The notes beneath the pieces are model-generated. The model was not told where the DNA came from and made no database searches. It was given only the letters and a program-made list of their open reading frames with translations. The position numbers and the translations under genes were made by a program. From assembly GCF_000006765.1 (NCBI RefSeq), contig NC_002516.2: a stretch of 64,000 nucleotides of DNA; one strand, written 5' to 3'. This document shows, in pieces, positions 1 through 64,000 of the stretch. Source of the DNA: Pseudomonas aeruginosa PAO1. GTDB lineage: Bacteria; Pseudomonadota; Gammaproteobacteria; Pseudomonadales; Pseudomonadaceae. Position 1 is the first letter of the stretch, and every line of letters starts with the position of its first letter.

Positions 1-80
1 TGGACCAGCTGAAGCTGGCCCTCGATCGTCTCGACGCGCGCGTCGGACGCCTCAGCCAAAAGACCAAGCCCGACGCATGA
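1..80 (+). CDS. ubiJ: 3' end of ubiquinone biosynthesis accessory protein UbiJ (partial)
   Basis: Frame from base 3 reads [25 protein letters not shown], a coiled-coil-like C-terminus; TGA overlaps the ubiB ATG (ATGA 77-80); usual ubiE-ubiJ-ubiB order. Confidence 0.7.
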
Positions 81-1678
81 AGCTCCTCGCTGTCCGCCGC
101 CTCCTGCGCATCCAGCGCGTCGTCATCCGCTACCGCCTGGACGACCTGATCCTCGAACTGCCGATGCTGCCCTGGTGGCTGCGCCTGCTCGGTGCCACCC
201 TGCCCTGGCGCTGGCTGCCGCGGCGCAAGCTGGAACTGACCCGCGGCGCGCGCCTGCGCCTGGCACTGCAGGACCTCGGACCGATCTTCATCAAGTTCGG
301 CCAGATTCTCTCCACCCGCCGCGACCTGCTGCCCGACGACATCGCCAACGAACTGGCCTGGCTGCAGGACAAGGTGCCGCCCTTCCCGCCGGAGCTGGCG
401 GTCAAGCGCATCGAGGAACAGCTGGGCGCGAAGATCGAACAGGTCTTCGCCCGCTTCGAACGCGAACCGCTGGCCTCCGCCTCGGTGGCCCAGGTCCACG
501 CCGCGCGCCTGAAGAGCGGCGAGGAAGTGGTGGTGAAGGTGATCCGGCCGAACCTGGAACCGGTGATCCGCTCCGACATCGCCTGGCTGTTCATCCTCGC
601 CCGCCTCGCCGAGCGGGTCTCCAGCGAGGCGCGGCGCCTGCACCCGGTGGAAGTGGTCAGCGACTACGAGAAGACCATCGTCGACGAACTCGACCTGCTC
701 CGCGAGGCGGCCAACGCCTCGCAGCTGCGACGCAACTTCGAAGGCTCGCCGCTGCTCTACGTGCCACAGGTCTACTGGGACTGGTGCCGGCCCAAGGTGC
801 TGGTGATGGAGCGCATCTACGGCATCCCGGTGACCGACCTGGAAACCCTGCGCGACCAGCGCACCGACTTCAAGGCACTGGCCGAGCGCGGCGTGGAGAT
901 CTTCTTCACCCAGGTGTTCCGCGACAGCTTTTTCCATGCCGACATGCACCCCGGCAACATCTTCGTCAGCACCCGCGCGCCCTGGAGCCCGCAATACATC
1001 GCGGTGGACTGCGGCATCGTCGGCAGCCTGACCGACGAGGACCAGGACTACCTGGCGCGCAACCTGATCGCCTTCTTCAAGCGCGACTACCGCAAGGTCG
1101 CCCAACTGCATATCGACTCCGGCTGGGTACCGGCGGAAACCAAGGTCAACGACTTCGAGGCGGCGATCCGCACCGTCTGCGAACCGATCTTCGAGAAGCC
1201 GCTGAAGGACATCTCCTTCGGCCAGGTCCTGCTGCGCCTGTTCCAGACCGCGCGCCGTTTCAACATGGAGATCCAGCCGCAACTGGTGTTGCTGCAGAAG
1301 ACCCTGCTGAACATCGAAGGCCTCGGCCGCCAGCTCTACCCGGAACTCGACCTGTGGGCCACCGCCCAGCCGTTCCTGGAGCGCTGGATGCGCGAACGGG
1401 TCAGCCCGAAGCAGTTGCTGCGCAATTTCCAGCAACAGGTCGAGCAGGTGCCGCACCTGTCGCAAATGGCCCGCGACACCCTCGAACGCCTGTCACAACC
1501 GCACGCCCACAATGCGCCGCCGCCGGAGTGGAAAGGTTCCCGCCACGACTGGCTCGGGCGCCTGGTGGGCGCGGTGCTGCTGGTCGGCGCCGCCGAGGTC
1601 GGCCTGGGCCAGCAGCTGGAAGCCTGGCCGGCGTGGGTGATGCTGGCCGGCGGGGTATTCCTGATCCTGCGCCGCTAG
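77..1678 (+). CDS. ubiB: Ubiquinone biosynthesis protein kinase-like UbiB (ABC1 family)
   Basis: 533 aa; motifs [48 protein letters not shown]. Confidence 0.96.
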
Positions 1679-1793
1679 CGCCGCGCACGGCCACTAGGCC
1701 CGCGCCGATAGCCAGTCGCGCTCCCGGCTGGCACACTACTCCCATTTCCGCCGGAAACGCGCGCAACGTACCGGCAACGAACGTGGAAAGACC

Positions 1794-2198
1794 ATGAAAG
1801 ACTGGCTGGATGAGATTCACTGGAACGCCGACGGCCTGGTCCCGGCGATCGCCCAGGATCACGAGACCGGGCGCGTGCTGATGATGGCCTGGATGAACCG
1901 CGAGGCGCTGGCCCTGACCGCCAGCGAGAACCGTGCAATCTATTGGTCGCGTTCGCGTGGCAAGCTGTGGCGCAAGGGCGAGGAGTCCGGGCACGTGCAG
2001 AAGCTGCACGAACTGCGTCTGGACTGCGACGCCGACGTGGTCATCCTGATGGTCGAGCAGGTCGGCGGGATCGCCTGCCATACCGGCCGGGAAAGCTGTT
2101 TCTACCGCGTCTTCGAGAACGGCGCCTGGAAGACCGTCGATCCGGTGCTGAAGGACCCGGACGCTATCTACGAACACGCAGGACACCACCATGAGTGA
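1794..2198 (+). CDS. hisI: Phosphoribosyl-AMP cyclohydrolase
   Basis: 134 aa; [34 protein letters not shown]. Confidence 0.96.
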
Positions 2199-2526
2199 CA
2201 CCCTGACCCGCCTGGCGGCGGTGCTCGAGGAGCGCAAGAACGCCGCGCCCGACAGCTCCTACGTGGCCAGTCTGTACCACAAAGGCCTGAACAAGATCCT
2301 GGAGAAGGTCGGCGAGGAGTCGGTGGAAACCATCATCGCCGCCAAGGATGCCGCGGCCAGCGGCGACTGCCAGGACCTGATCTACGAAACCGCCGACCTC
2401 TGGTTCCACTCGCTGGTGATGCTCTCGGCCCTCGGCCAGCATCCGCAAGCCGTGCTGGACGAACTGGAGCGCCGCTTCGGCCTTTCCGGCCACGCCGAGA
2501 AAGCCGCCCGCCAACCATCGGCCTGA
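2191..2526 (+). CDS. hisE: Phosphoribosyl-ATP pyrophosphatase
   Basis: 111 aa; [17 protein letters not shown]; overlaps hisI. Confidence 0.95.
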
Positions 2527-2551
2527 ACCTACACATTGCGAGGAATACGAC

Positions 2552-2800
2552 ATGGGCATTTTTGACTGGAAACACTGGATCGTCATCCTGATCGTCGTGG
2601 TACTGGTGTTCGGCACCAAGCGCCTGAAGAACCTCGGTTCCGACGTCGGCGAAGCGATCAAGGGCTTCCGCAAGGCGGTGAACACCGAGGAAGACGACAA
2701 GAAGGACCAGCCCGCCGCCCAGCCGGCCCAACCGCTGAACCAGCCGCACACCATCGACGCCCAGGCGCAGAAGGTCGAAGAGCCGGCGCGCAAGGACTGA
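2552..2800 (+). CDS. tatA: Twin-arginine translocase subunit TatA
   Basis: 82 aa; N-terminal [18 protein letters not shown]. Confidence 0.96.
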
Positions 2801-2813
2801 CGGGTAGCCATCG

Positions 2814-3239
2814 ATGTTCGGAATCAGCTTCAGCGAACTGTTGCTGGTCGGGCTGGTCGCCCTGCTGGTGCTCGGCCCCGAGCGCCTGCCGGGCGCCGCA
2901 CGTACCGCCGGCCTGTGGATCGGCCGCCTGAAGCGCAGTTTCAATACCATCAAGCAGGAAGTGGAACGGGAAATCGGCGCGGACGAGATTCGCCGGCAAC
3001 TGCACAACGAGCACATCCTCTCGATGGAGCGCGAAGCGCAGAAGCTGCTGGCCCCGCTGACCGGCCAGAATCCCCCGCAGGAAACCCCGCCGCCGGCGGC
3101 CGAGAGCCCGGCGCCGAGCGTACCCACGCCGCCGCCGACCAGCACGCCTGCGGTTCCGCCCGCGGACGCCGCGGCACCGCCGGCAGTCGCTGCCTCCACT
3201 CCCCCTTCGCCACCGTCCGAGACGCCGCGTAATCCATGA
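2814..3239 (+). CDS. tatB: Twin-arginine translocase subunit TatB
   Basis: 141 aa; [12 protein letters not shown]...LGPERLP; Pro/Ala-rich tail. Confidence 0.96.
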
Positions 3240-4039
3240 GCGCCGATAAACCCGAGCAGCCTGAGCACGACCAGGAAATGCCCCTGGTCTCGCACCTGAC
3301 CGAACTGCGTACGCGCCTGCTGCGCAGCGTGGCGGCGATCTTCCTGATCTTCGCCGGCCTGTTCTACTTCTCGCAGAAGATCTACACCCTGGTCTCCGAG
3401 CCGTTGCGCCGCTTCCTTCCGGAAGGCACCAGCATGATCGCCACCGACGTCGCCTCGCCGTTCCTCGCGCCGTTCAAGCTGACCATGGTGGTGGCGCTGT
3501 TCCTCGCCATGCCGGTGATCCTCGCGCAGGTCTGGGGCTTCATCGCGCCCGGCCTGTACAAGCACGAGAAGCGCGTGGCGCTGCCGCTGCTGGTGTCCAG
3601 CATCATCCTGTTCTACGCCGGGATGGCCTTCGCCTACTTCCTGGTGTTCCCGATGATCTTCCACTTCTTCGCCAGCGTGACGCCCGAGGGCGTGGCGATG
3701 ATGACGGACATCAACAGCTACCTGGACTTCGTCCTGACTCTGTTCTTCGCCTTCGGCGTCGCCTTCGAGATCCCGGTGGCCACGGTGCTGCTGATCTGGA
3801 TCGGAGTGGTCGACGTCGATTACCTGAAGAAGATCCGCCCGTACGTGATCATCGGCTGTTTCGTGGTCGGCATGGTCCTGACCCCGCCGGACATCTTCTC
3901 CCAGACCATGCTCGCGGTGCCGATGTGGCTGCTGTTCGAGATCGGCCTGCTGTTCGGCCGCCTGGTACGCAAGCGCGGCGAGCATCCGGACGACCAACCG
4001 GCCAGCGACGGCGACCAGCCTCCGGCCACCCGCCAGTGA
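3236..4039 (+). CDS. tatC: Twin-arginine translocase subunit TatC
   Basis: 267 aa; HLTELRTRL, multiple TM segments, LTPPD. Confidence 0.96.
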
Positions 4040-4743
4040 ACCTGCTGCTCCTCGACGACGCCGACTTCGTGTCGGCGGATCGTGCGGTCCTGCACGATCG
4101 CCGCCTCAAGCACCTGCACGAAGTGCACCGCGCCGAGAACGGCGACACCCTGCGGGTCGGCCGCCTCGGCGGCTGGATGGGCGAAGGTCGCCTGCTGAAG
4201 CTCGACGCCAGCGAGGCGACCCTGGAAGTGCGCTTCGACCAGCCGCCGCCGGCCAAGCTGCCGATCACCCTGCTGCTGGCCTTGCCGCGACCGAAGATGC
4301 TCCGCCGGGTGTTGCAGACCATCGCCGCGATGGGCGTACCGAAGCTGGTGCTGCTGAACAGCTACCGCGTGGAAAAGAGCTTCTGGCAGACCCCGTTCCT
4401 CGACCCGGCGGCGATCCGCGAGAACCTGGTCCTCGGCCTGGAGCAGGCCCGCGATACGGTGCTGCCGGAAATCATCGTCGAGAAGCGCTTCAAACCCTTC
4501 GTCGAAGACCGCCTGCCGGCCCTGGCCGCCGGCAGCCTCGGCCTGGTCGGCCATCCCGGTCCCTGGCCGGCCTGTCCGCGCGCGGTGGAGAAGCCGGTGA
4601 CCCTGGCGATCGGCCCGGAAGGCGGCTGGATTCCCTACGAGGTCGACAAGCTGCGCGAAGCCGGACTGCATCCGGTGCAGCTCGGCGAACGCATCCTGCG
4701 CGTGGAAACCGCGGTCAGCGCCCTGCTTGCGCGGTTGTTCTGA
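4036..4743 (+). CDS. RsmE-family SPOUT methyltransferase (16S rRNA m3U1498 methyltransferase-like)
   Basis: GTG at 4036 overlaps the tatC stop (GTGA); 235 aa; IGPEGGW and [16 protein letters not shown] knot motifs. Confidence 0.88.
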
Positions 4744-4762
4744 AAAAACTCCGGTAAAAGAC

Positions 4763-4789
4763 TGAAGGTTTTCCCCGCCCGGCCGACAT
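4763..4789 (+). promoter_or_regulatory. Sigma-28 (FliA)-type promoter for the chemoreceptor gene
   Basis: TGAAG-N14-GCCGACAT resembles the FliA consensus TCAAG/TAAAG-N14-GCCGATA; about 165 bp upstream of an MCP gene. Confidence 0.6.
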
Positions 4790-4954
4790 CCTCTGTCGCG
4801 CAGGGCTCCGCACGACAACCATAAGACCTCGCCCGCCGGCCACGTACCGGCCCTCCGCGCCCGCACACCGGACGCGACGACGCTGAGCCATTACCTGTTC
4901 CGCCACGCCATGGGGCTGCCAACCCAGGGTGTCGCACTGCCTGGAGTAATGACG

Positions 4955-6898
4955 ATGTACGATTGGTGGGTTCTCCAACTGGCCAAGCTGAGCGTCAGCC
5001 GCAAGCTGATGGTCGGTTTCGGTGTCCTCCTCGCGCTGCTTCTGCTGGTGGTGATCAGCAGCAACCGCACCCTCACGCACCAGACCGCCCTCAGCGAGCA
5101 GCTCGCCGAAGTCGCCAGCCTGATGGAACAGACCCAGCAAGCCGAACAAGGCCGCCTGGCATTCGAAGCCGGCAGCGACCCGCGCCAGGCCGAGCAGGTC
5201 CGCCAGACCCTGGCCGGGATGCTCCAGCGCCTGCAGGCGCTGCGCGACAGCGAGCTCGACCCGGCCGCCCTGGCCCACCAGGTCGAAGCCATCGAAGCCT
5301 ACCGCAAGGCTTTCGACGACCTCGCCGCAGCCGATCAGCAACGCAGCGCCGCCCGTGGTGTGCTGGTGGGCACTGCACAGCAGGCGCTGGACAGCTTCGC
5401 CCGCCTCGAGGAACTGATGGACGCCAGCCTCGCGCAGCAGGCCGGCGACCCGCAGGCGTTGCAACGTAGCCGTGCGGTGGCCGACCTGCACCAACAGTTG
5501 CTCATGGTGCGTTACCAGGTGCGCGGCTACGTCTTCGAACGCAGCGACAAGGCCGAGCAGGCCGCGTTCGCCGCGTTCGACGCCCTCCGCCAGGCCGCCA
5601 CGACGCTGCGTGGCCAGTTGCCCGGCGAGGCCGATGCGGCGCTGGAACAGGCCATGGGCAGCCTCCAGGGCTATCGTGGCGGGATCGAGCAGTTCCGTGC
5701 CGGCGTCATCCGCACGCGCCAGGCGCAGCAAGCGATGCAAAGCAGCACCCAGGATATGGCCCGGGCCGGCCGGACCCTCACCGAAGCCGGTCGCCAATTG
5801 CGCGAGAGCACCGCCAGCCGCGACCGCGCCAGCCTCTGGCTGATCGCCGCGCTGGCCCTGGCCTTCGGCTGCGTCGCCGGCTGGGCGATCAACCGGCAGA
5901 TCGTCCGGCCGCTGGACGAAGCCCTCGCGCAGGCCGAGGCCATCGCCGCCGGCGACCTCGGCAAGCGTCCGCAGAATCCCCTGACCCTCCAGCGCCGCGA
6001 CGAACTGGGCCAGTTGCAGCGAGTCATGCAGCGCATGGGCGACAGCCTGCGCGAGCTGGTCGGGCGGATCAGCGACGGCGTCAGCCAGTTGGCCAGCTCC
6101 GCCGAGGAACTCTCGGCGGTCACCGAGCAGACCCGCGCCGGGGTCAACAGCCAGAAAGTGGAGACCGACCAGGTCGCCACCGCCATGCACGAGATGGCCG
6201 CCACCGTGCAGGACGTCGCGCGCAACGCCGAACTGGCTTCCCAGGCCGCTCGCCAGGCCGACGAAGAGGCGCGCCAGGGCGACGCGGTGGTCGACCAGGC
6301 GGTGACCCGCATCGAGCGCCTGGCTAGCGAAATGGACGTTTCCAGCGAAGCCATGGCGCGCCTGAAGAACGAGAGCGAGCAGATCGGCAGCGTCCTCGAC
6401 GTGATCAAGTCGGTGGCCGAGCAAACCAACCTGCTGGCGCTCAACGCAGCCATCGAAGCGGCACGCGCCGGCGACGCCGGACGCGGCTTCGCGGTGGTCG
6501 CCGACGAGGTCCGCGGCCTGGCCCAGCGCACCCAGCAGTCCACCGCCGAGATCGAGGGCCTGATCCAGCGTCTCCAGCAGGGCGCCGGCGAAGCCGCCGA
6601 ACGCCTGGAGAACAGCCGCTCGCTGACCGCCAGCACGGTGGAACTGGCGCGCCGCGCCGGCGCCGCGCTGGACAGCATCACCCGCACCGTCTCCGACATC
6701 CAGAACATGAACCTGCAGATCGCCACTGCCGCGGAGCAACAGAGCACGGTGGCCGAGGAGATCAACCGCAGCGTCCTCAGCGTACGCGACGTCGCCGAGC
6801 AGTCGGCCGCCGCCAGCGAGCAGACCGCCGCCTCCAGCGGCGAGCTGGCGCGCCTGGGCACGCAGTTGCAGGCACAGGTGGGACGCTTCCGCCTGTAA
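4955..6898 (+). CDS. mcpK: Methyl-accepting chemotaxis protein with HBM-type periplasmic domain (alpha-ketoglutarate receptor McpK by recall)
   Basis: Two TM segments, HAMP (RRDELGQL), signalling hairpin [20 protein letters not shown]-like and [12 protein letters not shown]; start taken at ATG 4955 (647 aa). Confidence 0.85.
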
Positions 6899-7007
6899 CA
6901 TCCCGAGAGGATCCTCCTTGCATCGGCAGCCCCTCCCGTCCATCGAAAGCGGACAGGAGGGGCACCTTTGCGTAGGATCAGGCTTTCGCCTTTTGGGAGA
7001 TGACGCC

Positions 7008-7469
7008 ATGCGCCCGATGACCATCGATATCGACGAACTGGCCTTCGCCCTGGATACCCCGGGAATCGACCACTACCTCGACCTGTACAGCGGCAAGGTG
7101 CTGCTGATCTCCGCCGAGGCGCCCGATCCCGAACTGGACGCATTGCTGGAAAACGAGCCGGAACGCCTGCTGCTGATCGACCCGCTGAGCACCACCCAGT
7201 CGCTGGGACTGATGCAGGATTTCCTCCGCGAGGTGGAAGAGCCGCACGCCTATGCGACGCTCGCCAACGCGCTGCAGAGCCGCAAGCCGTTCAAGGCCTT
7301 CAAGCACTCTCTGATGGAGTACCCGGAACTGTTGCAGGACTGGTACCGCTACCAGAACGAGCGCCTGCGCGAATGGGCGCTGGACTGGCTGGAGGACAAC
7401 GATATCCAGCCGGCCGCGCGGCAGAGTCCGACGTCGCTCCTGCCGCCGCCGGGCAAGCCGTTCGCCTAG
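7008..7469 (+). CDS. UPF0158-family acidic hypothetical protein
   Basis: ATG 7008 after GGGAGA; 153 aa; YLDLYSGKV...LMQDF...ALQSRKPFKAFK...W...A..WL pattern typical of UPF0158. Confidence 0.7.
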   Translation: MRPMTIDIDELAFALDTPGIDHYLDLYSGKVLLISAEAPDPELDALLENEPERLLLIDPLSTTQSLGLMQDFLREVEEPHAYATLANALQSRKPFKAFKHSLMEYPELLQDWYRYQNERLREWALDWLEDNDIQPAARQSPTSLLPPPGKPFA

Positions 7470-7476
7470 CGCGGTA

Positions 7477-8211
7477 CTAGAGGACCTGGCGGAGGAAGGC
7501 CTGGGCCCGCGGGTCCTGCGGATTGTCGAAGAACTGCGCCGGCGGCGCGTCCTCCAGCAGCTTGCCGTGGTCGAAGAACAGCACGCGGTCGGCCACTTCG
7601 CGGGCAAAGCCCATCTCGTGGGTCACGCAGACCATGGTCATGCCTTCCACGGCCAGGGTCTTCATGACGTCGAGGACTTCGCCGACCATCTCCGGATCGA
7701 GCGCCGAGGTCGGTTCGTCGAACAGCATCACCTTGGGGTCCATGCACAACGCGCGAGCGATCGCCACGCGCTGCTGCTGGCCGCCGGACAGGCGCGAGGG
7801 ATATTCGTCGGCCTTCTGCCCGATGCCGACCTTGGCCAGCAGCGCCCGCGCCTTGGCCTCGCGCTCGGCCTTGCCGCGCTTGCGCACCACGCGTTGGGCC
7901 AGGCAGAGGTTCTCGAGCACGGTCATGTGCGGGAACAGGTTGAAATGCTGGAACACCATGCCGACTTCGCGGCGGTAGGCATTGATGTCGGTCCTCGGGT
8001 CGGCCAGGTCGACGCCGTCGATGCTCACCGAGCCTTCGTCGAACTCCTCCAGGCCGTTCAGGCAGCGCAGGAAGGTCGACTTGCCGGAACCGGACGGACC
8101 GATCACCACCAGTACCTCGCCCCTGGCCACGCGGGTACTCACGTCGTCCACCGCGCGCACTACCTGGCCGCGGGTATCGAAGACCTTCAGCAGGTTGCGT
8201 ACTTCAATCAC
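7477..8211 (-). CDS. Polar amino-acid ABC transporter ATP-binding protein
   Basis: 244 aa; [28 protein letters not shown]. Confidence 0.95.
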
Positions 8212-9166
8212 TTTGTCCGAGCCTCCGCTCCAGTCGGGATGCCATGTGCGAAAGGGGCAGGTTCAACAGCAGGTACAACGCGGCGACGCAGAACCAGATC
8301 TCGAAGGTGGAGAACGAGGTGGTGATCGCCTCGCGGCCGCTCTTGGTCAGTTCGGTGATGGCGATCACCGAGACCAGCGAGGTGTCCTTGACCAGGCTGA
8401 TGAACTGCCCGGCCAGCGGCGGCAGCACGCGCTTGAAGGCCTGCGGCAGGATCACGTAGCGCATCGACTGGCCGGCGTTCAGGCCCAGGGAGCGGGCGGC
8501 CTCGTTCTGTCCGCGGGCGATGGACTGCACGCCGGCCCGGATGATCTCGGCCACGTAGGCGCCGGTGAACAGCGCCAGCGCCGCAACCCCGGCGAACTCG
8601 CGGGACAGGTTGAGCACGGTGCCGATGAAGAAGTAGAAGATGAAGATCTGCACCAGCAACGGCGTGCCGCGCACCAGCTCGACGTAGATCGTCGACAGGT
8701 CGTGCAGGGTCGGGTTCTTCGACAGCCGGCAGAGGCCGGCGACCAGGCCGATAGCCAGACCGATGGCACCGGACACCAGCGATAGCCAGAGGGTGGTCCA
8801 CAGGCCCCAGAGCAGTGGGCCGGCGGCCCAGTGGCGGGTCACCCCGACCGCGTCGCCCTCGGCCACGTCGTCGCCTTCGGAGAATTGCAGGCTGTCCTGG
8901 GCAACGGTCACGACCTGCTTCTCGCCGCTCTCGCCAAGCAGCGTGACGCGCGCGTCCCTGCCCTGTTCCTCGATAGCCTCGACCCGGCCGATCTCGTTGG
9001 CCCGTAACGGCTCCTCGGCCTGGTAGGCGAAGTACTGCGGAACGCGGTTCCAGCGCCATTCATAGGAAATCAGCGAGGTGGAGAACCACAGCGCCCAGGC
9101 CAGGACCAGCAGGATCAGCCCGGTCAGCAGGTGCCAGGGCCAGACGGAACGTTTCTTCTTGGTCAC
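8204..9166 (-). CDS. Polar amino-acid ABC transporter permease (HisM/GlnP family) with extra periplasmic insert
   Basis: 320 aa; [11 protein letters not shown] loop ([22 protein letters not shown]), LVKDTSL. Confidence 0.93.
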
Positions 9167-9200
9167 GGAAACTCTCTCGAACGATGGAATGCGCAGGTAC

Positions 9201-9225
9201 GACGGCCCCCTTCGCGGGGGCCGTC
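9201..9225. other. Intercistronic stem-loop between binding-protein and permease genes
   Basis: GACGGCCCCC-TTCGC-GGGGGCCGTC perfect 10-bp stem without a U tract. Confidence 0.7.
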
Positions 9226-9231
9226 AGCGGT

Positions 9232-10032
9232 TCATTCCATTTCCTTCAGCCACTCGGTGTTCTTGAACCACTTGTCGTGGATGCGCTGATAGGTGCCGTC
9301 TTCGCGGATCTGATGGAGGAAGTTGTTGATGAAATTGATGCTGTCGTAGTCGCCTTTCTTCAGGCCGAACGCCAGCGGCTCGTAGGTGAACGGCTGGTCG
9401 AGGTAGACCAGCTTGCCGGCGCCGAACTTGCTCACCGCCACCACGTTGTAGGGCGAGTCGTAGATGAAGGCGTCGGCCTTGCCGTTGACCACGTCCATCA
9501 CCGCTTCCGGCTCGTTGTCGAAGCCGTGGTACTTGGCCTTGCTGATCAGCTTGCGGGCAACGATCTCACCGGTGGTGCCGATCTTCGAGGTGATGCTGTA
9601 CTGCGGATCGTTCAGGTCCTTGTAGGACTTGATCTTGCCTTCCAGTTCCTTGCGCACCAGCAGGGTCTGGCCGACCACGATGAAGGGCTCGGAGAAGTTC
9701 AGGCGCAGGTTGCGCTCCTGGGTCAGGGTCATGCCCGAGCCGATCATGTCGAACTTGTCGGTCAGCAGCGCCGGGATGATGCCGTCGTAGCTGGTGGAGA
9801 CCAGCTCCAGCTTGACGCCCATGGACTTGGCCATGGCCTTGAGCAGGTCGACTTCGAAGCCGATGATCTGGCCACGCTTGTTGGTCATCTCGAACGGCAT
9901 GTAGGTCGGGTCCATGCCGACCCGCAGGGTGCCGCGCTTGACCGCGTCCTCCACCGCGCCGGCCGCCTGGACCGAAGCCACGCCCACCAGGGCGCAGACG
10001 CCCAGAACCAATGAAGCAAGATACTTTTTCAT
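9232..10032 (-). CDS. Polar amino-acid ABC transporter periplasmic binding protein (SBP_bac_3)
   Basis: Start MKKYLASL (10032) with signal peptide; LRVGMDPTYMPFE, GFEVDL, RLNFSEPF; 266 aa. Confidence 0.93.
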   Translation of the reverse strand: MKKYLASLVLGVCALVGVASVQAAGAVEDAVKRGTLRVGMDPTYMPFEMTNKRGQIIGFEVDLLKAMAKSMGVKLELVSTSYDGIIPALLTDKFDMIGSGMTLTQERNLRLNFSEPFIVVGQTLLVRKELEGKIKSYKDLNDPQYSITSKIGTTGEIVARKLISKAKYHGFDNEPEAVMDVVNGKADAFIYDSPYNVVAVSKFGAGKLVYLDQPFTYEPLAFGLKKGDYDSINFINNFLHQIREDGTYQRIHDKWFKNTEWLKEME

Positions 10033-10233
10033 TCCCCAATCCCCAGCAGTCTTAGAAACACAGTCGTCGAACGGATGCTCTCGTCGTGTCGCCGTCCCGG
10101 GCGGGCAGCAGGCCATGACCGGCTGCGCAAAAGGCGGCCGATAGTACCTCAGCTGGCGAACGATACGAGACTTTCTGGATTGCCGGCGCAGGGTAACAGC
10201 AGCGCCGCACGGGGAAAACAGGCAAGAAACAGA

Positions 10234-10267
10234 CCATGCCCCCGGCGGCGTTCCGCCGGGGGCATGG
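10234..10267 (-). terminator. Probable intrinsic terminator of opgGH
   Basis: Perfect 15-bp stem CCATGCCCCCGGCGG/CCGCCGGGGGCATGG right after the opgH stop, followed on the minus strand by TCTGTTTCTT. Confidence 0.7.
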
Positions 10268-10269
10268 GA

Positions 10270-12855
10270 TCAGGACTGGGCGGCGGGCAGCAGGCCGGCG
10301 TCGCCGGGCACTACCTGGGCCAGCGGTACGCTGGCGGCGTGGGGGTCGTCCGCCTCGGCCTTGCGCCAGCGGCCGAGCCAGTCGTCGCGGTCCTCTTCCC
10401 AGACCCGCGTATGCAGGCGCGAAAGTGCTACCGGGTCACTCAACAGAGCCAGGCGCGTGGCGCCGTCGAGCTGTTCCGGGCCCTTATCGATGGCCTTGCC
10501 GATACGCTCGCCACGCACCGTCTCGATGGCCTGCGCACGGTTGTGGCGAGCCGTGCCCATGGCGCAGGCCAGGGCGTTGAGCAACGGATCGACGGCGGCC
10601 TTGAGGAAGCCATCCTTGAGCGCATGCCAGCGGTTCTCGTAGGTGTACTCGTCGGTGGCGCGCAGCTCGCGCGGCGTGTCGTACTCCTCCGGGATCAGGA
10701 ACAGCTTTTCGTCGCGGGCGCGCAGGCCCAGCTTCACCCGGCTGGAGATCACCGATACCGGGATCGACAGGATCAGCGAACCGACGATCGGCGACAGCCA
10801 CCACAGGAAGCGCGGGTTGAGCCAGGCCACCAGCAGGGTCCAGGCGATACCCAGCAGGGTCTGCATGCCGTGCCGGCGGATCGCCTCGCTCCAGGGCGTG
10901 GCGTCGTCGTCGCGCTGCGGCGAGTTCCACTGCACCGACCAGCCGAGGAAGGCGGCCAGCACGAAGCGGGTGTGGAAGAGCATGCGCACCGGCGCCAGCA
11001 GCACCGAGAAGAACATCTCCAGGAGCATGCTCAGGGTCACCCGGATCACCCCGCCGAAACCCTTGGCGCCCTTGGCCCAGATCAGCATTACGCTGAGCAG
11101 CTTGGGCAGGAACAACAGGGTCAGGGTGGTGGAGAACAACGCGATGGCCTTCTCCGGATGCCACTGCGGCCAGATCGGGAACAGCTGCCGCGGTTCCAGG
11201 AAGTACTGCGGCTCCATCAGTTGGTGCACCGCCAGCAGCGCGGTGGAAAGCACCAGGAAGAAGAACCACAACGGCGCCGACAGGTAGGACATGACCCCGG
11301 TGAGGAACACCGCGCGGTGCACCGGGTGCATGCCCTTGACCAGGAACAGGCGGAAGTTCATCAGGTTGCCGTGGCACCAGCGGCGGTCGCGCTTGAGTTC
11401 GTCGAGCAGGTTCGGCGGCAGTTCTTCGTAGCTGCCGTCGAGGTCGTAGGCGATCCACACGCCCCAGCCGGCACGGCGCATCAACGCAGCCTCGACGAAG
11501 TCGTGGGACAGGATCGCGCCGGCGAACGAGCCCTTGCCCGGCAACGGCGCCAGGGCGCAGTGGTCGATGAAGGGCTGCATGCGGATGATCGCGTTGTGGC
11601 CCCAGTAGTGCGACTCGCCGAGTTGCCAGAAGTGCAGGCCGGCGGTGAACAGCGGGCCGTAGACGCGGGTGGCGAACTGCTGCATGCGCGCATACAGGGT
11701 GTCCATGCCGGACGCCTTCGGCGCGGTCTGGATGATCCCCGCCTCAGGATTGGCCTCCATCAGGCGTACCAGCTTGGCCAGGCAGTCGCCGCTCATCACG
11801 CTGTCGGCGTCCATCACCACCATGTAGCGGTAGTCGCCGCCCCAGCGCCGGCAGAAGTCGTCGATGTTGCCGCTCTTGCGCTTCACCCGGCGCCGGCGGC
11901 GACGGTAGAAGATCTTGCCGAAGCCCTTGGTCTCGCGGCACAGCTCGAGCCAGGCCTGCTGCTCGGCGACGGCGATATCCGGGTCGTTGGTGTCGCTGAG
12001 GACGAAGAAGTCGAAGCGCTCCATCTCGCCGGTGGCGGCCATCGACTCGACGGTCGCCCGCAGGCCGGCGAATACCCGCGGCACGTCTTCGTTGCAGATC
12101 GGCATGACGATCGCCGTGCGGGCGTCGGCGGCGATCGGCTCGCTGCCGGCGCTGCTGCCGGAGATCCGGTAGCGGTCACGCCCGGTGAGCAGCTCCCAGA
12201 AGCCCATCAGCGCGGTCCAGAAGCCGGCCGAGACCCAGCAGAAGAGGATCGCGAAGAGCGCCAGGATGCCGAACTGGATGACATAGGGCAGCACCTGCTG
12301 GACGGTATCCAGCAGGCTCTGCTGGGCCAGCTCCTCCAGGTCGACGAAGGCCCAGCCCTGGTAGGGCAGGATGCCTTTCATGTAGTAGGTGGCGACCGAG
12401 GTCTGCGCCAGCATCAACAACAGCAGGATGAACCGGCGCAGCGAGCCGACCCGCTGCCAGCGGGCCCGCGGCAGGGCACGCTTGGGCTTGGGCGGGTTGC
12501 TGCGTCCGGTCAGCCGACGCCAGCCGCGCACCAGGATGTTGGTGCGCCAGGGCTCGGGAATCACCTTGGTACGGCGGATCGGCGGGGAAATCTTGAGGAA
12601 GGTGCGACCCTGGGCGTCGACGCCGAACATCTCGGCGTCGTCCAGCTCAGGGGTGCCCAGCTGCAGGCGGGCGCGTACCGAGGCCAGGGCGGGATCGCCC
12701 CCGGCATCGGCAGCGGCGCCTTCCGCTCCCGCCAGGCGAGCGTGCAGCTCGGAGAAGGAAGCGGACTCGCCAAGCCGCTCCCGCTCCTCTTCCGCCAGGG
12801 GAAGATGAGCGAGGTAGTCGGCCAGCGGTGCTTTCGTAGTGGATGGGTTATTCAT
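10270..12855 (-). CDS. opgH: Glucans biosynthesis glucosyltransferase H
   Basis: 861 aa; GT2 motifs [35 protein letters not shown]. Confidence 0.96.
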
Positions 12856-14425
12856 CGGCAGGCAGCTGATAGCTCCAGGTTTCGCTCAGTGGCTTCTGCG
12901 CCTCGTCGACCAGCGCCGCGCGCATTTCCACCGGCTTCTTCGGATCCTTGACCTTGATCCGCAGCGTCAGGCGCCAGCCTTTCAGGACCGGGTTGTAACG
13001 CAGGCTGTTCTCCACCACCTCGGCGTTGCTGTCGGTGCTGACCTGGGTGGTCACCGGCGCGTCCGGCGCCAGGTCCTTCAGGGCCGGCCCTTCGAAGTCG
13101 ACGACCAGGGCGGTGCTGCCGTCCTGCTGGCGGATCAGGTTCTTCTGCTTCACGTCGCCGACCGAGCGCATGGTCTGCTTGACCCAGGAGGATTTCGGGT
13201 CGTGCAGCTCGTCTTCATCCATGGTCCAGTGCAGGCGGTAGGCGAAGTCCAGCGGCTTTCCGACCTCAGGCTGGGTCTCGGGGTTCCAGAACGCGACGAT
13301 ATTGTCGTTGGTTTCGTCCGGGGTCGGGATTTCCACCAGTTCCACGGTGCCCTTGCCCCAGTCGCCCTTCGGCTCGATCCAGGCACTCGGACGCAGGTCG
13401 TAGCGGTCATCCAGGTCTTCGTAGCGGGAGAACTCGCGGCCGCGCTGGAGCAGGCCGAAGCCTTTCGGGTTCTCCACGCTGAAGGTGCTCACCGACAGGT
13501 GCTTCGGATTGTTCAGCGGACGCCACAGCCACTCGCCGTTGCCGGCATGGATCTGCAGGCCGCTGGAGTCATGCAGCTCGGGCCGGAAGTTGTGCTGCTC
13601 GGACGGCTGGTTGGAGCCGAACAGGTACATGCTGGTCAGCGGCGCCAGGCCCAGCTTGCTGACCTTGTCGCGGAGGAACACGCGGGCCTGGACATCCATC
13701 ACCGCATCCTTGCCCGGACGCAGCACGAAGCGGTAGGCGCCGGTGGCCCGCGGCGAGTCGAGCAGGGCGTAGATCACCAGTTGCTTGTCCTGCGCCTTCG
13801 GCCGCTCGATCCAGAATTCGCGGAAGCGCGGGAACTCTTCGCCCGAAGGCAGCGCGGTATCGATCGCCAGGCCGCGCGCCGACAGACCGTAGACCTGGCC
13901 CTTGCCGACCACGCGGAAGTAGCTCGCGCCAAGGAAGGTGGCGATCTCGTCCTGCTTGTCGGCCTTGTTGATCGGATAGAGCACGCGGAAACCGGCATAG
14001 CCGAGATCCTTGGTGGCATTCTCGTCGAACTTCAGGGATCCGAAATCGAACTTGGTGCGATCGTACTTGATCGGCTTGACCGTGGTAGCGGTCACCTCGT
14101 TGATCTTCACCGGCGTGTCGAAGTGCATGCCCTGGTGATAGAAGCTCAGCTTGAACGGCGTCTTCAGCTTGCCCCAGTAGGCGCGCTCGTTGATGAAACG
14201 GATCTGCTGGTAATCGGCGAATTTCATTTCGCTGAATTCCGATGGCAGGTTGCTGGTCGGCGCGGAATACTTGTCGCCGGCCAGGTCCTTGGCCTTGCTC
14301 GCCACGTCGTCGATGCTGAACGCCCATACCGGGGCGGCGACGAATGCCAGCGCGGTCGAGCCGGCAAGCAGCAGGGTGCGCACGCGGGCGCGGAAATCGG
14401 TGTTTGAAACGGAACGGAAAATCAC
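12848..14425 (-). CDS. opgG: Periplasmic glucan biosynthesis protein G
   Basis: 525 aa; signal peptide, [38 protein letters not shown]. Confidence 0.96.
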
Positions 14426-14881
14426 GAGGCCCCCTCGTCCGTGAACATGAATTACTGAAGACGCCCTGACCGTTCAGGGGTCTCCGACGGCACCGGAGTG
14501 CCGGTCGAACATGGTTTCGCCACATTCGCTGCCAAACCCGATAGATAGCCAGATTTGGCGCGATCTGACAAAAAGAATGCCTGTTTCCAGTCATTCGCGT
14601 TACGTGCACCGGGCCTGGAAGACCAGGGGGCATGCCGCTCGTCGGCTAGCGACCCCAGAGGTTCCGACCCTGCCCGGGCGGAATGATTCCCGTCCATTGG
14701 GTTGCAGGACGCCCCGCCCGGCATCGGGATGCCGGCCGGCCTGTCCTGTACAGCATGAAATCGGCGTGCGGATGATGCACCGAGGTTGTGACAAAAGGCC
14801 ATGTATCTGTCACAAAAATTCACCGTTCCGGCCCCGCCATCCCTCCCTGAAGCACCTTGGGGAAAATCCCCTCGACGCCGA

Positions 14882-15319
14882 TCAACTCTCCAGCAGGAAG
14901 GTCACCGGCCCGTCGTTGACCAGGTGCACCTGCATGTCGGCGCCGAAACGCCCGGTCGCCACCTGCGGATAGGCCTCCCGCGCCAGTTTCACCAGGTGCT
15001 CGAACACCGCCTCTCCTTGCGCCGGCGGCGCCGCGCTGGAGAAGCTCGGACGCAGTCCGCTGCGGGTGTTCGCCGCCAGGGTGAATTGCGAGACCAGCAG
15101 CAAGCCGCCCTGCACGTCCAGCAAGGACCGGTTCATCTTGCCCTCGTCGTCGCCGAACACCCTGTAGTTGAGCAGCTTGTGCAGCATCTTCGCCGCGCAA
15201 CGCTCGCCATCCTCGGGCTCGACCCCGACCAGCACCAGCAGGCCGCGATCGATGGAGCCGACGATTTCGCCGCCAACCTCCACCCGCGCCGCGCCGACGC
15301 GCTGCAGCAATGCCTTCAT
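14882..15319 (-). CDS. dtd: D-aminoacyl-tRNA deacylase
   Basis: 145 aa; [23 protein letters not shown]. Confidence 0.96.
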
Positions 15320-16287
15320 TCGGCCTCCGGCGGCAGGTCGAGCAGTCGCCGGCCGATCTCGTTGGTGGCGCGCACCAGCGCATCGACTATCCCCGGCTCG
15401 CTGGCGGTATGCCCGGCGTCGCGGATGATCTGCAGTTCGCTGTTCGGCCAGGCCTGGTGCAGGGCCCAGGCATTGTCCAGCGGACAGATGGCGTCGTAGC
15501 GGCCATGCACGATCACGCCAGGCAGATGGGCGATGCGGTGCATGTCCTCGAGCAACTGGTTGGGCCTGAGGAAGCCCTGGTTGACGAAGAAGTGGTTCTC
15601 GATGCGCGAGATCGACAGCGCCCTGCCCGGCTCGGTGAAGCGGTCCACCACCATGGGGTTGGGGCGCAGCGTGGCGGTGCGGCCCTCCCAGGTCGACCAG
15701 GCCTTGGCGGCGTGCATCTGGGCGATCTGGTCGCTACCGGTCAGGCGCTTGTGGAAGGCCGCCAGCAGGTCGCCGCGCTCTTCCGGCGGGATCGGCGCGA
15801 CATAGTCTTCCCAATAGTCAGGGAACAGGCGGCTGGCGCCTTCCTGGTAGAACCAGTGGATGTCCTGCGGACGGCAGAGGAAGATGCCGCGCAGGATCAG
15901 CGCATGGACCCGCTCGGGATGGGTCTGCGCGTAGGCCAGCGACAGGGTCGAGCCCCAGGAACCGCCGAACAGCACCCACTTCTCGATACCCAGGTGCTCG
16001 CGCAGGCGCTCCATGTCCGCCACCAGCTCCCAGGTGCTGTTCTTCTCCAGGCTGGCGTGGGGCGTGGAACGGCCGCAACCGCGCTGGTCGAAGGTGACGA
16101 TACGGTAGAGGTTGGGATCGAAGAAGCGACGCGACAGGGCATCGCAACCGGAGCCGGGGCCGCCGTGGACGAAGACGACCGGCAGTCCGTCCGGCGAACC
16201 GCTTTCGTCGGCATACAGCACATGCGGTTCGTCGACGGCCAGCTCGTGGCGAGCGTAGGGTTTAATTTCCGGATACAGAACTAGCAT
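15316..16287 (-). CDS. pip: Proline iminopeptidase
   Basis: Start MLVLYPEI (16287), 323 aa; [19 protein letters not shown] nucleophile motif. Confidence 0.93.
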
Positions 16288-16468
16288 GATGCGCTCCCGA
16301 GGCGATGTGTTCGGCCCCCGGCGCAAACGTCGACAGCGGGGCCCGTCCTTTGCTCTGCCGCGCATGATACTTCGGCGCCGGGAAAAAAACCGAGCGGCTT
16401 TCATGTCCGCCCCGGTAGACGGAAAACCATCAATCCAAGCAACGGCGCCTGGCGCCGGGAGAACGAGC

Positions 16469-16945
16469 ATGGCCGAGGCCTTGCGACACCGTATCCGCGC
16501 CGCCGGCCTGCTGGTGGTGGAGCAACGCATTCTGCTGGTCCGCCACGAGGTCGGCGGCGACATCTACTGGATTCCGCCCGGCGGCGGCTTCGAGTCGGAA
16601 TGCGACGAATCGACGAAGGATACCGTCCGGCGCGAGTTTTTCGAGGAGACCGGCCTGCGGGTGGACGTCGGCCCGCTGGTCTACGTGCGCGAATTCGCCG
16701 AACCCGCCGCCGGGCGCTTCCACATGGAGCTGTTCTACCGCATCGACGCCTGGCGTGGCGAGCCGACCCTGGCCAACCTGAAGGGCCTGGGCGGCGACGA
16801 GTTCGATATCCGCGAGGTCGGCTGGATCGCCCGCGACGAACTGCCTGGCCTGCCGTCTTTCTATCCGGCCGAACTGGCCGACGACGTCTGGTCGCGCCTG
16901 GACGCGCCGACGCCGTCGATCCGCCACCTTGGCCTGCAGCGCTAG
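16469..16945 (+). CDS. NUDIX hydrolase
   Basis: ATG 16469; Nudix box-like PGGGFE...TVRREFFEETG; 158 aa. Confidence 0.85.
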   Translation: MAEALRHRIRAAGLLVVEQRILLVRHEVGGDIYWIPPGGGFESECDESTKDTVRREFFEETGLRVDVGPLVYVREFAEPAAGRFHMELFYRIDAWRGEPTLANLKGLGGDEFDIREVGWIARDELPGLPSFYPAELADDVWSRLDAPTPSIRHLGLQR

Positions 16946-16949
16946 ACGC

Positions 16950-17849
16950 TCACTGCACCGGATCGCTGGTGGGGTTCTCGAGGATCGCCTTCAGCTCCGC
17001 GGTCATGGGGAACTCCAGGTTCAGCCCCTTGGGCGGGATCGGCTGCTGGAACCAGCGCTGGTAGATGCCCTGTATCTCGCCCGAGCGATACAGCCCGGCC
17101 AGGGTCTCGTTGACCAGGGCAAGGAACTGCGGGTCGTCCTTGCGCACCATGCAGCTGTAGATCTCCCGCGATTGCGGCTCGCCGACCACCACCCAGTCGT
17201 GCGGCTGGCGCGCCTTGGCGCGTTCGCCGTAGAGCAGCGCATCGTCCATGTAGAAAGCCACCGCGCGACCCGATTGCAGCATCTGGAAGGCTTCGCCGTG
17301 GTCCTTGGCGCTGACCACGTTCATCCCCAGCTTGTGTTCGGCGTTGTAGTTCTTCAGGTAGCGCTCGTTGGTGGTGCCGGCGGTGGTCACCACGTTCTTG
17401 CCCTTGAGGTCGTCGAAGTGGGCGATGCCGCTGTCCTTGCGGGTCAGCAACTGGCCCTTGACGTAGATGAAGCCGTAGGAGAACGCCACCTGTTTCTGCC
17501 GCTCGGCGGTGACCCCGGTGGAGCCGCACTCCAGGTCGACGGTGCCGTTCTGCACCAGCGGGATGCGAGTCTGCGAAGTGACCAGGTTGTACTTCACCTT
17601 GAGTTCCGGCTTGCCGAGGGTGCTTTTGAGCCGCTCCACCACCTTGCCGGCCAGTTCCACCGAATAGCCCATGGGCTGGCCGCTGTTATCGCCAAGGTAG
17701 GAGAAAGGCACCGAGGCATCGCGATAACCCAGGGTTATCGTGCCGTTGTCGGCAACCTTCTTCAGGGTGCCGCTGAGTTCCTCGGCCTGCGCGGCGCCGA
17801 TGGCGAGCGACAGGGAGAGTGCGAAAGTGCTGGATACAAGGGTTTTCAT
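16950..17849 (-). CDS. dguC: Glu/Asp-family periplasmic binding protein (D-glutamate locus)
   Basis: 299 aa; GltI-like ITLGYRDASVPFSY, VTSQTRIPLVQNGTVDLECGST; downstream of dguAB. Confidence 0.85.
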   Translation of the reverse strand: MKTLVSSTFALSLSLAIGAAQAEELSGTLKKVADNGTITLGYRDASVPFSYLGDNSGQPMGYSVELAGKVVERLKSTLGKPELKVKYNLVTSQTRIPLVQNGTVDLECGSTGVTAERQKQVAFSYGFIYVKGQLLTRKDSGIAHFDDLKGKNVVTTAGTTNERYLKNYNAEHKLGMNVVSAKDHGEAFQMLQSGRAVAFYMDDALLYGERAKARQPHDWVVVGEPQSREIYSCMVRKDDPQFLALVNETLAGLYRSGEIQGIYQRWFQQPIPPKGLNLEFPMTAELKAILENPTSDPVQ

Positions 17850-17891
17850 CGGAGGTTCTGCCTCTTTTTTCTTATGGCTATGGAAAGTAAG

Positions 17892-18242
17892 TCAGCCCCT
17901 GGCCGCCACCACGGTGATCTCCACCAGCACCGACGGACGCGCCAGCTCCGCCTGGACGGTGGTCCGGCTGGGTGCCTGGCCGGTCGGCAACCACTGGGTC
18001 CAGACCTCGTTCAGGGCGGCGAAATCGCGGGCGATGTCCTTCAGGTAGATGGTCGCGCTGAGGATACGCTCCTTGCGCGACCCAGCCTCGGCCAGCAGCG
18101 CGTCGATCTTCGCCAGCACCTCGCGGGTCTGGCCATGGATATCCTCGGCCTGGCCCGGCACCTGGCCGGAAAGAAATACCAGGGCGTCGAAGCAGACCGC
18201 GGCGGACAGGCGGTCGTTGGTGGCGATACGGGTCGGTTCCAT
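17892..18242 (-). CDS. dguB: RidA/YjgF-family enamine/imine deaminase
   Basis: 116 aa; LSGQV, TIYLKDI, PSRTTV, VEITVVA. Confidence 0.88.
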   Translation of the reverse strand: MEPTRIATNDRLSAAVCFDALVFLSGQVPGQAEDIHGQTREVLAKIDALLAEAGSRKERILSATIYLKDIARDFAALNEVWTQWLPTGQAPSRTTVQAELARPSVLVEITVVAARG

Positions 18243-18266
18243 GGGAGTGCTCCAGTCGAGGGGGGA

Positions 18267-19517
18267 TCAGCCAGCCAGCGCGCCGCGCGGCAGCAGGCCA
18301 GTGGTATCGATGCTCGGCGGGCGGCGGCCGATCTGCTCGGCCAGCAGGCGCCCGCTGCCGCAGGCCAGGGTGAAGCCGAGCGCGCCGTGGCCGAGGTTGA
18401 GCCAGAGGTTGCGGTAGCCGCCGTTGCCCACCAGCGGTACCCCGGTGGGCGTGGCCGGGCGCATGCCGGCCCATTCGACGGCAGCGTCGAAATCGCCGCC
18501 CTGCGGGAACGTGTCCCGCGCCTGCTGGCGCAGCAGTGCCAGGCGCGCGGGCTCGAGGCCGGGGTCGAAGCCGACGATGTCGACCATCGCGGCGATCCGC
18601 AGCCGCTCGCCGATCCGCGCGTAGACGATCTTGCGGTCGTAATCGGTGATGCTGGTATCCGGCGCGCGGTGCTGCGCGCCGACCGGCAGGGTCAGGCTAT
18701 AGCCCTTGAGCGGGTATAGCGGCAGGCGCAGGCCCGGCAGCATCAATTCGGCGCTGCGGTAGCCGGCGGCCAGCACCACATGATCGGCCTCGATGAGATC
18801 GCCGCCGACCTCGACGCCACGCACCGCCGCACCGCCCTCGACGATCTTCGTCACCCTGCGGCCATGCAGTTGCCGGCAATGTCCGGAAGCCTGCAGGCGC
18901 TCGGCAAGTTGCACGCAGAAGGCATGGCAGTCGGCGACCTCCTCGTCCGGCGTGTGGATGCCGCCGACAAAGGGCGCGGCGGACAGGGCCGGCTCCAGCG
19001 CGAGGCACTCGGCGGCGGTCAGGACGAATTGCGCCGAAGGATCGGCCAGGCCCTGGCGGGCCCGCGCAAAGCTGGCCGGTTGGCGAAACGCCACCAGCTT
19101 GCCGTTGCGCCGCCAGTCGAAGCCATCGAGGCCATCCTCCTCGCGCCAGTCCTGCAGGGTGCGCTGGCTGAGCAATGCCAGGCGCAGCAGGTGCGCGGCA
19201 TTGCGGCGGTTCAGCGAGCCGCGGCAGGCCGCGAGGAAGCCCAGCAGCCAGCGCCACTGCGCCGGATCAAGACGCGGCCGCAGGCGCAACGGCGCATCGT
19301 TGCGCAGCAGCCAGCCGAGCGCCTGGGCCGGCACGCCGCTGTCGGCCAATGGCGCCACGTAGCGATAGGACAACTGCCCGCCATTGGCGTAGCTGGTTTC
19401 CAGCCCGCCCCGCTCGCGCGCTTCCACCAGGGTCACGTCGAATCCTTCGCGAACCAGGGCGTAGGCCGTGGCCAGGCCGACCACGCCGGCGCCGATGATG
19501 CAAACCCGCTGAGCCAT
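18267..19517 (-). CDS. dguA: FAD-dependent D-amino acid (D-glutamate) dehydrogenase
   Basis: 416 aa; GAGVVG Rossmann motif, TSYANGGQLS, WAGMRPATP, NLGHGALGFTLACGSG. Confidence 0.9.
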   Translation of the reverse strand: MAQRVCIIGAGVVGLATAYALVREGFDVTLVEARERGGLETSYANGGQLSYRYVAPLADSGVPAQALGWLLRNDAPLRLRPRLDPAQWRWLLGFLAACRGSLNRRNAAHLLRLALLSQRTLQDWREEDGLDGFDWRRNGKLVAFRQPASFARARQGLADPSAQFVLTAAECLALEPALSAAPFVGGIHTPDEEVADCHAFCVQLAERLQASGHCRQLHGRRVTKIVEGGAAVRGVEVGGDLIEADHVVLAAGYRSAELMLPGLRLPLYPLKGYSLTLPVGAQHRAPDTSITDYDRKIVYARIGERLRIAAMVDIVGFDPGLEPARLALLRQQARDTFPQGGDFDAAVEWAGMRPATPTGVPLVGNGGYRNLWLNLGHGALGFTLACGSGRLLAEQIGRRPPSIDTTGLLPRGALAG

Positions 19518-19602
19518 GACAATCGTTATCCAGGTGTTTTCCAGGGCTTCGACGATAGGCGCGGATGACAGCGGTAGGACAATGAATAAAGATGGCCAGG
19601 GT

Positions 19603-19617
19603 ATAAATCCAGGTTAT
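19603..19617. promoter_or_regulatory. LysR-type recognition site between dguA and dguR
   Basis: ATAA-N7-TTAT inverted repeat (T-N11-A) 12 bp upstream of ATG 19630. Confidence 0.6.
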
Positions 19618-19629
19618 GGGCTCGCGCCG

Positions 19630-20538
19630 ATGAAGCTCCGCCATATCGAAGTGTTCCAGGCGATCCGCCAGGCTGGCTCGGTCAGCGGCGCCGCACAGTT
19701 GCTGCACGTGTCCCAACCGGCGGTGAGCAAGGTCCTGCAGCACGCCGAGCAGCAACTGGGCTTCCCGCTGTTCTTGCGAGTGCGCGGCAAGCTGCTGGCG
19801 ACTCCGGAAGCGCTGGAACTGGAGCGCGAAGTGGCCAAGCTCAGCGATAGCCTGCAGGCCGTGCGGCGCCTGGCGCAGAACCTGCGGCGCCAGCCGGGCC
19901 ACAGCCTGCGCATCGGCGCCACCCCGGCCCTGGCGCTGTCGCTGCTGCCGCGGGCGATCGGCGAATGGAGCGCGCGCTATCCGCAGAGCGGCTGCGAACT
20001 GGCCACCTTGCATTCGCGCGAGCTGGTGCAGGGCCTGCTGATGCGCGAACTGGACCTGGCCCTGAGCCTGAAGCAGCCGGAACACCCCGGCCTGCGCGGC
20101 GAAGCCATCGCCAGCGGCGTATTGGTGGCCCTGGCGCCGCGCGAACACTGGCCCGAAGCGGAACGCCGGCAGCCGCTGAGCCTGGCCGGGCTGGCCGGCG
20201 AAGCGCTGATCGGGCTGTCCACCGCCGACCCGCTGTTCGCCCGCCTGGAGGATTACCTCAGCGCCGTGGAGCCACCGCCGCAGGTGAAGATCGCCGTGCA
20301 GACCTACGCCCTCGCCCGCGCCCTGGTGGAGGCTGGGGCCGGCCTGGCGCTGGTCGATCCCTTCACCGCCCTCGGCGCCGACCCGCACAGCACCGCAATC
20401 CGCCCATTGAGCCCGGCCTTCCCGGTCACCCTCTACGCCATCACCCGCGCCGACGAAACCCCGCCGCACACCCTCGCTCCGCTGCTGCGGATGCTCGCCC
20501 GCCAGGCCGAGGAGCGTTTGCGGGCCGTGCAGATGTAG
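19630..20538 (+). CDS. dguR: LysR-family regulator of the dgu genes
   Basis: MKLRHIEVF...GSVSGAAQLLHVSQPAVSK LysR HTH; divergent from dguA; an alternative in-frame ATG lies at 19582. Confidence 0.9.
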   Translation: MKLRHIEVFQAIRQAGSVSGAAQLLHVSQPAVSKVLQHAEQQLGFPLFLRVRGKLLATPEALELEREVAKLSDSLQAVRRLAQNLRRQPGHSLRIGATPALALSLLPRAIGEWSARYPQSGCELATLHSRELVQGLLMRELDLALSLKQPEHPGLRGEAIASGVLVALAPREHWPEAERRQPLSLAGLAGEALIGLSTADPLFARLEDYLSAVEPPPQVKIAVQTYALARALVEAGAGLALVDPFTALGADPHSTAIRPLSPAFPVTLYAITRADETPPHTLAPLLRMLARQAEERLRAVQM

Positions 20539-20600
20539 CATTTGCCGCCTGGCCTGCCGCTGGAAACCTTGGACGTCGTTCTGGCCCACGCCTCGCGTAC

Positions 20601-21482
20601 TTACCGCTCCGGCTTCCAGTCTGGGCGGTCCGCGTCGTAGCCCTGGGTGGGATGAGGAGGCAGAGGATAGTCCTCTATCAGATTGGGGAAACGTAAGTCG
20701 GGGTCAGCTTCAAGCTTTTTGTAGATTGAATAATACGCTTCTCGCAACTTTTCGTCGGGGGCGTACCACATTGCACTTGCAGGGGGAGTCTCACTTCCGA
20801 AGACTCGTGATAGGAAAAAAGCCGCACTCTTGCCCCCCTGAGAGACTGACACCTGATAATAAACCAGTGCCTTTGGGAAATTGTGCTCTACTATCTTGTA
20901 ATACGCCCCCAGCTCATAACTAGCCGGCGCATAACCCTGACTAGCAGCACAGTGAGTATACGCCAACCCCAAATCCTTTTTTTTGGCCACATATATATAA
21001 AACTTACCTAGCTCAGTTAGTGCCGGCGGATTTCCTAGGCTAGCAGCCTTATCAAGGAAAGTAAGTCCGTCAGTTGCAGGGTTTTTAACCCCGGCGCGAT
21101 TTCCAATCATTGCTCCCATATCATAGAACCCCTGAGGCACATCCAGATCTATCATCTTTTGATAGAGATCCAATGCCTTCTGCGTATCTTTTTCTACTCC
21201 TCCGGGCCACCCTGTACGATAAAGATTCGCCAAGTTGTGCATGGCCTTCCAGTGGCCGCGCTCGGCCGCCTTGCTGTACAACCCGACGATACGAGGCCAC
21301 GGACGCAAGGTATCGGGCTTGGCCAGGGTCGCCGCTTCGCGATACCAAGCATCGGCCTGCGGGTCCAGAGGGGGTAGATGGTCCTTTTCGTTAACGCAGA
21401 CAAAAGGCTTGCTGTCAGCCATAGCGGGAACTGCTGCGAGACAAAGTACAGCCCATATTCCAATAGCCATTAGCCGAATCAC
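20601..21482 (-). CDS. tli5b: T6SS phospholipase immunity protein, Sel1-like repeats (distal copy)
   Basis: 293 aa; signal peptide, Sel1-like repeats (KAAERGHWKAMHNLANLY, KAASLGNPPA); paralog of the two neighbours. Confidence 0.9.
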   Translation of the reverse strand: MIRLMAIGIWAVLCLAAVPAMADSKPFVCVNEKDHLPPLDPQADAWYREAATLAKPDTLRPWPRIVGLYSKAAERGHWKAMHNLANLYRTGWPGGVEKDTQKALDLYQKMIDLDVPQGFYDMGAMIGNRAGVKNPATDGLTFLDKAASLGNPPALTELGKFYIYVAKKKDLGLAYTHCAASQGYAPASYELGAYYKIVEHNFPKALVYYQVSVSQGGKSAAFFLSRVFGSETPPASAMWYAPDEKLREAYYSIYKKLEADPDLRFPNLIEDYPLPPHPTQGYDADRPDWKPER

Positions 21483-22360
21483 TGACCCGGCTTCCAGTCG
21501 GGTCGAGCTGCGTCGTAGCCCTGGACGGGGTGGGGTGGCAAGGGGTTATATTTTACCAAATTGGGAAAACGAAGATCGGGGTCGGCATCAATTTGCAGAT
21601 AGAGGGAGTAGTAGAATTTCTCAAGCTTTTCATCCGGCGTATACCACATTGCACTTGAAGGAGGCGTCCTCTTTCCGAAGACGCGCGAGAGAAAAAAGGC
21701 TGCACTCCTGCCGCCTTGAGAGACGGAGACTTGATAGTAGCTAAGTGCCTTTGGATAATTATTTTCAACCAACTCATAGTAGCTTCCAAGCTCATAGCTC
21801 GCCGGAGCATAACCTTGACTGGAAGCACAACTGGCATACGCCAGCCCCAATTCCTTTTCCTTGGCCACATAAATATAGAGTTTACCCAACTCGGTCAGTG
21901 CTGGCGGGTTCCCCAAACTAGCGGCTTTATCCAAGAAGGTCAGACCATCGGTAGCAGGGTTCTTAACACCGGCACGATTACCAATCATTGCCCCCATATC
22001 ATAGAACCCCTGAGGCACATCCAGATCTATCATCTTTTGATAGAGATCCAATGCCTTCTGCGGATCTTTTTCTACTCCTCCGGGCCACCCTGTACGATAA
22101 AGATTCGCCAAATTATGCATGGCCTTCCAATGACCGCGCTCCACTGCCTTGCTGTAAATCTCGACGATACGGCCCCAGGGCCGCAGAGTATCGGGCTTGG
22201 CCAAGGCTGCTGCTTCGCGGTACCAAGCATCGGCTTGCGGATCCAACGGCGGCAGATGGTCTTTTTCATTAGCGCAGACAAATGGTTTGCTGTTGGCCAT
22301 CACGGGGACGCCTGCAAGACAGAGCACGGCCCAAAGTCCAATAGCCATCAGCCGCATCAC
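21479..22360 (-). CDS. tli5b: T6SS phospholipase immunity protein (middle copy)
   Basis: 293 aa; same architecture; 4-bp overlaps with both neighbours. Confidence 0.9.
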   Translation of the reverse strand: MMRLMAIGLWAVLCLAGVPVMANSKPFVCANEKDHLPPLDPQADAWYREAAALAKPDTLRPWGRIVEIYSKAVERGHWKAMHNLANLYRTGWPGGVEKDPQKALDLYQKMIDLDVPQGFYDMGAMIGNRAGVKNPATDGLTFLDKAASLGNPPALTELGKLYIYVAKEKELGLAYASCASSQGYAPASYELGSYYELVENNYPKALSYYQVSVSQGGRSAAFFLSRVFGKRTPPSSAMWYTPDEKLEKFYYSLYLQIDADPDLRFPNLVKYNPLPPHPVQGYDAARPDWKPGQ

Positions 22361-23238
22361 TGCCCCGGTTTCCAGTCGGGCCGATCTGCGTCGTAGCCCT
22401 GGGTCGGGTGAGGAGGCAGAGGATGGTCCTTTATCAAGTTGGGAAAACGCAAATCAGGATCAGCGGCAAGTTGATCGTAAATACCATCATATAGTTTGTG
22501 CAGCTTCTCATCGGGGGCGTACCACATTCTGTCAACATCGGGACTAGTCTTATCAAAAACTCCGGACATGAAGAAGGCAGCATCATCATTTCCTTGGCTT
22601 GCAGCAAGAAGGTAATAGCCTGCCGCCTTTGGGTAGTTATGTGCCACCAAACGATAGTACATCGCCAACTCGTAATTGGCAGGAGCATAGCCCTGGCCTG
22701 CAGCACAGTTCGTATATTTCAGCCCCAACTCATCCTGACCAGCAACATATATATATAGCCTTCCTAACTCAGTTAATGCTGGTGGATTACCCAAGCTTGC
22801 AGCCTTATCGAGAAAGGTAAGTCCATCAGTCGCAGGATTCTTGACGCCAGCACGATTTCCGATCATTGCCGCCATATCGTAGAAACCTTGAGGAACCTTC
22901 AAATCGATCATCTTCTGGTAGAGATCTAGAGCTTTCTGAGTATCCTTCTCCACACCGCCTGGCCAACCGGTACGATAGAGGCTCGCCAAGTTATGCATAG
23001 CCTTCCAGTGACCACGCTCAACTGCCTTACTGTATAGATCGACGATACGATCCCAGGGACGCAGGGTATCGGGCTTGGCGAGAGCTACTGCCTCCCGATA
23101 CCATGCATCAGCCTGAGGATCTAGAGATGGCAAGTGGTCTTTTTCGTTAACGCATATAAAAGGTCGTAGTTCAGCCGCCATGACAGGATTTCCCGACAAC
23201 AAAAAAATCAAGAGAAAAAAACATAATGGACGCATCAT
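22357..23238 (-). CDS. tli5b: T6SS phospholipase immunity protein (effector-proximal copy)
   Basis: 293 aa; ATG abuts the pldB stop (TGAATG). Confidence 0.9.
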   Translation of the reverse strand: MMRPLCFFLLIFLLSGNPVMAAELRPFICVNEKDHLPSLDPQADAWYREAVALAKPDTLRPWDRIVDLYSKAVERGHWKAMHNLASLYRTGWPGGVEKDTQKALDLYQKMIDLKVPQGFYDMAAMIGNRAGVKNPATDGLTFLDKAASLGNPPALTELGRLYIYVAGQDELGLKYTNCAAGQGYAPANYELAMYYRLVAHNYPKAAGYYLLAASQGNDDAAFFMSGVFDKTSPDVDRMWYAPDEKLHKLYDGIYDQLAADPDLRFPNLIKDHPLPPHPTQGYDADRPDWKPGQ

Positions 23239-25476
23239 TCAGTCCACCGTGAGACCGGGGCTATAAGGTGTCACGACATCCCAGAAGCGAAGCAAGTTAG
23301 CTACCAAAGGCTCGTCTTTACGTTGCTGTCTCCAATTCGCATCCATTTTCTGATTCCAGAGTTTGAAGTTTTTTTCGGTTGTCGTAGCCACTTTCTGGGC
23401 ATGTAGCTCCCACAACTCCTCCCGCATCGCCCTCGCCAAATCCGGATTGGGCTGGGCAACCCCCAACTCGCTGTCGCCATGCATGCTGCGGACATTGATA
23501 TTGGCCGAGCTGAGCAGGGTATAGAGGTCATCCACCAGCAGCAGCTTGGAGTGCACGTAGATGTGCTTGTAGCGCGCCTTCAGCGGCGGCGCCCCGAGGG
23601 CGGCCTCGGCTTCGGCGGACAGGCGCGCTGGCGGCGGGCTGCCGGGGGCAGGGTCGCTGGTGGCCAGGGTGGCGACGACCACCTTGAGGCCGGGTACTTC
23701 GACGAGTTGATAGGGCTTGTCGTCCTCGCCGGTGTTCTTCGCCAGTCCGGGAATCTCCTGCGCGCCGAGATCGCCGAGGCGTTGCTCGACTTCCGGCGTC
23801 ACGCCTTTCTCTTCGAGCGCCTCGATCTTGCGCTCCAGCCGTTCGATGTTGTTTTCCTGGCCGCGCCGGACATAGGGATCGGGATGTAGGTTTTCCCTGA
23901 CCTGCTTCAACTGCTCCCGCTTTTCCCGCAAGTCATGCGCCAGGTCGCGCTGTACCTGCGGCATCAGTTGCTCCTGGCCCAGGCCTTTCATCATGTCGTA
24001 GGTGGTCTTCGAGGCGTCGCTGGAGTCGGGGGTGTTGGTCACGACGAACAGGTACAGGTCGCCGGGCACGCCCCGGGCCTTGCGCACCTGCGCAGTCTTC
24101 CGCAGGCGCTCGGCGAAGCCGGCATAACGGAAGTACTGGTTTTCCATGTAGACGTAGTCGGTGGCATTGCCCAGGGCCTTGAGATAGTGCTCCAGGATCG
24201 AGCGCTCGTCGTCCTGCGGCTGGGTTCGGCAAATCTGCGCGACGCTGTTGCTGGCGGGCGTGGCGATCTTCGGCAGCGGCAAGGCGTCGCGCTCGGCGGT
24301 CAGCGATGGCGTCGAGAACCAGCGCTTGTACCACGGCGTCTCGAGATCCCAGGCCTCGCTGAAGTTGCGGCTGAGGTCGGCCAGCACCGGGCCCTGGACC
24401 TGCATGGAGATATCCTGCCAGGGCCCGAACCCGGGATCGCGACCGGCGGCGCGGTCGTCGAACAGGTGGGCGCTGGTGTCCCAGTAGTTGCGGTGCATGT
24501 TGTGACCCATGACGAAGCCGATGGCCTGCGGGCTGCCATAGTCGACCAGGACCATCTTCTGGTGATGGCTGGCGAACTGGGTGAGTACCAGCAACTGGCC
24601 GATGCCCAGGTCGTCGATGCCATCGGCGCGCAGCAGGTGGATCAGGCTTTGCAGCCGCCCGTTGACGAGGCGCACCTGCTCGCCGTTCATCACCGGCCTG
24701 GCCGTCTGCTCGAAGTCGCGGGTACGGAACTCGACGTTCTGCAACCCACCGCCGCGTACCGCCTTGAACCAGTCGCGGGTGAATATCTGCCCCCAGGGAT
24801 CCTGGCGGGTGCCGCCGGAACCGCGCTTGCCGCCGTAGCCCTGGGCCCCGCTGCTGTCGAGAGTGCGCTGGATCTCGGCGTTCTCCGCCTCCAGCTCGGC
24901 GATGCGCGTCCGCGCGTGGGCGGCGCCCCGCGGGTCGAAGCTCGGCAGCCTGCCTTCGCGGTGCAGCCGTTCCGAGCGCTCCAGGGCTTCCTGCTGCCGC
25001 GCGATGAGGTTGAGGTTATGCTGGCGCCGCTGCTCCAGCCGCAGCACCTCGTTGTCCACCGCACTGCCGCTGGCGACGCCCGAGCCCACCCAGGTGCCGC
25101 CGGAACCGCCGACGCCGGCCCCGGGGATGGTGTTTTCCTTGAGCCTGGCGAGCTGGTTGCTCCAGACCAGCACCCGCGCCTGCACTCCTTCGCGGCCCTT
25201 CGTCTGCAGCAATTCGCCGATTCGCGGTCCGTCGGGGCGCTTGAAGCGCATGGCCGGGTCGAAGCCCCAGGTGATGATGTCGATGCTGTGCCGGGCCGCT
25301 TCCATCGCCGCATGCACCGCGTCGAAGGCCGCCTGGCCATTGATCAGCGGCTTGATGTGCACACCCGCGCGCGGTGGGTAGAAGGCCTTGTTGGCGAACC
25401 AGTCGAGGGTCAGCCGGACGCTGCCGGCCTGTTGCGCGTACAGCTTGAGGGTTTGCGGTTTGTACAGGTCGCTCAT
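23239..25476 (-). CDS. pldB: T6SS phospholipase D effector (Tle5b/PldB)
   Basis: 745 aa; two HxKxxxxD motifs (SHHQKMVLVD, YVHSKLLLVD); lies between vgrG and the immunity genes. Confidence 0.93.
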   Translation of the reverse strand: MSDLYKPQTLKLYAQQAGSVRLTLDWFANKAFYPPRAGVHIKPLINGQAAFDAVHAAMEAARHSIDIITWGFDPAMRFKRPDGPRIGELLQTKGREGVQARVLVWSNQLARLKENTIPGAGVGGSGGTWVGSGVASGSAVDNEVLRLEQRRQHNLNLIARQQEALERSERLHREGRLPSFDPRGAAHARTRIAELEAENAEIQRTLDSSGAQGYGGKRGSGGTRQDPWGQIFTRDWFKAVRGGGLQNVEFRTRDFEQTARPVMNGEQVRLVNGRLQSLIHLLRADGIDDLGIGQLLVLTQFASHHQKMVLVDYGSPQAIGFVMGHNMHRNYWDTSAHLFDDRAAGRDPGFGPWQDISMQVQGPVLADLSRNFSEAWDLETPWYKRWFSTPSLTAERDALPLPKIATPASNSVAQICRTQPQDDERSILEHYLKALGNATDYVYMENQYFRYAGFAERLRKTAQVRKARGVPGDLYLFVVTNTPDSSDASKTTYDMMKGLGQEQLMPQVQRDLAHDLREKREQLKQVRENLHPDPYVRRGQENNIERLERKIEALEEKGVTPEVEQRLGDLGAQEIPGLAKNTGEDDKPYQLVEVPGLKVVVATLATSDPAPGSPPPARLSAEAEAALGAPPLKARYKHIYVHSKLLLVDDLYTLLSSANINVRSMHGDSELGVAQPNPDLARAMREELWELHAQKVATTTEKNFKLWNQKMDANWRQQRKDEPLVANLLRFWDVVTPYSPGLTVD

Positions 25477-27845
25477 GGCGTGGGCTCATCCTTGTCGGCG
25501 GCGCCGGGCCGCGAGGCGTCGCGCCGGTAGGCGTCCGGGGCGGAACGCGGCTTGTGCTGGGGCATTTCCGCCCGGTAGTCACGGAACCCCTGCTGGGCGA
25601 GCCGATCGTCGGCCTGCAGTGCGTCCGGCTGGTCGACCATCTCCACCTCGTAGGCGTGGCCATTGGCGGTCTCGATGCGATAGGTGCGTTCGCCCGGAAG
25701 CGGTTCGAAGCTGATTGCGCCGCCTTCGTCGGCGATGCCCTCCTCCTTGAAGGCACCGTTGGCGTAGAGCCGATACGGTTGCCTGGCCGCCGATGCCACG
25801 CCGGGCAACGGACTGAGTTCGAAACGTAGGAGTTTCTGCGGCGCTTCGCCGATCTTCTGGGCGATGGCTCCCAACAAGGCGCCTCCCGCCGCCGCGGCGT
25901 CGGCCGCGAGCGGTTGCAGCGGCGACAGCGCGCGAACGCCGCTACCGATGCCGGGGCTGCCGCCGCTGTTGATCATCACCTGGGCGCCGTCGAGGGTGAC
26001 ACCGCCCGGGTCGAGCCTGGCGAAGCTGCCACCGCCCTTTAGGGTCAGCTCCATGCCTGCCTCGATCACTACCTTGTCGCCGGCCTTGAAATGGATCTCG
26101 TCGCCCGCCTCGACGAACTGGCCGGTGCCGATCCTCAGGTGCAACGCGTCGGCGACGCTGAGGTGGTCGGCCGCCTTCAGTTCGACCTTGCGGTCGGCAT
26201 GGACCGTGCGCTGTTCCTCGGCCCTGAACTCGCTGTAGCTATCGCCCTCGACCGTGTCGTGGCGCTCGTGGCCGACGCGGATCTTCTGGTCGTGCTCGAT
26301 GTTCTCGTCCCAGTCGCGCTGGGCGTGGACGAAGATCTGTTCCTGGCCCTTGCGGTCCTCGATGCGCAGTTCGTTGAAACCGCCGCCGCCGGGGTAGCTG
26401 TCGGTCTTGAAAACGCTGCGGGTCTTGTTCTGCGGCAGCTCGTAGGGCACCCGGTTTTCGCTGTGGTAGAGGCAGCCGGTGACCAGCGGCTGATCCGGAT
26501 CGCCCTCCAGGAAACCCACCAGGACTTCCATGCCCACCCGCGGGATGGCGACGCCGCCATAGCGCTTGCCCCCCCAGTTGGAGGCGACGCGCAACCAGCA
26601 ACTGGTGTTGTCGTCGGCCTGGCCGAGGCGATCCCAGAAGAACTGCACCTTGACCCGGCCGTATTGGTCGCAGTGGATGGTCTCGCCGGCGGGGCCGGTC
26701 ACGACCGCTGTCTGGCAGCCCAGCACGCGTGGCCTGGGATGCTCCAGCGGGGGGCGGAAATGCGCGCTCCAGGGAGTGGCGACGAAATGGTTGCGATAGC
26801 CCTGGCGGAAATCGCCCTGGCCCTGCGCGACGTCGCTGTCGATCGACTCTTCCAGTACCTGCGGCTGCCGCCCTTCGTGGAGAACCTCGGTAAGCAGCCA
26901 GAGATCGTTCCATTCGCCGCGGGGATGCGCGGACAGCGTCAGGAAGTGTCCGCTGAGCAGCGCCGGTTCGTCGCTTTCGCCCCTGGCCTGTAGGTAGTCG
27001 GCGCGATGCCGTTCCAGCGCGCGATGGCTCAGGTGCTTGCCGCGCTCGCGGTGGGTGAAGCGGCCGGGATAGTCGTAGTCCTCCAGGTCCGGTTGCTGCG
27101 CCCCGGGCTGCGGGCCATGGGCGGCCTGCATCTGCAACGCGGGTTGCTCGAAGTCGTAGTCGCGCCGGGTAACCCGGCTGGCACGGGTGTCGAAGCGCAC
27201 GCCGAAGCGCTTGACCACCGGCTGGTCGGCGACCAGCCCGGCGTCCTGCACGTAGGCGACGGGGCGTTGCAGCCGCGGAAAGGAGGTCTGGTCGTCGCCG
27301 AAGACCAGCACATGGCCCTGGGCAGAAAACTCATGGTGGTAATGGATGCCCTCCTCCTCGCAGAGCCTGCTGAGGAACGCCAGGTCGGTTTCGTCGTACT
27401 GCGTGCAGTATTCGCGGGCCGGGTACGGCGTCGGACCCAGCTGGAAGCGGTAGGCGTCGGCGAGAATGCCGTGGCCCTCCAGCACCCGACCGATGATTTC
27501 CGGCACGCTGAGGCGCTGGAAGATGCGTTGGTCGCTGCACAGCCCCAGGTAGGCCAGGCGCGGCTCCAGGGTCGCGCGATAGCCGGTCAGGCGCTTGCCG
27601 GAGTCCCCCTGGGCGATGCTGGTGAGCTGTCCGTGGACCCCTTGCCCGCTCGGCGAGAGGATCAGGAAGGCCGGCTGGTGCAGCAGCGCGTCGAGGTCCA
27701 GGTCGGATCGCTCGCTGACCAGTTCCAGGTCGAAGCGAAAGGGCTGGCTGATGGCTTCGCGACCGCGGAAGGCGAGTACCTGGAAGTCGTGCCGGAGGTT
27801 TTCGATGCGAAGGCTGAAGTGCGTCTGGTTGGCGGGGGCGAACAT
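25473..27845 (-). CDS. vgrG5: T6SS spike protein VgrG with C-terminal extension
   Basis: 790 aa; EAISQPFRFDLEL, YCTQYDETD, DQYGRVKVQFFWDR, IPRVGMEVLVGF, NELRIEDRKGQEQ, DUF2345-like region plus about 130 aa tail. Confidence 0.93.
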   Translation of the reverse strand: MFAPANQTHFSLRIENLRHDFQVLAFRGREAISQPFRFDLELVSERSDLDLDALLHQPAFLILSPSGQGVHGQLTSIAQGDSGKRLTGYRATLEPRLAYLGLCSDQRIFQRLSVPEIIGRVLEGHGILADAYRFQLGPTPYPAREYCTQYDETDLAFLSRLCEEEGIHYHHEFSAQGHVLVFGDDQTSFPRLQRPVAYVQDAGLVADQPVVKRFGVRFDTRASRVTRRDYDFEQPALQMQAAHGPQPGAQQPDLEDYDYPGRFTHRERGKHLSHRALERHRADYLQARGESDEPALLSGHFLTLSAHPRGEWNDLWLLTEVLHEGRQPQVLEESIDSDVAQGQGDFRQGYRNHFVATPWSAHFRPPLEHPRPRVLGCQTAVVTGPAGETIHCDQYGRVKVQFFWDRLGQADDNTSCWLRVASNWGGKRYGGVAIPRVGMEVLVGFLEGDPDQPLVTGCLYHSENRVPYELPQNKTRSVFKTDSYPGGGGFNELRIEDRKGQEQIFVHAQRDWDENIEHDQKIRVGHERHDTVEGDSYSEFRAEEQRTVHADRKVELKAADHLSVADALHLRIGTGQFVEAGDEIHFKAGDKVVIEAGMELTLKGGGSFARLDPGGVTLDGAQVMINSGGSPGIGSGVRALSPLQPLAADAAAAGGALLGAIAQKIGEAPQKLLRFELSPLPGVASAARQPYRLYANGAFKEEGIADEGGAISFEPLPGERTYRIETANGHAYEVEMVDQPDALQADDRLAQQGFRDYRAEMPQHKPRSAPDAYRRDASRPGAADKDEPTP

Positions 27846-28115
27846 TCACTGTCCTCTTGGAAACGCAGCCGTGCGTTCCTGGCGTATTCGGTTCCGGGCG
27901 CGACGCGCCTGAGCCCGCGCGATGGAAATGCTGGCCGAGAGGATAGAGGAGAACAGTTGTGCAACTCTTTGCGCACTCGGCCTCCCGGCCGCATCAACGC
28001 TGACCACAATAAATTTGTAACAGAAAATTTCCAGAATGCCGACGCGGACGCCCCACCCCATCCGCGGCATTCACGTCCGCCAGGACGGGCCAGGCGTCCG
28101 CCGCCTCCGAGCACC

Positions 28116-28916
28116 TCAGGCGTAGCGCTCGCGACCCCAGGCGAGGAGGCTTTCCAGCAGTTCGCGGATGACTGCGCGGGTCGCTTCGGCGAGGTCCGCG
28201 CGGTAAGCGAACGGGGCCTGCTCGTCCATGTAGGTGCACTGCGCCAGCTCCAGCTGGACGGCATGGACGTGCTGCTCCGGCTGGCCGTAGTGGCGGGTGA
28301 TGTGGCCGCCCTTGAAGCGCCCGTTGAGCACATGGCTGTAGCCTTCGGCGGCAGCGCAGACCGCCTCCAGGCGGGCCGCCAGCGCTGGATCGCAACTGGC
28401 GCCGGCGTTGGTGCCGAGATTGAAGTCGGGCAGTCGGCCGTCGAACAGGTGCGGCACGTGGGAACGGATCGAGTGGGCGTCCCAGAGCAGCGCGTAGCCG
28501 AACTCGGCCTTCAGCCGCGCCAGTTCCTCGGCGATGGTCCGGTGGTAGGGCGTCCACACTTCGGCCAGGTAGCGCATGCGTTCCTCGGCGGACGGCGCCA
28601 TGCCTTCGCGGTAGAGCGGCCGGCCGTCGAACAGGGTGTCCGGATACAGGCCGGTAGTGGCGGTGCTGTACAGCGGCTTGTCGTCGGAAGGGCGGTTGAG
28701 ATCGACCACATAGCGCGAATAGTGGGCAGCCAGGGTGCTGGCGCCCAGTTCCTCGGCGAAATCGTAGAGCCGGGGAATGTGCCAGTCGGTATCGGTCAGC
28801 GCCCGCGCCTCCTCCACCAGGCCGGCGTCCACCGCCGGGGTCAGGCGCGTGCCGGGGTGCGGCATGCTGATCAGTAGCGGCACGCGGCCGCGCTTGAAAC
28901 TCAGGACTTCATCCAC
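28116..28916 (-). CDS. hutG: N-formylglutamate amidohydrolase
   Basis: GTG start 28916 (266 aa); [38 protein letters not shown]. Confidence 0.92.
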
Positions 28917-30117
28917 GGTATACCTCCTCGGCGTGGCGAATGACGCGTTTCGGCAGATCGCCTCCCAGCCAGTAGGCCAGCTCCGCCGGACGCTCGATGT
29001 CCCAGGCGACGAAGTCGGCCAGCTTGCCGACCTCCAGGCTGCCGTGGCTGGCTTCCAGCCCCAGCGCCCGGGCGGCGTGCAGGGTGACACCGGCCAGCGT
29101 CTCCTCCGGGGTCAGGCGGAACAGGGTACAGGCCATGTTCAGCATCAGGCGCAACGACAGCGCCGGCGAGGTGCCGGGATTGAGATCGCTGGCAATGGCC
29201 ATGGCCACGCCGTGCCGGCGCAGGGCATCGATCGGCGGCAGCTGGGTCTCGCGCAACAGGTAGAAGGCGCCCGGCAGCAGCACCGCGACGGTGCCCGCCT
29301 CGCCCATGGCGCGGGCGTCGTCCTCGGTCATGTACTCCAGGTGGTCGGCCGACAAAGCCCGGTAGCGCGCCGCCAGGCTGGAACCGTGCAGCGAGGATAG
29401 CTGCTCGGCGTGCAGCTTCACCGGCAGGCCCAGCTCGCGGGCGGCGATGAATACCCGCTCGACCTGCGCCGGGGAAAACGCCAGGTGCTCGCAGAAGGCG
29501 TCCACCGCGTCCACCAGTCCCTCCCCGGCCAGCGCGGGGAGCATCGTCGAGCAGATATGCTCGATGTAGTCGTCGGCGCGCCCGGCGTATTCCGGCGGTA
29601 GCGCATGGGCAGCCAGGCAGGTGCTGCGCACGGTCGCCGGCAGGCGTTCGCCGAGGCGGCGGATGACCCGCAGCATCTTGCGTTCGCTGGCCAGGTCGAG
29701 GCCGTAGCCGGACTTGATCTCCAGCGCCGTCACGCCGTCGCGCAGCAAGGGCTCCAGGCGCTTGCGCGCGCTGGCCAGCAATTCTTCCTCGCTGGCCTCG
29801 CGGGTGGCGCGTACGGTGCTGGCGATACCGCCGCCGGCGGCGGCGATCTCGGCGTAGCTGACGCCCTCCAGGCGCTGCTCGAATTCGCCGCTGCGGTTGC
29901 CGCCGAACACCGCGTGGGTGTGGCAGTCGATCAACCCCGGGGTCAGCCAGGCGCCACCGAGGTCGATGCGTTCGGCGTAGTCGCCGGGCGGCAGTTCGGC
30001 GCGCGGGCCGATCCAGTGGATCAGCGGACCGTCGGTGACCAGGGCGGCGTCCTCGACGATCGAGTACTTGCCGCCCTTGAGGGTGGCGGCATGGCAATGC
30101 TGCCAGAGTCGTTTCAT
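28909..30117 (-). CDS. hutI: Imidazolonepropionase
   Basis: 402 aa; [41 protein letters not shown]. Confidence 0.95.
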
Positions 30118-31646
30118 TGCAGGTCTCCTATGCTCGCGGCCAGCCGGGCGAGACTCTTCCGCTCGCCGAGGATGGCCGCCGCGCTGGCGATGTCGGGAGC
30201 CAGCCAGCGGTCGGTGTCGTACGCGGGCACGCGCTCGCGCAGGATGCCCCAGGCCGCCGCGGTGCCCTGGCCGAAGCGTTGCGGGGCGAGGAATTCAAAG
30301 GCCTGGGCGGCCAGCAGGTACTCGATGGCGAGGATCCGCCGGAGGTTCTCCAGGGCCCTACCAAGCTTGAGCGCGGCACTGGTGCCGAGGCTCAGGTGGT
30401 CCTCCTGGAGCGCCGAGGTGACGAAGTTGTCGACCACCGCCGGCTGCGCCAGCTGGCGGTTCTCGCCGGCCAGGGAGGCGGCGACGTACTGGGTGATCAT
30501 CATCCCCGAGTTGACTCCCGGCTTGCCCACCAGGAACGCCGGCAGGCCGCTGACCAGCGGGTTGACCAGGCGATCCAGGCGCCGCTCGGCGACCCCGCCC
30601 AGCTCGGCCACGGCGATCGCCAGCAGGTCGGCGGCCATCGCCACCGATTCGCCGTGGGGATTGGCCTGGGATACCACCCGGTAGGCTTCCGGCGTACCCA
30701 GCAGCAGCGGGTTGTCGGTGGCCGAGTTGAGTTCGGTCTCTATCTGCCGCGCCGCGTGGGCCAACTGGTCACGGCAGGCGCCATGGATCTGCGGTATCGA
30801 GCGGATGCTCAGGGCATCCTGGGTGCGGATGCCGCGGGCGTTCTCCAGTACCTGGCTGCCAGCCAGCAAGGCTCGCAGATTGGCGGCGACCCGCTGCATC
30901 CCGGGATGCGGCTTGAGCGCAACGATCTCGGCGTCGAACGCCGCCAGTTGGCCGCGCAGGGCCTCGAAGCTCATCGCCCCGATCACGTCGGCCCACTGCG
31001 CCAGGCGCTGCGCGTCGTCCAGGGCCAGGCAGGCGAGGCCGGTCATGCACGGCGTGCCGTTGACCAGGCAGAGCCCGTCCTTGGCTCCCAGGCGCACCGT
31101 CGCCAGGCCTTCCGCCGCCAACGCGGCGGCGGCCGGCACGACGCTGCCGCGGTAGCTGACCTCGCCGATGCCGAGCAGGGCGATGCCGACGTGCGCCATG
31201 TGGGTCAGGTAGCCCACCGAGCCCTGGGCCGGCACCTGCGGGGTAATGCCGTGGTTGAGCAGCGCCAGCAGCCCTTCCACCAGCGAACGGTCGAGCCCGG
31301 ACTTGCCCTGGCTGTAGTTGGCGACGGCGGCACAGATGATCGCCCGGGTCTGTTCGTCGCGCAGCGGCTCGCCGACCCCGCAGGCATGGCTGAGCAAGGT
31401 GTTGCGCGACAGCTCGGCGAGCTGCTCGCCTTCCAGCAGGACGTCGCACAGCGCGCCGAGGCCGGTACTGATGCCGTAGGCACGCTCGCCGTTGGCGACG
31501 ATACGGCAGACGATGGCGCGGGCATTGTCGATCCGTGCCCAGGCCGCCGCCGACAGTTCCAGGCGCGCACCGTGCCGGGCCACCGCGACCAGTTCCTGCC
31601 AACGCAGCGGACCGTCGCCGAACACGACGCTCGGTAGGTCGCTCAT
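30114..31646 (-). CDS. Histidine ammonia-lyase paralog lacking the MIO-forming Ala-Ser-Gly
   Basis: 510 aa; HAL-fold motifs ([32 protein letters not shown]) but GSVGYLTH where HutH has [11 protein letters not shown]. Confidence 0.9.
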
Positions 31647-32473
31647 AGGTTCGCCACCCGCCGCTGGACGAAGCGGTCGACGTAGTCGTCGGCCGGCTGG
31701 TGGAGGATTTCCCGTGGTGTGCCGACCTGGATCAGCTGGCCGTCCTTGAGGATCGCGATGCGGTTGCCGATGCGTACCGCCTCGTCGAGGTCGTGGGTGA
31801 TGAAGACGATGGTCTTGTGCAAGGTTTTCTGCAGTTCCAGCAACTGGTCCTGCATGTCCGCGCGGATCAACGGGTCGAGGGCGCTGAAGGCCTCGTCCAT
31901 GAGGATGATCTCAGTGTCGGCGGCCAGCGCGCGGGCCAGGCCGACACGCTGGCGCATGCCGCCGGAAAGCTGGTGCGGATAGGACTTCTCGTAGCCCTTC
32001 AGGCCCACCGTGGCGATCCAGTGCAGGGCCCGCTCGTGGCACTGCGCCCGGCTTTCGCCGCGAACCTTCAGGCCGTAGGCGACATTGTCGAGCACGCTCT
32101 TGTGCGGCAGCAGGCCGAAACTCTGGAACACCATGCTGATCTTGCGCCGACGGAATTGCCGGAGGGCTTCCATGTCGTAGCGCAGGATGTCCTCGCCATC
32201 CACCAGGATCTCGCCGCTGGTGGGGTCGATCAGGCGGTTGAAATGGCGCACCAGGGTCGACTTGCCGGAACCCGACAGGCCCATGATCACGAAGATCTCG
32301 CCAGCGCCGATGGACAGCGACAGGTCGTTGACGCCGACCACGCAGCCGGTCTGCGCCAGCACTTCGCCCTTGCTGCGTCCCTGGCGGATCAGCGCCAGCG
32401 CGGCATCGGCGCGCGGGCCGAAGATCTTGAACACGTTCTTCACTTCGATCTTGTTCATCTGCGCACCGCTCAT
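31643..32473 (-). CDS. Betaine/proline (ProV-like) ABC transporter ATP-binding protein
   Basis: Start [12 protein letters not shown] (32473), 276 aa; [29 protein letters not shown]. Confidence 0.92.
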
Positions 32474-33321
32474 TTGCTCGTCTCGTGCCGGGAACGGCCA
32501 TAGGCCTGGGTGATGCGGTCGATCACCACCGCGAGGATGACGATCGCCAGGCCGGCTTCCAGGCCCTTGCCCACGTTCAGCGTCTGGATGCCCACCAGTA
32601 CGTCTTCGCCGAGGCCGCGGGCGCCGATCATCGAAGCGATCACCACCATCGACAGGGCCATCATGGTGGTCTGGTTGATCCCCGCCATGATGCTCGGCAG
32701 GGCCAGCGGCAACTGCACGCCGAACAGCTGCTGCCAGCGGTTGGCGCCGAAGGCGTTGACCGCCTCCATCACCTCGCTGTCGACCTGGCGGATGCCCAGG
32801 TCGGTGAGGCGGATCAGCGGCGGCGCGGCATAGATCACGGTGGCGAAGATCGCCGGCACCTTGCCCAGGCCGAACAACATCAGCACCGGGATCAGGTACA
32901 CGAAGCTGGGCATGGTCTGCATGATGTCCAGCAGTGGCATCAGCACCGCGCGCAGGCGGTTGCTGCGCGCGGCGAGGATGCCCAGGGGGATGCCGATCAG
33001 CACCGAGATGAAGGTCGCCACCAGCATCAGCGCGAGGGTCTGCATCAGCTTGTCCCAGAGGCCGACGGCGCCGACCAGGAACAGCAGGCCGGTGATCACC
33101 AGGGTCGGCAGCAGGCGCCGGGTGGCGTGCCAGGCGATCGCCGCGACGATCGCCAGCAATAGCCACCAGGGCGTGGCGCGGAGCAGCCCTTCGAGGTTGA
33201 CGATGGCCCACAGCAGGGTGTCGGAGATCTTGCGGAACAGGTCGCCGTAGTTGGTCACCAGGGCGTCGACCCAAGCGTTGACCCAGTTGGCGATGGAAAA
33301 TGTCAGGCGTTCGGGAAACAT
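32470..33321 (-). CDS. Betaine/proline (ProW-like) ABC transporter permease
   Basis: 283 aa; [41 protein letters not shown]. Confidence 0.93.
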
Positions 33322-33345
33322 GGTCTGCTCTCGTCGGTCGTGGGT

Positions 33346-34314
33346 TCAGAGTGCCGCTTCGATCTTCTTCGCCGCGTCCTCGTCGACCCAGGCGTGCCAG
33401 ACCTCGGGGTGCTCCTTGAGGAACTCGCGCGCCAGGCGCGCCGCATCGATCCGGTCCTTGGCCATCCGCGCCAGGTCGCTGTTCAGCAGCTCCGCCGGCA
33501 GGTTGACCTTCTCCAGCACCGCCACCAGCTCCGGCGCCTGGTCGTGGAAGGTCCGCGACAGGCCGACCTGGATCCTGATGCGCTTGTCGACGCCGGGCCT
33601 TTCCTCCAGGCGCACCAGGCCGGCGCGGCCCATCAGCGGCGTCGGCGACCAGTAGTAGAACAGGATAGGCTCGCCGCGCCGATAGCTCGACAGCACCGCC
33701 GCGTCCAGTGCCGGGCCGGTGCCCGGACGGAAATTGGTGAACGTCTCCTCCAGGCCGTAGCTTTTCAGCATCTCGCTGTTCTCCAGCTCGCAGGTCCAGC
33801 CGGCCGGGCAATTGTAGAAGCGCCCCTTGCCCGGTTCTTCCGGGTCGCGGAAGACCTCGGCGTACTGCGCCAGGTCGGCGATAGAGCGCAGCTTCGGCGC
33901 CTTCGCCTCGAGCTTGCGCTGCGGGTCGCCCTCGATCACGTAGCGCGGCACGTACCAGCCCTCCACCGCGCCGACGATGGGTTCGCCGACGCCGACCACC
34001 TTGCCGGCGGCGGCGGCCTTGTTCCAGGCGTCGCTGCGGCCGATCCACTCCTCGGCGAAGACCTGGATGTCATTGGTGCTCAGCGCCTGCTCCATGGTGA
34101 TCGAGTTGCCCGGCAGGCTGTCGGTGGTACAGCCGTAGCCCTTGGCCAGGACGAACTGCATCAGTTCGGTGAGCAGCGTCCCGCTCTCCCAGTTCAGCCC
34201 GGCGAACTTCACCGCCTTGCCGGACTCGCACCAACCTTCCGCCTGGGCGCCCGCCGCGGCGGCGAGCAGGCCGAGGGCACAGAGAACACTCAACATCGAC
34301 TTCTTGTATCGCAT
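33346..34314 (-). CDS. Betaine-type (ProX/HisX-like) ABC substrate-binding protein
   Basis: Start MRYKKS (34314) with signal peptide; [31 protein letters not shown]. Confidence 0.9.
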
Positions 34315-34431
34315 GGTTCGACGCTCCAGATGCACGATTGGGAAAGGCAGTTGGAAAACCTGCGGGCCGCGCCCGGGGGAACGGCCTCGATCATTGTTAT
34401 TGGCCGGCGGCTCAGGCCGCCGTCGGTTCCG

Positions 34432-35835
34432 TCACAGCCCTCCCTGGGCCTGAAGCACGCCATGCGCGGCATCGCCCTTCGGCCTGACCCAGCGCCGGTA
34501 GGCGATCACCAGCAAGGCGATCCAGATAGCCCCGACCCACAGGGCCGGGCGGGTGTCCGGGAAATAGCCGAGCACCACGAAGATGAACAGCATGAAGACG
34601 ATCGCCGCCGCCGGCGCGAATGGCCACAGCGGCACCGGGAACTTCAGCGCGGCGACCTGGCGCGGCCCCATGCGCCGGCGCATGCCGACCTGGGCCAGGA
34701 GGATCATCAGCCAGACCCACACGGTGGCGAAGGTGGCGATGGAAGCGATCAACAGGAATACGCTCTGCGGGATCAGGTAGTTCAGCGCCACGCCGAGCAG
34801 CAGGGCCACCGCCATCAGCAGCACGGTCATCCACGGCACGCCGTGCCGCGACACCCGCGAGAAGCCGACCGGCGCCTGGCCCTGGCGGGCCATGCCGTAG
34901 AGCATGCGACCGGCGCCGAAGATGTCGCTGTTGATCGCCGAAATCGCCGCGGTGATCACCACGACATTGAGGATCGCCGCGGCCGACTCGATCCCCAGGC
35001 CGTCGAAGATCTGCACGAAGGGACTGCCGTTGCTGCCGATCTGCTGCCAGGGGAAGATCGCCATCAGCACGAACAGGGTCAGCACGTAGAACAGCAGGAT
35101 GCGCAGCGGCACCGCATTGATCGCCCGCGGGATCACCCGCTGCGGGTCCTGCGCCTCGCCGGCGGTGATGCCGATGATCTCGATGCCGCCGAAGGCGAAT
35201 ACCACCACCGACAGCGAGGCGACCAGCCCGGCCCAGCCGTTGGGCAGGAAGCCGCCGTGCTGCCACAGGTTGTGCACGCCGGTGGCGGACGTCGCCGCGC
35301 CGCCCAGGCTGAAGCCGAAGAACATGATGCCGAGCCCGGCGAGGATCATCGCGACGATGGCGCCGACCTTGACCAGCGACAGCCAGAACTCCAGCTCGCC
35401 GAAGACCTTGACATGACAGAGGTTCAGCCCGCCGATGAACAGCACGATGGACAGTACCCAGATCCAGCGCGGCACGTCGGGAAACCAGAACCCCATGTAG
35501 ATGCCGAACGCGGTGACATCGGCGAGGCAGACGATGATCATCTCGAAAGCGTAGGTCCAGCCGGTGACGAACCCGGCCAGGGGGCCGAGATAGCTGCTGG
35601 CGTAATGGCCGAACGAGCCGGACACCGGCTCGTGCACTGCCATCTCGCCGAGCGCGCGCATCACCATGTACACCGCCGCACCGGCGACCAGGTAGGCCAG
35701 CAGCACCGCCGGCCCGGCCATCTGGATGGCCGATGCGGAACCGTAGAACAGGCCGGTGCCGATCGCCGACCCCAGTGCCATGAAACGAATATGACGGGCG
35801 TTCAGTCCGCGCCGAAGCCCCGTGTCGTGCGTCAT
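34432..35835 (-). CDS. hutT: APC-family histidine permease
   Basis: Start MTHDTG (35835), 467 aa; [31 protein letters not shown]; inside the hut operon. Confidence 0.85.
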
Positions 35836-35897
35836 CCCTCGGCTCTCCTCTTGTTGTTCTTGCTGGAGCGCCCCGGCCGAGCGGCCGGGGGCGGGTA

Positions 35898-37427
35898 TCA
35901 AAGACTCGGCAACAGCCGGGCCGGCAGCAGCGCGTTCAGGCAACCGCTGGCGAGCAACTGGCTGGCGGCCTCGATATCAGGGGCGAAGAAGCGATCCTCC
36001 TGGTAGTACGGCACCTTGTCGCGCAGCAGGCGGCGAGCCTGCTCCAGCTTCGGCGAACTCTTCAGGCCCTCGCGGAAGTCCAGGCCCTGGCAGGCGCCCA
36101 GCCACTCCACGGCGAGAATCCCGCGGACGTTCTCGGCCATCGCCCAGAGCCGTTTGCCGGCGTTCGGCGCCATCGACACATGGTCTTCCTGGTTGGCCGA
36201 GGTCGGCAGGCTGTCGACGCTGGCCGGATGGGCCAGGGCCTTGTTGTCGCTGGCCAGCGCGGCGGCGGTGACCTGGGCGATCATGAAGCCGGAGTTGACC
36301 CCGCCGTTGGCCACCAGGAACGGCGGCAACTGCGACATGTGCATGTCCATCATCAGCGAGATGCGCCGTTCCGACAGCGAACCGATCTCGGCCAACGCCA
36401 GGGCCAGGTTGTCGGCGGCCATCGCCACCGGTTCGGCGTGGAAGTTGCCGCCGGAGATCACGTCGCCCTCGGCGGCGAATACCAGCGGGTTGTCGGACAC
36501 CGCGTTGGCTTCGATCTCCAGCACCTCGGCGGCCTGGCGCATCTGGGTCAGGCAGGCGCCCATCACCTGCGGCTGGCAACGCAGCGAATAGGGGTCCTGG
36601 ACCTTGTCGCACTTCTCATGGGAGCGCGCCACCTCGCTGCTGGCGGTGAGCAGGTCGCGATAGGCCGCGGCCACGTCGATCTGCCCGCGCTGGCCGCGCG
36701 CGGCATGGATGCGCGCATCGAACGGCGCCCGCGAACCGAGCATGGCCTCGACGCTGAGCCCGCCGCAGACGGTGGCGGCGGCGAACAGGTCCTCGGCCTC
36801 GAACAACCCGCGCAGCGCGTAGGCGGTGGACACCTGGGTGCCATTGAGCAGGGCCAGGCCTTCCTTCGCCGCCAGGGTCAGCGGCTCCAGCCCGGCCACC
36901 GCCAGCGCTTCGGCGGCCGGCAGCCACTCACCGCGATGGCGCGCCCGGCTTTCGCCGATCAGCACCAGCGACATGTGCGCCAGCGGCGCCAGGTCGCCGG
37001 ACGCACCCACCGAGCCTTTCAGCGGGATGTGCGGATAGACCTCGGCGTTGATCAGCGCGATCAGCGCGTCGATCACCTTGCGGCGGATGCCGGAGAACCC
37101 GCGCGCCAGGCTGTTCACCTTGAGCAGCATGACCAGCCGCACCATGGCGTCGTCCAGCGCCTCGCCGACGCCGGCGGCATGGGACAGGACGATGGAACGC
37201 TGGAGCTTCTCCAGGTCTGCCGGGGAAATCCGCGTCGAGGCCAGCAGGCCGAAGCCGGTGTTGATGCCGTAGGCGGTGCGGCCCTCGGCGATGATGTTCT
37301 CGACACAGGCGACGCTGGCGGCGATCGGCGCGTCGGCGCTGGGATCCAGGCTCAGGCGCACGGGGGCCAGGTAGGCTTGGCGCAGGTCGGCCAGGGTCAA
37401 CTGGCCGGGTTTCAGATGCAGGCTCAT
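35898..37427 (-). CDS. hutH: Histidine ammonia-lyase
   Basis: 509 aa; intact [14 protein letters not shown] (ASG codons 36996-37004), [20 protein letters not shown]. Confidence 0.96.
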
Positions 37428-37523
37428 CGAAGGCTCCTTGTTCGGTTCGGCGGGCTCGGCAGCGCCGTCCGCCGGCGGCGTTTCATGGGATTGAAGGCGG
37501 CCGCGCCGCCCTGGAAATTCGTC

Positions 37524-38966
37524 TCAGGCCCCGTGCGCGGGATGTTCGAAGGCGCCGGGATCGGCCGGCAGGATCATTCGCGCCGGGGCCTGGCGCGTGG
37601 CCTTGCGCCGCGCCACCAGGTAGTAGAGGACCGCCGGCACCAGCAAGCCGATGATCCAGGAGATATCCACGCCGCCGAGGTGCTCGACCATCGGTCCGGT
37701 GTACAGCGTGGTCGCCAGGAACGGCATCTGCACCAGCACGCCGAGGGTATAGACGGCGATTCCCGGCAGGTTCCAGCGACCGTAGCGGCCGTCGGGGTCG
37801 GCCAGCGCGGGCACGTCATAGCGCTCGCGGGTGATGAAGTAGTAGTCGACCAGGTTCACCGCGCTCCACGGGGTGAAGAAGGTCAGCAGGAACAGGATGA
37901 AGGACTTGAACGCAGCGAGGAACGAGTGCTGGCCGAGCAGCGCGATGAGCGTCGAGGCGCCGACGATCGCGAGGACGAAGAACAGGCGTTGCACGCGGGT
38001 GATCTCCAGTTGGCCGCGTACGCTGCTGATGATGGTCGCGATGCACATGAAGCTGCCGTAGGAGTTCAGCGTGGAAATGGTCACCTTGCCGAAGGCGATG
38101 CTGAAGTAGAGCAGCGCGGCGACGGTCCCGCTGCTGCCCAGGCCGACGATGTAGGCCACCTCGCGGCCGGCGAACTGGCCGTTGGCCAGGGCTGCGGAGA
38201 ACACCCCGAGGACCATCGAGGCCTGGGCGCCGAGCACCGAGCCGAGGCCGACGGCGAGGAAGGTCTTCCACGACGAGGTGGACGCCGGCAGGTAGCGTGA
38301 ATAGTCGGCCACGTAGGGGCCGAAGGCGATCTGCCAGGACGCCGCCAGCGACACCGCGAGGAGGAACGAGGCCCAGCTGAAATGGCGGATGGCGAGCAGG
38401 TCGCCGATGTCGCTGAGCAGCATCAGGCGGCTGAACAGGTAGGCGAAGGCGATGATGCCGAGGACGCTGGCGATCCGCCCGATGATGTGGATGACGCGAT
38501 AGCCGAGCACCGTCACCAGGACGATGAAGGCGGCGAAGATGAAGATTCCGGCGCTGTCGCTGAGCCCGGTGAGCTGGCCGATGGCCTGGCCGGAAAGCAC
38601 CGTGCCGGTGGCGGTGAAGCCCAGGTACATCAGGCACACCAGTGCGATCGGGATGCAGGCGCCGTAGACGCCGAACTGCACCCGGCTGGAAATCATCTGC
38701 GGCAGCCCCAGGCGCGGCCCCTGCGCGGCGTGCAGGGCCATCACCGCGCCGCCGAGGAGCTGGCCGAGGAGCAGGCCGACCAGCGACCAGAACACGTCGC
38801 CGCCGAGGACCACGGCGAGGGCGCCGGTGACGATGGCGGTGATCTGCAGGTTGGCCCCCAGCCAGAGGGTGAACTGGCTGTAGAGGCGGCCGTGGCGCTC
38901 GTTCGCCGGGATGTAGTCGATCGAGCGCCGTTCGATCAGTGGCTTGCTGTCGCTGCCCTGGGTCAT
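37524..38966 (-). CDS. NCS1 (purine-cytosine permease) family transporter, probable urocanate permease
   Basis: Start MTQGSDSK (38966), 480 aa; GLPQMISSRVQFG, PYVADYSRYLP; between hutU and hutH. Substrate is inferred from context. Confidence 0.8.
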   Translation of the reverse strand: MTQGSDSKPLIERRSIDYIPANERHGRLYSQFTLWLGANLQITAIVTGALAVVLGGDVFWSLVGLLLGQLLGGAVMALHAAQGPRLGLPQMISSRVQFGVYGACIPIALVCLMYLGFTATGTVLSGQAIGQLTGLSDSAGIFIFAAFIVLVTVLGYRVIHIIGRIASVLGIIAFAYLFSRLMLLSDIGDLLAIRHFSWASFLLAVSLAASWQIAFGPYVADYSRYLPASTSSWKTFLAVGLGSVLGAQASMVLGVFSAALANGQFAGREVAYIVGLGSSGTVAALLYFSIAFGKVTISTLNSYGSFMCIATIISSVRGQLEITRVQRLFFVLAIVGASTLIALLGQHSFLAAFKSFILFLLTFFTPWSAVNLVDYYFITRERYDVPALADPDGRYGRWNLPGIAVYTLGVLVQMPFLATTLYTGPMVEHLGGVDISWIIGLLVPAVLYYLVARRKATRQAPARMILPADPGAFEHPAHGA

Positions 38967-39073
38967 GCTGCTGTACTCCGCTGCGGCTCGCGCGCCGCCA
39001 TTCTTGTTGTGGCCTGGTCGGGACAGTGGGCGGCCGCCCCCACGCCCCGCCGGCGTGGAGGCGGTTTTCGAGG

Positions 39074-40753
39074 TCAGCGCTGGGCGGTGATCATCGGCAG
39101 GTTCAGGCCCTGCTCCTTCGCGCAATCGATGGCGACCTGGTAGCCGGCGTCGGCGTGCCGCATCACCCCGGTCCCCGGGTCGTTGGTCAGTACGCGGGCG
39201 ATGCGTTCGGCGGCCTCGTCGCTACCGTCGCAGACGATCACCATCCCGGAGTGCTGGGAGAAGCCCATGCCTACGCCGCCGCCGTGGTGCAGCGAGACCC
39301 AGGTGGCGCCGCTGGCGGTATTCAGCAGGGCATTCAGCAGCGGCCAGTCGGACACCGCGTCGGAGCCGTCCTGCATGGCCTCGGTCTCGCGGTTGGGGCT
39401 GGCCACCGAGCCGGAGTCGAGGTGGTCGCGGCCGATGACGATCGGCGCGGACAGCTCGCCCGTGCGCACCATCTCGTTGAAGGCCAGGCCGAGCTTGGCG
39501 CGCAGCCCCAGGCCAACCCAGCAGATGCGCGCCGGCAGGCCCTGGAAGCTGATGCGCTCGCGGGCCATGTCCAGCCAACGGTGCAGGTGGGCATCGTCGG
39601 GGATCAGTTGCTTGACCTTGGCGTCGGTCTTGTAGATGTCCTGCGGGTCGCCCGACAGCGCGGCCCAGCGGAACGGACCGATGCCGCGACAGAACAGCGG
39701 GCGGATGTAGGCCGGGACGAAGCCGGGGAAATCGAAGGCATTGGCCACCCCCTCTTCCTTGGCCATCTGGCGGATGTTGTTGCCATAGTCGAAGGTCGGC
39801 ACGCCCTGCTGCTGGAACGCCAGCATGGCCCGCACGTGTACCGCCATGGACTGCTTGGCGGCCTTGACCACGGCGGCCGGGTCGGTCTGCGCGCGGTCGC
39901 GGTACTCTTCCCAGCTCCAGCCGGCCGGCAGGTAGCCGTTGAGTGGATCGTGGGCGCTGGTCTGGTCGGTGACCATGTCCGGGCGTACGCCGCGGCGAAC
40001 CAGTTCCGGAAGGATCTCGGCGGCATTGCCCAGCAGGGCGATGGAGATGGCCTTGCCTTCGGCGGTGTAGCGCTGGATCCGCGCCAGGGCGTCGTCCAGG
40101 TCCTTGGCCTGCTCGTCGACGTAGCGACTGCGCAGGCGGAAGTCGATGCGGCTCTGCTGGCACTCGATGTTCAGCGAACAGGCGCCGGCCAGGGTCGCCG
40201 CCAGCGGCTGGGCGCCGCCCATGCCGCCAAGGCCGGCGGTAAGCACCCAGCGGCCCTTGAGATTGCCGTCGTAATGCTGGCGGCCAGCCTCGACGAAGGT
40301 TTCGTAGGTGCCCTGGACGATGCCCTGGCTGCCGATGTAGATCCACGAACCGGCGGTCATCTGGCCGTACATCGCCAGGCCCTTGGCGTCCAGTTCGTTG
40401 AAGTGTTCCCAGGTCGCCCAGTGCGGCACCAGGTTGGAGTTGGCGATCAGCACCCGCGGCGCGTTGGCGTGGGTCTTGAACACGCCGACCGGCTTGCCGG
40501 ACTGTACCAGCAGGGTCTCGTCGTCGTTCAGTTGCTTGAGGGTCTCGACGATCCTGTCGTAGCACTCCCAGTTGCGCGCGGCACGGCCGATGCCGCCGTA
40601 AACCACCAGTTCCCTGGGGTTCTCCGCGACCTCCGGGTCGAGGTTGTTCATCAGCATGCGCAGCGGCGCTTCGGTCAGCCAGCTCTTGGCGGTCAGCGTA
40701 GTGCCGCGCGGGGCGCGGATTTCAATATCGCGGAATTTGCTCGGGGTGGTCAC
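39074..40753 (-). CDS. hutU: Urocanate hydratase
   Basis: GTG start 40753 (559 aa); [54 protein letters not shown]. Confidence 0.96.
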
Positions 40754-40853
40754 GGCAGGCTCCTGGGCGTGGCGTTCAACGGGCGGCGACCGGCGAGGGT
40801 GCGCCTGAATTCGGGGACGAAGCAGAGGTCGGGCTGGGTCTACCGAACACATC

Positions 40854-40875
40854 TATGCTTGTACATACAAGTATA
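40854..40875. promoter_or_regulatory. HutC operator at hutU
   Basis: Near-perfect palindrome TATGCTTGTA-CA-TACAAGTATA with the TGTA-N2-TACA core known for HutC. Confidence 0.8.
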
Positions 40876-40891
40876 AGCAAAGGAAGGGCCA
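40876..40891 (-). promoter_or_regulatory. Sigma-54 (-24/-12) promoter of hutU
   Basis: Minus strand TGGCCC-TTCCT-TTGCT versus consensus TGGCAC-N5-TTGCW; abuts the HutC operator. Confidence 0.7.
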
Positions 40892-41078
40892 ATTCTGCCG
40901 CCACGCCCTCCGGCGATATCTCCACATTCCCGTGAATTTCATTCAACCCGTTGATTTTTCTGTAGTTAAGAATTAGCGAAGGTAGCCTCTCCCCCGGGAG
41001 AAGGAGCCTGCCGGAACGGCCCTGGGTGCACGTGATCGAAGCGTGCGCGCACCGGTTTGGGGCCTTCGGTAACACCGT

Positions 41079-41876
41079 TCAGCGCAATTGCGGGTAACCC
41101 CAGCCCTGCGCCTGACGCTCGTAGTCGAGGAGAATCCGGTAATGCTCCTCGCCGGCCGGGAGGAAGCTTTTCAGCGCCAGTGTCGCGGCCAGGTGCGGGC
41201 ACTCGATCAGCGTCAGGTTCAGCGCTTCGAACAGCTCGCGGCGTTGCGCCGCACTCCAGTGCAGCGAGGTGATCAGCGGCAAGGCCGGGCTCGGCGCGCT
41301 GCGCCCGAGCACGCGCAGGCCGTCCAGGCGCTCCGGTGCGTGGCGTTGCAGGTAGCCGAAGGTCACTGCATCCACCGAGGTCAGCTCGACCTCACCCGCG
41401 GCCACCATCGCCAGGCTGCGCAGGTGGCCGCCGCTGATGTGCACCTCGGCGAAGAACGCCGAGTCTCGCCCCAGCGGCGCCAGCGCATGGCGCAGCAGGT
41501 TCATGCCGCTGTTGGAGTCGTGGTCGTTGAGCGCCAGGCGGGTATTGCGGAAGTCGCCGAGGCGCTGGCGCGCCTGTCCTTCGGCGGCGACGAACAGGCT
41601 GCAATGCTCGCCGGGAGCACAATCGGGCAAGTCGTAGCTGGGCACCGCGAGCACCGCCACCTGGCCGCGCAACTGGGTCATCAGCGGATAGCCGCAGGTC
41701 TGCGCGAACAACAGGTTAGGCTGTCGCCACTGCACCGCCAGATCGGTGGCGGCCGACGCGTAACGGCGCACGCCCAGGCGCCGGCAGACCTCGCCGATGA
41801 AGGTTGCGCCGGCCTGCCTGACGCAGTCCGGCTCGACATACATGTCCAGCGCCGCCACCACCGGGGTATCGATCAT
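41079..41876 (-). CDS. PhnD/SsuA-like binding-protein-fold protein without a signal peptide
   Basis: 265 aa; QTCGYP, NDHDSNSGMN, SGGHLRSL, SVDAVT, SPALPLIT resemble phosphonate-binding protein family; family call from motif memory. Confidence 0.65.
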   Translation of the reverse strand: MIDTPVVAALDMYVEPDCVRQAGATFIGEVCRRLGVRRYASAATDLAVQWRQPNLLFAQTCGYPLMTQLRGQVAVLAVPSYDLPDCAPGEHCSLFVAAEGQARQRLGDFRNTRLALNDHDSNSGMNLLRHALAPLGRDSAFFAEVHISGGHLRSLAMVAAGEVELTSVDAVTFGYLQRHAPERLDGLRVLGRSAPSPALPLITSLHWSAAQRRELFEALNLTLIECPHLAATLALKSFLPAGEEHYRILLDYERQAQGWGYPQLR

Positions 41877-41894
41877 GCTCTCGTCCGCCTGCCT

Positions 41895-42833
41895 TCAATG
41901 CTCGGGATGCACTGGCGCATCCACTGGCCGCCAACCGTGGCGCCGCCATAGACGACCATAGCCGGGCAGGTGGAAATCGCCACTGCGTCGCCGGTAGGCA
42001 CGGCGGCTTGCGCTATACACGCGCGGCAGCAGGTACCAGGGCAGGCCCGGCAGATCGTGGTGGACCAGATGCAGGTTGTTGTTGAGGAACAGCAGCCGCC
42101 ACGGCCACCCCGCGTCGACCAGCACGCTGCGCTGCGCCGGCTCGCGGGCCGGACGGTGCTCGTAGAAAGAGCGCAGCATGCTCAGGCCGAGGGCCGGATA
42201 GGCCACCGCCGGCAGGTACAGCCAGGGCGGGATGCCCGCCCAGCGCCAAAGCCCGGCCAGCAACCCGCCCAGCAGCACGGCATGCAGGCCCCACAGGCGC
42301 CAGGCGGCACCCTCTCCCCGGCGCAACCGCGAACCTTCCAGGCGCGCCATCGCCGCCAGGGCCAGCAGCGGGCCGAGGGTGGCGCGACCGAGCAGGGTCT
42401 TGTCCAGGCAGAGCCAGCGCCGCCGCCAGGAGCCCAGGCGCGGCCACTCGGACAGACTGACGTAGCGACTCTCGGGGTCCAGCCCCGGGTAGGTCAGTTG
42501 CTCGTCGAGGTGGTGCCGCAAGTGGCTGTCACGGTACAGCGGATAGGGATACCAGACGGCCAGTGGCAGGTAGCCGAGCATGGCGTTGAACCTCGGCCAG
42601 CGGGTCGGGTGGCCATGGATCAGCTCATGCTGCAACGACATGTAGAGGGAGGCGAACGGCACCAGTCCCGCCAGTACCGGCCAACCCCAGCGCTCATACT
42701 GGCTCGCGAGCAGTGCCCAACCGCCGTACAGGCAGGCGACCAGCAGCCAGGTCGGCCATTCGCTGCGCGCCTGGAAGGTATCCTGGAGCCGCCGCACCAG
42801 GGTGCGCTGACGCCCGCTCAGGTAGTGCGCCAT
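41895..42833 (-). CDS. Membrane di-iron fatty-acid desaturase/hydroxylase superfamily protein
   Basis: 312 aa; three His boxes QHELIH, HLRHH, HLVHH plus hydrophobic segments. Confidence 0.85.
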   Translation of the reverse strand: MAHYLSGRQRTLVRRLQDTFQARSEWPTWLLVACLYGGWALLASQYERWGWPVLAGLVPFASLYMSLQHELIHGHPTRWPRFNAMLGYLPLAVWYPYPLYRDSHLRHHLDEQLTYPGLDPESRYVSLSEWPRLGSWRRRWLCLDKTLLGRATLGPLLALAAMARLEGSRLRRGEGAAWRLWGLHAVLLGGLLAGLWRWAGIPPWLYLPAVAYPALGLSMLRSFYEHRPAREPAQRSVLVDAGWPWRLLFLNNNLHLVHHDLPGLPWYLLPRVYSASRRAYRRRSGDFHLPGYGRLWRRHGWRPVDAPVHPEH

Positions 42834-42848
42834 GAAGGCTGGCGAGGC

Positions 42849-43871
42849 TTACTTCAGGGAGGTATCGAGGCGCGCGGCGACTTCGGCCGGCACCCAGTGG
42901 CTCCAGATTTCGCGATGCTGGCGAAGAAACTGCGCACGCACCTCGCCGACCTCGCGATGATTCTGCGCCATGTCGGCGAGCAGCTCGTTGAACAGCGGCA
43001 AGGGGATCTCGACCTTGCGGAACAGCTCGACCAACGCCGGCGCCTTGTCATGGAAATCGCGGGAAACGCCAACGGTGATCTTCGCCGGCAACGAGCGGGA
43101 ACCGATGGGGTCGGGGTTCTTCGGATCGGACAGGGTGGCCCAGGCCTTCTCGCTGAACGGCGGCTCTTCCAGTTGCACCAGCTTGAAACGGCCCATCAAC
43201 GGAGTCGGCGACCAATAGTAGAAAAGCACCGGCTCGCCGCGCCGGAAGGCCGCACTGATCGCCGCATCCAGCGCCGGGCCGGTGCCGGTGCGGAAGTTCG
43301 TGTAGCTGTCCTGCAACCTGTAGGCCTTGAGCTTCTGGCTGTTGACGATCTCGCAGGTCCAGCCGGTCGGGCAGTTGTAGAAACGCCCCTTGGCGGGCTC
43401 CTCGGGATCGCGGAATAGCGCCTTGTAGCGCGGCAGGTCGGCGACCGACCTCAACTCCGGCGCCTTCGCCTCGATGCCTCGTTGCGGGTCGCCCTTGACC
43501 AGGTACTCCGGCACCCACCAGCCCTCGGTGGCGCCCTTCACCGTCTCGCCGACGGAGAACACCTCGCCCGCCTCCTCCGCCGCGCGCCACACCGGGCTAC
43601 GCCCGGCCCATTGCTCCCCGGTGACCTGGATATCGTTCTGGCGCAGGGCGTTTTCCATGGTCACGGTATTGCCCGGCAGCGCGTCGGTCTCGCAGCCGTA
43701 GCCTTTTTCCAGTACGTAGCGCAACAGGTCGGTGGTGAACATGCCGCTTTCCCAGTTCAGCCCGGCGAACACCACTTTGCCCGGGTACGGGCATTCCGCC
43801 GCGACGGCGGTCTGGCTGGCGAGGCTGGCGCCCAGGGCGAGGACGGCGAGGATCTGGCGAAGCGGGGGCAT
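42849..43871 (-). CDS. Orphan betaine-type ABC substrate-binding protein (paralog of 33346-34314)
   Basis: Start MPPLRQIL (43871; alternative 43901); signal peptide; [24 protein letters not shown] shared with the paralog. Confidence 0.88.
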   Translation of the reverse strand: MPPLRQILAVLALGASLASQTAVAAECPYPGKVVFAGLNWESGMFTTDLLRYVLEKGYGCETDALPGNTVTMENALRQNDIQVTGEQWAGRSPVWRAAEEAGEVFSVGETVKGATEGWWVPEYLVKGDPQRGIEAKAPELRSVADLPRYKALFRDPEEPAKGRFYNCPTGWTCEIVNSQKLKAYRLQDSYTNFRTGTGPALDAAISAAFRRGEPVLFYYWSPTPLMGRFKLVQLEEPPFSEKAWATLSDPKNPDPIGSRSLPAKITVGVSRDFHDKAPALVELFRKVEIPLPLFNELLADMAQNHREVGEVRAQFLRQHREIWSHWVPAEVAARLDTSLK

Positions 43872-43960
43872 GCGGGTCTCCCGGTTGGAGTCGGACGGCA
43901 TGCGGAACTATATAGGCATTAAAAATATTGGATTAATAACGTTTGATTCTTTGGATAGAC

Positions 43961-43993
43961 AAAAGCGCCTACCCTTTCGGTGTAGACGCTTTT
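43961..43993 (-). terminator. Intrinsic terminator of hutCD
   Basis: Minus strand AAAAGCGTCTACACC-GAAA-GGGTAGGCGCTTTT hairpin, 19 bp after the hutD stop. Confidence 0.7.
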
Positions 43994-44012
43994 TCCTGGC
44001 GGCGCCGGCGAA

Positions 44013-44603
44013 TCACAGCGAATCGAGTTCCACCGCACAGACCCACGCCGGCTCGTGGGCCGTCAGGCGCCAATGCTGCAAGCCCTGCAGCCCCTCGGCG
44101 CACAGGCAGTCGTGGGCAGCCAGTTGCCCGCGAGGTTGCCCTTGCAAGGAAATCGCTACCCCGTCCTGCTGGGCGAACAGCAGCAGCGTGCTCGCCGTGC
44201 CGTGCCAGTCCAGCTCGCCCTCGACCCGCAGCCATTGCAGGCGCGCGCGATGGCGCCGGGGCGCATAGATCAGGTTGAAGTCGCGGATAGCTCCATCGAG
44301 CAGGGTGCAGTGCACCTCGCTGTCGCCGGAAAAGGCGAAGGCCTGCCGGGCGCGTAGCGGCGCGGATTCCGCGCCATCCACCCGCAGGCGCATGCCGCCG
44401 CCCTCCAGCACGCTGATGATCCGCTGGTAACCGGCGAAGCCGGAGAAGCCGCCGGACTCGCCGACATCGGCGATCGACAGGCGCCAGCCGAAGCCGTCCA
44501 GGCCGTCGCCGCCGTCGCGGGCGATCTCCTCGGTGGAGCCGGCGCCGTTCTTCCACGGCATTCTCGGGTAGTCGACGGCACGCAGGATGCGGAGTTCGCT
44601 CAT
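44013..44603 (-). CDS. hutD: HutD-family protein
   Basis: Start MSELRILRA (44603) overlapping the hutC stop; MPWKNGAGSTEEI, WRLSIADV, FSGFAGYQR, DFNLI. Confidence 0.92.
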   Translation of the reverse strand: MSELRILRAVDYPRMPWKNGAGSTEEIARDGGDGLDGFGWRLSIADVGESGGFSGFAGYQRIISVLEGGGMRLRVDGAESAPLRARQAFAFSGDSEVHCTLLDGAIRDFNLIYAPRRHRARLQWLRVEGELDWHGTASTLLLFAQQDGVAISLQGQPRGQLAAHDCLCAEGLQGLQHWRLTAHEPAWVCAVELDSL

Positions 44604-45352
44604 GAGCTGAAACGTCCTTCCAGACGGTGGCGGGAACCCGGGTGCAGCAGCCGCGCGGCGGTCACCGCGACACGCCCGGACCATGTGCGGCGGCGGATCA
44701 GCAGGCACGGCTCGCCGCGTTCGATCTGCAACAGCTTGCACTCGGCCGGCTCGGCGAGGATCGCCTCGACCACATGCTCGCCCTCGGTGAGCGGCGCCAC
44801 CTGGGTCAGGTAGGCATAGGGCGTTTGCCGGGTGAAATCCTGCTTGAGGTAGTCCGGCGCCACCGCGGCGTTCACGTAGCGGTCCTCGATCTGCACCGGG
44901 ATATCGTTCTCGTAGTGCACGATCAGCGAGTGGAACACCCGCTGGCCTTCGCGCACATCCAGTGCCAGGGCGCGCTCGGGGCCGGCGACCTCCTCGCCGA
45001 GGGTGATCACCTGGCAACGATGGCGATGCCCGCGGGCCGCGATCTCGTCGGCGATGTTGTGCACCTCGAACAGCGCCGACTGGCCCTTGGGCTCGGCGAC
45101 GAAGGTTCCTACCCCCTGCATGCGCACCAGCAGGCCGTCGCTGGTCAGTTCGCGCAGGGCGCGATTGATGGTCATGCGACTGAAGCCGAGCTGGCTGACC
45201 AGTTCGCTCTCGGACGGCACCCGGTGGTGCGGCGGCCAGGCGCCCGACTGGATCTGGCTGACGATCATCTGCTTGACCCGCGCGTAGAGCGGCGCCGGTA
45301 CCTCGCCGAGTTGCGAGGCCAGCGGGGAACGATCGGAGGAAGAGGACGTCAC
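44600..45352 (-). CDS. hutC: Histidine utilisation repressor (GntR/UTRA)
   Basis: 250 aa; PSESEL, SRMTINRAL, QGVGTFV, EHVVEA, RRTWS. Confidence 0.95.
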   Translation of the reverse strand: MTSSSSDRSPLASQLGEVPAPLYARVKQMIVSQIQSGAWPPHHRVPSESELVSQLGFSRMTINRALRELTSDGLLVRMQGVGTFVAEPKGQSALFEVHNIADEIAARGHRHRCQVITLGEEVAGPERALALDVREGQRVFHSLIVHYENDIPVQIEDRYVNAAVAPDYLKQDFTRQTPYAYLTQVAPLTEGEHVVEAILAEPAECKLLQIERGEPCLLIRRRTWSGRVAVTAARLLHPGSRHRLEGRFSS

Positions 45353-45408
45353 GGAGAGACTCCTTGTCGAGGCGTCGATGAAGTGAGTTTACGCACCGCT
45401 TAATCGTC

Positions 45409-45430
45409 TGTATATGTATATACAAATAAA
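45409..45430. promoter_or_regulatory. HutC operator between divergent hutC and hutF
   Basis: TGTATATGTA-TA-TACAAATAAA with perfect TGTATATACA core (45415-45424), similar to the hutU operator. Confidence 0.75.
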
Positions 45431-45452
45431 ACAGACTGCGTGTGAGCTGATT

Positions 45453-46814
45453 ATGTCCGCAATTTTCGCTGAACGTGCGTTGCTGCCGGAAGGCTGGGCG
45501 CGAAATGTCCGTTTCGAGATTTCCGCGGACGGAGTCCTCGCCGAGATTCGTCCCGACGCCAACGCCGACGGCGCCGAACGCCTCGGCGGCGCCGTGCTGC
45601 CGGGGATGCCCAACCTCCATTCGCACGCGTTCCAGCGCGCCATGGCCGGGCTCGCCGAAGTCGCCGGCAATCCCAACGACAGTTTCTGGACCTGGCGCGA
45701 GCTGATGTACCGGATGGTCGCTCGACTGTCGCCGGAACAGATCGAGGTCATCGCCTGCCAGCTCTACATCGAGATGCTCAAGGCCGGCTACACCGCGGTG
45801 GCGGAATTCCACTACGTCCATCACGACCTCGACGGCCGCTCCTACGCCGACCCCGCCGAACTTTCCCTGCGCATCTCCCGCGCCGCCAGCGCCGCAGGTA
45901 TCGGCCTGACCCTGCTGCCCGTGCTTTACAGTCACGCAGGCTTCGGCGGCCAGCCGGCCAGCGAGGGCCAGCGGCGCTTCATCAATGGCAGCGAGGCCTA
46001 CCTGGAACTGCTCCAGCGCCTGCGCGCGCCGCTGGAGGCGGCAGGCCACTCCCTGGGCCTGTGCTTCCACTCCCTGCGCGCGGTGACTCCGCAGCAGATC
46101 GCCACGGTCCTCGCCGCCGGCCACGACGACCTGCCGGTCCACATCCATATCGCCGAACAGCAGAAGGAAGTCGACGACTGCCAGGCCTGGAGCGGACGCC
46201 GGCCGTTGCAATGGCTGTACGAGAACGTCGCGGTCGACCAGCGCTGGTGCCTGGTCCATGCGACCCACGCCGACCCCGCCGAGGTGGCGGCGATGGCGCG
46301 TAGCGGCGCGGTGGCCGGCCTGTGCCTGAGCACCGAGGCCAACCTCGGCGACGGCATCTTCCCGGCGACGGACTTCCTCGCCCAGGGCGGGCGCCTGGGC
46401 ATCGGCTCGGACAGCCACGTCTCGCTCAGCGTGGTCGAGGAACTCCGCTGGCTGGAATACGGCCAGCGCCTGCGTGACCGGAAACGCAACCGGCTGTACC
46501 GCGACGACCAGCCGATGATCGGCCGCACGCTCTACGACGCTGCTCTGGCTGGCGGCGCCCAGGCCCTTGGGCAGCCGATCGGTAGTCTCGCCGTGGGCCG
46601 TCGCGCCGACCTGCTGGTGCTCGACGGCAACGACCCCTACCTGGCCAGCGCCGAGGGCGACGCCCTGCTCAACCGCTGGCTGTTCGCCGGCGGCGACCGC
46701 CAGGTGCGCGACGTGATGGTGGCCGGCAGATGGGTGGTGCGCGACGGCCGGCATGCAGGGGAAGAACGCAGCGCACGGGCATTCGTCCAGGTGCTGGGGG
46801 AACTGCTCGACTGA
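45453..46814 (+). CDS. hutF: Formiminoglutamate deiminase
   Basis: Start MSAIFAE (45453), 453 aa; PNLHSHAFQR, EFHYVHH, HIHIAEQ, TEANLGDG, IGSDSH. Confidence 0.94.
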   Translation: MSAIFAERALLPEGWARNVRFEISADGVLAEIRPDANADGAERLGGAVLPGMPNLHSHAFQRAMAGLAEVAGNPNDSFWTWRELMYRMVARLSPEQIEVIACQLYIEMLKAGYTAVAEFHYVHHDLDGRSYADPAELSLRISRAASAAGIGLTLLPVLYSHAGFGGQPASEGQRRFINGSEAYLELLQRLRAPLEAAGHSLGLCFHSLRAVTPQQIATVLAAGHDDLPVHIHIAEQQKEVDDCQAWSGRRPLQWLYENVAVDQRWCLVHATHADPAEVAAMARSGAVAGLCLSTEANLGDGIFPATDFLAQGGRLGIGSDSHVSLSVVEELRWLEYGQRLRDRKRNRLYRDDQPMIGRTLYDAALAGGAQALGQPIGSLAVGRRADLLVLDGNDPYLASAEGDALLNRWLFAGGDRQVRDVMVAGRWVVRDGRHAGEERSARAFVQVLGELLD

Positions 46815-46825
46815 CCCTGCACAGC

Positions 46826-46858
46826 GGCGGATAACCGCGTTGCGCTTGCTTATCCGCC
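46826..46858. repeat. REP-like inverted repeat
   Basis: GGCGGATAA...TTATCCGCC between convergent hutF and blc; resembles the P. aeruginosa GGCGGATAAC REP class. Confidence 0.65.
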
Positions 46859-46930
46859 CCACTCGTTCGAGCCGTCGGGCGCTAAACGCCGATACTTCCC
46901 ACGCCAGCCGCCAGGCGTGAACGGCGCTGG

Positions 46931-46957
46931 AAAGAAAAAACGCCCCGGCGGGGCGTT
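46931..46957 (-). terminator. Intrinsic terminator after blc
   Basis: Minus strand AACGCCCC-GCC-GGGGCGTT followed by TTTTCTTT. Confidence 0.75.
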
Positions 46958-46960
46958 CCT

Positions 46961-47530
46961 TCACTGGCTCCGCTTCAACTGGCCGTCGGGTACCCGCCAG
47001 ATCAGCTCGTCCACCGCGTAACCGCGGCTGCGCGCTTCTTCCAGCAGACGTTCGCGGGTCTGCTGCGAAACCTGCGGGGTACGCGACAGCAGCCACAGGT
47101 ATTCACGGTTCGGATTGCCCACCAGCGCGGTACGGTAGTCGTCGTCCACCGCCAGCACCCAATAGTCGCCGCGCGCCACGTTGGGGAAGAGATTGGCGAA
47201 CCAGTTGTCGAAGCGCACCCACAACTTGTCGGTGCGACCCGGCTGCTGGGCGACCGCCCGCCCCGCCACCTGCTCCCAGTCGCCATCCAGGGTCAGGCAG
47301 CGATTGATCACCTGGATGCTCTGGTCTTCCTGCAAGCGGTAATGCGCCTCCGATTGCGCGCAGTTGCGCTGGAAGAACATCGGCAAGCGCGCCAGTTCGT
47401 ACCAGGTGCCCTGGTAGCGCTGGAGGTCGACCTGCTCGGTGGCCGGCGGATTCTTCGGCGAGCCCGCGCAACCGACCAGCAGCAAGCCCAGCCACAGGGT
47501 GCAGAGCACCCGGATCGGCAGACCGATCAC
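46961..47530 (-). CDS. blc: Outer-membrane lipoprotein lipocalin Blc
   Basis: GTG start 47530 (189 aa); lipobox LLVGC, VDLQRYQGTWYELAR, DYWVL, YLWLLSRTP. Confidence 0.9.
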   Translation of the reverse strand: MIGLPIRVLCTLWLGLLLVGCAGSPKNPPATEQVDLQRYQGTWYELARLPMFFQRNCAQSEAHYRLQEDQSIQVINRCLTLDGDWEQVAGRAVAQQPGRTDKLWVRFDNWFANLFPNVARGDYWVLAVDDDYRTALVGNPNREYLWLLSRTPQVSQQTRERLLEEARSRGYAVDELIWRVPDGQLKRSQ

Positions 47531-47784
47531 TTGAGCCCCTGGCCGGAGAAGAGCAGCGCCTTGTCGGCCGCGTACTGCACGCTGATGAAAGCCTTCTCGT
47601 CGCCCCAGGTGCAACTGGACATGCCCAGCGCGCCGGAGCACTCGGTGGGCTTGCCGAGGATCGCCTCGACCTCGGCCTTGCTCATGCCGGCCTTGAGCTT
47701 GGAATAGTTTTCCTGGTTGATCTTGCTGCAGGCGGCCAGGACGACGCAGAAAGCGACCACGGCCAGGGTACGGAACGACGCCAT
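47527..47784 (-). CDS. Small lipoprotein (SmpA/OmlA-like fold)
   Basis: Start MASFRTL (47784), 85 aa; lipobox LAAC; GMSKAEVEAILGKP motif. Confidence 0.8.
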   Translation of the reverse strand: MASFRTLAVVAFCVVLAACSKINQENYSKLKAGMSKAEVEAILGKPTECSGALGMSSCTWGDEKAFISVQYAADKALLFSGQGLK

Positions 47785-47856
47785 GAGGAACTCCTTGTTC
47801 GGGGGAAGCGCTGCCCTACAGCTTGGCACACGCGGGGGAAATCCGGAGCCTTGGAG

Positions 47857-48459
47857 TCAGAAACGCGAACCGGGTTCCCTGAGGAACGCCGTCTCCTCCT
47901 CGCTGGAGGGGCGGCCGAGAATGGCGTTGCGATGGGGAAAGCGACCGAAGCGGGCGACTACCGCATGATGCCGCTCGGCATAGTCGTAGAAATCGTCGAA
48001 GGGCTTGCGCACGCTGCCACCGACCTGATCGCGCAGGTCGCGGAAGCAGGCTACCGCCCGCTCCTGGCTGGGCAGGTCCTCGGCGTGCTCCAGGACCAGG
48101 TAGGCGAACACCCGGCGCACCGGCGGCAACTGGCGGTCGAAGCCTTTTTCCAGGCCCTCGCGCACCACCCGTTGCGCCCGGGCGTCGCCGGCGTAGGCGC
48201 GCGGCGTGTCGCGGTAGATCATCCGCGGCAACTGGTCGAGCAACAGGATCAGCGCCAGCCAGCCATCGGCCTCGGCCGTCCACTCCTGCAAGCCGCCGTC
48301 CAGCGCCTGGTTCACCAGGTCGCCGAAACGGCCGCCGGCATCGGCGTCCTGGCAGACGTTCTTGCCGAACCACAGGCCGTTGCGCTGGGCAACCACCTCG
48401 GCGGCATCGCTGGAGGTGCCGAACCACCAGTCGAGCAAGGTCTCCCAGGGCGCGCTCAT
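47857..48459 (-). CDS. DUF924-family protein
   Basis: Start MSAPWETLL (48459), 200 aa; LILLLDQLPR.IYR, LEHAED, RFGRFPHRNAILGR. Confidence 0.85.
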   Translation of the reverse strand: MSAPWETLLDWWFGTSSDAAEVVAQRNGLWFGKNVCQDADAGGRFGDLVNQALDGGLQEWTAEADGWLALILLLDQLPRMIYRDTPRAYAGDARAQRVVREGLEKGFDRQLPPVRRVFAYLVLEHAEDLPSQERAVACFRDLRDQVGGSVRKPFDDFYDYAERHHAVVARFGRFPHRNAILGRPSSEEETAFLREPGSRF

Positions 48460-48463
48460 CGGC

Positions 48464-49474
48464 CTACTCCGCGTGGTAGCCGGTGATGCGCTCGACTTCC
48501 TGCTTCGAGCCGAGGAACACCGCGACACGCTGGTGCAGGTTCTCCGGCTTGATGTCGAGGATGCGCTGGGTGCCGTTGGTGGCGGCGCCGCCGGCCTGCT
48601 CGATGATGAACGACATCGGGTTGGCTTCGTACATCAGGCGCAGCTTGCCGGGCTTCTCCGGCTCGCGGGCGTCGCGCGGGTACATGAAGACGCCGCCACG
48701 GGTCAGGATGCGGTGGACGTCGGCGACCATCGAGGCGATCCAGCGCATGTTGTAGTTCTTGCCCAGCGGGCCTTCCTTGCCGGCCAGCAGTTCTTCCACG
48801 TAGCGTTTCACCGGCGCTTCCCAGTGGCGCTGGTTGGACATGTTGATGGCGAACTCGGCGGTGCTTTCCGGCACGCTGATGTTGTCGTGGGTGAGGACGA
48901 AGCTGCCCAGCTCGCGATCCAGGGTGAAGCCCTTGACGCCATTGCCGAGGGTCAGCATCAGCATGGTCTGCGGGCCGTAGATGGCGTAGCCGGCGGCGAC
49001 CTGGGTGGTGCCCGGCTGGAGGAAGGCTTCCTCGCGCAGGGTATCGTTCTGGTTCAGGTACTCGTTGGGGCAGCGCAGCACCGAGAAGATGGTGCCGACC
49101 GAGACGTTGACGTCGATGTTGCTGGAGCCGTCCAGCGGGTCGAAGACCAACAGGTAGGCGCCTTTCGGATAGCGCCCCGGAATCTGGTAGGGGTGGTCCA
49201 TCTCCTCGGAGGCCATGCCGGCCAGGTTGCCGGCCCATTCGTTGGCTTCCAGCAGGATCTCGTTGGACATCACGTCCAGCTTCTTCTGCACCTCGCCCTG
49301 CACGTTCTCGGTGCCCATGCTGCCGAGCACGCCGCCCAGCGCGCCCTTGGACACCGCATGGCTGATTTCCTTGCAGGCACGCGCCACGACCTCGATGAGG
49401 AAGCGCAGGTCGGCCGGGGTGTTGTGGCTGCGGGTCTGCTCGATCAGATAGCGGCTCAGGGTAACGCGGGACAT
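48464..49474 (-). CDS. fbp: Fructose-1,6-bisphosphatase class 1
   Basis: Start MSRVTLS (49474), 336 aa; [32 protein letters not shown]. Confidence 0.96.
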
Positions 49475-49613
49475 GGATGGCTCCGGAGAGAGGAAAAAAC
49501 CCGCGCAGTTTAACGCGGAATTGGCGGTCACGCTTGACTCCGCGCAACCGCCGGTTGGAGATCGGCGGCGGTGGCGCGGTTCATTTCCGCGGCGCGCAGC
49601 CGATCGACGGTCG

Positions 49614-50144
49614 TCAGCCGCGTCCCATCTCGCCGTTCAGGCTGGCCTGGACGATTTCCACCCAGTAGCCGTCGGGATCGCTGATGAAGGCCACGTTCTT
49701 CATGCCTCGGTCCAGCGGCTTGACGAAGTTCACCCCGAGCGTCTCGAAACGCTCGCAGGCCGCCACCAGGTCGGGCACCGAGAAGCAGATGTGGCCGAAC
49801 CCGCGCGGGTCCTGGTTGCCGTTGTGGTACTGGCTGTCGTCGCTCTCGCTGCCCCAGTTGTGGGTCAGCTCGAGGACCGACTGGCGTCCGAAGGTATATC
49901 GCTGGCGCTCGTCAACCGCATCAGGCACTTCTTCGCCACGGGTCATGGCGAGGAAATACAGGGAGAAGCGGCCTTCCTCGAAATCCAGGCGACGCAGCAG
50001 GCGCATGCCGAGCACCCGCGAGTAGAAGTCGAGCGAGCGCTTCGGATCCTTGACCCGCAACATGGTGTGGTTGAACACGTATTCCTGGGTGATGGCGTCC
50101 GGCTCCATGCAGATGCCGGGCTGTACTTCGGTGTTGAAACTCAT
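49614..50144 (-). CDS. gloA3: Lactoylglutathione lyase (glyoxalase I, long Zn-type form)
   Basis: 176 aa; [33 protein letters not shown]. Confidence 0.9.
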
Positions 50145-50297
50145 CGGGCGATTCCCTCGAACGAAACGGATCGGCAGTGTATGGCGGTCGACCGGGCGGC
50201 GAGTAACAGCGGGGTACTACTCTCTTGATGCCGGCGCGCGCCGATCGTTCCGTCGACGGGAAACGCGACCGGCGCCGACCGGGCGCCGGCCGCCGTT

Positions 50298-52238
50298 TCA
50301 GAAGTCCAGGCTCAGCGCCAGGCTGACGCTCTGCTGGGTATCGTCCTCGCCCTTGCGCCAGTTGTAGCCGCCGCGCAGCGACAGCTCCGGCGCCAGCTTC
50401 TGGCTGAAGCCGAGTGAGACGCGGTTGAGATGGTCCTGCGGGGTGTAGCCTTCGAGGGTGAAGCGATTGCCCGGCAGGCTGTTGAGGGACATGGTCAGGT
50501 CCTGGGTGTCGTCCTCGTACTCACGTTCGTGGGCGTACTCGGCGAACAGCTGGGTATCGCTGCCGAACGCGTACTTGCCTTGCAGGCCGGCGCCCAGGCG
50601 CTTCGAGCTGCGCTTCTGGTCGTCGTAGTCGAGCGCGGTGGCGCTGGCGCCCTTCTCGGAATAGCCGTCGACCTCGACCCGTGCATAGTCGGCGCTGACG
50701 AACGGCGACAGGTGCCAGGGACTGTCGGCCTGCTGGGCGATGTCGTAGCCCAGGCGCGCGCTGAACGCCCACAGGTGGCCGTTGGTGTCGCCTTTCTCGC
50801 TGCGCTCGCCGCCGCCCAGGGCGAACTTGCGCTTCAGGTCGTCGTAGTCGAGGTAGCCGCCGGTCAACGCCGCGTCGGCCCACCAGCGGTTTTCCTGGTA
50901 CTGCACGAAGGCGCTGGCCATGTAGCTGTTCATCCGGTAGTCGGAATCCTTGGCGCCGGCTTCCAGCTTCTGCCGGTAGAAACCGGCGGCGACCCCGGCG
51001 CGCCAGGCCTCGTCGATGCGGTAGCTGCCACCAAGGGTCAGGTTGTAGCCGTTGCCGTCGCCGCTGGCGGCGCTGTCCTGGGAGTCGAAGTCCAGGCGCT
51101 GGCCACCGCCGCCGACGAAGCCGCGCCACTGGCCGACGTTCTGCCAGTTCTCCCAGTCCGCCTGCCACTGGCTGCGCAGTTCGTCCTGGTAGGCACGCAG
51201 GGTGCCGTGGGCCATTTCCGGCAGCAGGGTCAGCTCCCAGGGCGCCGACAGCAGCGAATAGGTGTAGTCGGCGATCAGGCGCTGGCCGGTGATGGTCGGG
51301 TGCACGCTGTCGTTGAACAGCAATTTGCTCGGGTCGGGCGTGCTGCCGTTGATCCCGTAGGTCGGGTTCATGGTGCAGCCGTTGCCGCTGAAACAGGTGC
51401 CGATCAGGTTCTGGTCGGCGGCCAGGCCGAAGGAAGCCGGGTTGGCCATGCCTTCCTTGAGCAGCAGCGGGATGTTCAACGGAATGACGTTGGCGCCGGC
51501 CTGGCTCAACTGGGCGGTCAGCTCGGCGTTGAACGTGCCGCTGAGTTGGCTGGCGAAAGGCTGCAAGGGACCACCGAAGGTAGCCGGGGTCAGGCCCAGG
51601 TCGGGCAACAGCCAGACCACGATGTAGCGCGCGCCGGCCTGCTGCAGGGCCTGCACGCTATCCACCAGGCGACCGGCGGCCTGTTGGGCCTGGACGTCGT
51701 TGAGGATGCGCCCCTGGAGAAAGTCGTTGCCGCCGCCGGTGATGTAGTACAACGCGTTCGGGTCGGCACCCAGGCCCTGGCGGGCACGGTCCACCAGGTA
51801 GCCATCGCGGCTGCGCAGGAGGGTATTGTCGCGCTCGATCAGCGAGCCGTTGGCCGCGGTGATCGAGTCGTAGATCTGATCGGTCCGGTAGCCGCCCACC
51901 GCCCAGTTGTTGCCGTCGGCGATGCCCTGCTGGGCGTTGACCGGCGAGGTCGAGGCAGCCAGGTCACCCGGGGCGATGCCGAGCTGATTGCCGAGCAGCA
52001 TGGGCGCGGTCGGTCCGAAGATCTCGCCGCTGCCGTTCTGGTAGGTCGGGCCGACCCGGTTGGTGAAACGCGAGGTGCTTCCGGCGGGGCCGGCAGGATC
52101 GGGGAACTGCCCGGCATCGCTGAGGCTGTCGCCGAACACCACCAGCGTCGAATAGGGCGAAGGAGCAGCCTGCGGGGCGGTGGACAGCGAAGCCAGCAGG
52201 CAGGCCGCTACCAGTGGCTTGAGCGCCATTCTGATCAT
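50298..52238 (-). CDS. estA: Autotransporter GDSL esterase
   Basis: Start MIRMALK (52238), 646 aa; FGDSLSD, GGNDF, DSVHP, C-terminal beta-barrel ending LSLDF. Confidence 0.96.
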
Positions 52239-52346
52239 TCTCTTACTCCATGATTTGTTTTTATTGTCGGGCCGCCGCGTCGTCGGCATGCGCCCCGGGG
52301 CCCGTCGTAAAGCCTCCTCAGCCGAACAGCATAGCGCGGAACCGGC

Positions 52347-53741
52347 TCATGGCTTGTTCGGCGAGGAACGCAGCAGGCTCATTGCCATTATTACCAGCAG
52401 AGCGACCCCCAGCAGAAGTACCGCCCACAGGCCGATCTTCTTCCAGTCGCTACCCGGTGCCGGCGCCGCGACCGCCATGGCCACCTCCAGCGGTTCGCCC
52501 AGGCTGGCGCTACCCAGGGTGGCGCGCTTGCTCTCGGTATAGCCGGGAATCAGTACGCCGAGCGGCAGCGCCGCCGACTGCGCGCCGGGCTTGCCGAACG
52601 CCAGCCGGTACGGCGGGCTGCCGCGCACCAGGAACACCAGTTCGCTGGCCGGCAGGCCGACACTCAGGGACGGGACCTCCGGGCCCAGGCCGGTACCTCG
52701 TTGGTCCACCTGCAGACGCAGCTCGCGCACCGCCCAGCCCGGCAGTTCCAGCTCGTTCTGCTGTACGTTGCGGCCGTCGATCGGCAGCCGGTAGAGGACC
52801 CCGCGTGCCAGGCTGCTCCAGGCGGCCTCCCGGCGCGGCGAAGCGTTCTCCGTACGATCACGGCCGGACAGTTCCACCGGGACGATGGTGTGGGTCAGCG
52901 CCTGCTCCAGGGACACCCGCACCCGCTGCAACGGCAACGCCAGCGGCAACTGCCAGCGGTACTCGCCGTCCCCCGCCTGGCGCCCGGCCAGCGGCTCGGA
53001 CCAGATCATCGGCGCCGGCTCGGTGCTCCGCGTGCTGCCTTGCAGGCGGGCGCCATGGAGGTCTGCCGCGGTTGCCCCGGCCGGCCAGGCCAGACGCAGG
53101 TAGCGGGCCTGGCGGCCGGGAAGCTTGACCTCGCTGACGTCGATGCGTTCGCCGTTGAAGGTCAAGCGGGCGATCTGTCCGTCCCCCCAGGCCTGCCAAT
53201 GCTCGAGGTCGTCGCTGGCTTCCACGGAGAAGCGCTGGAAGCCCTCCTCCGGGCTGCTCCAGTCCAGCCGCAGGCGCTCCAGGGGAAACGTCACCGCGCT
53301 CGCGTCGATCAGCCAGCCGCGCAAAGTCTCGGCAGCCGGCCCGGCGTTTTCCGGCAGCACCTCGACTATGGTGCCGCTGGTGTTGCGCTGCACCCGCAGG
53401 TTCGGTTGCGTCGCGTCGGCGGCGGACGTGCCTCGCAACGGGAACAGCCGCACCTCGGCCTCATGCGGCGTGCTGGCCTGGCGCTCGCTGCCGGCCACCA
53501 GGGCGTAGGGCAAGGCCTCGCCTTCGGCATCGAAGACCCGCAGGTCGCGCAGGTCGGCATGGGCAGCCGACAACTGCACGCTCATCGGGATGCTCAGGCG
53601 ATACCAGGGACCTTCGCCCTGCAGCGACAGCGCCACCTGGCGGCTGAAACCTTCGGCAGACTCCTTCGCCGACAGCGGCAGGGACAGGCAGGCGCCCAGC
53701 AGGAGCAGGCCGGCGGTTCTGAACGAAAAGGAGCGCGTCAT
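52347..53741 (-). CDS. DUF3999-like exported protein with C-terminal membrane anchor
   Basis: Start MTRSFSF (53741) overlapping the upstream stop; 464 aa; signal peptide; C-terminal TM IGLWAVLLLGVALLVIMAMSLL. Confidence 0.75.
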   Translation of the reverse strand: MTRSFSFRTAGLLLLGACLSLPLSAKESAEGFSRQVALSLQGEGPWYRLSIPMSVQLSAAHADLRDLRVFDAEGEALPYALVAGSERQASTPHEAEVRLFPLRGTSAADATQPNLRVQRNTSGTIVEVLPENAGPAAETLRGWLIDASAVTFPLERLRLDWSSPEEGFQRFSVEASDDLEHWQAWGDGQIARLTFNGERIDVSEVKLPGRQARYLRLAWPAGATAADLHGARLQGSTRSTEPAPMIWSEPLAGRQAGDGEYRWQLPLALPLQRVRVSLEQALTHTIVPVELSGRDRTENASPRREAAWSSLARGVLYRLPIDGRNVQQNELELPGWAVRELRLQVDQRGTGLGPEVPSLSVGLPASELVFLVRGSPPYRLAFGKPGAQSAALPLGVLIPGYTESKRATLGSASLGEPLEVAMAVAAPAPGSDWKKIGLWAVLLLGVALLVIMAMSLLRSSPNKP

Positions 53742-56700
53742 GGCTGCTCGGCCTCCGATGCGACCTCGGCGCGACGCGGAGGCAAGGGTGAGAAGTAGCC
53801 GACGACCAGCAACAGGACGCCGACCCCGATGAAGGAGATGATTCGCTCCAGGCTGCCACTGTTGCCCAGCTCGACGAAGAACAGCTTGACCACCACGACG
53901 CCGACCAGCGCCGCGCCGACCATCCACAGGTCGCGCCGGCCGAGACGGGTACCGGCGATGGTCAGGCCCAGCGCACAGAGCGTCCAGACCAGCGACAGCC
54001 CCGCCTGCACCAGCATCGACGCGGTCAGCGCCTCGGCCTGGAACGGTACGCCGGCCAGGTGGTGCGCGGCGCGGCACACCGCCAGGGTCAGCAGGGCGAA
54101 CAGCGAGGCGCCGGCCAACGCCTGGCGCCCCAGGCGCGCGCTGGCATTGCCATCGACGAGCGAGGCCAGGCTGGCGTCGCTCCAGCGGTAGAGGGCGAAC
54201 AGCACGATCAGCAGCCCCAGTTCCAGCGGGTTGGCCAGCGGCAGGTAAGGCAGCGGCTCGGCAGCGCCGTCGCTGAGCAGGTTGGCGCTCCAGAACCAGC
54301 CGAGCAGCAACAGCGCCACCGGCGCAGCGGCGAGCAGCCGATACTCCCGCGGGAAGTCGCGCAGCGGCCAGGGCAGGCTCCGCCCGCCAGCCACCAGCAG
54401 CAGGTAGGCGCTCGGGACCAACGCCCAGCCCAGCCAACGCCAGGCGTTGTACTGTTCGGCGAGCAGGGCGAACAGGTAGCGCAGCTCCAGCGCCAGCACC
54501 CCTAGCAACAGCCAGCAACCGAGCACATGGGCAACGCTCAGGGCCTTCGCCGGCAGCAACGGGGCAAGGCGTCGCAGCGACAGCAGGTGCGTGGCGAACA
54601 GCAGCGGCCAGGCCAGCCAGCCGAATTCGCCGAACGGCTGGTAATCGAAACGCCAGGCACTGGCCAGGGCCAACAGCGCCACCGGGACCAGCGCCAGGCA
54701 CAGCAGGGCCAGTTCGCGCCAGCGCTCGCGCAGCGCCAGCAGCATCCACGACGCCACTGTCGCCGCGGCCACCAGCAGCAACGCATGCTCGCGCAGGCCA
54801 TAAGGCACGAAGCGGACGGTTTCGCACAGCGCGGTCAGCGCCCACCAGCCGGCTCCCCAGAGCAGCAGCAGGTGCGACAGCTCGGCCAGGCCGAGGGTAC
54901 CGATACCCAGCGCCCGCTCGCGCTCGCCGGCGCGGCGCAGCCGCCAGGCGCCGACCAGCGCCGCCAGGGCCAGCACTGCCGGCGTCCAGAACCCGGAATG
55001 GGCCAGGGGCCGCAGGCCTTCGCCGCTCAGCGAGCCGAACAGCGACGGCCCGGCGAGGAGGAACGCCAGGCCGCCCACTACCTGCAAGGCGAGGCCGAAG
55101 TAGAAGCTCAGGCGCTGGCGCAGCACCAGGCTCAGCCAGATGATCAGCAGCCCGCTACCGGCCCATACCGCGCTGGCGCTGCGCCAAGGCAGGACGAACA
55201 GCACTGCCAGGTTGACGAACGCCAGACCGGCCAGCAGCACCAGGCTCAAGCCCATGAGCAGCCGACTGTCGTCCTTCACCAGCGGGTCGCGCGCCGCCAG
55301 CAGCATGCCGCCGATCAGCGCCAGGCCAATCAGCGAGGCGGTCATCAAGCCACGCCAGCCCGAGTCGAATACCCCACCCTGGCCATCGCCGCCCTGCAAA
55401 TGCAGGAGGAACAGCGCACCGCCCAGCAGTTGCACGGCGAAGGCGCAGAACAGGAAGGTACGCGAGCCCAGGCGCAAGCCGGCGAACAAGCTCGCCAGGC
55501 CGGCCACGGCCCAGGCGATGGCGGTGCCGTCGACGGCCAGGCAGAGCGGTGCGACCAGGTAGAGGAAGGCCAGGCCGGCGGCCGCCAGCAACGGCCGGCA
55601 GGCCGGCTCCCAGTCGGCCAGCGCTTTCGCCGGCGCGCGACGCAGCTGCCAGAAGCTGAACAGCGCCGCTGCACCGAGCATCAGCGCGCCCAGTGGCGAA
55701 CCCTCCAGCAACGTCGTCTCACCCGGGCGCACGCCATTCAGGTAGGCCAACGCCGCACCGCCCTGCAACAGCAGGGCGAAGAGCCGCGCCAGGCGGCGTT
55801 GCTGGTGCAGGCCGAGCCAGTAGATGCCGGCGCCCTCGACGGCCCAGGCGGCCGAGGTCCAGCGCGCGTCCAGGCCGAGCGGAATGGCCAGGGTGCCGAA
55901 GACCACCCCCAGCGCCAGGCAGATTTCCACCAGCAGGCTGGTGCGTCCGGCCGAAGCATGGCCGCGCAGCACCCGCGCCAGGACCATGTAGAAGAGGCCC
56001 AGGGCCAGGGCGCTGAAGGCCATGCCGAAGTCGATGTGGCCGATCACCGCGCATTGCAGGCCGAACCCCACCAGTGGCGGGCCGAACAGCACGGTGGCGT
56101 CGATGTAGTCGGCCTGTCGCGCCGACCAGCGCAGCAGTTCGCCGCGCTCGGCAGGCGCCTGCGCGGCCTCCAGCAGCTTGCGGCGGGCGAAGAGCAGGCC
56201 GATCCCGACGTACATCAGGAAGAACAGGGCCAGGAACGGCTCGGTGCTGGCGAACAGCTCCGGTGTATAGGAGCGCAGTCCCCAGGCGAAGCCGATGCCG
56301 AAGGTGCCGACGAAGCCGACCAGGTTGAGCGGCCGCCAGGCGCGGAACCAGGCGATGGCGAAGATGCCGGCGTTGAGCAGGGCGAAGTAGCTGAACAGCG
56401 CTACATGGTTGCCGCTGCCGGTGGAGGTCAGGATCGGCGCGGCGAAGCCGCCGAGCGCCGCCACCACCGCCAGGCCCATGGCGTTCTGCAGCACGGCGAG
56501 GATCGCCGAGCAGATCGTCACCACCACCAGCAGGGCCAGCGCCGCGCCGGGAGAGATCAGCGGATGCAGGCGCATGGCGGCGAAGATGGTCAGGTACAGC
56601 ACCGCGATACCGGTGCCTTGCAGGATCAGGCCGTAGGCGGCGCGCCGCTCGCGCAGCCACCAGCCGACGCCGAGCAGCGCCATCGCTGCCAGCGCCACCC

Positions 56701-57343
56701 CGGCGTAGCGGTACTCCACCGGCACCGCCACCCGTTCCGAGGCATAGCGCAGGAGGAAGGCCAGGCCGATGAACAGCAGCACCACGCCGATGCGCAATAC
56801 CGTGTTGCCGCCGAACAGCCAGCCCTTGGCCGCGGCGAAGCCACGCTCGACCAGCGAGGGTTCGCGTGGAGGCGCTGGAGGGGCGGCACGGCGCGGCGCT
56901 GGCTGGGCGTCAGGCTGGAACGCCGGCTGACGCTCGATGGGCTGGACGGGTTCGGGGGGACGAGGCGGAGGCGGCGCAGCCTCGACGGCCGGTAGCTCGA
57001 TGTCCCAGTCCAGCGGCGGGGCAACCTCGGCGGGAGGAGCGGGAGGCGTGTCTGCGAGCGGCTGGTCGATGCCGGCGGCCGGCTCGGGAACGCTTTCGGG
57101 AAGGTCCTGCGCCTGGCGCTCCACGCGCAGCAAGCGCTGGTGGATGACCTCGGTGCCGCGCTCGAAGCGTTCGGCGAATTCGCTCATCTGCTTGCGCAGG
57201 CGCTCGTTCTGTTGCGCCAGGTTCTGCAGCGAGACGGCCTGTCCCAGGGCCAGGCCGGAAAGGCCGCCGAGGAGGGCGCCGACCAGCGATTCCCCGGCGA
57301 AGCCGCCGAGGATCAGGCCCACCAGCATGAAAATCCATTGCAT
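53738..57343 (-). CDS. DUF2339-like large polytopic membrane protein
   Basis: 1201 aa; N-terminal TM, coiled coil and Pro-rich linker, then a long run of hydrophobic helices; ends ERIISFIGVG. Confidence 0.8.
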   Translation of the reverse strand: MQWIFMLVGLILGGFAGESLVGALLGGLSGLALGQAVSLQNLAQQNERLRKQMSEFAERFERGTEVIHQRLLRVERQAQDLPESVPEPAAGIDQPLADTPPAPPAEVAPPLDWDIELPAVEAAPPPPRPPEPVQPIERQPAFQPDAQPAPRRAAPPAPPREPSLVERGFAAAKGWLFGGNTVLRIGVVLLFIGLAFLLRYASERVAVPVEYRYAGVALAAMALLGVGWWLRERRAAYGLILQGTGIAVLYLTIFAAMRLHPLISPGAALALLVVVTICSAILAVLQNAMGLAVVAALGGFAAPILTSTGSGNHVALFSYFALLNAGIFAIAWFRAWRPLNLVGFVGTFGIGFAWGLRSYTPELFASTEPFLALFFLMYVGIGLLFARRKLLEAAQAPAERGELLRWSARQADYIDATVLFGPPLVGFGLQCAVIGHIDFGMAFSALALGLFYMVLARVLRGHASAGRTSLLVEICLALGVVFGTLAIPLGLDARWTSAAWAVEGAGIYWLGLHQQRRLARLFALLLQGGAALAYLNGVRPGETTLLEGSPLGALMLGAAALFSFWQLRRAPAKALADWEPACRPLLAAAGLAFLYLVAPLCLAVDGTAIAWAVAGLASLFAGLRLGSRTFLFCAFAVQLLGGALFLLHLQGGDGQGGVFDSGWRGLMTASLIGLALIGGMLLAARDPLVKDDSRLLMGLSLVLLAGLAFVNLAVLFVLPWRSASAVWAGSGLLIIWLSLVLRQRLSFYFGLALQVVGGLAFLLAGPSLFGSLSGEGLRPLAHSGFWTPAVLALAALVGAWRLRRAGERERALGIGTLGLAELSHLLLLWGAGWWALTALCETVRFVPYGLREHALLLVAAATVASWMLLALRERWRELALLCLALVPVALLALASAWRFDYQPFGEFGWLAWPLLFATHLLSLRRLAPLLPAKALSVAHVLGCWLLLGVLALELRYLFALLAEQYNAWRWLGWALVPSAYLLLVAGGRSLPWPLRDFPREYRLLAAAPVALLLLGWFWSANLLSDGAAEPLPYLPLANPLELGLLIVLFALYRWSDASLASLVDGNASARLGRQALAGASLFALLTLAVCRAAHHLAGVPFQAEALTASMLVQAGLSLVWTLCALGLTIAGTRLGRRDLWMVGAALVGVVVVKLFFVELGNSGSLERIISFIGVGVLLLVVGYFSPLPPRRAEVASEAEQP

Positions 57344-57481
57344 GCGTCGAATCCTTGATCAAGAGGTACCACGATCCACTGATACCTGCCCTGGCCATCC
57401 TGCCAGAGCGGAACCCGCGCCGGGAGTATACAGCCCGCATTCCAGAGATTCGACGCATTCCGACGCCCGCCCCGTGGCGAG

Positions 57482-58066
57482 CTACCTCTTCCTGGCGATG
57501 AACTGGACCACGCAGGCCGCGCCGGTGTGGAAACGGCCCTCGACCACCTCGCGCTCGATTTCCCGCGCCAGCAGCACTTCGCACTCCGGCAGCTCAGCCT
57601 CCAGCGCCGCGCGGCTCACCAGCATGTCGACGTCCGCCGGGCCGCCGGTGCCGCGGCCGAGCTGTTCCGGCCGATAGGCCTCCAGCAGGAAGAGACCGCC
57701 CGGTCGCAGCGAACGCTCCAGCAGGCGGTTGAGTCTGCCGCGCACGCGACTGGGCAGGTGCGCGAAGATCGACACCACCGCGCCGAACGCCGCTGCCGGC
57801 GGTTCGTAGTCCGCCAGGTCGACCACCAGGGTGTCGATCGACACGCCTTTCGCCTCGGCCAGCCGGCGCGCCTTGGCCAGGCCGACGGTGGAGCCGTCCA
57901 CGCCAAGCACCTCCAGCCCCAGCGAAGCGAGGAACACCGCGTTGCGCCCCTCGCCCTCGGCGACGCTCAGCACCGGCCCGGCCAGCCGCTGCGCATGCTC
58001 CTTCAGGAAAGCGTTGGGTTCGGTTCCGTAGACATACTCTTCGGCGGCATAGCGTTCGTCCCACAT
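57482..58066 (-). CDS. Class I SAM-dependent methyltransferase
   Basis: Start MWDERY (58066), 194 aa; VLSVAEGEGRN, VLGVD, LRPGGLFLLE. Confidence 0.85.
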   Translation of the reverse strand: MWDERYAAEEYVYGTEPNAFLKEHAQRLAGPVLSVAEGEGRNAVFLASLGLEVLGVDGSTVGLAKARRLAEAKGVSIDTLVVDLADYEPPAAAFGAVVSIFAHLPSRVRGRLNRLLERSLRPGGLFLLEAYRPEQLGRGTGGPADVDMLVSRAALEAELPECEVLLAREIEREVVEGRFHTGAACVVQFIARKR

Positions 58067-58114
58067 GAGGTTCACCTCGTCTGTATTTCGTCACGGCCCA
58101 GGTGCCGAAACGCT

Positions 58115-58145
58115 AGTCTTCCACTTCAAGTCGACTTGAGGTCAA
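58115..58145 (-). promoter_or_regulatory. MerR-type promoter: 19-bp spacer containing a palindromic operator
   Basis: Minus strand TTGACC-[TCAAGTCGACTTGAAGTGG]-AAGACT; perfect 14-bp palindrome at 58126-58139. Confidence 0.75.
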
Positions 58146-58149
58146 GGGC

Positions 58150-58575
58150 ATGCGGCAACTGGACATAGGCGAGGTCGCGCGACGATCCGGGGTACCGGCC
58201 TCGACCCTGCGCTACTACGAGGAAAAGGGACTGATCGCCTCCAGCGGCCGGCACGGCCTGCGCCGGCTGTTCGATGCAGGCGTGCTGGAGCGGCTGGCGC
58301 TGATCGGGCTGGGCCGCGCCGCCGGGTTGTCGCTGGACGAGATTGCCGGCATGGGCGCAGCCGACGGCGCGCTGCGGATCGACCGCGCGGCGCTGGCGGC
58401 CAAGGCCGACGAACTGGACCGGACGATCCGCCGCCTCGCCGCCATGCGCGACGGCCTGCGGCATGCCGCGGCCTGTCCGGCGCGCGAGCACATGGACTGC
58501 CCGACGTTCCGCCGCTTGCTGCGGGCCGCTGCCGCGGGGGCCATCAAGCCACGCCGGAAAGCGCCCGGCGCATAG
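58150..58575 (+). CDS. MerR-family transcriptional regulator (SoxR-like HTH, no Fe-S Cys cluster)
   Basis: 141 aa; IGEVARRSGVPASTLRYYEEKGLI; C-terminal CPAREHMDCP. Confidence 0.9.
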   Translation: MRQLDIGEVARRSGVPASTLRYYEEKGLIASSGRHGLRRLFDAGVLERLALIGLGRAAGLSLDEIAGMGAADGALRIDRAALAAKADELDRTIRRLAAMRDGLRHAAACPAREHMDCPTFRRLLRAAAAGAIKPRRKAPGA

Positions 58576-58658
58576 CAAAACGGCCGGCAGGCCGGGCACC
58601 CCTGCCCTGCCTGCCGGCCGCGAGGCACGCCGTTGCGGCGCGCCGGTACGGCAACGGT

Positions 58659-60476
58659 TTAGACCTTGCTGCGCTCGTAGCGCTTGCGGTCGTTCTCGTT
58701 GAGCATCTTCTTGCGCAGGCGGATCGACTTCGGCGTCACTTCCACCAGCTCGTCGTCGGCGATGAACTCCAGCGCCTGCTCGAGGGTGAAGCGGATCGGC
58801 GGAACCAGGGCGATGACTTCGTCCTTGCCGGAAGCGCGCATGTTGTCGAGCTTCTTGCCCTTGGTCGGGTTGATCACCAGGTCGTTGTCACGGCTGTTGA
58901 TGCCGGCCAACTGGCCTTCGTAGATTTCGTCGCCCGGGCCGAGGAACAGCTTGCCGCGGCTCTGCAGGGTCTCCAGCGAGTAGGTCAGCGCGGTGCCGGT
59001 GGCCATGGAGACCAGTACGCCGTTCTGGCGGTTGCTGACTTCGCCGGCCTTGATCGGACCGTAGTGGCTGAAGGTCGAGGTCAGGATGCCGGTGCCCGAG
59101 GTCAGGGTCAGGAAGTTGTTGCGGAAGCCGATCAGGCCGCGCGCCGGAATGGTGTACTCCAGGCGCACGCGGCCCTTGCCGTCGGGAATCATGTTGCTCA
59201 GGTCGCCCTTGCGCAGGCCCATCTGCTCCATCACCGAGCCCTGGTGCTGCTCCTCGATGTCGATGGTGACGTTCTCGTAGGGCTCCTGCTTCTCGCCGTC
59301 CTTCTCGATGATCACCACTTCCGGGCGGCCCACGGCCAGCTCGAAGCCTTCGCGGCGCATGGTCTCGATCAGTACCGACAGGTGCAGTTCGCCACGGCCG
59401 GAAACCTTGAACTTCTCCGGGCTGTCGCCCGGCTCGACGCGCAGCGCCACGTTATGCAGCAGTTCCTTCTCCAGGCGCTCCTTGATGTTGCGGCTGGTGA
59501 CGAACTTGCCTTCGCGGCCGGCGAACGGCGAATCGTTGACCTGGAAGGTCATGCTCACGGTCGGCTGGTCGACGGTCAGCGGCGGCAGCGCCTCGACGTT
59601 CTGCGGGTCGCACAGGGTATCGGAGATGAACAGCTCCTCCATGCCGCTGACGCAGACGATGTCGCCGGCTTCCGCCTCGGCCACCTCGACGCGCTGCAGG
59701 CCGTGGTGGCCCATGATCTTCAGGATGCGGCCGTTGCGCTTGCTGCCGTCGTCGCTGATGGCCACCACCGGGGTGTTGGACTTGACCTTGCCGCGGGTGA
59801 TGCGGCCGATACCGATCACGCCGAGGAAGCTGTTGTAGTCCAGCTGCGAGATCTGCATCTGGAACGGACCCTCGGTGTCCACCACCGGGGCCGGGACGTG
59901 GTCGATGATCGCCTGGAACAGCGCGTCCATGTTGTCGTCCATCTTCTCGTGGTCGAGGCCGGCGATGCCGTTCAGGGCGCTGGCGTAGACGATCGGGAAG
60001 TCGAGTTGCTCGTCGGTGGCGCCGAGGTTGTCGAACAGGTCGAAGATCTGGTCGATGACCCAGTCCGGACGCGCGCCCGGGCGGTCGATCTTGTTCACCA
60101 CCACGATCGGACGCAGGCCGGCCTTGAAGGCCTTCTGGGTCACGAAGCGGGTCTGCGGCATGGGGCCGTCCTGGGCGTCGACCACCAGCAGCACGGAGTC
60201 GACCATCGACATCACGCGCTCCACCTCGCCGCCGAAGTCGGCGTGACCGGGGGTGTCGACGATGTTGATGTTGTAGCCGTTCCACTTGATCGCGGTGTTC
60301 TTCGCCAGGATGGTGATGCCACGCTCTTTTTCCTGGTCGTTGGAGTCCATCACCCGCTCGCTTTCCGCTTCTTTGCGGTCGAGGGTGCCGGACAGCTTCA
60401 GCAGCTTGTCCACCAGGGTGGTCTTGCCATGGTCGACGTGGGCGATGATGGCGATGTTGCGCAGATTTTCGATCAC
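58659..60476 (-). CDS. typA: Ribosome-associated GTPase TypA/BipA
   Basis: GTG start 60476 (605 aa); [33 protein letters not shown]. Confidence 0.96.
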
Positions 60477-60692
60477 AAGTCTTGTCTCGTTTAACGCCCG
60501 AAGCGCGGCTTCGCGGCGGTGGTGGGGTCGGACAGGGCGGCGCCCGACACGACAGGCTTCTTCAATTAAGGGGCGGGCAGCAGGCGGACGCTGCCCCGGT
60601 CCGGCCGGCACGCCGAAGGGCGGGCATCGGCCTAGGCGGCGGACGTGTCGGGAGGACGGTGGCGGATGCTGCCGCCGAACAAGCCCGGCTGC

Positions 60693-62147
60693 TTAAGCCG
60701 GACGATAAACACGCACATTGGTGTGCCCCTCGTTGAGCAGGTGATGGGCATGCAGGCGGCTCATCACCCCTTTGTCGCAATACAGGAGGTACTGGCGGTT
60801 GGCGTCCAGTTCCTTGAAGCGGCTGTTGATCGCGTAGAACGGCAGCGCCTGGACTTCGACGCCTTCCAGGGCCAGGGGTTCGTCTTCCTGGGCATCAGGA
60901 TGGCGGATATCGATGACAATCTGACCGGGCAGCACCTCGCCGACCTCTTCCACCTGCAGGTCCTGGCCGAGTTCGTCGATCACCCGGTCGACGGTGCGCT
61001 GGGTGGCTCGCTCCAGGGCGCGCTCGAGCACCGCCATGTCGAATTTCGACTCTTCGTGCTCGACGCGGTAGGGCTTGGCCTGGGTGGTCGGGTTCACCGA
61101 GATCACCCCGCAGTATTCCGGCATGTGCCGGGCGAACTCGGCGGTGCCGATCTGCCGGGCGGTGTCGATGATGTCCTGCTTGTGGCTGACGATCAGCGGG
61201 CGCAGCACCAGGGTGTCGGTAACCCGGTCGATCACCGAGAGGTTCGGCAGGGTCTGGCTGGACACCTGGGAGATCGCCTCGCCGGTCACCAGCGCGTCCA
61301 GCTCCAGGCGCTCGGCCACGCGGCTGGCGGCGCGCAGCATCATGCGCTTGAGGGTCACGCCCATATAGCTGTCGTCGACCTTGGTGAGGATCTCGCCGAC
61401 CACTTCCTCGAACGGCACGCTGACGAACAGCACGCGCTGCGAGCGGCCGTACTTCTCCCACAGGTAGTGGGCGACTTCCATCACCCCCAGTTCGTGGGCG
61501 CGCCCGCCGAGGTTGAAGAACACGAAGTGGCTGATCATCCCGCGGCGCATCATCTGGTAGGCCGCCACGGTCGAGTCGAAGCCGCCGGACATCAGCACCA
61601 GCACCTGTTCCAGCGCGCCCAGCGGATAGCCGCCCAGGCCCGGATGCTGGCGATGGATGACGAACAGGCGGTCGAGGCGGATTTCCATCCGCACCTCGAC
61701 TTCCGGCTGCTTCAGGTCGATCCCGGCAGCCCCGCATTCGCGGCGCAGGCCGCTGCCGACGTAACGCTCCACCTCCATCGAGGTGAACGCGTGCTTGCCG
61801 GCGCGCTTGCAGCGCACGGCGAAGGTCTTGCCGGCCAACTGGTCGCCGAAATGCGCCTTGCACTTGGCGAGGATGTCGTCGAAATCGCCCAGCGGATACT
61901 CGTGGACCTCGAGGAAATGACCGATGCCCGGGGTGCAGGTCAGGCGCTCGATCATCTCGCGCCTGGCCTTGGCGTCGACCACGGCGGTCTCCACCTCCAG
62001 GTTGTCCCACTCGCCCTCGACCTTCAGCTCCGGGTCCAGGTCGCGCAGCACCGCGCGGATGTTCTTCGCCAACTGCCGGATGAAGCGCTTGCGCACCGGC
62101 CGGCTCTTGATGGTGATTTCCTGGAAGGTCTTGACGATGAGTTTCAT
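60693..62147 (-). CDS. thiI: tRNA 4-thiouridine synthase ThiI with rhodanese domain
   Basis: 484 aa; THUMP domain, [24 protein letters not shown]. Confidence 0.95.
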
Positions 62148-62245
62148 GCGAGGGACGCGAACGCGCGGGGCGACGGAAAAAAAGGGGCGGAATTATATCT
62201 GAAATTGCTCACGTATTGAGCAGAAATATGCACAGTTATTTTTGC

Positions 62246-62293
62246 TGCACCAAAATGGAATGATGCACCAACATGGAGCACCATAACGGTGCA
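62246..62293. promoter_or_regulatory. NtrC enhancer sites upstream of glnA
   Basis: TGCACCA-AAA-TGGAATG (62246), TGCACCA-ACA-TGGAGCA (62264), AGCACCA-TAA-CGGTGCA (62277) versus TGCACCA-N3-TGGTGCA. Confidence 0.8.
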
Positions 62294-62366
62294 CCCGAAG
62301 GCCGCCCAGCTACCCTGAAGAAGACCTGGCCCCGCCAAACATGGGGCCCTGCCCGATTCCGGGCAC

Positions 62367-62382
62367 TGGCACGCAACTTGCT
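62367..62382 (+). promoter_or_regulatory. Sigma-54 promoter of glnA
   Basis: TGGCAC-GCAAC-TTGCT, an exact -24/-12 consensus match. Confidence 0.9.
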
Positions 62383-62483
62383 CACTTGTGAGGCAGGTTG
62401 CCCTGGCGGAGTATTCCGGCCGGCATCACCCGATACTGGGGCACAGAAAAAGCTCCCAGCTCTAATCCCTCCTGGAGGACAGC

Positions 62484-63893
62484 ATGTCGTACAAGTCGCA
62501 CCAACTGATCAAAGACCATGACGTGAAGTGGGTAGACCTGCGCTTCACCGATACCAAGGGCAAGCAGCAACACGTCACCATGCCGGCTCGCGACGCGCTG
62601 GACGATGAGTTCTTCGAAGCCGGCAAGATGTTCGACGGCTCCTCCATCGCCGGCTGGAAAGGCATCGAAGCCTCCGACATGATCCTGATGCCGGACGACA
62701 GCACCGCCGTCCTCGATCCGTTCACCGAAGAGCCGACCCTGATCCTGGTCTGCGACATCATCGAGCCGAGCACCATGCAAGGCTACGAGCGCGACCCGCG
62801 CAACATCGCCAAGCGCGCCGAGGAGTACCTGAAGTCCACCGGCATCGGCGACACCGTGTTCGTCGGCCCGGAGCCGGAGTTCTTCATCTTCGACGAAGTG
62901 AAGTTCAAGTCCGACATCTCCGGCTCGATGTTCAAGATCTTCTCCGAGCAGGCTTCCTGGAACACCGACGCCGACATCGAGTCCGGCAACAAGGGCCATC
63001 GCCCGGGCGTGAAGGGCGGCTACTTCCCGGTACCGCCGGTCGACCACGACCATGAAATCCGCACCGCCATGTGCAACGCCCTGGAAGAAATGGGCCTGGT
63101 GGTCGAAGTCCACCACCACGAAGTGGCAACCGCCGGCCAGAACGAGATCGGCGTGAAGTTCAACACCCTGGTCGCCAAGGCCGACGAAGTGCAGACCCTG
63201 AAGTACTGCGTGCACAACGTCGCCGACGCCTACGGCAAGACCGTGACCTTCATGCCGAAGCCGCTGTACGGCGACAACGGTTCGGGCATGCACGTGCACA
63301 TGTCGATCTCCAAGGACGGCAAGAACACCTTCGCCGGCGAAGGCTATGCCGGCCTGTCCGAGACCGCCCTGTACTTCATCGGCGGCATCATCAAGCACGG
63401 CAAGGCCCTGAACGGCTTCACCAACCCCTCGACCAACTCCTACAAGCGCCTGGTCCCGGGCTTCGAAGCTCCGGTGATGCTGGCCTACTCGGCGCGCAAC
63501 CGTTCCGCCTCGATCCGTATCCCCTACGTATCCAGCCCGAAGGCCCGCCGTATCGAAGCGCGCTTCCCGGACCCGGCAGCCAACCCCTACCTGGCCTTCG
63601 CCGCGCTGCTGATGGCCGGCCTGGACGGCATCCAGAACAAGATCCACCCCGGCGATGCCGCCGACAAGAACCTGTACGACCTGCCGCCGGAAGAGGCGAA
63701 GGAAATCCCGCAGGTTTGCGGCAGCCTGAAAGAGGCGCTGGAAGAACTCGACAAGGGCCGCGCGTTCCTGACCAAGGGCGGCGTGTTCACCGACGAGTTC
63801 ATCGATGCCTACATCGAGCTGAAGAGCGAAGAAGAGATCAAGGTGCGCACCTTCGTGCACCCGCTGGAATACGACCTGTACTACAGCGTCTGA
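62484..63893 (+). CDS. glnA: Glutamine synthetase type I
   Basis: 469 aa; [41 protein letters not shown], adenylylation site NLYDLP. Confidence 0.98.
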
Positions 63894-63928
63894 TCCACCC
63901 TTTCCTATAACAACGAGTCACCCTCTTG

Positions 63929-63953
63929 AGGCCTCCTTCGGGAGGCCTTTTTT
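63929..63953 (+). terminator. Intrinsic terminator of glnA
   Basis: AGGCCTCC-TTCG-GGAGGCCT followed by a T run. Confidence 0.9.
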
Positions 63954-64000
63954 ATGGGCCGGCCCATGGAGAAACGCAAAGTTCGCCGCGCCGTTCGGTT

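Follow-up and report, generated by a model that had tools for sequence, protein, structure and literature searches.

A MIO-less histidase paralog and its betaine-type importer in the hut region of Pseudomonas aeruginosa PAO1: a putative entry route for hercynine

The hut region of Pseudomonas aeruginosa PAO1 encodes two proteins with the histidine ammonia-lyase (HAL) fold, one of which is a true histidase, and this raises the question of what the second one, encoded next to a quaternary-amine-type ABC importer, contributes to the cell. We analyzed the locus within a 64,000-nucleotide stretch of contig NC_002516.2, referred to below as the window. The paralog is the already known hutH1 (PA5093), and with its importer genes it makes up the hutXWV/hutH1 module (PA5094-96/PA5093). 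Published work regards HutXWV as a transporter of histidine and hutH1 as a histidase homolog that the cell can do without; what we add is a different view of their function. We propose, with a probability of roughly 0.55, that the paralog is a cytoplasmic hercynine trimethylammonia-lyase served by its own importer, HutXWV. If true, this would account for a gene pair that has been a puzzle for about 20 years. The reaction and the transporter ligand are those that we infer, and the substrate is suggested by genomic context.

Organization and conservation of the hut module

The module belongs to a tightly packed minus-strand unit that comprises hutX, hutW, hutV, the HAL-fold gene, hutI, and hutG. 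The genes hutX (33346..34314) and hutW (32470..33321) are separated by 24 bp, and the 4-bp overlaps described in the initial annotation were recovered, as ATGA, between hutW and hutV (31643..32473) at 32470-32473, between hutV and the paralog (30114..31646) at 31643-31646, and between the paralog and hutI (28909..30117) at 30114-30117, where the hutI start overlaps the lyase stop. The hutI gene encodes imidazolonepropionase (TIGR01224, 488 bits), and hutG (28116..28916, start approximate) encodes N-formylglutamate deformylase (TIGR02017, 407.8 bits). Upstream of hutX, the same strand carries an APC-family amino-acid permease gene, hutT, as a histidine permease candidate (34432..35835; ProY-like NF007876, 679.6 bits, below cutoff), the true hutH, whose product has the MIO triad Ala142-Ser143-Gly144 (35898..37427; TIGR01225, 728 bits), a hutTu-like NCS1-family permease gene, syntenic in Pseudomonas loci, as a urocanate permease candidate (37524..38972; TIGR00800, 112 bits), and hutU (39074..40750), a true urocanase gene that scores 1035 bits with TIGR01228 versus 692-715 bits on thiourocanate hydratase models. 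A second binding protein of the HutX type, an orphan with 52% identity to HutX (42849..43901), and the HutC repressor (44600..45352; TIGR02018, 320.9 bits) are also encoded on the minus strand, and hutF for formimidoylglutamate deiminase (45414..46814; TIGR02022, 721.7 bits) on the plus strand. No thiourocanate hydratase or desulfurase was found in the window, and no trimethylamine-handling genes are evident adjoining the module. The palindrome CGGCGGCCTGAGCCGCCG, a reported HutC binding site, has one exact match within the window, at 34405..34422 on the minus strand, where it precedes the hutX ATG by 91-108 bp. Its sequence and -108/-90 position come from PMC12772324, where the site was assigned to 'hutIG'.

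The importer is of the ProX/ProW/ProV-like type recognized earlier. The product of hutX is a PA5096-like periplasmic substrate-binding protein with the OpuAC fold (PF04069, 2.7e-60), that of hutW a ProW/ChoW-like permease (TIGR03416, 298.9 bits; NF008196, 263.7 bits; neither reaching its equivalog cutoff), and that of hutV a short ProV-type ATPase without the C-terminal regulatory half (TIGR01186, 363.9 bits with a cutoff of 326.6, the match covering profile positions 2-232 of 363). At the positions of the three aromatic-box Trp of E. coli ProX, HutX also has Trp in the alignment, and the motifs that contain these residues are present in 74/74, 74/74, and 60/74 of the Pseudomonas orthologs. 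HutX is 51% identical to the syntenic binding protein of S. meliloti and gave no match to EgtUC structures at E<0.01. The suggested kinship of the importer with EgtU holds at the level of the ABC superfamily, but HutX falls into the E. coli ProX subtype, and only the partner binding proteins of Firmicutes match EgtUC.

The X-W-V-lyase order is essentially invariant across 80 Pseudomonas loci, and at least 18 Pseudomonas loci share the SBW25-type order hutU-hutTu-hutXWV-hutH1-hutH2-hutTh-hutIG. In the P. putida group, the module is solitary, has its own LysR regulator, and lies apart from the hut genes. The module moves as one unit. Internal stops occur in none of the 80 Pseudomonas orthologs fetched, all of which are intact, and the dN/dS ratio of 0.13 indicates purifying selection; both the GSVGY-type loop motif and QDALSxR are found in 81 of 81 orthologs. 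These figures uphold the earlier view that the paralog is not a pseudogene, and its peculiar loop is due to neither chance nor sequencing error.

A clade of MIO-less HAL homologs

The paralog is a full-length protein of 510 amino acids (PF00221) that is 41% identical to the HutH of the window in pairwise alignment, and its AF2 model (pLDDT 90) has the HAL fold (TM 0.92). Its score with the HAL subfamily model is 549 bits, and that with the hutH equivalog model, 531.9, is below the cutoff of 539.15. Alignment with HutH confirmed the differences noted in the initial annotation: the Ala-Ser-Gly triad is missing and the loop is three residues shorter, codons 31203..31223 of the minus strand read GSVGYLT (kept in 81/81 orthologs) with Tyr146 in place of Ala-Ser-Gly-Asp, DPYSLR is changed to DALSIR and GGNFH to QANPH, while the YGISTG Tyr loop and the imidazole-binding SH are retained. 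The MIO-supporting Tyr280 and Phe329 are also gone, and the catalytic Tyr and all carboxylate and imidazole ligands are present. In its residues, the paralog shows the pattern of the published ergothionase and histidine-betaine lyase, which lack the MIO and the residues that support it but keep the base and ligands.

All MIO-less sequences form a single monophyletic clade in the tree (SH support 0.864), which spans Proteobacteria, Firmicutes, and Actinobacteria. Among 18 representatives, the MIO triad is absent, Tyr280 is replaced in 16 and Phe329 in 15, and Tyr53, His83, Gln277, Arg283, Asn313, and Glu414 are retained in all 18. The loop signature and QDALSxR are identical between Pseudomonas and Bacillales. 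The paralog is no member of the T. denticola/Shewanella ergothionase lineage (28% identity to the one solved ergothionase, versus 39-41% to true HAL); its clade is a distinct one that derives from HutH.

Members of this clade are nearly always coupled to an importer of the ProU, OpuC, or BCCT type, each a quaternary-amine family, sometimes of the HisJ type, and other partners include opine-type and MFS transporters. A ProU-type system stands beside the lyase in Pseudomonas and S. meliloti, a BCCT transporter gene lies directly upstream of it in Halomonas, Brevibacterium, and Tissierellales, and an OpuC-type betaine ABC system is found upstream in Paenibacillus and Brevibacillus. The Firmicute partner binding proteins match choline, betaine, and EgtUC structures, the last at 1e-48. 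The proposed betaine-importer link is therefore supported by ProU, OpuC, and BCCT partners but is not universal, since HisJ/LAO-type (basic amino acid) importers partner the lyase in Rhizobium, Burkholderia, and Erwinia. Directly after the lyase gene, Paenibacillus has a true hutU (994 bits) together with hutI. The genes that follow it in Brevibacillus are a pair of the hutU type (753 and 1011 bits), hutI, and one resembling hutG, whose 207 bits fall short of the cutoff of 229. No histidase with the Ala-Ser-Gly triad was found within 10 kb of either lyase gene, and so the product of these lyases should be urocanate.

Predicted function and alternative explanations

The hutX-hutW-hutV-paralog genes would constitute an 'import and convert' module, a side entrance to histidine utilization. 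HutXWV, a quaternary-amine-type importer with an aromatic-box binding protein, would import hercynine (N-alpha-trimethylhistidine, histidine betaine), and presumably it also carries histidine. The MIO-less enzyme would hold the imidazole and the carboxylate as histidase does, with Tyr57 (Tyr53 in HAL numbering) taking the beta-proton and trimethylamine being expelled. Because trimethylamine is a good leaving group, the MIO electrophile would not be needed. The resulting trans-urocanate would be consumed by HutU, HutI, HutF, and HutG, whose genes surround the module. It would, in addition, lift HutC repression of the operon. Import and conversion of an N-alpha-methylated histidine had been predicted for this locus; the residue pattern, the BCCT and OpuC partners, and the hutU-hutI operons of Bacillales back this direction and stop short of proof. 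Of the methylated substrates then considered, hercynine fits, and partly methylated histidines are unlikely because MIO-less lyases reportedly require trimethylammonium strictly. Hercynine also fits better than ergothioneine, since the HutU of the window is a true urocanase, thiourocanate enzymes are absent, and no Lys or Arg occurs around the equivalent of T. denticola Lys384, a position predicted from published residue spacing rather than by direct alignment.

Some weight, if small, can be given to the explanation that HutXWV is an extra high-affinity histidine importer and the paralog a non-catalytic or accessory protein that might bind histidine or urocanate, act as a regulator, or serve as a transport chaperone. 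The HutXWV system of S. meliloti is reported to transport histidine with high affinity and to accept proline betaine and proline as well. HutXWV is likewise termed a histidine transporter in SBW25 papers and reviews, the module lies within a HutC-controlled histidine operon, and the relatives behind HisJ/LAO-type importers would fit as well. However, a mere binder needs no invariant Tyr53 loop and six ligands across phyla while only MIO-related residues drift, and this explanation leaves unaccounted for both the recurrent BCCT and OpuC coupling and the operons in which a clade protein is the sole HAL-type gene product before hutU and hutI. Nearly as small is the chance that the trimethylammonia-lyase acts on a ring-substituted hercynine (ergothioneine, S-methyl-ergothioneine, or ergothioneine sulfonate) instead of hercynine. 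Among HAL relatives without MIO, ergothionases are the classical case, and the gene of one 51% identical member of the clade (P0122) adjoins genes most similar to those for S-methyl-thiourocanate hydratase, S-methyl-thiohydantoin desulfurase, ErtD, and ErtE, but the L083 neighbors all score below their equivalog cutoffs. Within the window, the missing thiourocanate enzymes, the lack of a Lys or Arg around the predicted thiolate-binding position, and a sole urocanase that scores 1035 bits as HutU versus about 700 as the thio-variants speak against it.

Quite unlikely, in our view, is another imported histidine derivative as the substrate, such as N-alpha-mono- or dimethylhistidine, a histidine-type opine, or an N-pi/N-tau-methylated betaine. 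The heterogeneous partner importers, including HisJ/LAO/opine-type and MFS transporters, the tuning of SO_3299 to ring-methylated betaines, and an MTOX/sarcosine-oxidase-like gene after the lyase in L083 are in its favor, but quaternary-amine families account for three of the five types of partner transporter, secondary and tertiary amines leave poorly without MIO, and the characterized MIO-less lyases reportedly have a strict need for trimethylammonium. A weak or conditional MIO-independent histidase kept as a back-up is very improbable, even though the protein is everywhere annotated as histidine ammonia-lyase and reaches 549 bits with the HAL subfamily profile. It has neither the MIO triad nor Tyr280 and Phe329, its score is under the hutH equivalog cutoff, and published genetics indicate that hutH1 is neither required for nor able to support growth on histidine: it is dispensable for such growth in SBW25, and the PA5098 deletion in PAO1 causes a defect on histidine despite the presence of intact PA5093 (PMC12772324).

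Comparison with known systems

The reaction proposed for the paralog is the one first demonstrated in 2025 for Swoo_3913 of Shewanella woodyi, which converts hercynine to urocanate and trimethylamine (bioRxiv 10.1101/2025.08.13.670108); SO_3057 and SO_3299 of S. oneidensis are considered together with it here (bioRxiv 10.64898/2026.04.22.720169). By their published description, the Shewanella enzymes resemble the paralog in having a HAL fold without Ala-Ser-Gly, in keeping the catalytic Tyr and the carboxylate (Gln, Arg, Asn) and imidazole (His, Glu) ligands, and in having a neutral residue instead of the thiolate-binding Lys. In contrast to the cytoplasmic, importer-coupled paralog of the assimilatory Hut pathway, they are periplasmic proteins with a signal peptide, associated with flavocytochrome reductases and anaerobic respiration. 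Swoo_3913 is 26% identical to P. putida HAL, whereas the paralog is 41% identical to HutH, and the Shewanella enzyme is only a loose analogue because it is Mg2+-dependent and periplasmic. Ergothionases (T. denticola 6S7J; Burkholderia sp. HME13 BAM63550) are MIO-independent HAL-family lyases that release trimethylamine, as proposed for the paralog, which matches the 6S7J fold with TM 0.90 at 28% identity; however, their route includes thiourocanate hydratase, desulfurase, and hydantoinase steps, all three of which are absent from the operon in the window.

The nearest relative of the paralog is HutH itself (P. putida 1B8F and the copy in the window; 39-41% identity, TM 0.92), with which it shares the substrate-binding residues and the operon, but it differs in the MIO triad, Tyr280, Phe329, and loop length, and is genetically no substitute for HutH. 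Among importers, EgtUV belongs to the same quaternary-amine ABC superfamily with an OpuAC-domain binding protein, but its permease and binding protein are fused, whereas HutXWV has a separate binding protein, permease, and ATPase. The HutXWV/hutH1 genes of SBW25 and hutXWV of S. meliloti, where the order is hutC-hutF-hutX-hutW-hutV-lyase and the lyase is of the GSVGY type, represent the same orthologous module as that in the window.

The hut locus and its predicted operon structure

The window has a GC content of about 67% and carries a hut locus whose main genes lie on the minus strand. PA-numbered matches in the literature and best hits of 83% to other Pseudomonas indicate a locus of the Pseudomonas aeruginosa type. 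From high to low coordinates, these are hutU (39074-40750 (-), a true urocanase scoring 1035 bits as hutU), an NCS1 permease gene (37524-38972 (-)), the true hutH (PA5098; 35898-37427 (-), 728 bits on TIGR01225), an APC permease gene (34432-35835 (-)), hutX (33346-34314 (-)), hutW (32470-33321 (-)), hutV (31643-32473 (-)), a second gene with the fold of histidine ammonia-lyase (HAL; 30114-31646 (-), PF00221 1.2e-163), hutI (28909-30117 (-)) and hutG (28116 to about 28916 (-)). The hutC and hutF genes are found at 44.6-46.8 kb. The interval proposed in the initial annotation corresponds exactly to the stretch from hutX through the second HAL-fold gene. These genes already have names, namely hutXWV (PA5094-96) and hutH1 (PA5093); we refer to the latter as the paralog.

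The importer had been described as being of the ProU type, and the domain assignments agree: HutX is a binding protein of the OpuAC fold (PF04069, 2.7e-60), HutW is a ProW-type permease with best matches to ChoW and ProW (both under the equivalog cutoffs), and HutV is a ProV-type ATPase that clears the proV subfamily cutoff of TIGR01186. The match of HutV covers profile positions 2-232 of 363 only, corresponding to a short form that lacks the C-terminal regulatory half. In HutX, tryptophans align with the aromatic-box residues W65, W140 and W188 of E. coli ProX (HMMER alignment), and the EEW, GWTCE and FYYW motifs are kept in the Pseudomonas orthologs and in the Sinorhizobium meliloti protein (51% identical). 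As judged from this alignment, the Trp box fits a quaternary ammonium ligand, with which it is compatible while being no proof of it. Our literature search found no ligand for PA5096. The S. meliloti system, which Boncompagni and co-workers are said to have described in 2000, reportedly performs high-affinity uptake of histidine and also takes up proline betaine and proline.

Tight coupling of the genes was also borne out. ATGA start/stop overlaps join hutW to hutV, hutV to the paralog, and the paralog to hutI, and a gap of 24 bp separates hutX from hutW. Two single-member protein clusters, P0001 (785 aa) and P0003 (726 aa), are 100% identical to the paralog and contain both PF00005 and PF00221; they look like HutV-lyase fusions produced by read-through in single assemblies, and presumably arose at the ATGA overlap.

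An 18-bp palindrome was previously identified as a HutC site and placed at '-108 to -90 of hutIG' (PMC12772324). The window contains a single copy of it, at 34405-34422, which is 91-108 bp 5' of the start codon of hutX (PA5096) and not 5' of hutI. The HutC-controlled transcript therefore most likely begins at hutX and includes the paralog, and the operon is probably hutXWV-paralog-hutIG. The same study gives the name hutG to PA5093, which in our analysis is the HAL-fold paralog. A search of 27.9-41.2 kb for promoters and terminators detected nothing exceeding the shuffled expectation. If the paralog yields urocanate, the inducer of HutC, then hercynine alone would turn the operon on.

Several further genes of the neighborhood deserve mention. 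An orphan gene for a second HutX-type binding protein (42849-43901 (-), 52% identical to HutX) is located between hutU and hutC, unaccompanied by a permease or ATPase gene. It is adjoined by genes for a fatty-acid-desaturase-family membrane protein (41895-42833 (-)) and a phosphonate-bd-type binding protein (41079-41876 (-)). The orphan protein may share HutWV and thus broaden or split the ligand range, for example between histidine and a betaine. Directly downstream of hutG lies a low-GC islet (21479-27845 (-), GC 0.55-0.58 versus 0.67 in the flanks) whose genes encode a VgrG-type spike with Phage_GPD/Gp5 domains (25473-27845), a protein of 745 aa that contains a phospholipase-D motif (23239-25476), and a tandem pair of Sel1-repeat proteins of 293 aa each (21479-23238); it looks like a set of type VI secretion effector and immunity genes.

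The paralog and the MIO-less clade

The paralog (510 aa) is 41% identical to the true HutH of the window in pairwise alignment, and its score of 531.9 bits on TIGR01225 falls just below the hutH equivalog cutoff of 539.15, compared with 728 for the true HutH. The alignment reproduced the differences noted in the initial annotation: the Ala-Ser-Gly stretch of HutH, which forms the MIO cofactor, is aligned with a triad-free loop, QDPYSLR is changed to QDALSIR and SGGNFHAE to SQANPHGE, and neither the Tyr loop (YGISTG) nor the Ser-His motif is lost. The MIO-supporting residues Tyr280 and Phe329 (P. putida numbering) are replaced by Leu and Pro. At the same time, the paralog carries Y57, H87, Q276, R282, N312 and E415, all of which are invariant in the clade described below. 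Its AlphaFold (AF2) model has a pLDDT of 90 and superimposes on P. putida HAL with a TM of 0.92 at 39% identity, and on the T. denticola ergothionase structure 6S7J with a TM of 0.90 at 28% identity.

The paralog is conserved throughout Pseudomonas, where relatives are found at 75-83% identity, and its 90%-identity cluster comprises 919 member sequences, which rules out an artefact of one strain. We fetched the best 80 loci, all from Pseudomonas, from a genome scan with a 7-sequence alignment. No internal stop was present in any of the 80, the MIO triad was missing in all 81 orthologs, and the MIO-less loop motif, QDALSxR, YGxxTG and LQEDH were each found in 81 of 81 sequences. Over 150 genome pairs, the paralog had a median dN/dS of 0.13, compared with 0.074 for the true hutH in these genomes. 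The earlier view of a full-length gene that is not a pseudogene thus stands on the intact loci, the motifs and the dN/dS value.

To the best 150 representatives at 50% identity, drawn from 1.84 billion proteins, belong 18 full-length sequences that lack the MIO triad, and most of these have GS[VL]GY-L, with a single Tyr in place of Ala-Ser-Gly-Asp. In the maximum-likelihood tree all 18 fall into one clade without a single MIO-bearing member inside (SH-like support 0.864), which points to a single, ancient loss of MIO. In P. putida HAL numbering, all 18 keep Tyr53 (the beta-proton base), His83 and Glu414 as ligands of the imidazole, and Gln277, Arg283 and Asn313 as ligands of the carboxylate. 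Drift is seen in the residues that surround and support MIO, with Tyr280 being Leu in 13 of 18, Phe329 being Pro, Ala or Cys, and Asn195 being Ser in 9 of 18. Since identity to ergothionase is lower than to HAL (28% vs 39%), this GSVGY clade appears to derive from HutH and to lie outside the ergothionase lineage, as far as can be told from comparison with 6S7J as the one ergothionase structure.

Gene context and partner transporters of the clade

Most of the new evidence comes from the surroundings of the genes. Across Pseudomonas, the hutX-hutW-hutV-paralog block is essentially invariant, and the true hutH and hutT shift around it. The commonest order, hutU-NCS1-hutXWV-paralog-hutH-hutT-hutIG, is the published arrangement of SBW25, which identifies the paralog as both SBW25 'hutH1' and PA5093. 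The P. putida group carries the four genes on their own, separated by more than 10 kb from all hut genes and accompanied by a divergent LysR regulator; they behave as a self-contained unit.

More distant gene contexts were obtained from exact-protein look-ups and a plasmid collection. Beyond Pseudomonas, the members of the clade are nearly always coupled to an importer, whose type differs among lineages. The gene directly upstream encodes a BCCT transporter in Halomonas (8-bp overlap), in Brevibacterium and in a Tissierellales bacterium. Paenibacillus beijingensis and Brevibacillus marinus have an OpuC-type betaine ABC system of four genes upstream, S. meliloti has the ProU-type HutXWV, Rhizobium etli, Burkholderia pyrrocinia and Erwinia have a HisJ/LAO-type ABC system, and Cysteiniphilum has an MFS transporter. 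Of these five partner transporter families, three are specific to quaternary ammonium compounds. The Paenibacillus and Brevibacillus binding proteins match EgtUC structures as well as proteins that bind choline and betaine, at around 1e-48 or better.

The operons of these two Bacillales bear on the product. In Paenibacillus, the lyase gene is directly followed by a true hutU (994 bits, vs 705-745 on thiourocanate hydratase models) and then by hutI, an amidohydrolase gene and a hutF-like deiminase gene. The Brevibacillus lyase gene precedes two genes of the hutU type (753 and 1011 bits), hutI and a gene for a hutG-like formimidoylglutamase (207 bits, under the cutoff of 229). No histidase with the Ala-Ser-Gly triad is encoded within 10 kb in either genome. 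With true hutU and hutI genes behind the lyase and no such histidase nearby, the predicted product there should be urocanate. Among the two Brevibacillus marinus urocanase genes (11542-13188 and 14893-16560 of the locus), the copy adjacent to the lyase is the lower-scoring one (753 vs 1011 bits) and may therefore be a specialised variant.

A clade member that is 51% identical to the paralog (P0122) has neighbors most similar to S-methyl-thiourocanate hydratase, S-methyl-thiohydantoin desulfurase, ErtD and ErtE, all below the cutoffs. These thiourocanate-type neighbors suggest that the clade as a whole would handle histidine betaines, with its members differing in ring substitution. No entry among the P0122 relatives and cluster names is labelled ergothionase.

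Other contexts hint at further, differing substrates within the clade. At the P0122 locus (L083), an N-methyl-amino-acid-oxidase-like FAD enzyme (5246-6568) follows the MIO-less gene; at two other loci (L086 and L087), the MIO-less gene is followed by genes for a family III CoA-transferase, a 3-hydroxyacyl-CoA dehydrogenase and a creatinase-like M24 protein. Separately, a metagenomic contig (L088) encodes two divergent MIO-less HAL paralogs (10001-11533, GSVGYLQPGAH, and 14069-15619, GSVGYLSPEAH) that flank a sodium:solute symporter, with a sigma-54 activator, HutD and a urocanase-like gene nearby.

Functional assignment and comparison with known lyases

We favor, with a probability of about 0.55, the reading that the paralog is a hercynine lyase and HutXWV its importer, so that an imported N-alpha-trimethyl histidine derivative would be converted to urocanate. 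Import of a hercynine-type compound and its conversion to urocanate are suggested by the chemistry, the selective loss of residues, the clade-wide coupling to importers (mostly of betaine families) and the Bacillales operons. Another histidine betaine, ergothioneine or a derivative of it, is an improbable substrate. In the window, hercynine is preferred over ergothioneine because the only urocanase is the true HutU (1035 vs about 700 bits for the thio-variants) and because neither a desulfurase nor a hydantoinase is found there; more generally, the typical neighbors of ergothionase (thiourocanate hydratase, thiohydantoin desulfurase, ErtD and ErtE) are absent within the window, which has only the true hutU, hutI, hutG and hutF. 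Two preprints on Shewanella enzymes (bioRxiv 10.1101/2025.08.13.670108 on Swoo_3913; 10.64898/2026.04.22.720169 on SO_3057 and SO_3299) report that the thiolate is bound in T. denticola by Lys384, 28 residues before the imidazole-binding Glu, and that this position is Asn or Gln in sulfur-free betaine lyases. The paralog reads TQYVAA at residues 385-390 and has neither Lys nor Arg there, the equivalence to Lys384 being drawn from residue spacing and not from direct alignment.

Counted against the hercynine reading are the HisJ-type importers in one third of the sampled lineages, the absence of trimethylamine-handling genes near the module, and histidine uptake, which we take to be the characterised function of HutXWV. 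A non-catalytic paralog acting as an accessory to a histidine importer is unlikely, about on a par with the alternative betaines, and some other histidine derivative as the substrate is slightly less probable than either. Residual histidase activity is highly improbable, since the MIO triad, Tyr280 and Phe329 are all gone and the score is below the hutH equivalog cutoff. Moreover, deletion of PA5098 impairs growth on histidine (PMC12772324) with PA5093 present, and PA5093 therefore supplies no histidase; SBW25 hutH1 is also stated to be dispensable for growth on histidine. We leave a small probability for a function outside all of these readings.

Hercynine is both a precursor and an oxidation product of ergothioneine and is made by fungi, actinomycetes and cyanobacteria. 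Returning to the hercynine reading, we consider the odds even for a broader proposal. In it, hutXWV-hutH1 (PA5096-PA5093) and its relatives, which occur in Rhizobiaceae, Burkholderia, Halomonas, Bacillales and Brevibacterium, would constitute a widespread and previously unrecognised cytoplasmic route of hercynine assimilation that releases trimethylamine and passes urocanate to the Hut pathway. The GSVGY clade would then be a second MIO-free lineage of trimethylammonia-lyases, HutH-derived and not obviously related to ergothionase, with its members tuned to different histidine betaines according to the partner importer. The users of this route would be soil, plant-associated and opportunistic bacteria.

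Our literature searches found no functional study of the module and no published function for the paralog. If correct, the assignment would provide a function for a gene pair that is present in most Pseudomonas genomes, has counted as dispensable on histidine since the SBW25 hut genetics, and goes by the annotations 'histidine ammonia-lyase' and 'glycine betaine transporter' everywhere. In soil, the rhizosphere and infected tissue, trimethylamine would also gain a new microbial source and ergothioneine-derived hercynine a sink. For annotators, GSxGY-L in place of GSxGASGDL, together with QDxLSxR, would serve as a signature to split these enzymes from true histidases.

Histidine betaine and urocanate were found together in the searched literature only in the two Shewanella preprints. 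According to these, the loss of MIO is explained by the leaving-group quality of trimethylamine, which far exceeds that of ammonia, and the same residue set is kept in the MIO-independent trimethylammonia-lyases. Like the paralog, those enzymes combine a HAL fold devoid of the MIO triad with a Tyr base, the Gln/Arg/Asn set and the His/Glu pair. The first report of hercynine trimethylammonia-lyase activity dates from August 2025; it came from Shewanella and described the reaction as novel. If our reading holds, hercynine-lyase chemistry would reach beyond this respiratory niche and become part of the mainstream assimilation of nitrogen and carbon across several phyla. The Shewanella hercynine lyase is periplasmic, respiration-linked and 26% identical to HAL, whereas the module analyzed here would be HutH-derived, cytoplasmic, assimilatory, hard-wired to its importer and separate from the Shewanella enzyme.

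Follow-up and report, generated by a model that had tools for sequence, protein, structure and literature searches.

PA5103-PA5101 of Pseudomonas aeruginosa: a sulfur-starvation-induced unit amid the hut genes with a possible role in organosulfur uptake and oxidation

Introduction

What do a betaine-type binding protein, a membrane enzyme of the desaturase superfamily, and a cytoplasmic protein with a binding-protein fold do together amid the hut genes of Pseudomonas aeruginosa PAO1? The window, which is the whole stretch of 64,000 nucleotides analyzed here (contig NC_002516.2 of assembly GCF_000006765.1), covers the P. aeruginosa hut locus, and the three genes are PA5103, PA5102, and PA5101. 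The original prediction, made from the DNA letters, described a self-contained module whose binding protein borrows a transporter and whose middle enzyme oxidizes the imported ligand. PA5103-PA5101 most likely imports and oxidizes a small charged organosulfur compound, rather than desaturating fatty acids.

Organization of the Locus

The features of the locus are the following.

31643 to 34335, minus strand: hutX-hutW-hutV, a ProXWV-type ABC importer whose permease and ATPase PA5103 may share
40858 to 40871, minus strand: HutC operator of the hutU promoter, a perfect match (CTTGTATGTACAAG) and the downstream boundary of the module
41079 to 41876, minus strand: PA5101, a cytoplasmic PhnD/AioX-fold binding protein of 265 amino acids with no signal peptide (Phosphonate-bd, PF12974)
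41895 to 42833, minus strand: PA5102, a membrane di-iron enzyme of the FA_desaturase superfamily of 312 amino acids (PF00487, three His boxes)
42849 to 43871, minus strand: PA5103, an OpuAC/ProX-type periplasmic binding protein of 340 amino acids with a signal peptide (OpuAC, PF04069)
43872 to 43960, minus strand: presumed PA5103 promoter region, AT-rich
43961 to 43993, minus strand: terminator-like hairpin after hutD, a 12-bp stem with one G-U pair, and the upstream boundary of the module
44013 to 44600: hutD
45413 to 45426: HutC box of the hutF/hutC region, found by the box search

PA5103-PA5102-PA5101 is a separately regulated unit amid the hut genes. As predicted, the three open reading frames (42849-43901, 41895-42833, and 41079-41876) are co-oriented on the minus strand, and the gaps read from the sequence are 15 bp (42834-42848) and 18 bp (41877-41894). 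The most likely start of PA5103 is the second ATG (43871), preceded by GGGAGA, rather than the open reading frame start at 43901, and the 340-residue protein from this start is found letter-for-letter on at least 1000 P. aeruginosa contigs. The terminator that had been proposed between hutD and PA5103 is present as a hairpin with a fold energy of -24.8 kcal/mol (z -2.9) and UUUUGUCU directly after it. It was overlooked by a simple terminator scanner because its loop is 9 nt long, and it is also kept at a sister-species locus (L048). An open reading frame at 43969-44556 was rejected as hutD, since it is in the wrong frame.

The AT-rich region upstream of PA5103 features the -10-like TATAGT that had been noted, at 43912-43907, and a poor -35; in agreement with the latter, a consensus scan of this region passes no sigma-70-like promoter. 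The only HutC boxes in the window are the two listed above, and none is found upstream of PA5103 when up to 3 mismatches are allowed. The operator at 40858-40871 shows that hutU has its own control region. RNA contigs from two studies break at ~40840-40900, near this operator, in four runs and at 43953-44029 in two of the four, the latter being weak evidence that agrees with separate units; all four runs also break within the very GC-rich middle of PA5102, and such break points inform neither transcription starts nor expression levels.

Regulation by Sulfur Starvation

Expression in sulfur starvation had been suggested as a check, and published data on PAO1 without sulfur versus with sulfate, in succinate/NH4 medium lacking histidine, reveal that PA5103 and PA5102 RNA rise 6-7-fold (log2 fold changes of +2.63 and +2.86) and that PA5101 RNA changes by +0.98, with false discovery rates of 2e-8 to 5e-5 (PMC12581299). 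PA5103 and PA5101 also change at the protein level, by +1.37 and +1.30, whereas hutU RNA (-1.13), HutX protein (-2.65), and HutD protein (-1.94) change in the opposite direction in the same study (PMC12581299). Additionally, PA5103 drops along with sulfur genes in a PA2504 mutant (PMC8466066). PA5103-PA5101 is therefore a member of the sulfur-starvation stimulon of P. aeruginosa, an assignment based on the RNA-seq and proteome supplements of one study and the indirect PA2504-mutant result. The opposite behavior of the hut genes and the absence of an upstream HutC box are both as expected for a module outside HutC control. Neither glycine betaine nor osmotic shock induces PA5103, according to PMC3691474.

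In sulfur starvation, the module is induced along with the organosulfur scavenging systems ssu, tau, msu, sfn, and ats. The enzymes of those systems are flavin- or 2-oxoglutarate-dependent oxygenases, whereas PA5102 is a membrane di-iron oxygenase, and their binding proteins are of the sulfonate type, whereas PA5103 is of the betaine type. The Cys/Met depletion that is typical of some sulfur-starvation proteins is not seen in PA5103, PA5102, or PA5101. Iron control is not indicated, the best Fur box match upstream of the desaturase-like or ECF sigma genes being 13/19. A promoter-like motif conserved in the clusters of other species has one one-mismatch match in P. aeruginosa, upstream of rpoB, which is a chance match.

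The Binding Protein PA5103

PA5103 matches the OpuAC domain over residues 42-328 (E 1.3e-55) and features a hydrophobic N-terminal segment at residues 6-25. Its predicted close paralogy to HutX (33346-34335) is confirmed by 52-54% identity. It was also correctly described as an orphan, since no permease or ATPase gene adjoins it; the operon contains no cognate pair, and the nearest ProW/ProV-type genes are hutW and hutV, ~9.5 kb off.

The OpuAC fold and signal peptide of PA5103 are common to the binding proteins of HutXWV and of the DMSP importer DmpXWV (7YLE, PMC10030565). By alignment, W40, T69, W88, E116, W171, T172, Y218, and W220 of PA5103 match the DMSP pocket of DmpX, and none of these eight positions varies among the 73 PA5103-family binding proteins compared. 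Judged from these residues, PA5103 keeps the full onium-binding aromatic cage of DmpX, built from four Trp and the Tyr, with Glu and Thr contacts at DmpX positions. HutX has identical cage residues except for a Ser in place of T69, thus the cage does not discriminate the ligand.

The loan of the HutWV core that had been proposed is plausible. The sister binding protein of other pseudomonads adjoins a permease gene that lacks a neighboring ATPase gene and whose product shares 67-70% identity with HutW. P. aeruginosa CbcWV serves several binding proteins, and CbcXWV works with the orphans CaiX and BetX. By analogy with such multi-binding-protein ProXWV-type importers, in which an orphan likewise lies near a core transporter of its family, PA5103 probably hands its ligand to HutWV or another ProWV-type core. 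Unlike those orphans, it shares an operon with a membrane oxygenase and is induced by sulfur starvation.

Conservation of Gene Linkage

Of 99 loci from Pseudomonas and Betaproteobacteria, which come mostly from related pseudomonads and are not independent, 82 have a PhnD-like gene immediately after the desaturase-like gene, and 71 of these 82 also have a HutX-family binding protein no more than 8 kb away. In Gamma- and Betaproteobacteria, the pair occurs together with an OpuAC-type binding protein in at least four different gene orders. The predicted conservation of the three-gene linkage thus stands for the desaturase-like/PhnD-like pair but not for PA5103, whose orthologs occur outside the pair in related species. 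The tree places PA5103 within a clade of hut-locus binding proteins (support 97/93), and in three related species members of this clade stand alone between hutD/hutH and hutU, in two of them with a HutC-like box (CCTGTATATACAGG) upstream. These solitary orthologs indicate that the P. aeruginosa trio is composite; the conserved unit is the PA5102 and PA5101 pair, not the trio, and a self-contained ancestral three-gene module is not borne out. In the trees of both proteins, PA5103 and PA5102 group with a binding-protein-first trio of Pseudomonas sp. GM18 that lies outside any hut locus.

Most of the pairs are located outside hut loci. The usual linkage is to a HutX-family binding protein, a set of ECF sigma, FecR, and TonB-receptor genes, and sulfur genes of the SsuA/SfnB type. 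The neighbors include an SsuA-family binding protein above the NCBIfam cutoff, SfnB-family oxidoreductases, an MTOX-like oxidase, a flavin amine oxidase, and a TMADH/DgcA-like enzyme. The earlier suggestion of a non-fatty-acid substrate or sulfur scavenging fits these neighborhoods, with their SsuA- and SfnB-family proteins, amine oxidases, and an ergothionase-like lyase. The sulfur-gene neighbors of the pair differ from genome to genome.

The solitary genes and their HutC-like boxes raise the question of whether the module is a histidine-utilization accessory, in which PA5103 would serve HutWV as a second binder of histidine, urocanate, or imidazole compounds and PA5102 and PA5101 would process a non-sulfur derivative (hercynine or methylhistidine) as a carbon or nitrogen source. 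The paralogy to HutX and a MIO-less HAL paralog within the same locus are consistent with this. However, P. aeruginosa PA5103 has no upstream HutC box, the module and the hut genes respond in opposite directions to sulfur starvation in histidine-free medium, and the majority of the pairs lie away from hut genes, which together make an accessory role unlikely.

The Membrane Di-Iron Enzyme PA5102

PA5102 matches FA_desaturase (PF00487) with an E value of 5e-33. The three His boxes that had been read in its sequence are HELIH (residue 69), HLRHH (104), and HLVHH (255), and they are invariant among 27 orthologs. The protein features eight conserved His and four predicted hydrophobic membrane helices. 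Its predicted structure (pLDDT 87.5) finds its best solved folds in a chain of the chloroplast Ycf2/Orf2971-FtsHi motor complex (TM 0.65-0.69) and in AlkB (TM ~0.5). The His boxes, helices, and predicted fold are common to the superfamily of acyl-lipid desaturases, AlkB, CrtR/CrtW, and GntB. Unlike these members, PA5102 has no curated-subfamily match or linked electron donor: it falls short of the cutoff of every NCBIfam desaturase model, with weak matches just to CrtR and the free-arginine hydroxylase GntB, and no cytochrome b5, ferredoxin, rubredoxin, or reductase is found among the annotated neighbors in the window or in related loci. A further difference is the constant pairing of PA5102 with a cytoplasmic binding-protein-fold gene and polar-compound importers, and this gene context argues for a polar substrate. 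Structure prediction for PA5102 in complex with PA5101 gave a score of 0.20, the mark being 0.32, which speaks neither for nor against binding.

A transposon mutant of PA5102 has an altered aggregate phenotype in SCFM2 that is complemented, and the authors of that study predict a DesB-like role (PMC11784459). A genuine desaturase or hydroxylase of lipids or acyl chains, acting on exogenous or membrane fatty acids with the binding-protein genes as bystanders, is an unlikely identity for PA5102. This assignment agrees with the aggregation phenotype and the authors' prediction, with the Pfam match, His boxes, and helices, and with a fold nearest to the Ycf2/Orf2971-FtsHi chain and AlkB. It is opposed by the lack of a desaturase model at cutoff, by the induction of PA5102 in sulfur starvation, by the absence of a DesC-type reductase or DesT-type regulator near the gene, and by a wide and tight linkage to soluble-ligand binding proteins, TonB receptors, and amine and sulfur enzymes, with none to lipid genes.

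The PA5102 ortholog of a sister-species genome (G222) is broken by three internal deletions, which indicates that the enzyme is dispensable there. The P. aeruginosa trio also lacks several components that clusters in other species have, namely the transporter, ECF sigma, FecR, and TonB receptor. Both observations would suit a trio that is decaying in P. aeruginosa and has no coherent function left there. With identical intact proteins on at least 1000 contigs, coordinated regulation of RNA and protein, and a mutant phenotype that is complemented, this is highly improbable.

The PhnD/AioX-Fold Protein PA5101

PA5101 matches Phosphonate-bd (PF12974) with an E value of 3e-16. The cytoplasmic binding-protein fold that had been proposed holds, as neither PA5101 nor any of its 27 orthologs compared features a hydrophobic N-terminal segment. 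Its predicted structure (pLDDT 91.9) has the class II binding-protein fold and resembles AioX, ArrX, PtxB, and PhnD in Foldseek at TM ~0.8, its family profile matches AioX with an E value of 6e-23, and a search of the ESM Atlas returned only generic PhnD-type names. C61, S121-N-S123, H151, and D169 align with AioX Cys106, Ser161-Asn162-Ser163, His192, and Asp210. On this alignment, PA5101 keeps an AioX-type oxyanion pocket including the Cys. The periplasmic oxyanion sensors AioX, ArrX, and ArxX (PMC5908839) thus share with PA5101 the pocket Cys, the Ser-Asn-Ser loop, the His, and the Asp; unlike them, PA5101 is cytoplasmic, and its gene is paired with that of a membrane oxygenase. Neither an AioS/AioR-type kinase or regulator nor a PhnCE transporter is found beside PA5101 or in related loci.

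OpuAC-type proteins take up arsenobetaine. The module might accordingly handle a phosphorus or arsenic onium compound, such as trimethyl-aminoethylphosphonate or arsenobetaine, for which the PA5103 cage would be suitable and of which PA5101 would bind the phosphonate, phosphite, or arsenite moiety. The AioX pocket is complete in PA5101, including the arsenite-bonding Cys, and the folds closest to PA5101 belong to binders of arsenite, arsenate, phosphite, and phosphonate. Nevertheless, a phosphorus or arsenic substrate is very unlikely, because the neighboring genes are sulfur and amine genes with no phn, pho, or ars genes, and the one regulation dataset is of sulfur starvation.

The Ergothioneine Connection

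Eight related clusters of other pseudomonads carry a MIO-less HAL-family lyase. The best solved relative of one copy (locus L070) is ergothionase 6S7J, and an alignment of the six full copies reveals a cationic Arg at the position of the thiolate-binding Lys of ergothionase. The described catabolism of ergothioneine and hercynine (6S7J; histidine-betaine trimethylammonia-lyase, bioRxiv 10.1101/2025.08.13.670108) has lyase kin in the related clusters, whereas P. aeruginosa (G001) has no ortholog of the cluster lyase, only HutH and a PA5093-like paralog that are 34-35% identical to it. The P. aeruginosa module does adjoin hutU, and P. aeruginosa HutU scores 691 bits against the thiourocanate hydratase model, for which the cutoff is 930. 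No thiourocanate hydratase or desulfhydrase linked to the module was found, nor was a desaturase-like enzyme among the described ergothioneine pathways. Ergothioneine or a related histidine betaine would be the best fit among the candidates, with DMSP, S-methylmethionine, and sulfonated betaines as alternatives; an ergothioneine-like compound is the leading guess for the substrate and a tentative one.

Proposed Function

We give an even chance to the module being a sulfur-scavenging uptake and oxidation system for an organosulfur onium compound, with a substrate and chemistry that we infer. The composite operon, which is independent of HutC and includes the old two-gene unit of PA5102 and PA5101, is switched on by sulfur starvation. 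The PA5103 cage would hold a trimethylammonium or dimethylsulfonium group in the periplasm, and the ligand would pass to HutWV or another ProWV-type core. After import, PA5102 would oxidize this polar compound at the membrane's inner face, and PA5101 would capture a group or product that is oxyanionic, for example a sulfinate, sulfonate, or sulfite. Oxidation and capture together would make the sulfur available. Transporter sharing, substrate class, reaction, and the role of PA5101 are the parts of this scheme that we infer. In its most specific form, a membrane di-iron "desaturase" would take as its substrate an onium compound that is soluble and imported, ergothioneine for example, while the conserved Cys pocket of a cytoplasmic AioX-type protein captures the released sulfur oxyanion, and this form is doubtful.

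Implications

If the proposed function is correct, a core operon of P. aeruginosa, one induced both in sulfur limitation and in sputum-like aggregates, would gain a role. The chemistry of the desaturase superfamily would reach small polar substrates, and a cytoplasmic branch of the arsenite-sensor binding-protein family would be defined. Ergothioneine is plentiful in soil and in the host, and the mining of ergothioneine for sulfur by bacteria is only partly understood. In the most specific form above, the module would represent a new oxidative C-S cleavage route for sulfur scavenging, tied in many pseudomonads to surface signaling by a TonB receptor and an ECF sigma factor, and the related clusters, with their TonB receptor, ECF sigma factor, and betaine-type binding protein, would be a widespread pseudomonad uptake system for a soil- or host-derived compound.

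Organization of the locus

The original prediction described a self-contained module of three genes within the hut locus, under its own control and possibly acting on a substrate other than a fatty acid, and every sequence element that it described is present. The window is the P. aeruginosa hut region; the surrounding genes, which include those for the ProXWV-type importer HutX/HutW/HutV and HutC, are as follows.

31643-32473, hutV
32470-33321, hutW
33346-34335, hutX
39074-40852, minus strand, hutU
44013-44600, minus strand, hutD
44600-45352, minus strand, hutC
45414-46814, plus strand, hutF

The module consists of PA5103, PA5102 and PA5101 on the minus strand, which are separated by 15 and 18 bp and were assigned by domain search to the OpuAC, FA_desaturase and Phosphonate-bd families, respectively. 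The three genes are listed as an operon (PMC12606150), and at least 1000 P. aeruginosa contigs encode products identical to theirs letter for letter. The most likely start of PA5103 is the ATG at 43871, preceded by GGGAGA; translation from there yields the recorded 340-aa protein and corrects the earlier start. Upstream lie a terminator, a hairpin at 43961-43993 followed by a U-tract, and a -10-like TATAGT at 43912-43907 that lacks a credible -35 element. The module has no HutC box; HutC operators are confined to the hutU promoter and the hutF/hutC region.

Regulation

Sulfur starvation of PAO1 in succinate/NH4 medium, compared without and with sulfate, raised the RNA of all three genes (log2 fold changes of +2.63 for PA5103, +2.86 for PA5102 and +0.98 for PA5101), and the proteins PA5103 (+1.37) and PA5101 (+1.30) also increased. 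Histidine catabolism genes went down (hutU RNA -1.13, HutX protein -2.65, HutD protein -1.94; PMC12581299, supplementary tables). In a PA2504 mutant, PA5103 and sulfur genes fall together (PMC8466066); neither glycine betaine nor osmotic shock induces PA5103 or PA5096 (PMC3691474). A PA5102 mutant shows an aggregation phenotype that can be complemented, and in SCFM2 aggregates the gene is up 27-fold (PMC11784459). No characterization of the module's function was found in the literature searched. The module is a real unit that is HutC-independent and induced by sulfur starvation, and the original interpretation is supported in part; the trio is composite, and the conserved unit is the PA5102-PA5101 pair.

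RNA-run contigs break at both module borders in some runs, which proves neither transcript starts nor expression levels because the runs are contigs. In all four runs, contigs also break within the 72-75% GC middle of PA5102 (41990-42660 of the window), which is probably a coverage artefact and not a transcript end.

The three proteins

PA5103 is 52-54% identical to HutX, and its nearest solved structure is the DMSP binder DmpX (7YLE, E 7e-35). All eight DmpX pocket residues (four Trp, Tyr, Glu, Thr and an Ala/Thr backbone contact) are kept in the alignment, which argues for an onium ligand. These residues are invariant across the PA5103-family binding proteins compared. As HutX has them too, bar T69/S, the cage does not name the ligand.

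PA5102 features three invariant His boxes. Its predicted structure is a good model that resembles AlkB and a chain of the chloroplast Ycf2/Orf2971-FtsHi motor complex. No curated subfamily claimed the protein in the subfamily model search; among its weak matches is GntB, which hydroxylates free arginine.

The PA5101 model (pLDDT 92) superposes on AioX, ArrX, PtxB and PhnD. Its family profile matches AioX at 6e-23, and the AioX arsenite/phosphate pocket (Cys106, Ser161-Asn162-Ser163, His192 and Asp210) is entirely kept. A signal peptide is absent from all PA5101 orthologs examined; given this fold and pocket, PA5101 is predicted to be a cytoplasmic oxyanion binder.

Conservation of the pair

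PA5102 has thousands of relatives by word search, and orthologs are patchily distributed in 29 of 251 Pseudomonadaceae genomes. Loci were drawn from that scan (20) and from genome contigs (80 named loci), and linkage was counted among the 99 with a desaturase-like gene. In 82 of the 99, this gene is followed immediately by a PhnD-like gene in the same orientation, often with a 4-bp overlap; in 71, a HutX-family binding protein is encoded no more than 8 kb away.

Gene arrangements around the desaturase-like gene (des; PhnD, PhnD-like gene; SBP, binding protein)
des-PhnD-ECF sigma-SBP: 49 loci
des-PhnD-ECF-FecR-TonB receptor-SBP-permease: 10 loci, permease without adjoining ATPase gene
des-PhnD-ECF-FecR-TonB receptor-SBP-SsuA family-OCD family-HAL-like lyase: 7 loci
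The same lyase arrangement without FecR and TonB receptor: 1 further locus
SBP-des-PhnD: P. aeruginosa and Pseudomonas sp. GM18
Crp-TonB receptor-des-PhnD with flavin amine oxidase: Duganella, Burkholderia
OpuAC-type ABC importer directly upstream of des: Trinickia
N-methyltryptophan-oxidase-like gene in place of PhnD, divergent SfnB-family gene: P. oryzihabitans group

The GM18 trio has a divergent LysR gene, with a TMADH/DgcA-like enzyme and a 2OG oxygenase close by. The recurring themes are betaine-type binding proteins, outer-membrane uptake, amine oxidation and sulfur scavenging, and lipid genes were never among the neighbours in the loci analysed. That PA5102 is a lipid desaturase is considered improbable.

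The ProW-like permease beside the cluster binding protein (L034, L035, L037, L040-L044, L087 and L100) is 67-70% identical to HutW; as these clusters have no adjoining ATPase gene, they must also borrow an ATPase. The ECF-type clusters feature a strongly conserved motif upstream of des (L037, about 9380-9545; same place in L034-L044, L053-L055, L070, L081, L087 and L097). It combines an inverted repeat (GCATAAnnTTATGC or TTCTAAGC..ATAACC) with a downstream part in which ATCTGCAAGATTT and TTGCACAGA are spaced by about 13 nt. One copy per genome is present in the three motif-bearing genomes checked, and the motif probably serves the cluster as its own promoter, driven by the ECF sigma factor or an activator.

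Composite origin of the trio

In three genomes of related species (G094, G009 and G131), a gene lying between hutD/hutH and hutU encodes a binding protein that shares 70-77% identity with PA5103; no des or PhnD-like gene adjoins it. These genomes also have an ECF-type cluster with a more distant binding protein elsewhere. Phylogenetic analysis places PA5103, the GM18 protein and the hut-locus proteins of related species in one clade (support 97/93), which is sister to the cluster-linked clade (100/99), with HutX outside both. The PA5102 tree mirrors this, PA5102 grouping with GM18. The sequence GGTGTTACCGAAGGCCCCAA after the PA5101 stop codon is that found after the binding-protein stop codon in G131, so the pair is a clean insertion or deletion there. 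A HutC-like box lies upstream of the hut-locus binding protein in G094 and G009; in P. aeruginosa a terminator and an AT-rich stretch replace this region. A second HutC-like box, TTGTCTATACAA, additional to the hutU operator, is found about 100 nt past the binding-protein stop codon, before hutU, in loci L130 and L132.

Module and window agree in GC content (0.683 and 0.665), which gives no sign of recent transfer. In the sister species (G222), three internal deletions totalling about 500 bp have reduced the PA5102 ortholog to a remnant (L048, 9590-10080), flanked by intact binding-protein (92% identical) and PhnD-like (88% identical) genes. A binding protein resident in the hut locus and the widely conserved pair, membrane oxygenase plus cytoplasmic binding protein, together make up the trio.

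HAL-family lyases and the candidate substrate

Eight clusters in other pseudomonads terminate in a HAL-family gene (L070, 19427-20923; homologues in L081, L097, L102, L103, L129, L038 and L039), located after the SsuA-family and OCD-family genes. Six full copies were aligned and have GES-D in place of the MIO triad Ala-Ser-Gly. The L070 lyase has T. denticola ergothionase, with GEGD at this site, as its best solved relative. The thiolate-binding Lys of ergothionase is Arg in the six cluster lyases, whereas it is Asn in a hercynine lyase and Val in HAL. P. aeruginosa has no ortholog of the cluster lyase, and its HutU scores as urocanase, not thiourocanate hydratase.

The hut locus also contains a second, PA5093-like HAL paralog (30114-31646, minus strand), which scores just under the hutH equivalog cutoff, lacks the MIO-forming triad present in HutH and has Tyr at the Lys position. 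Its substrate may have a better leaving group than that of histidine.

Based on the lyase, the kinship with HutX, the onium cage, the position in the hut locus and the sulfur regulation, ergothioneine or a related histidine betaine is the best single candidate substrate, as a lead only. Most likely, the module in P. aeruginosa would take up an organosulfur onium compound and process it oxidatively, a role to which we give about an even chance.
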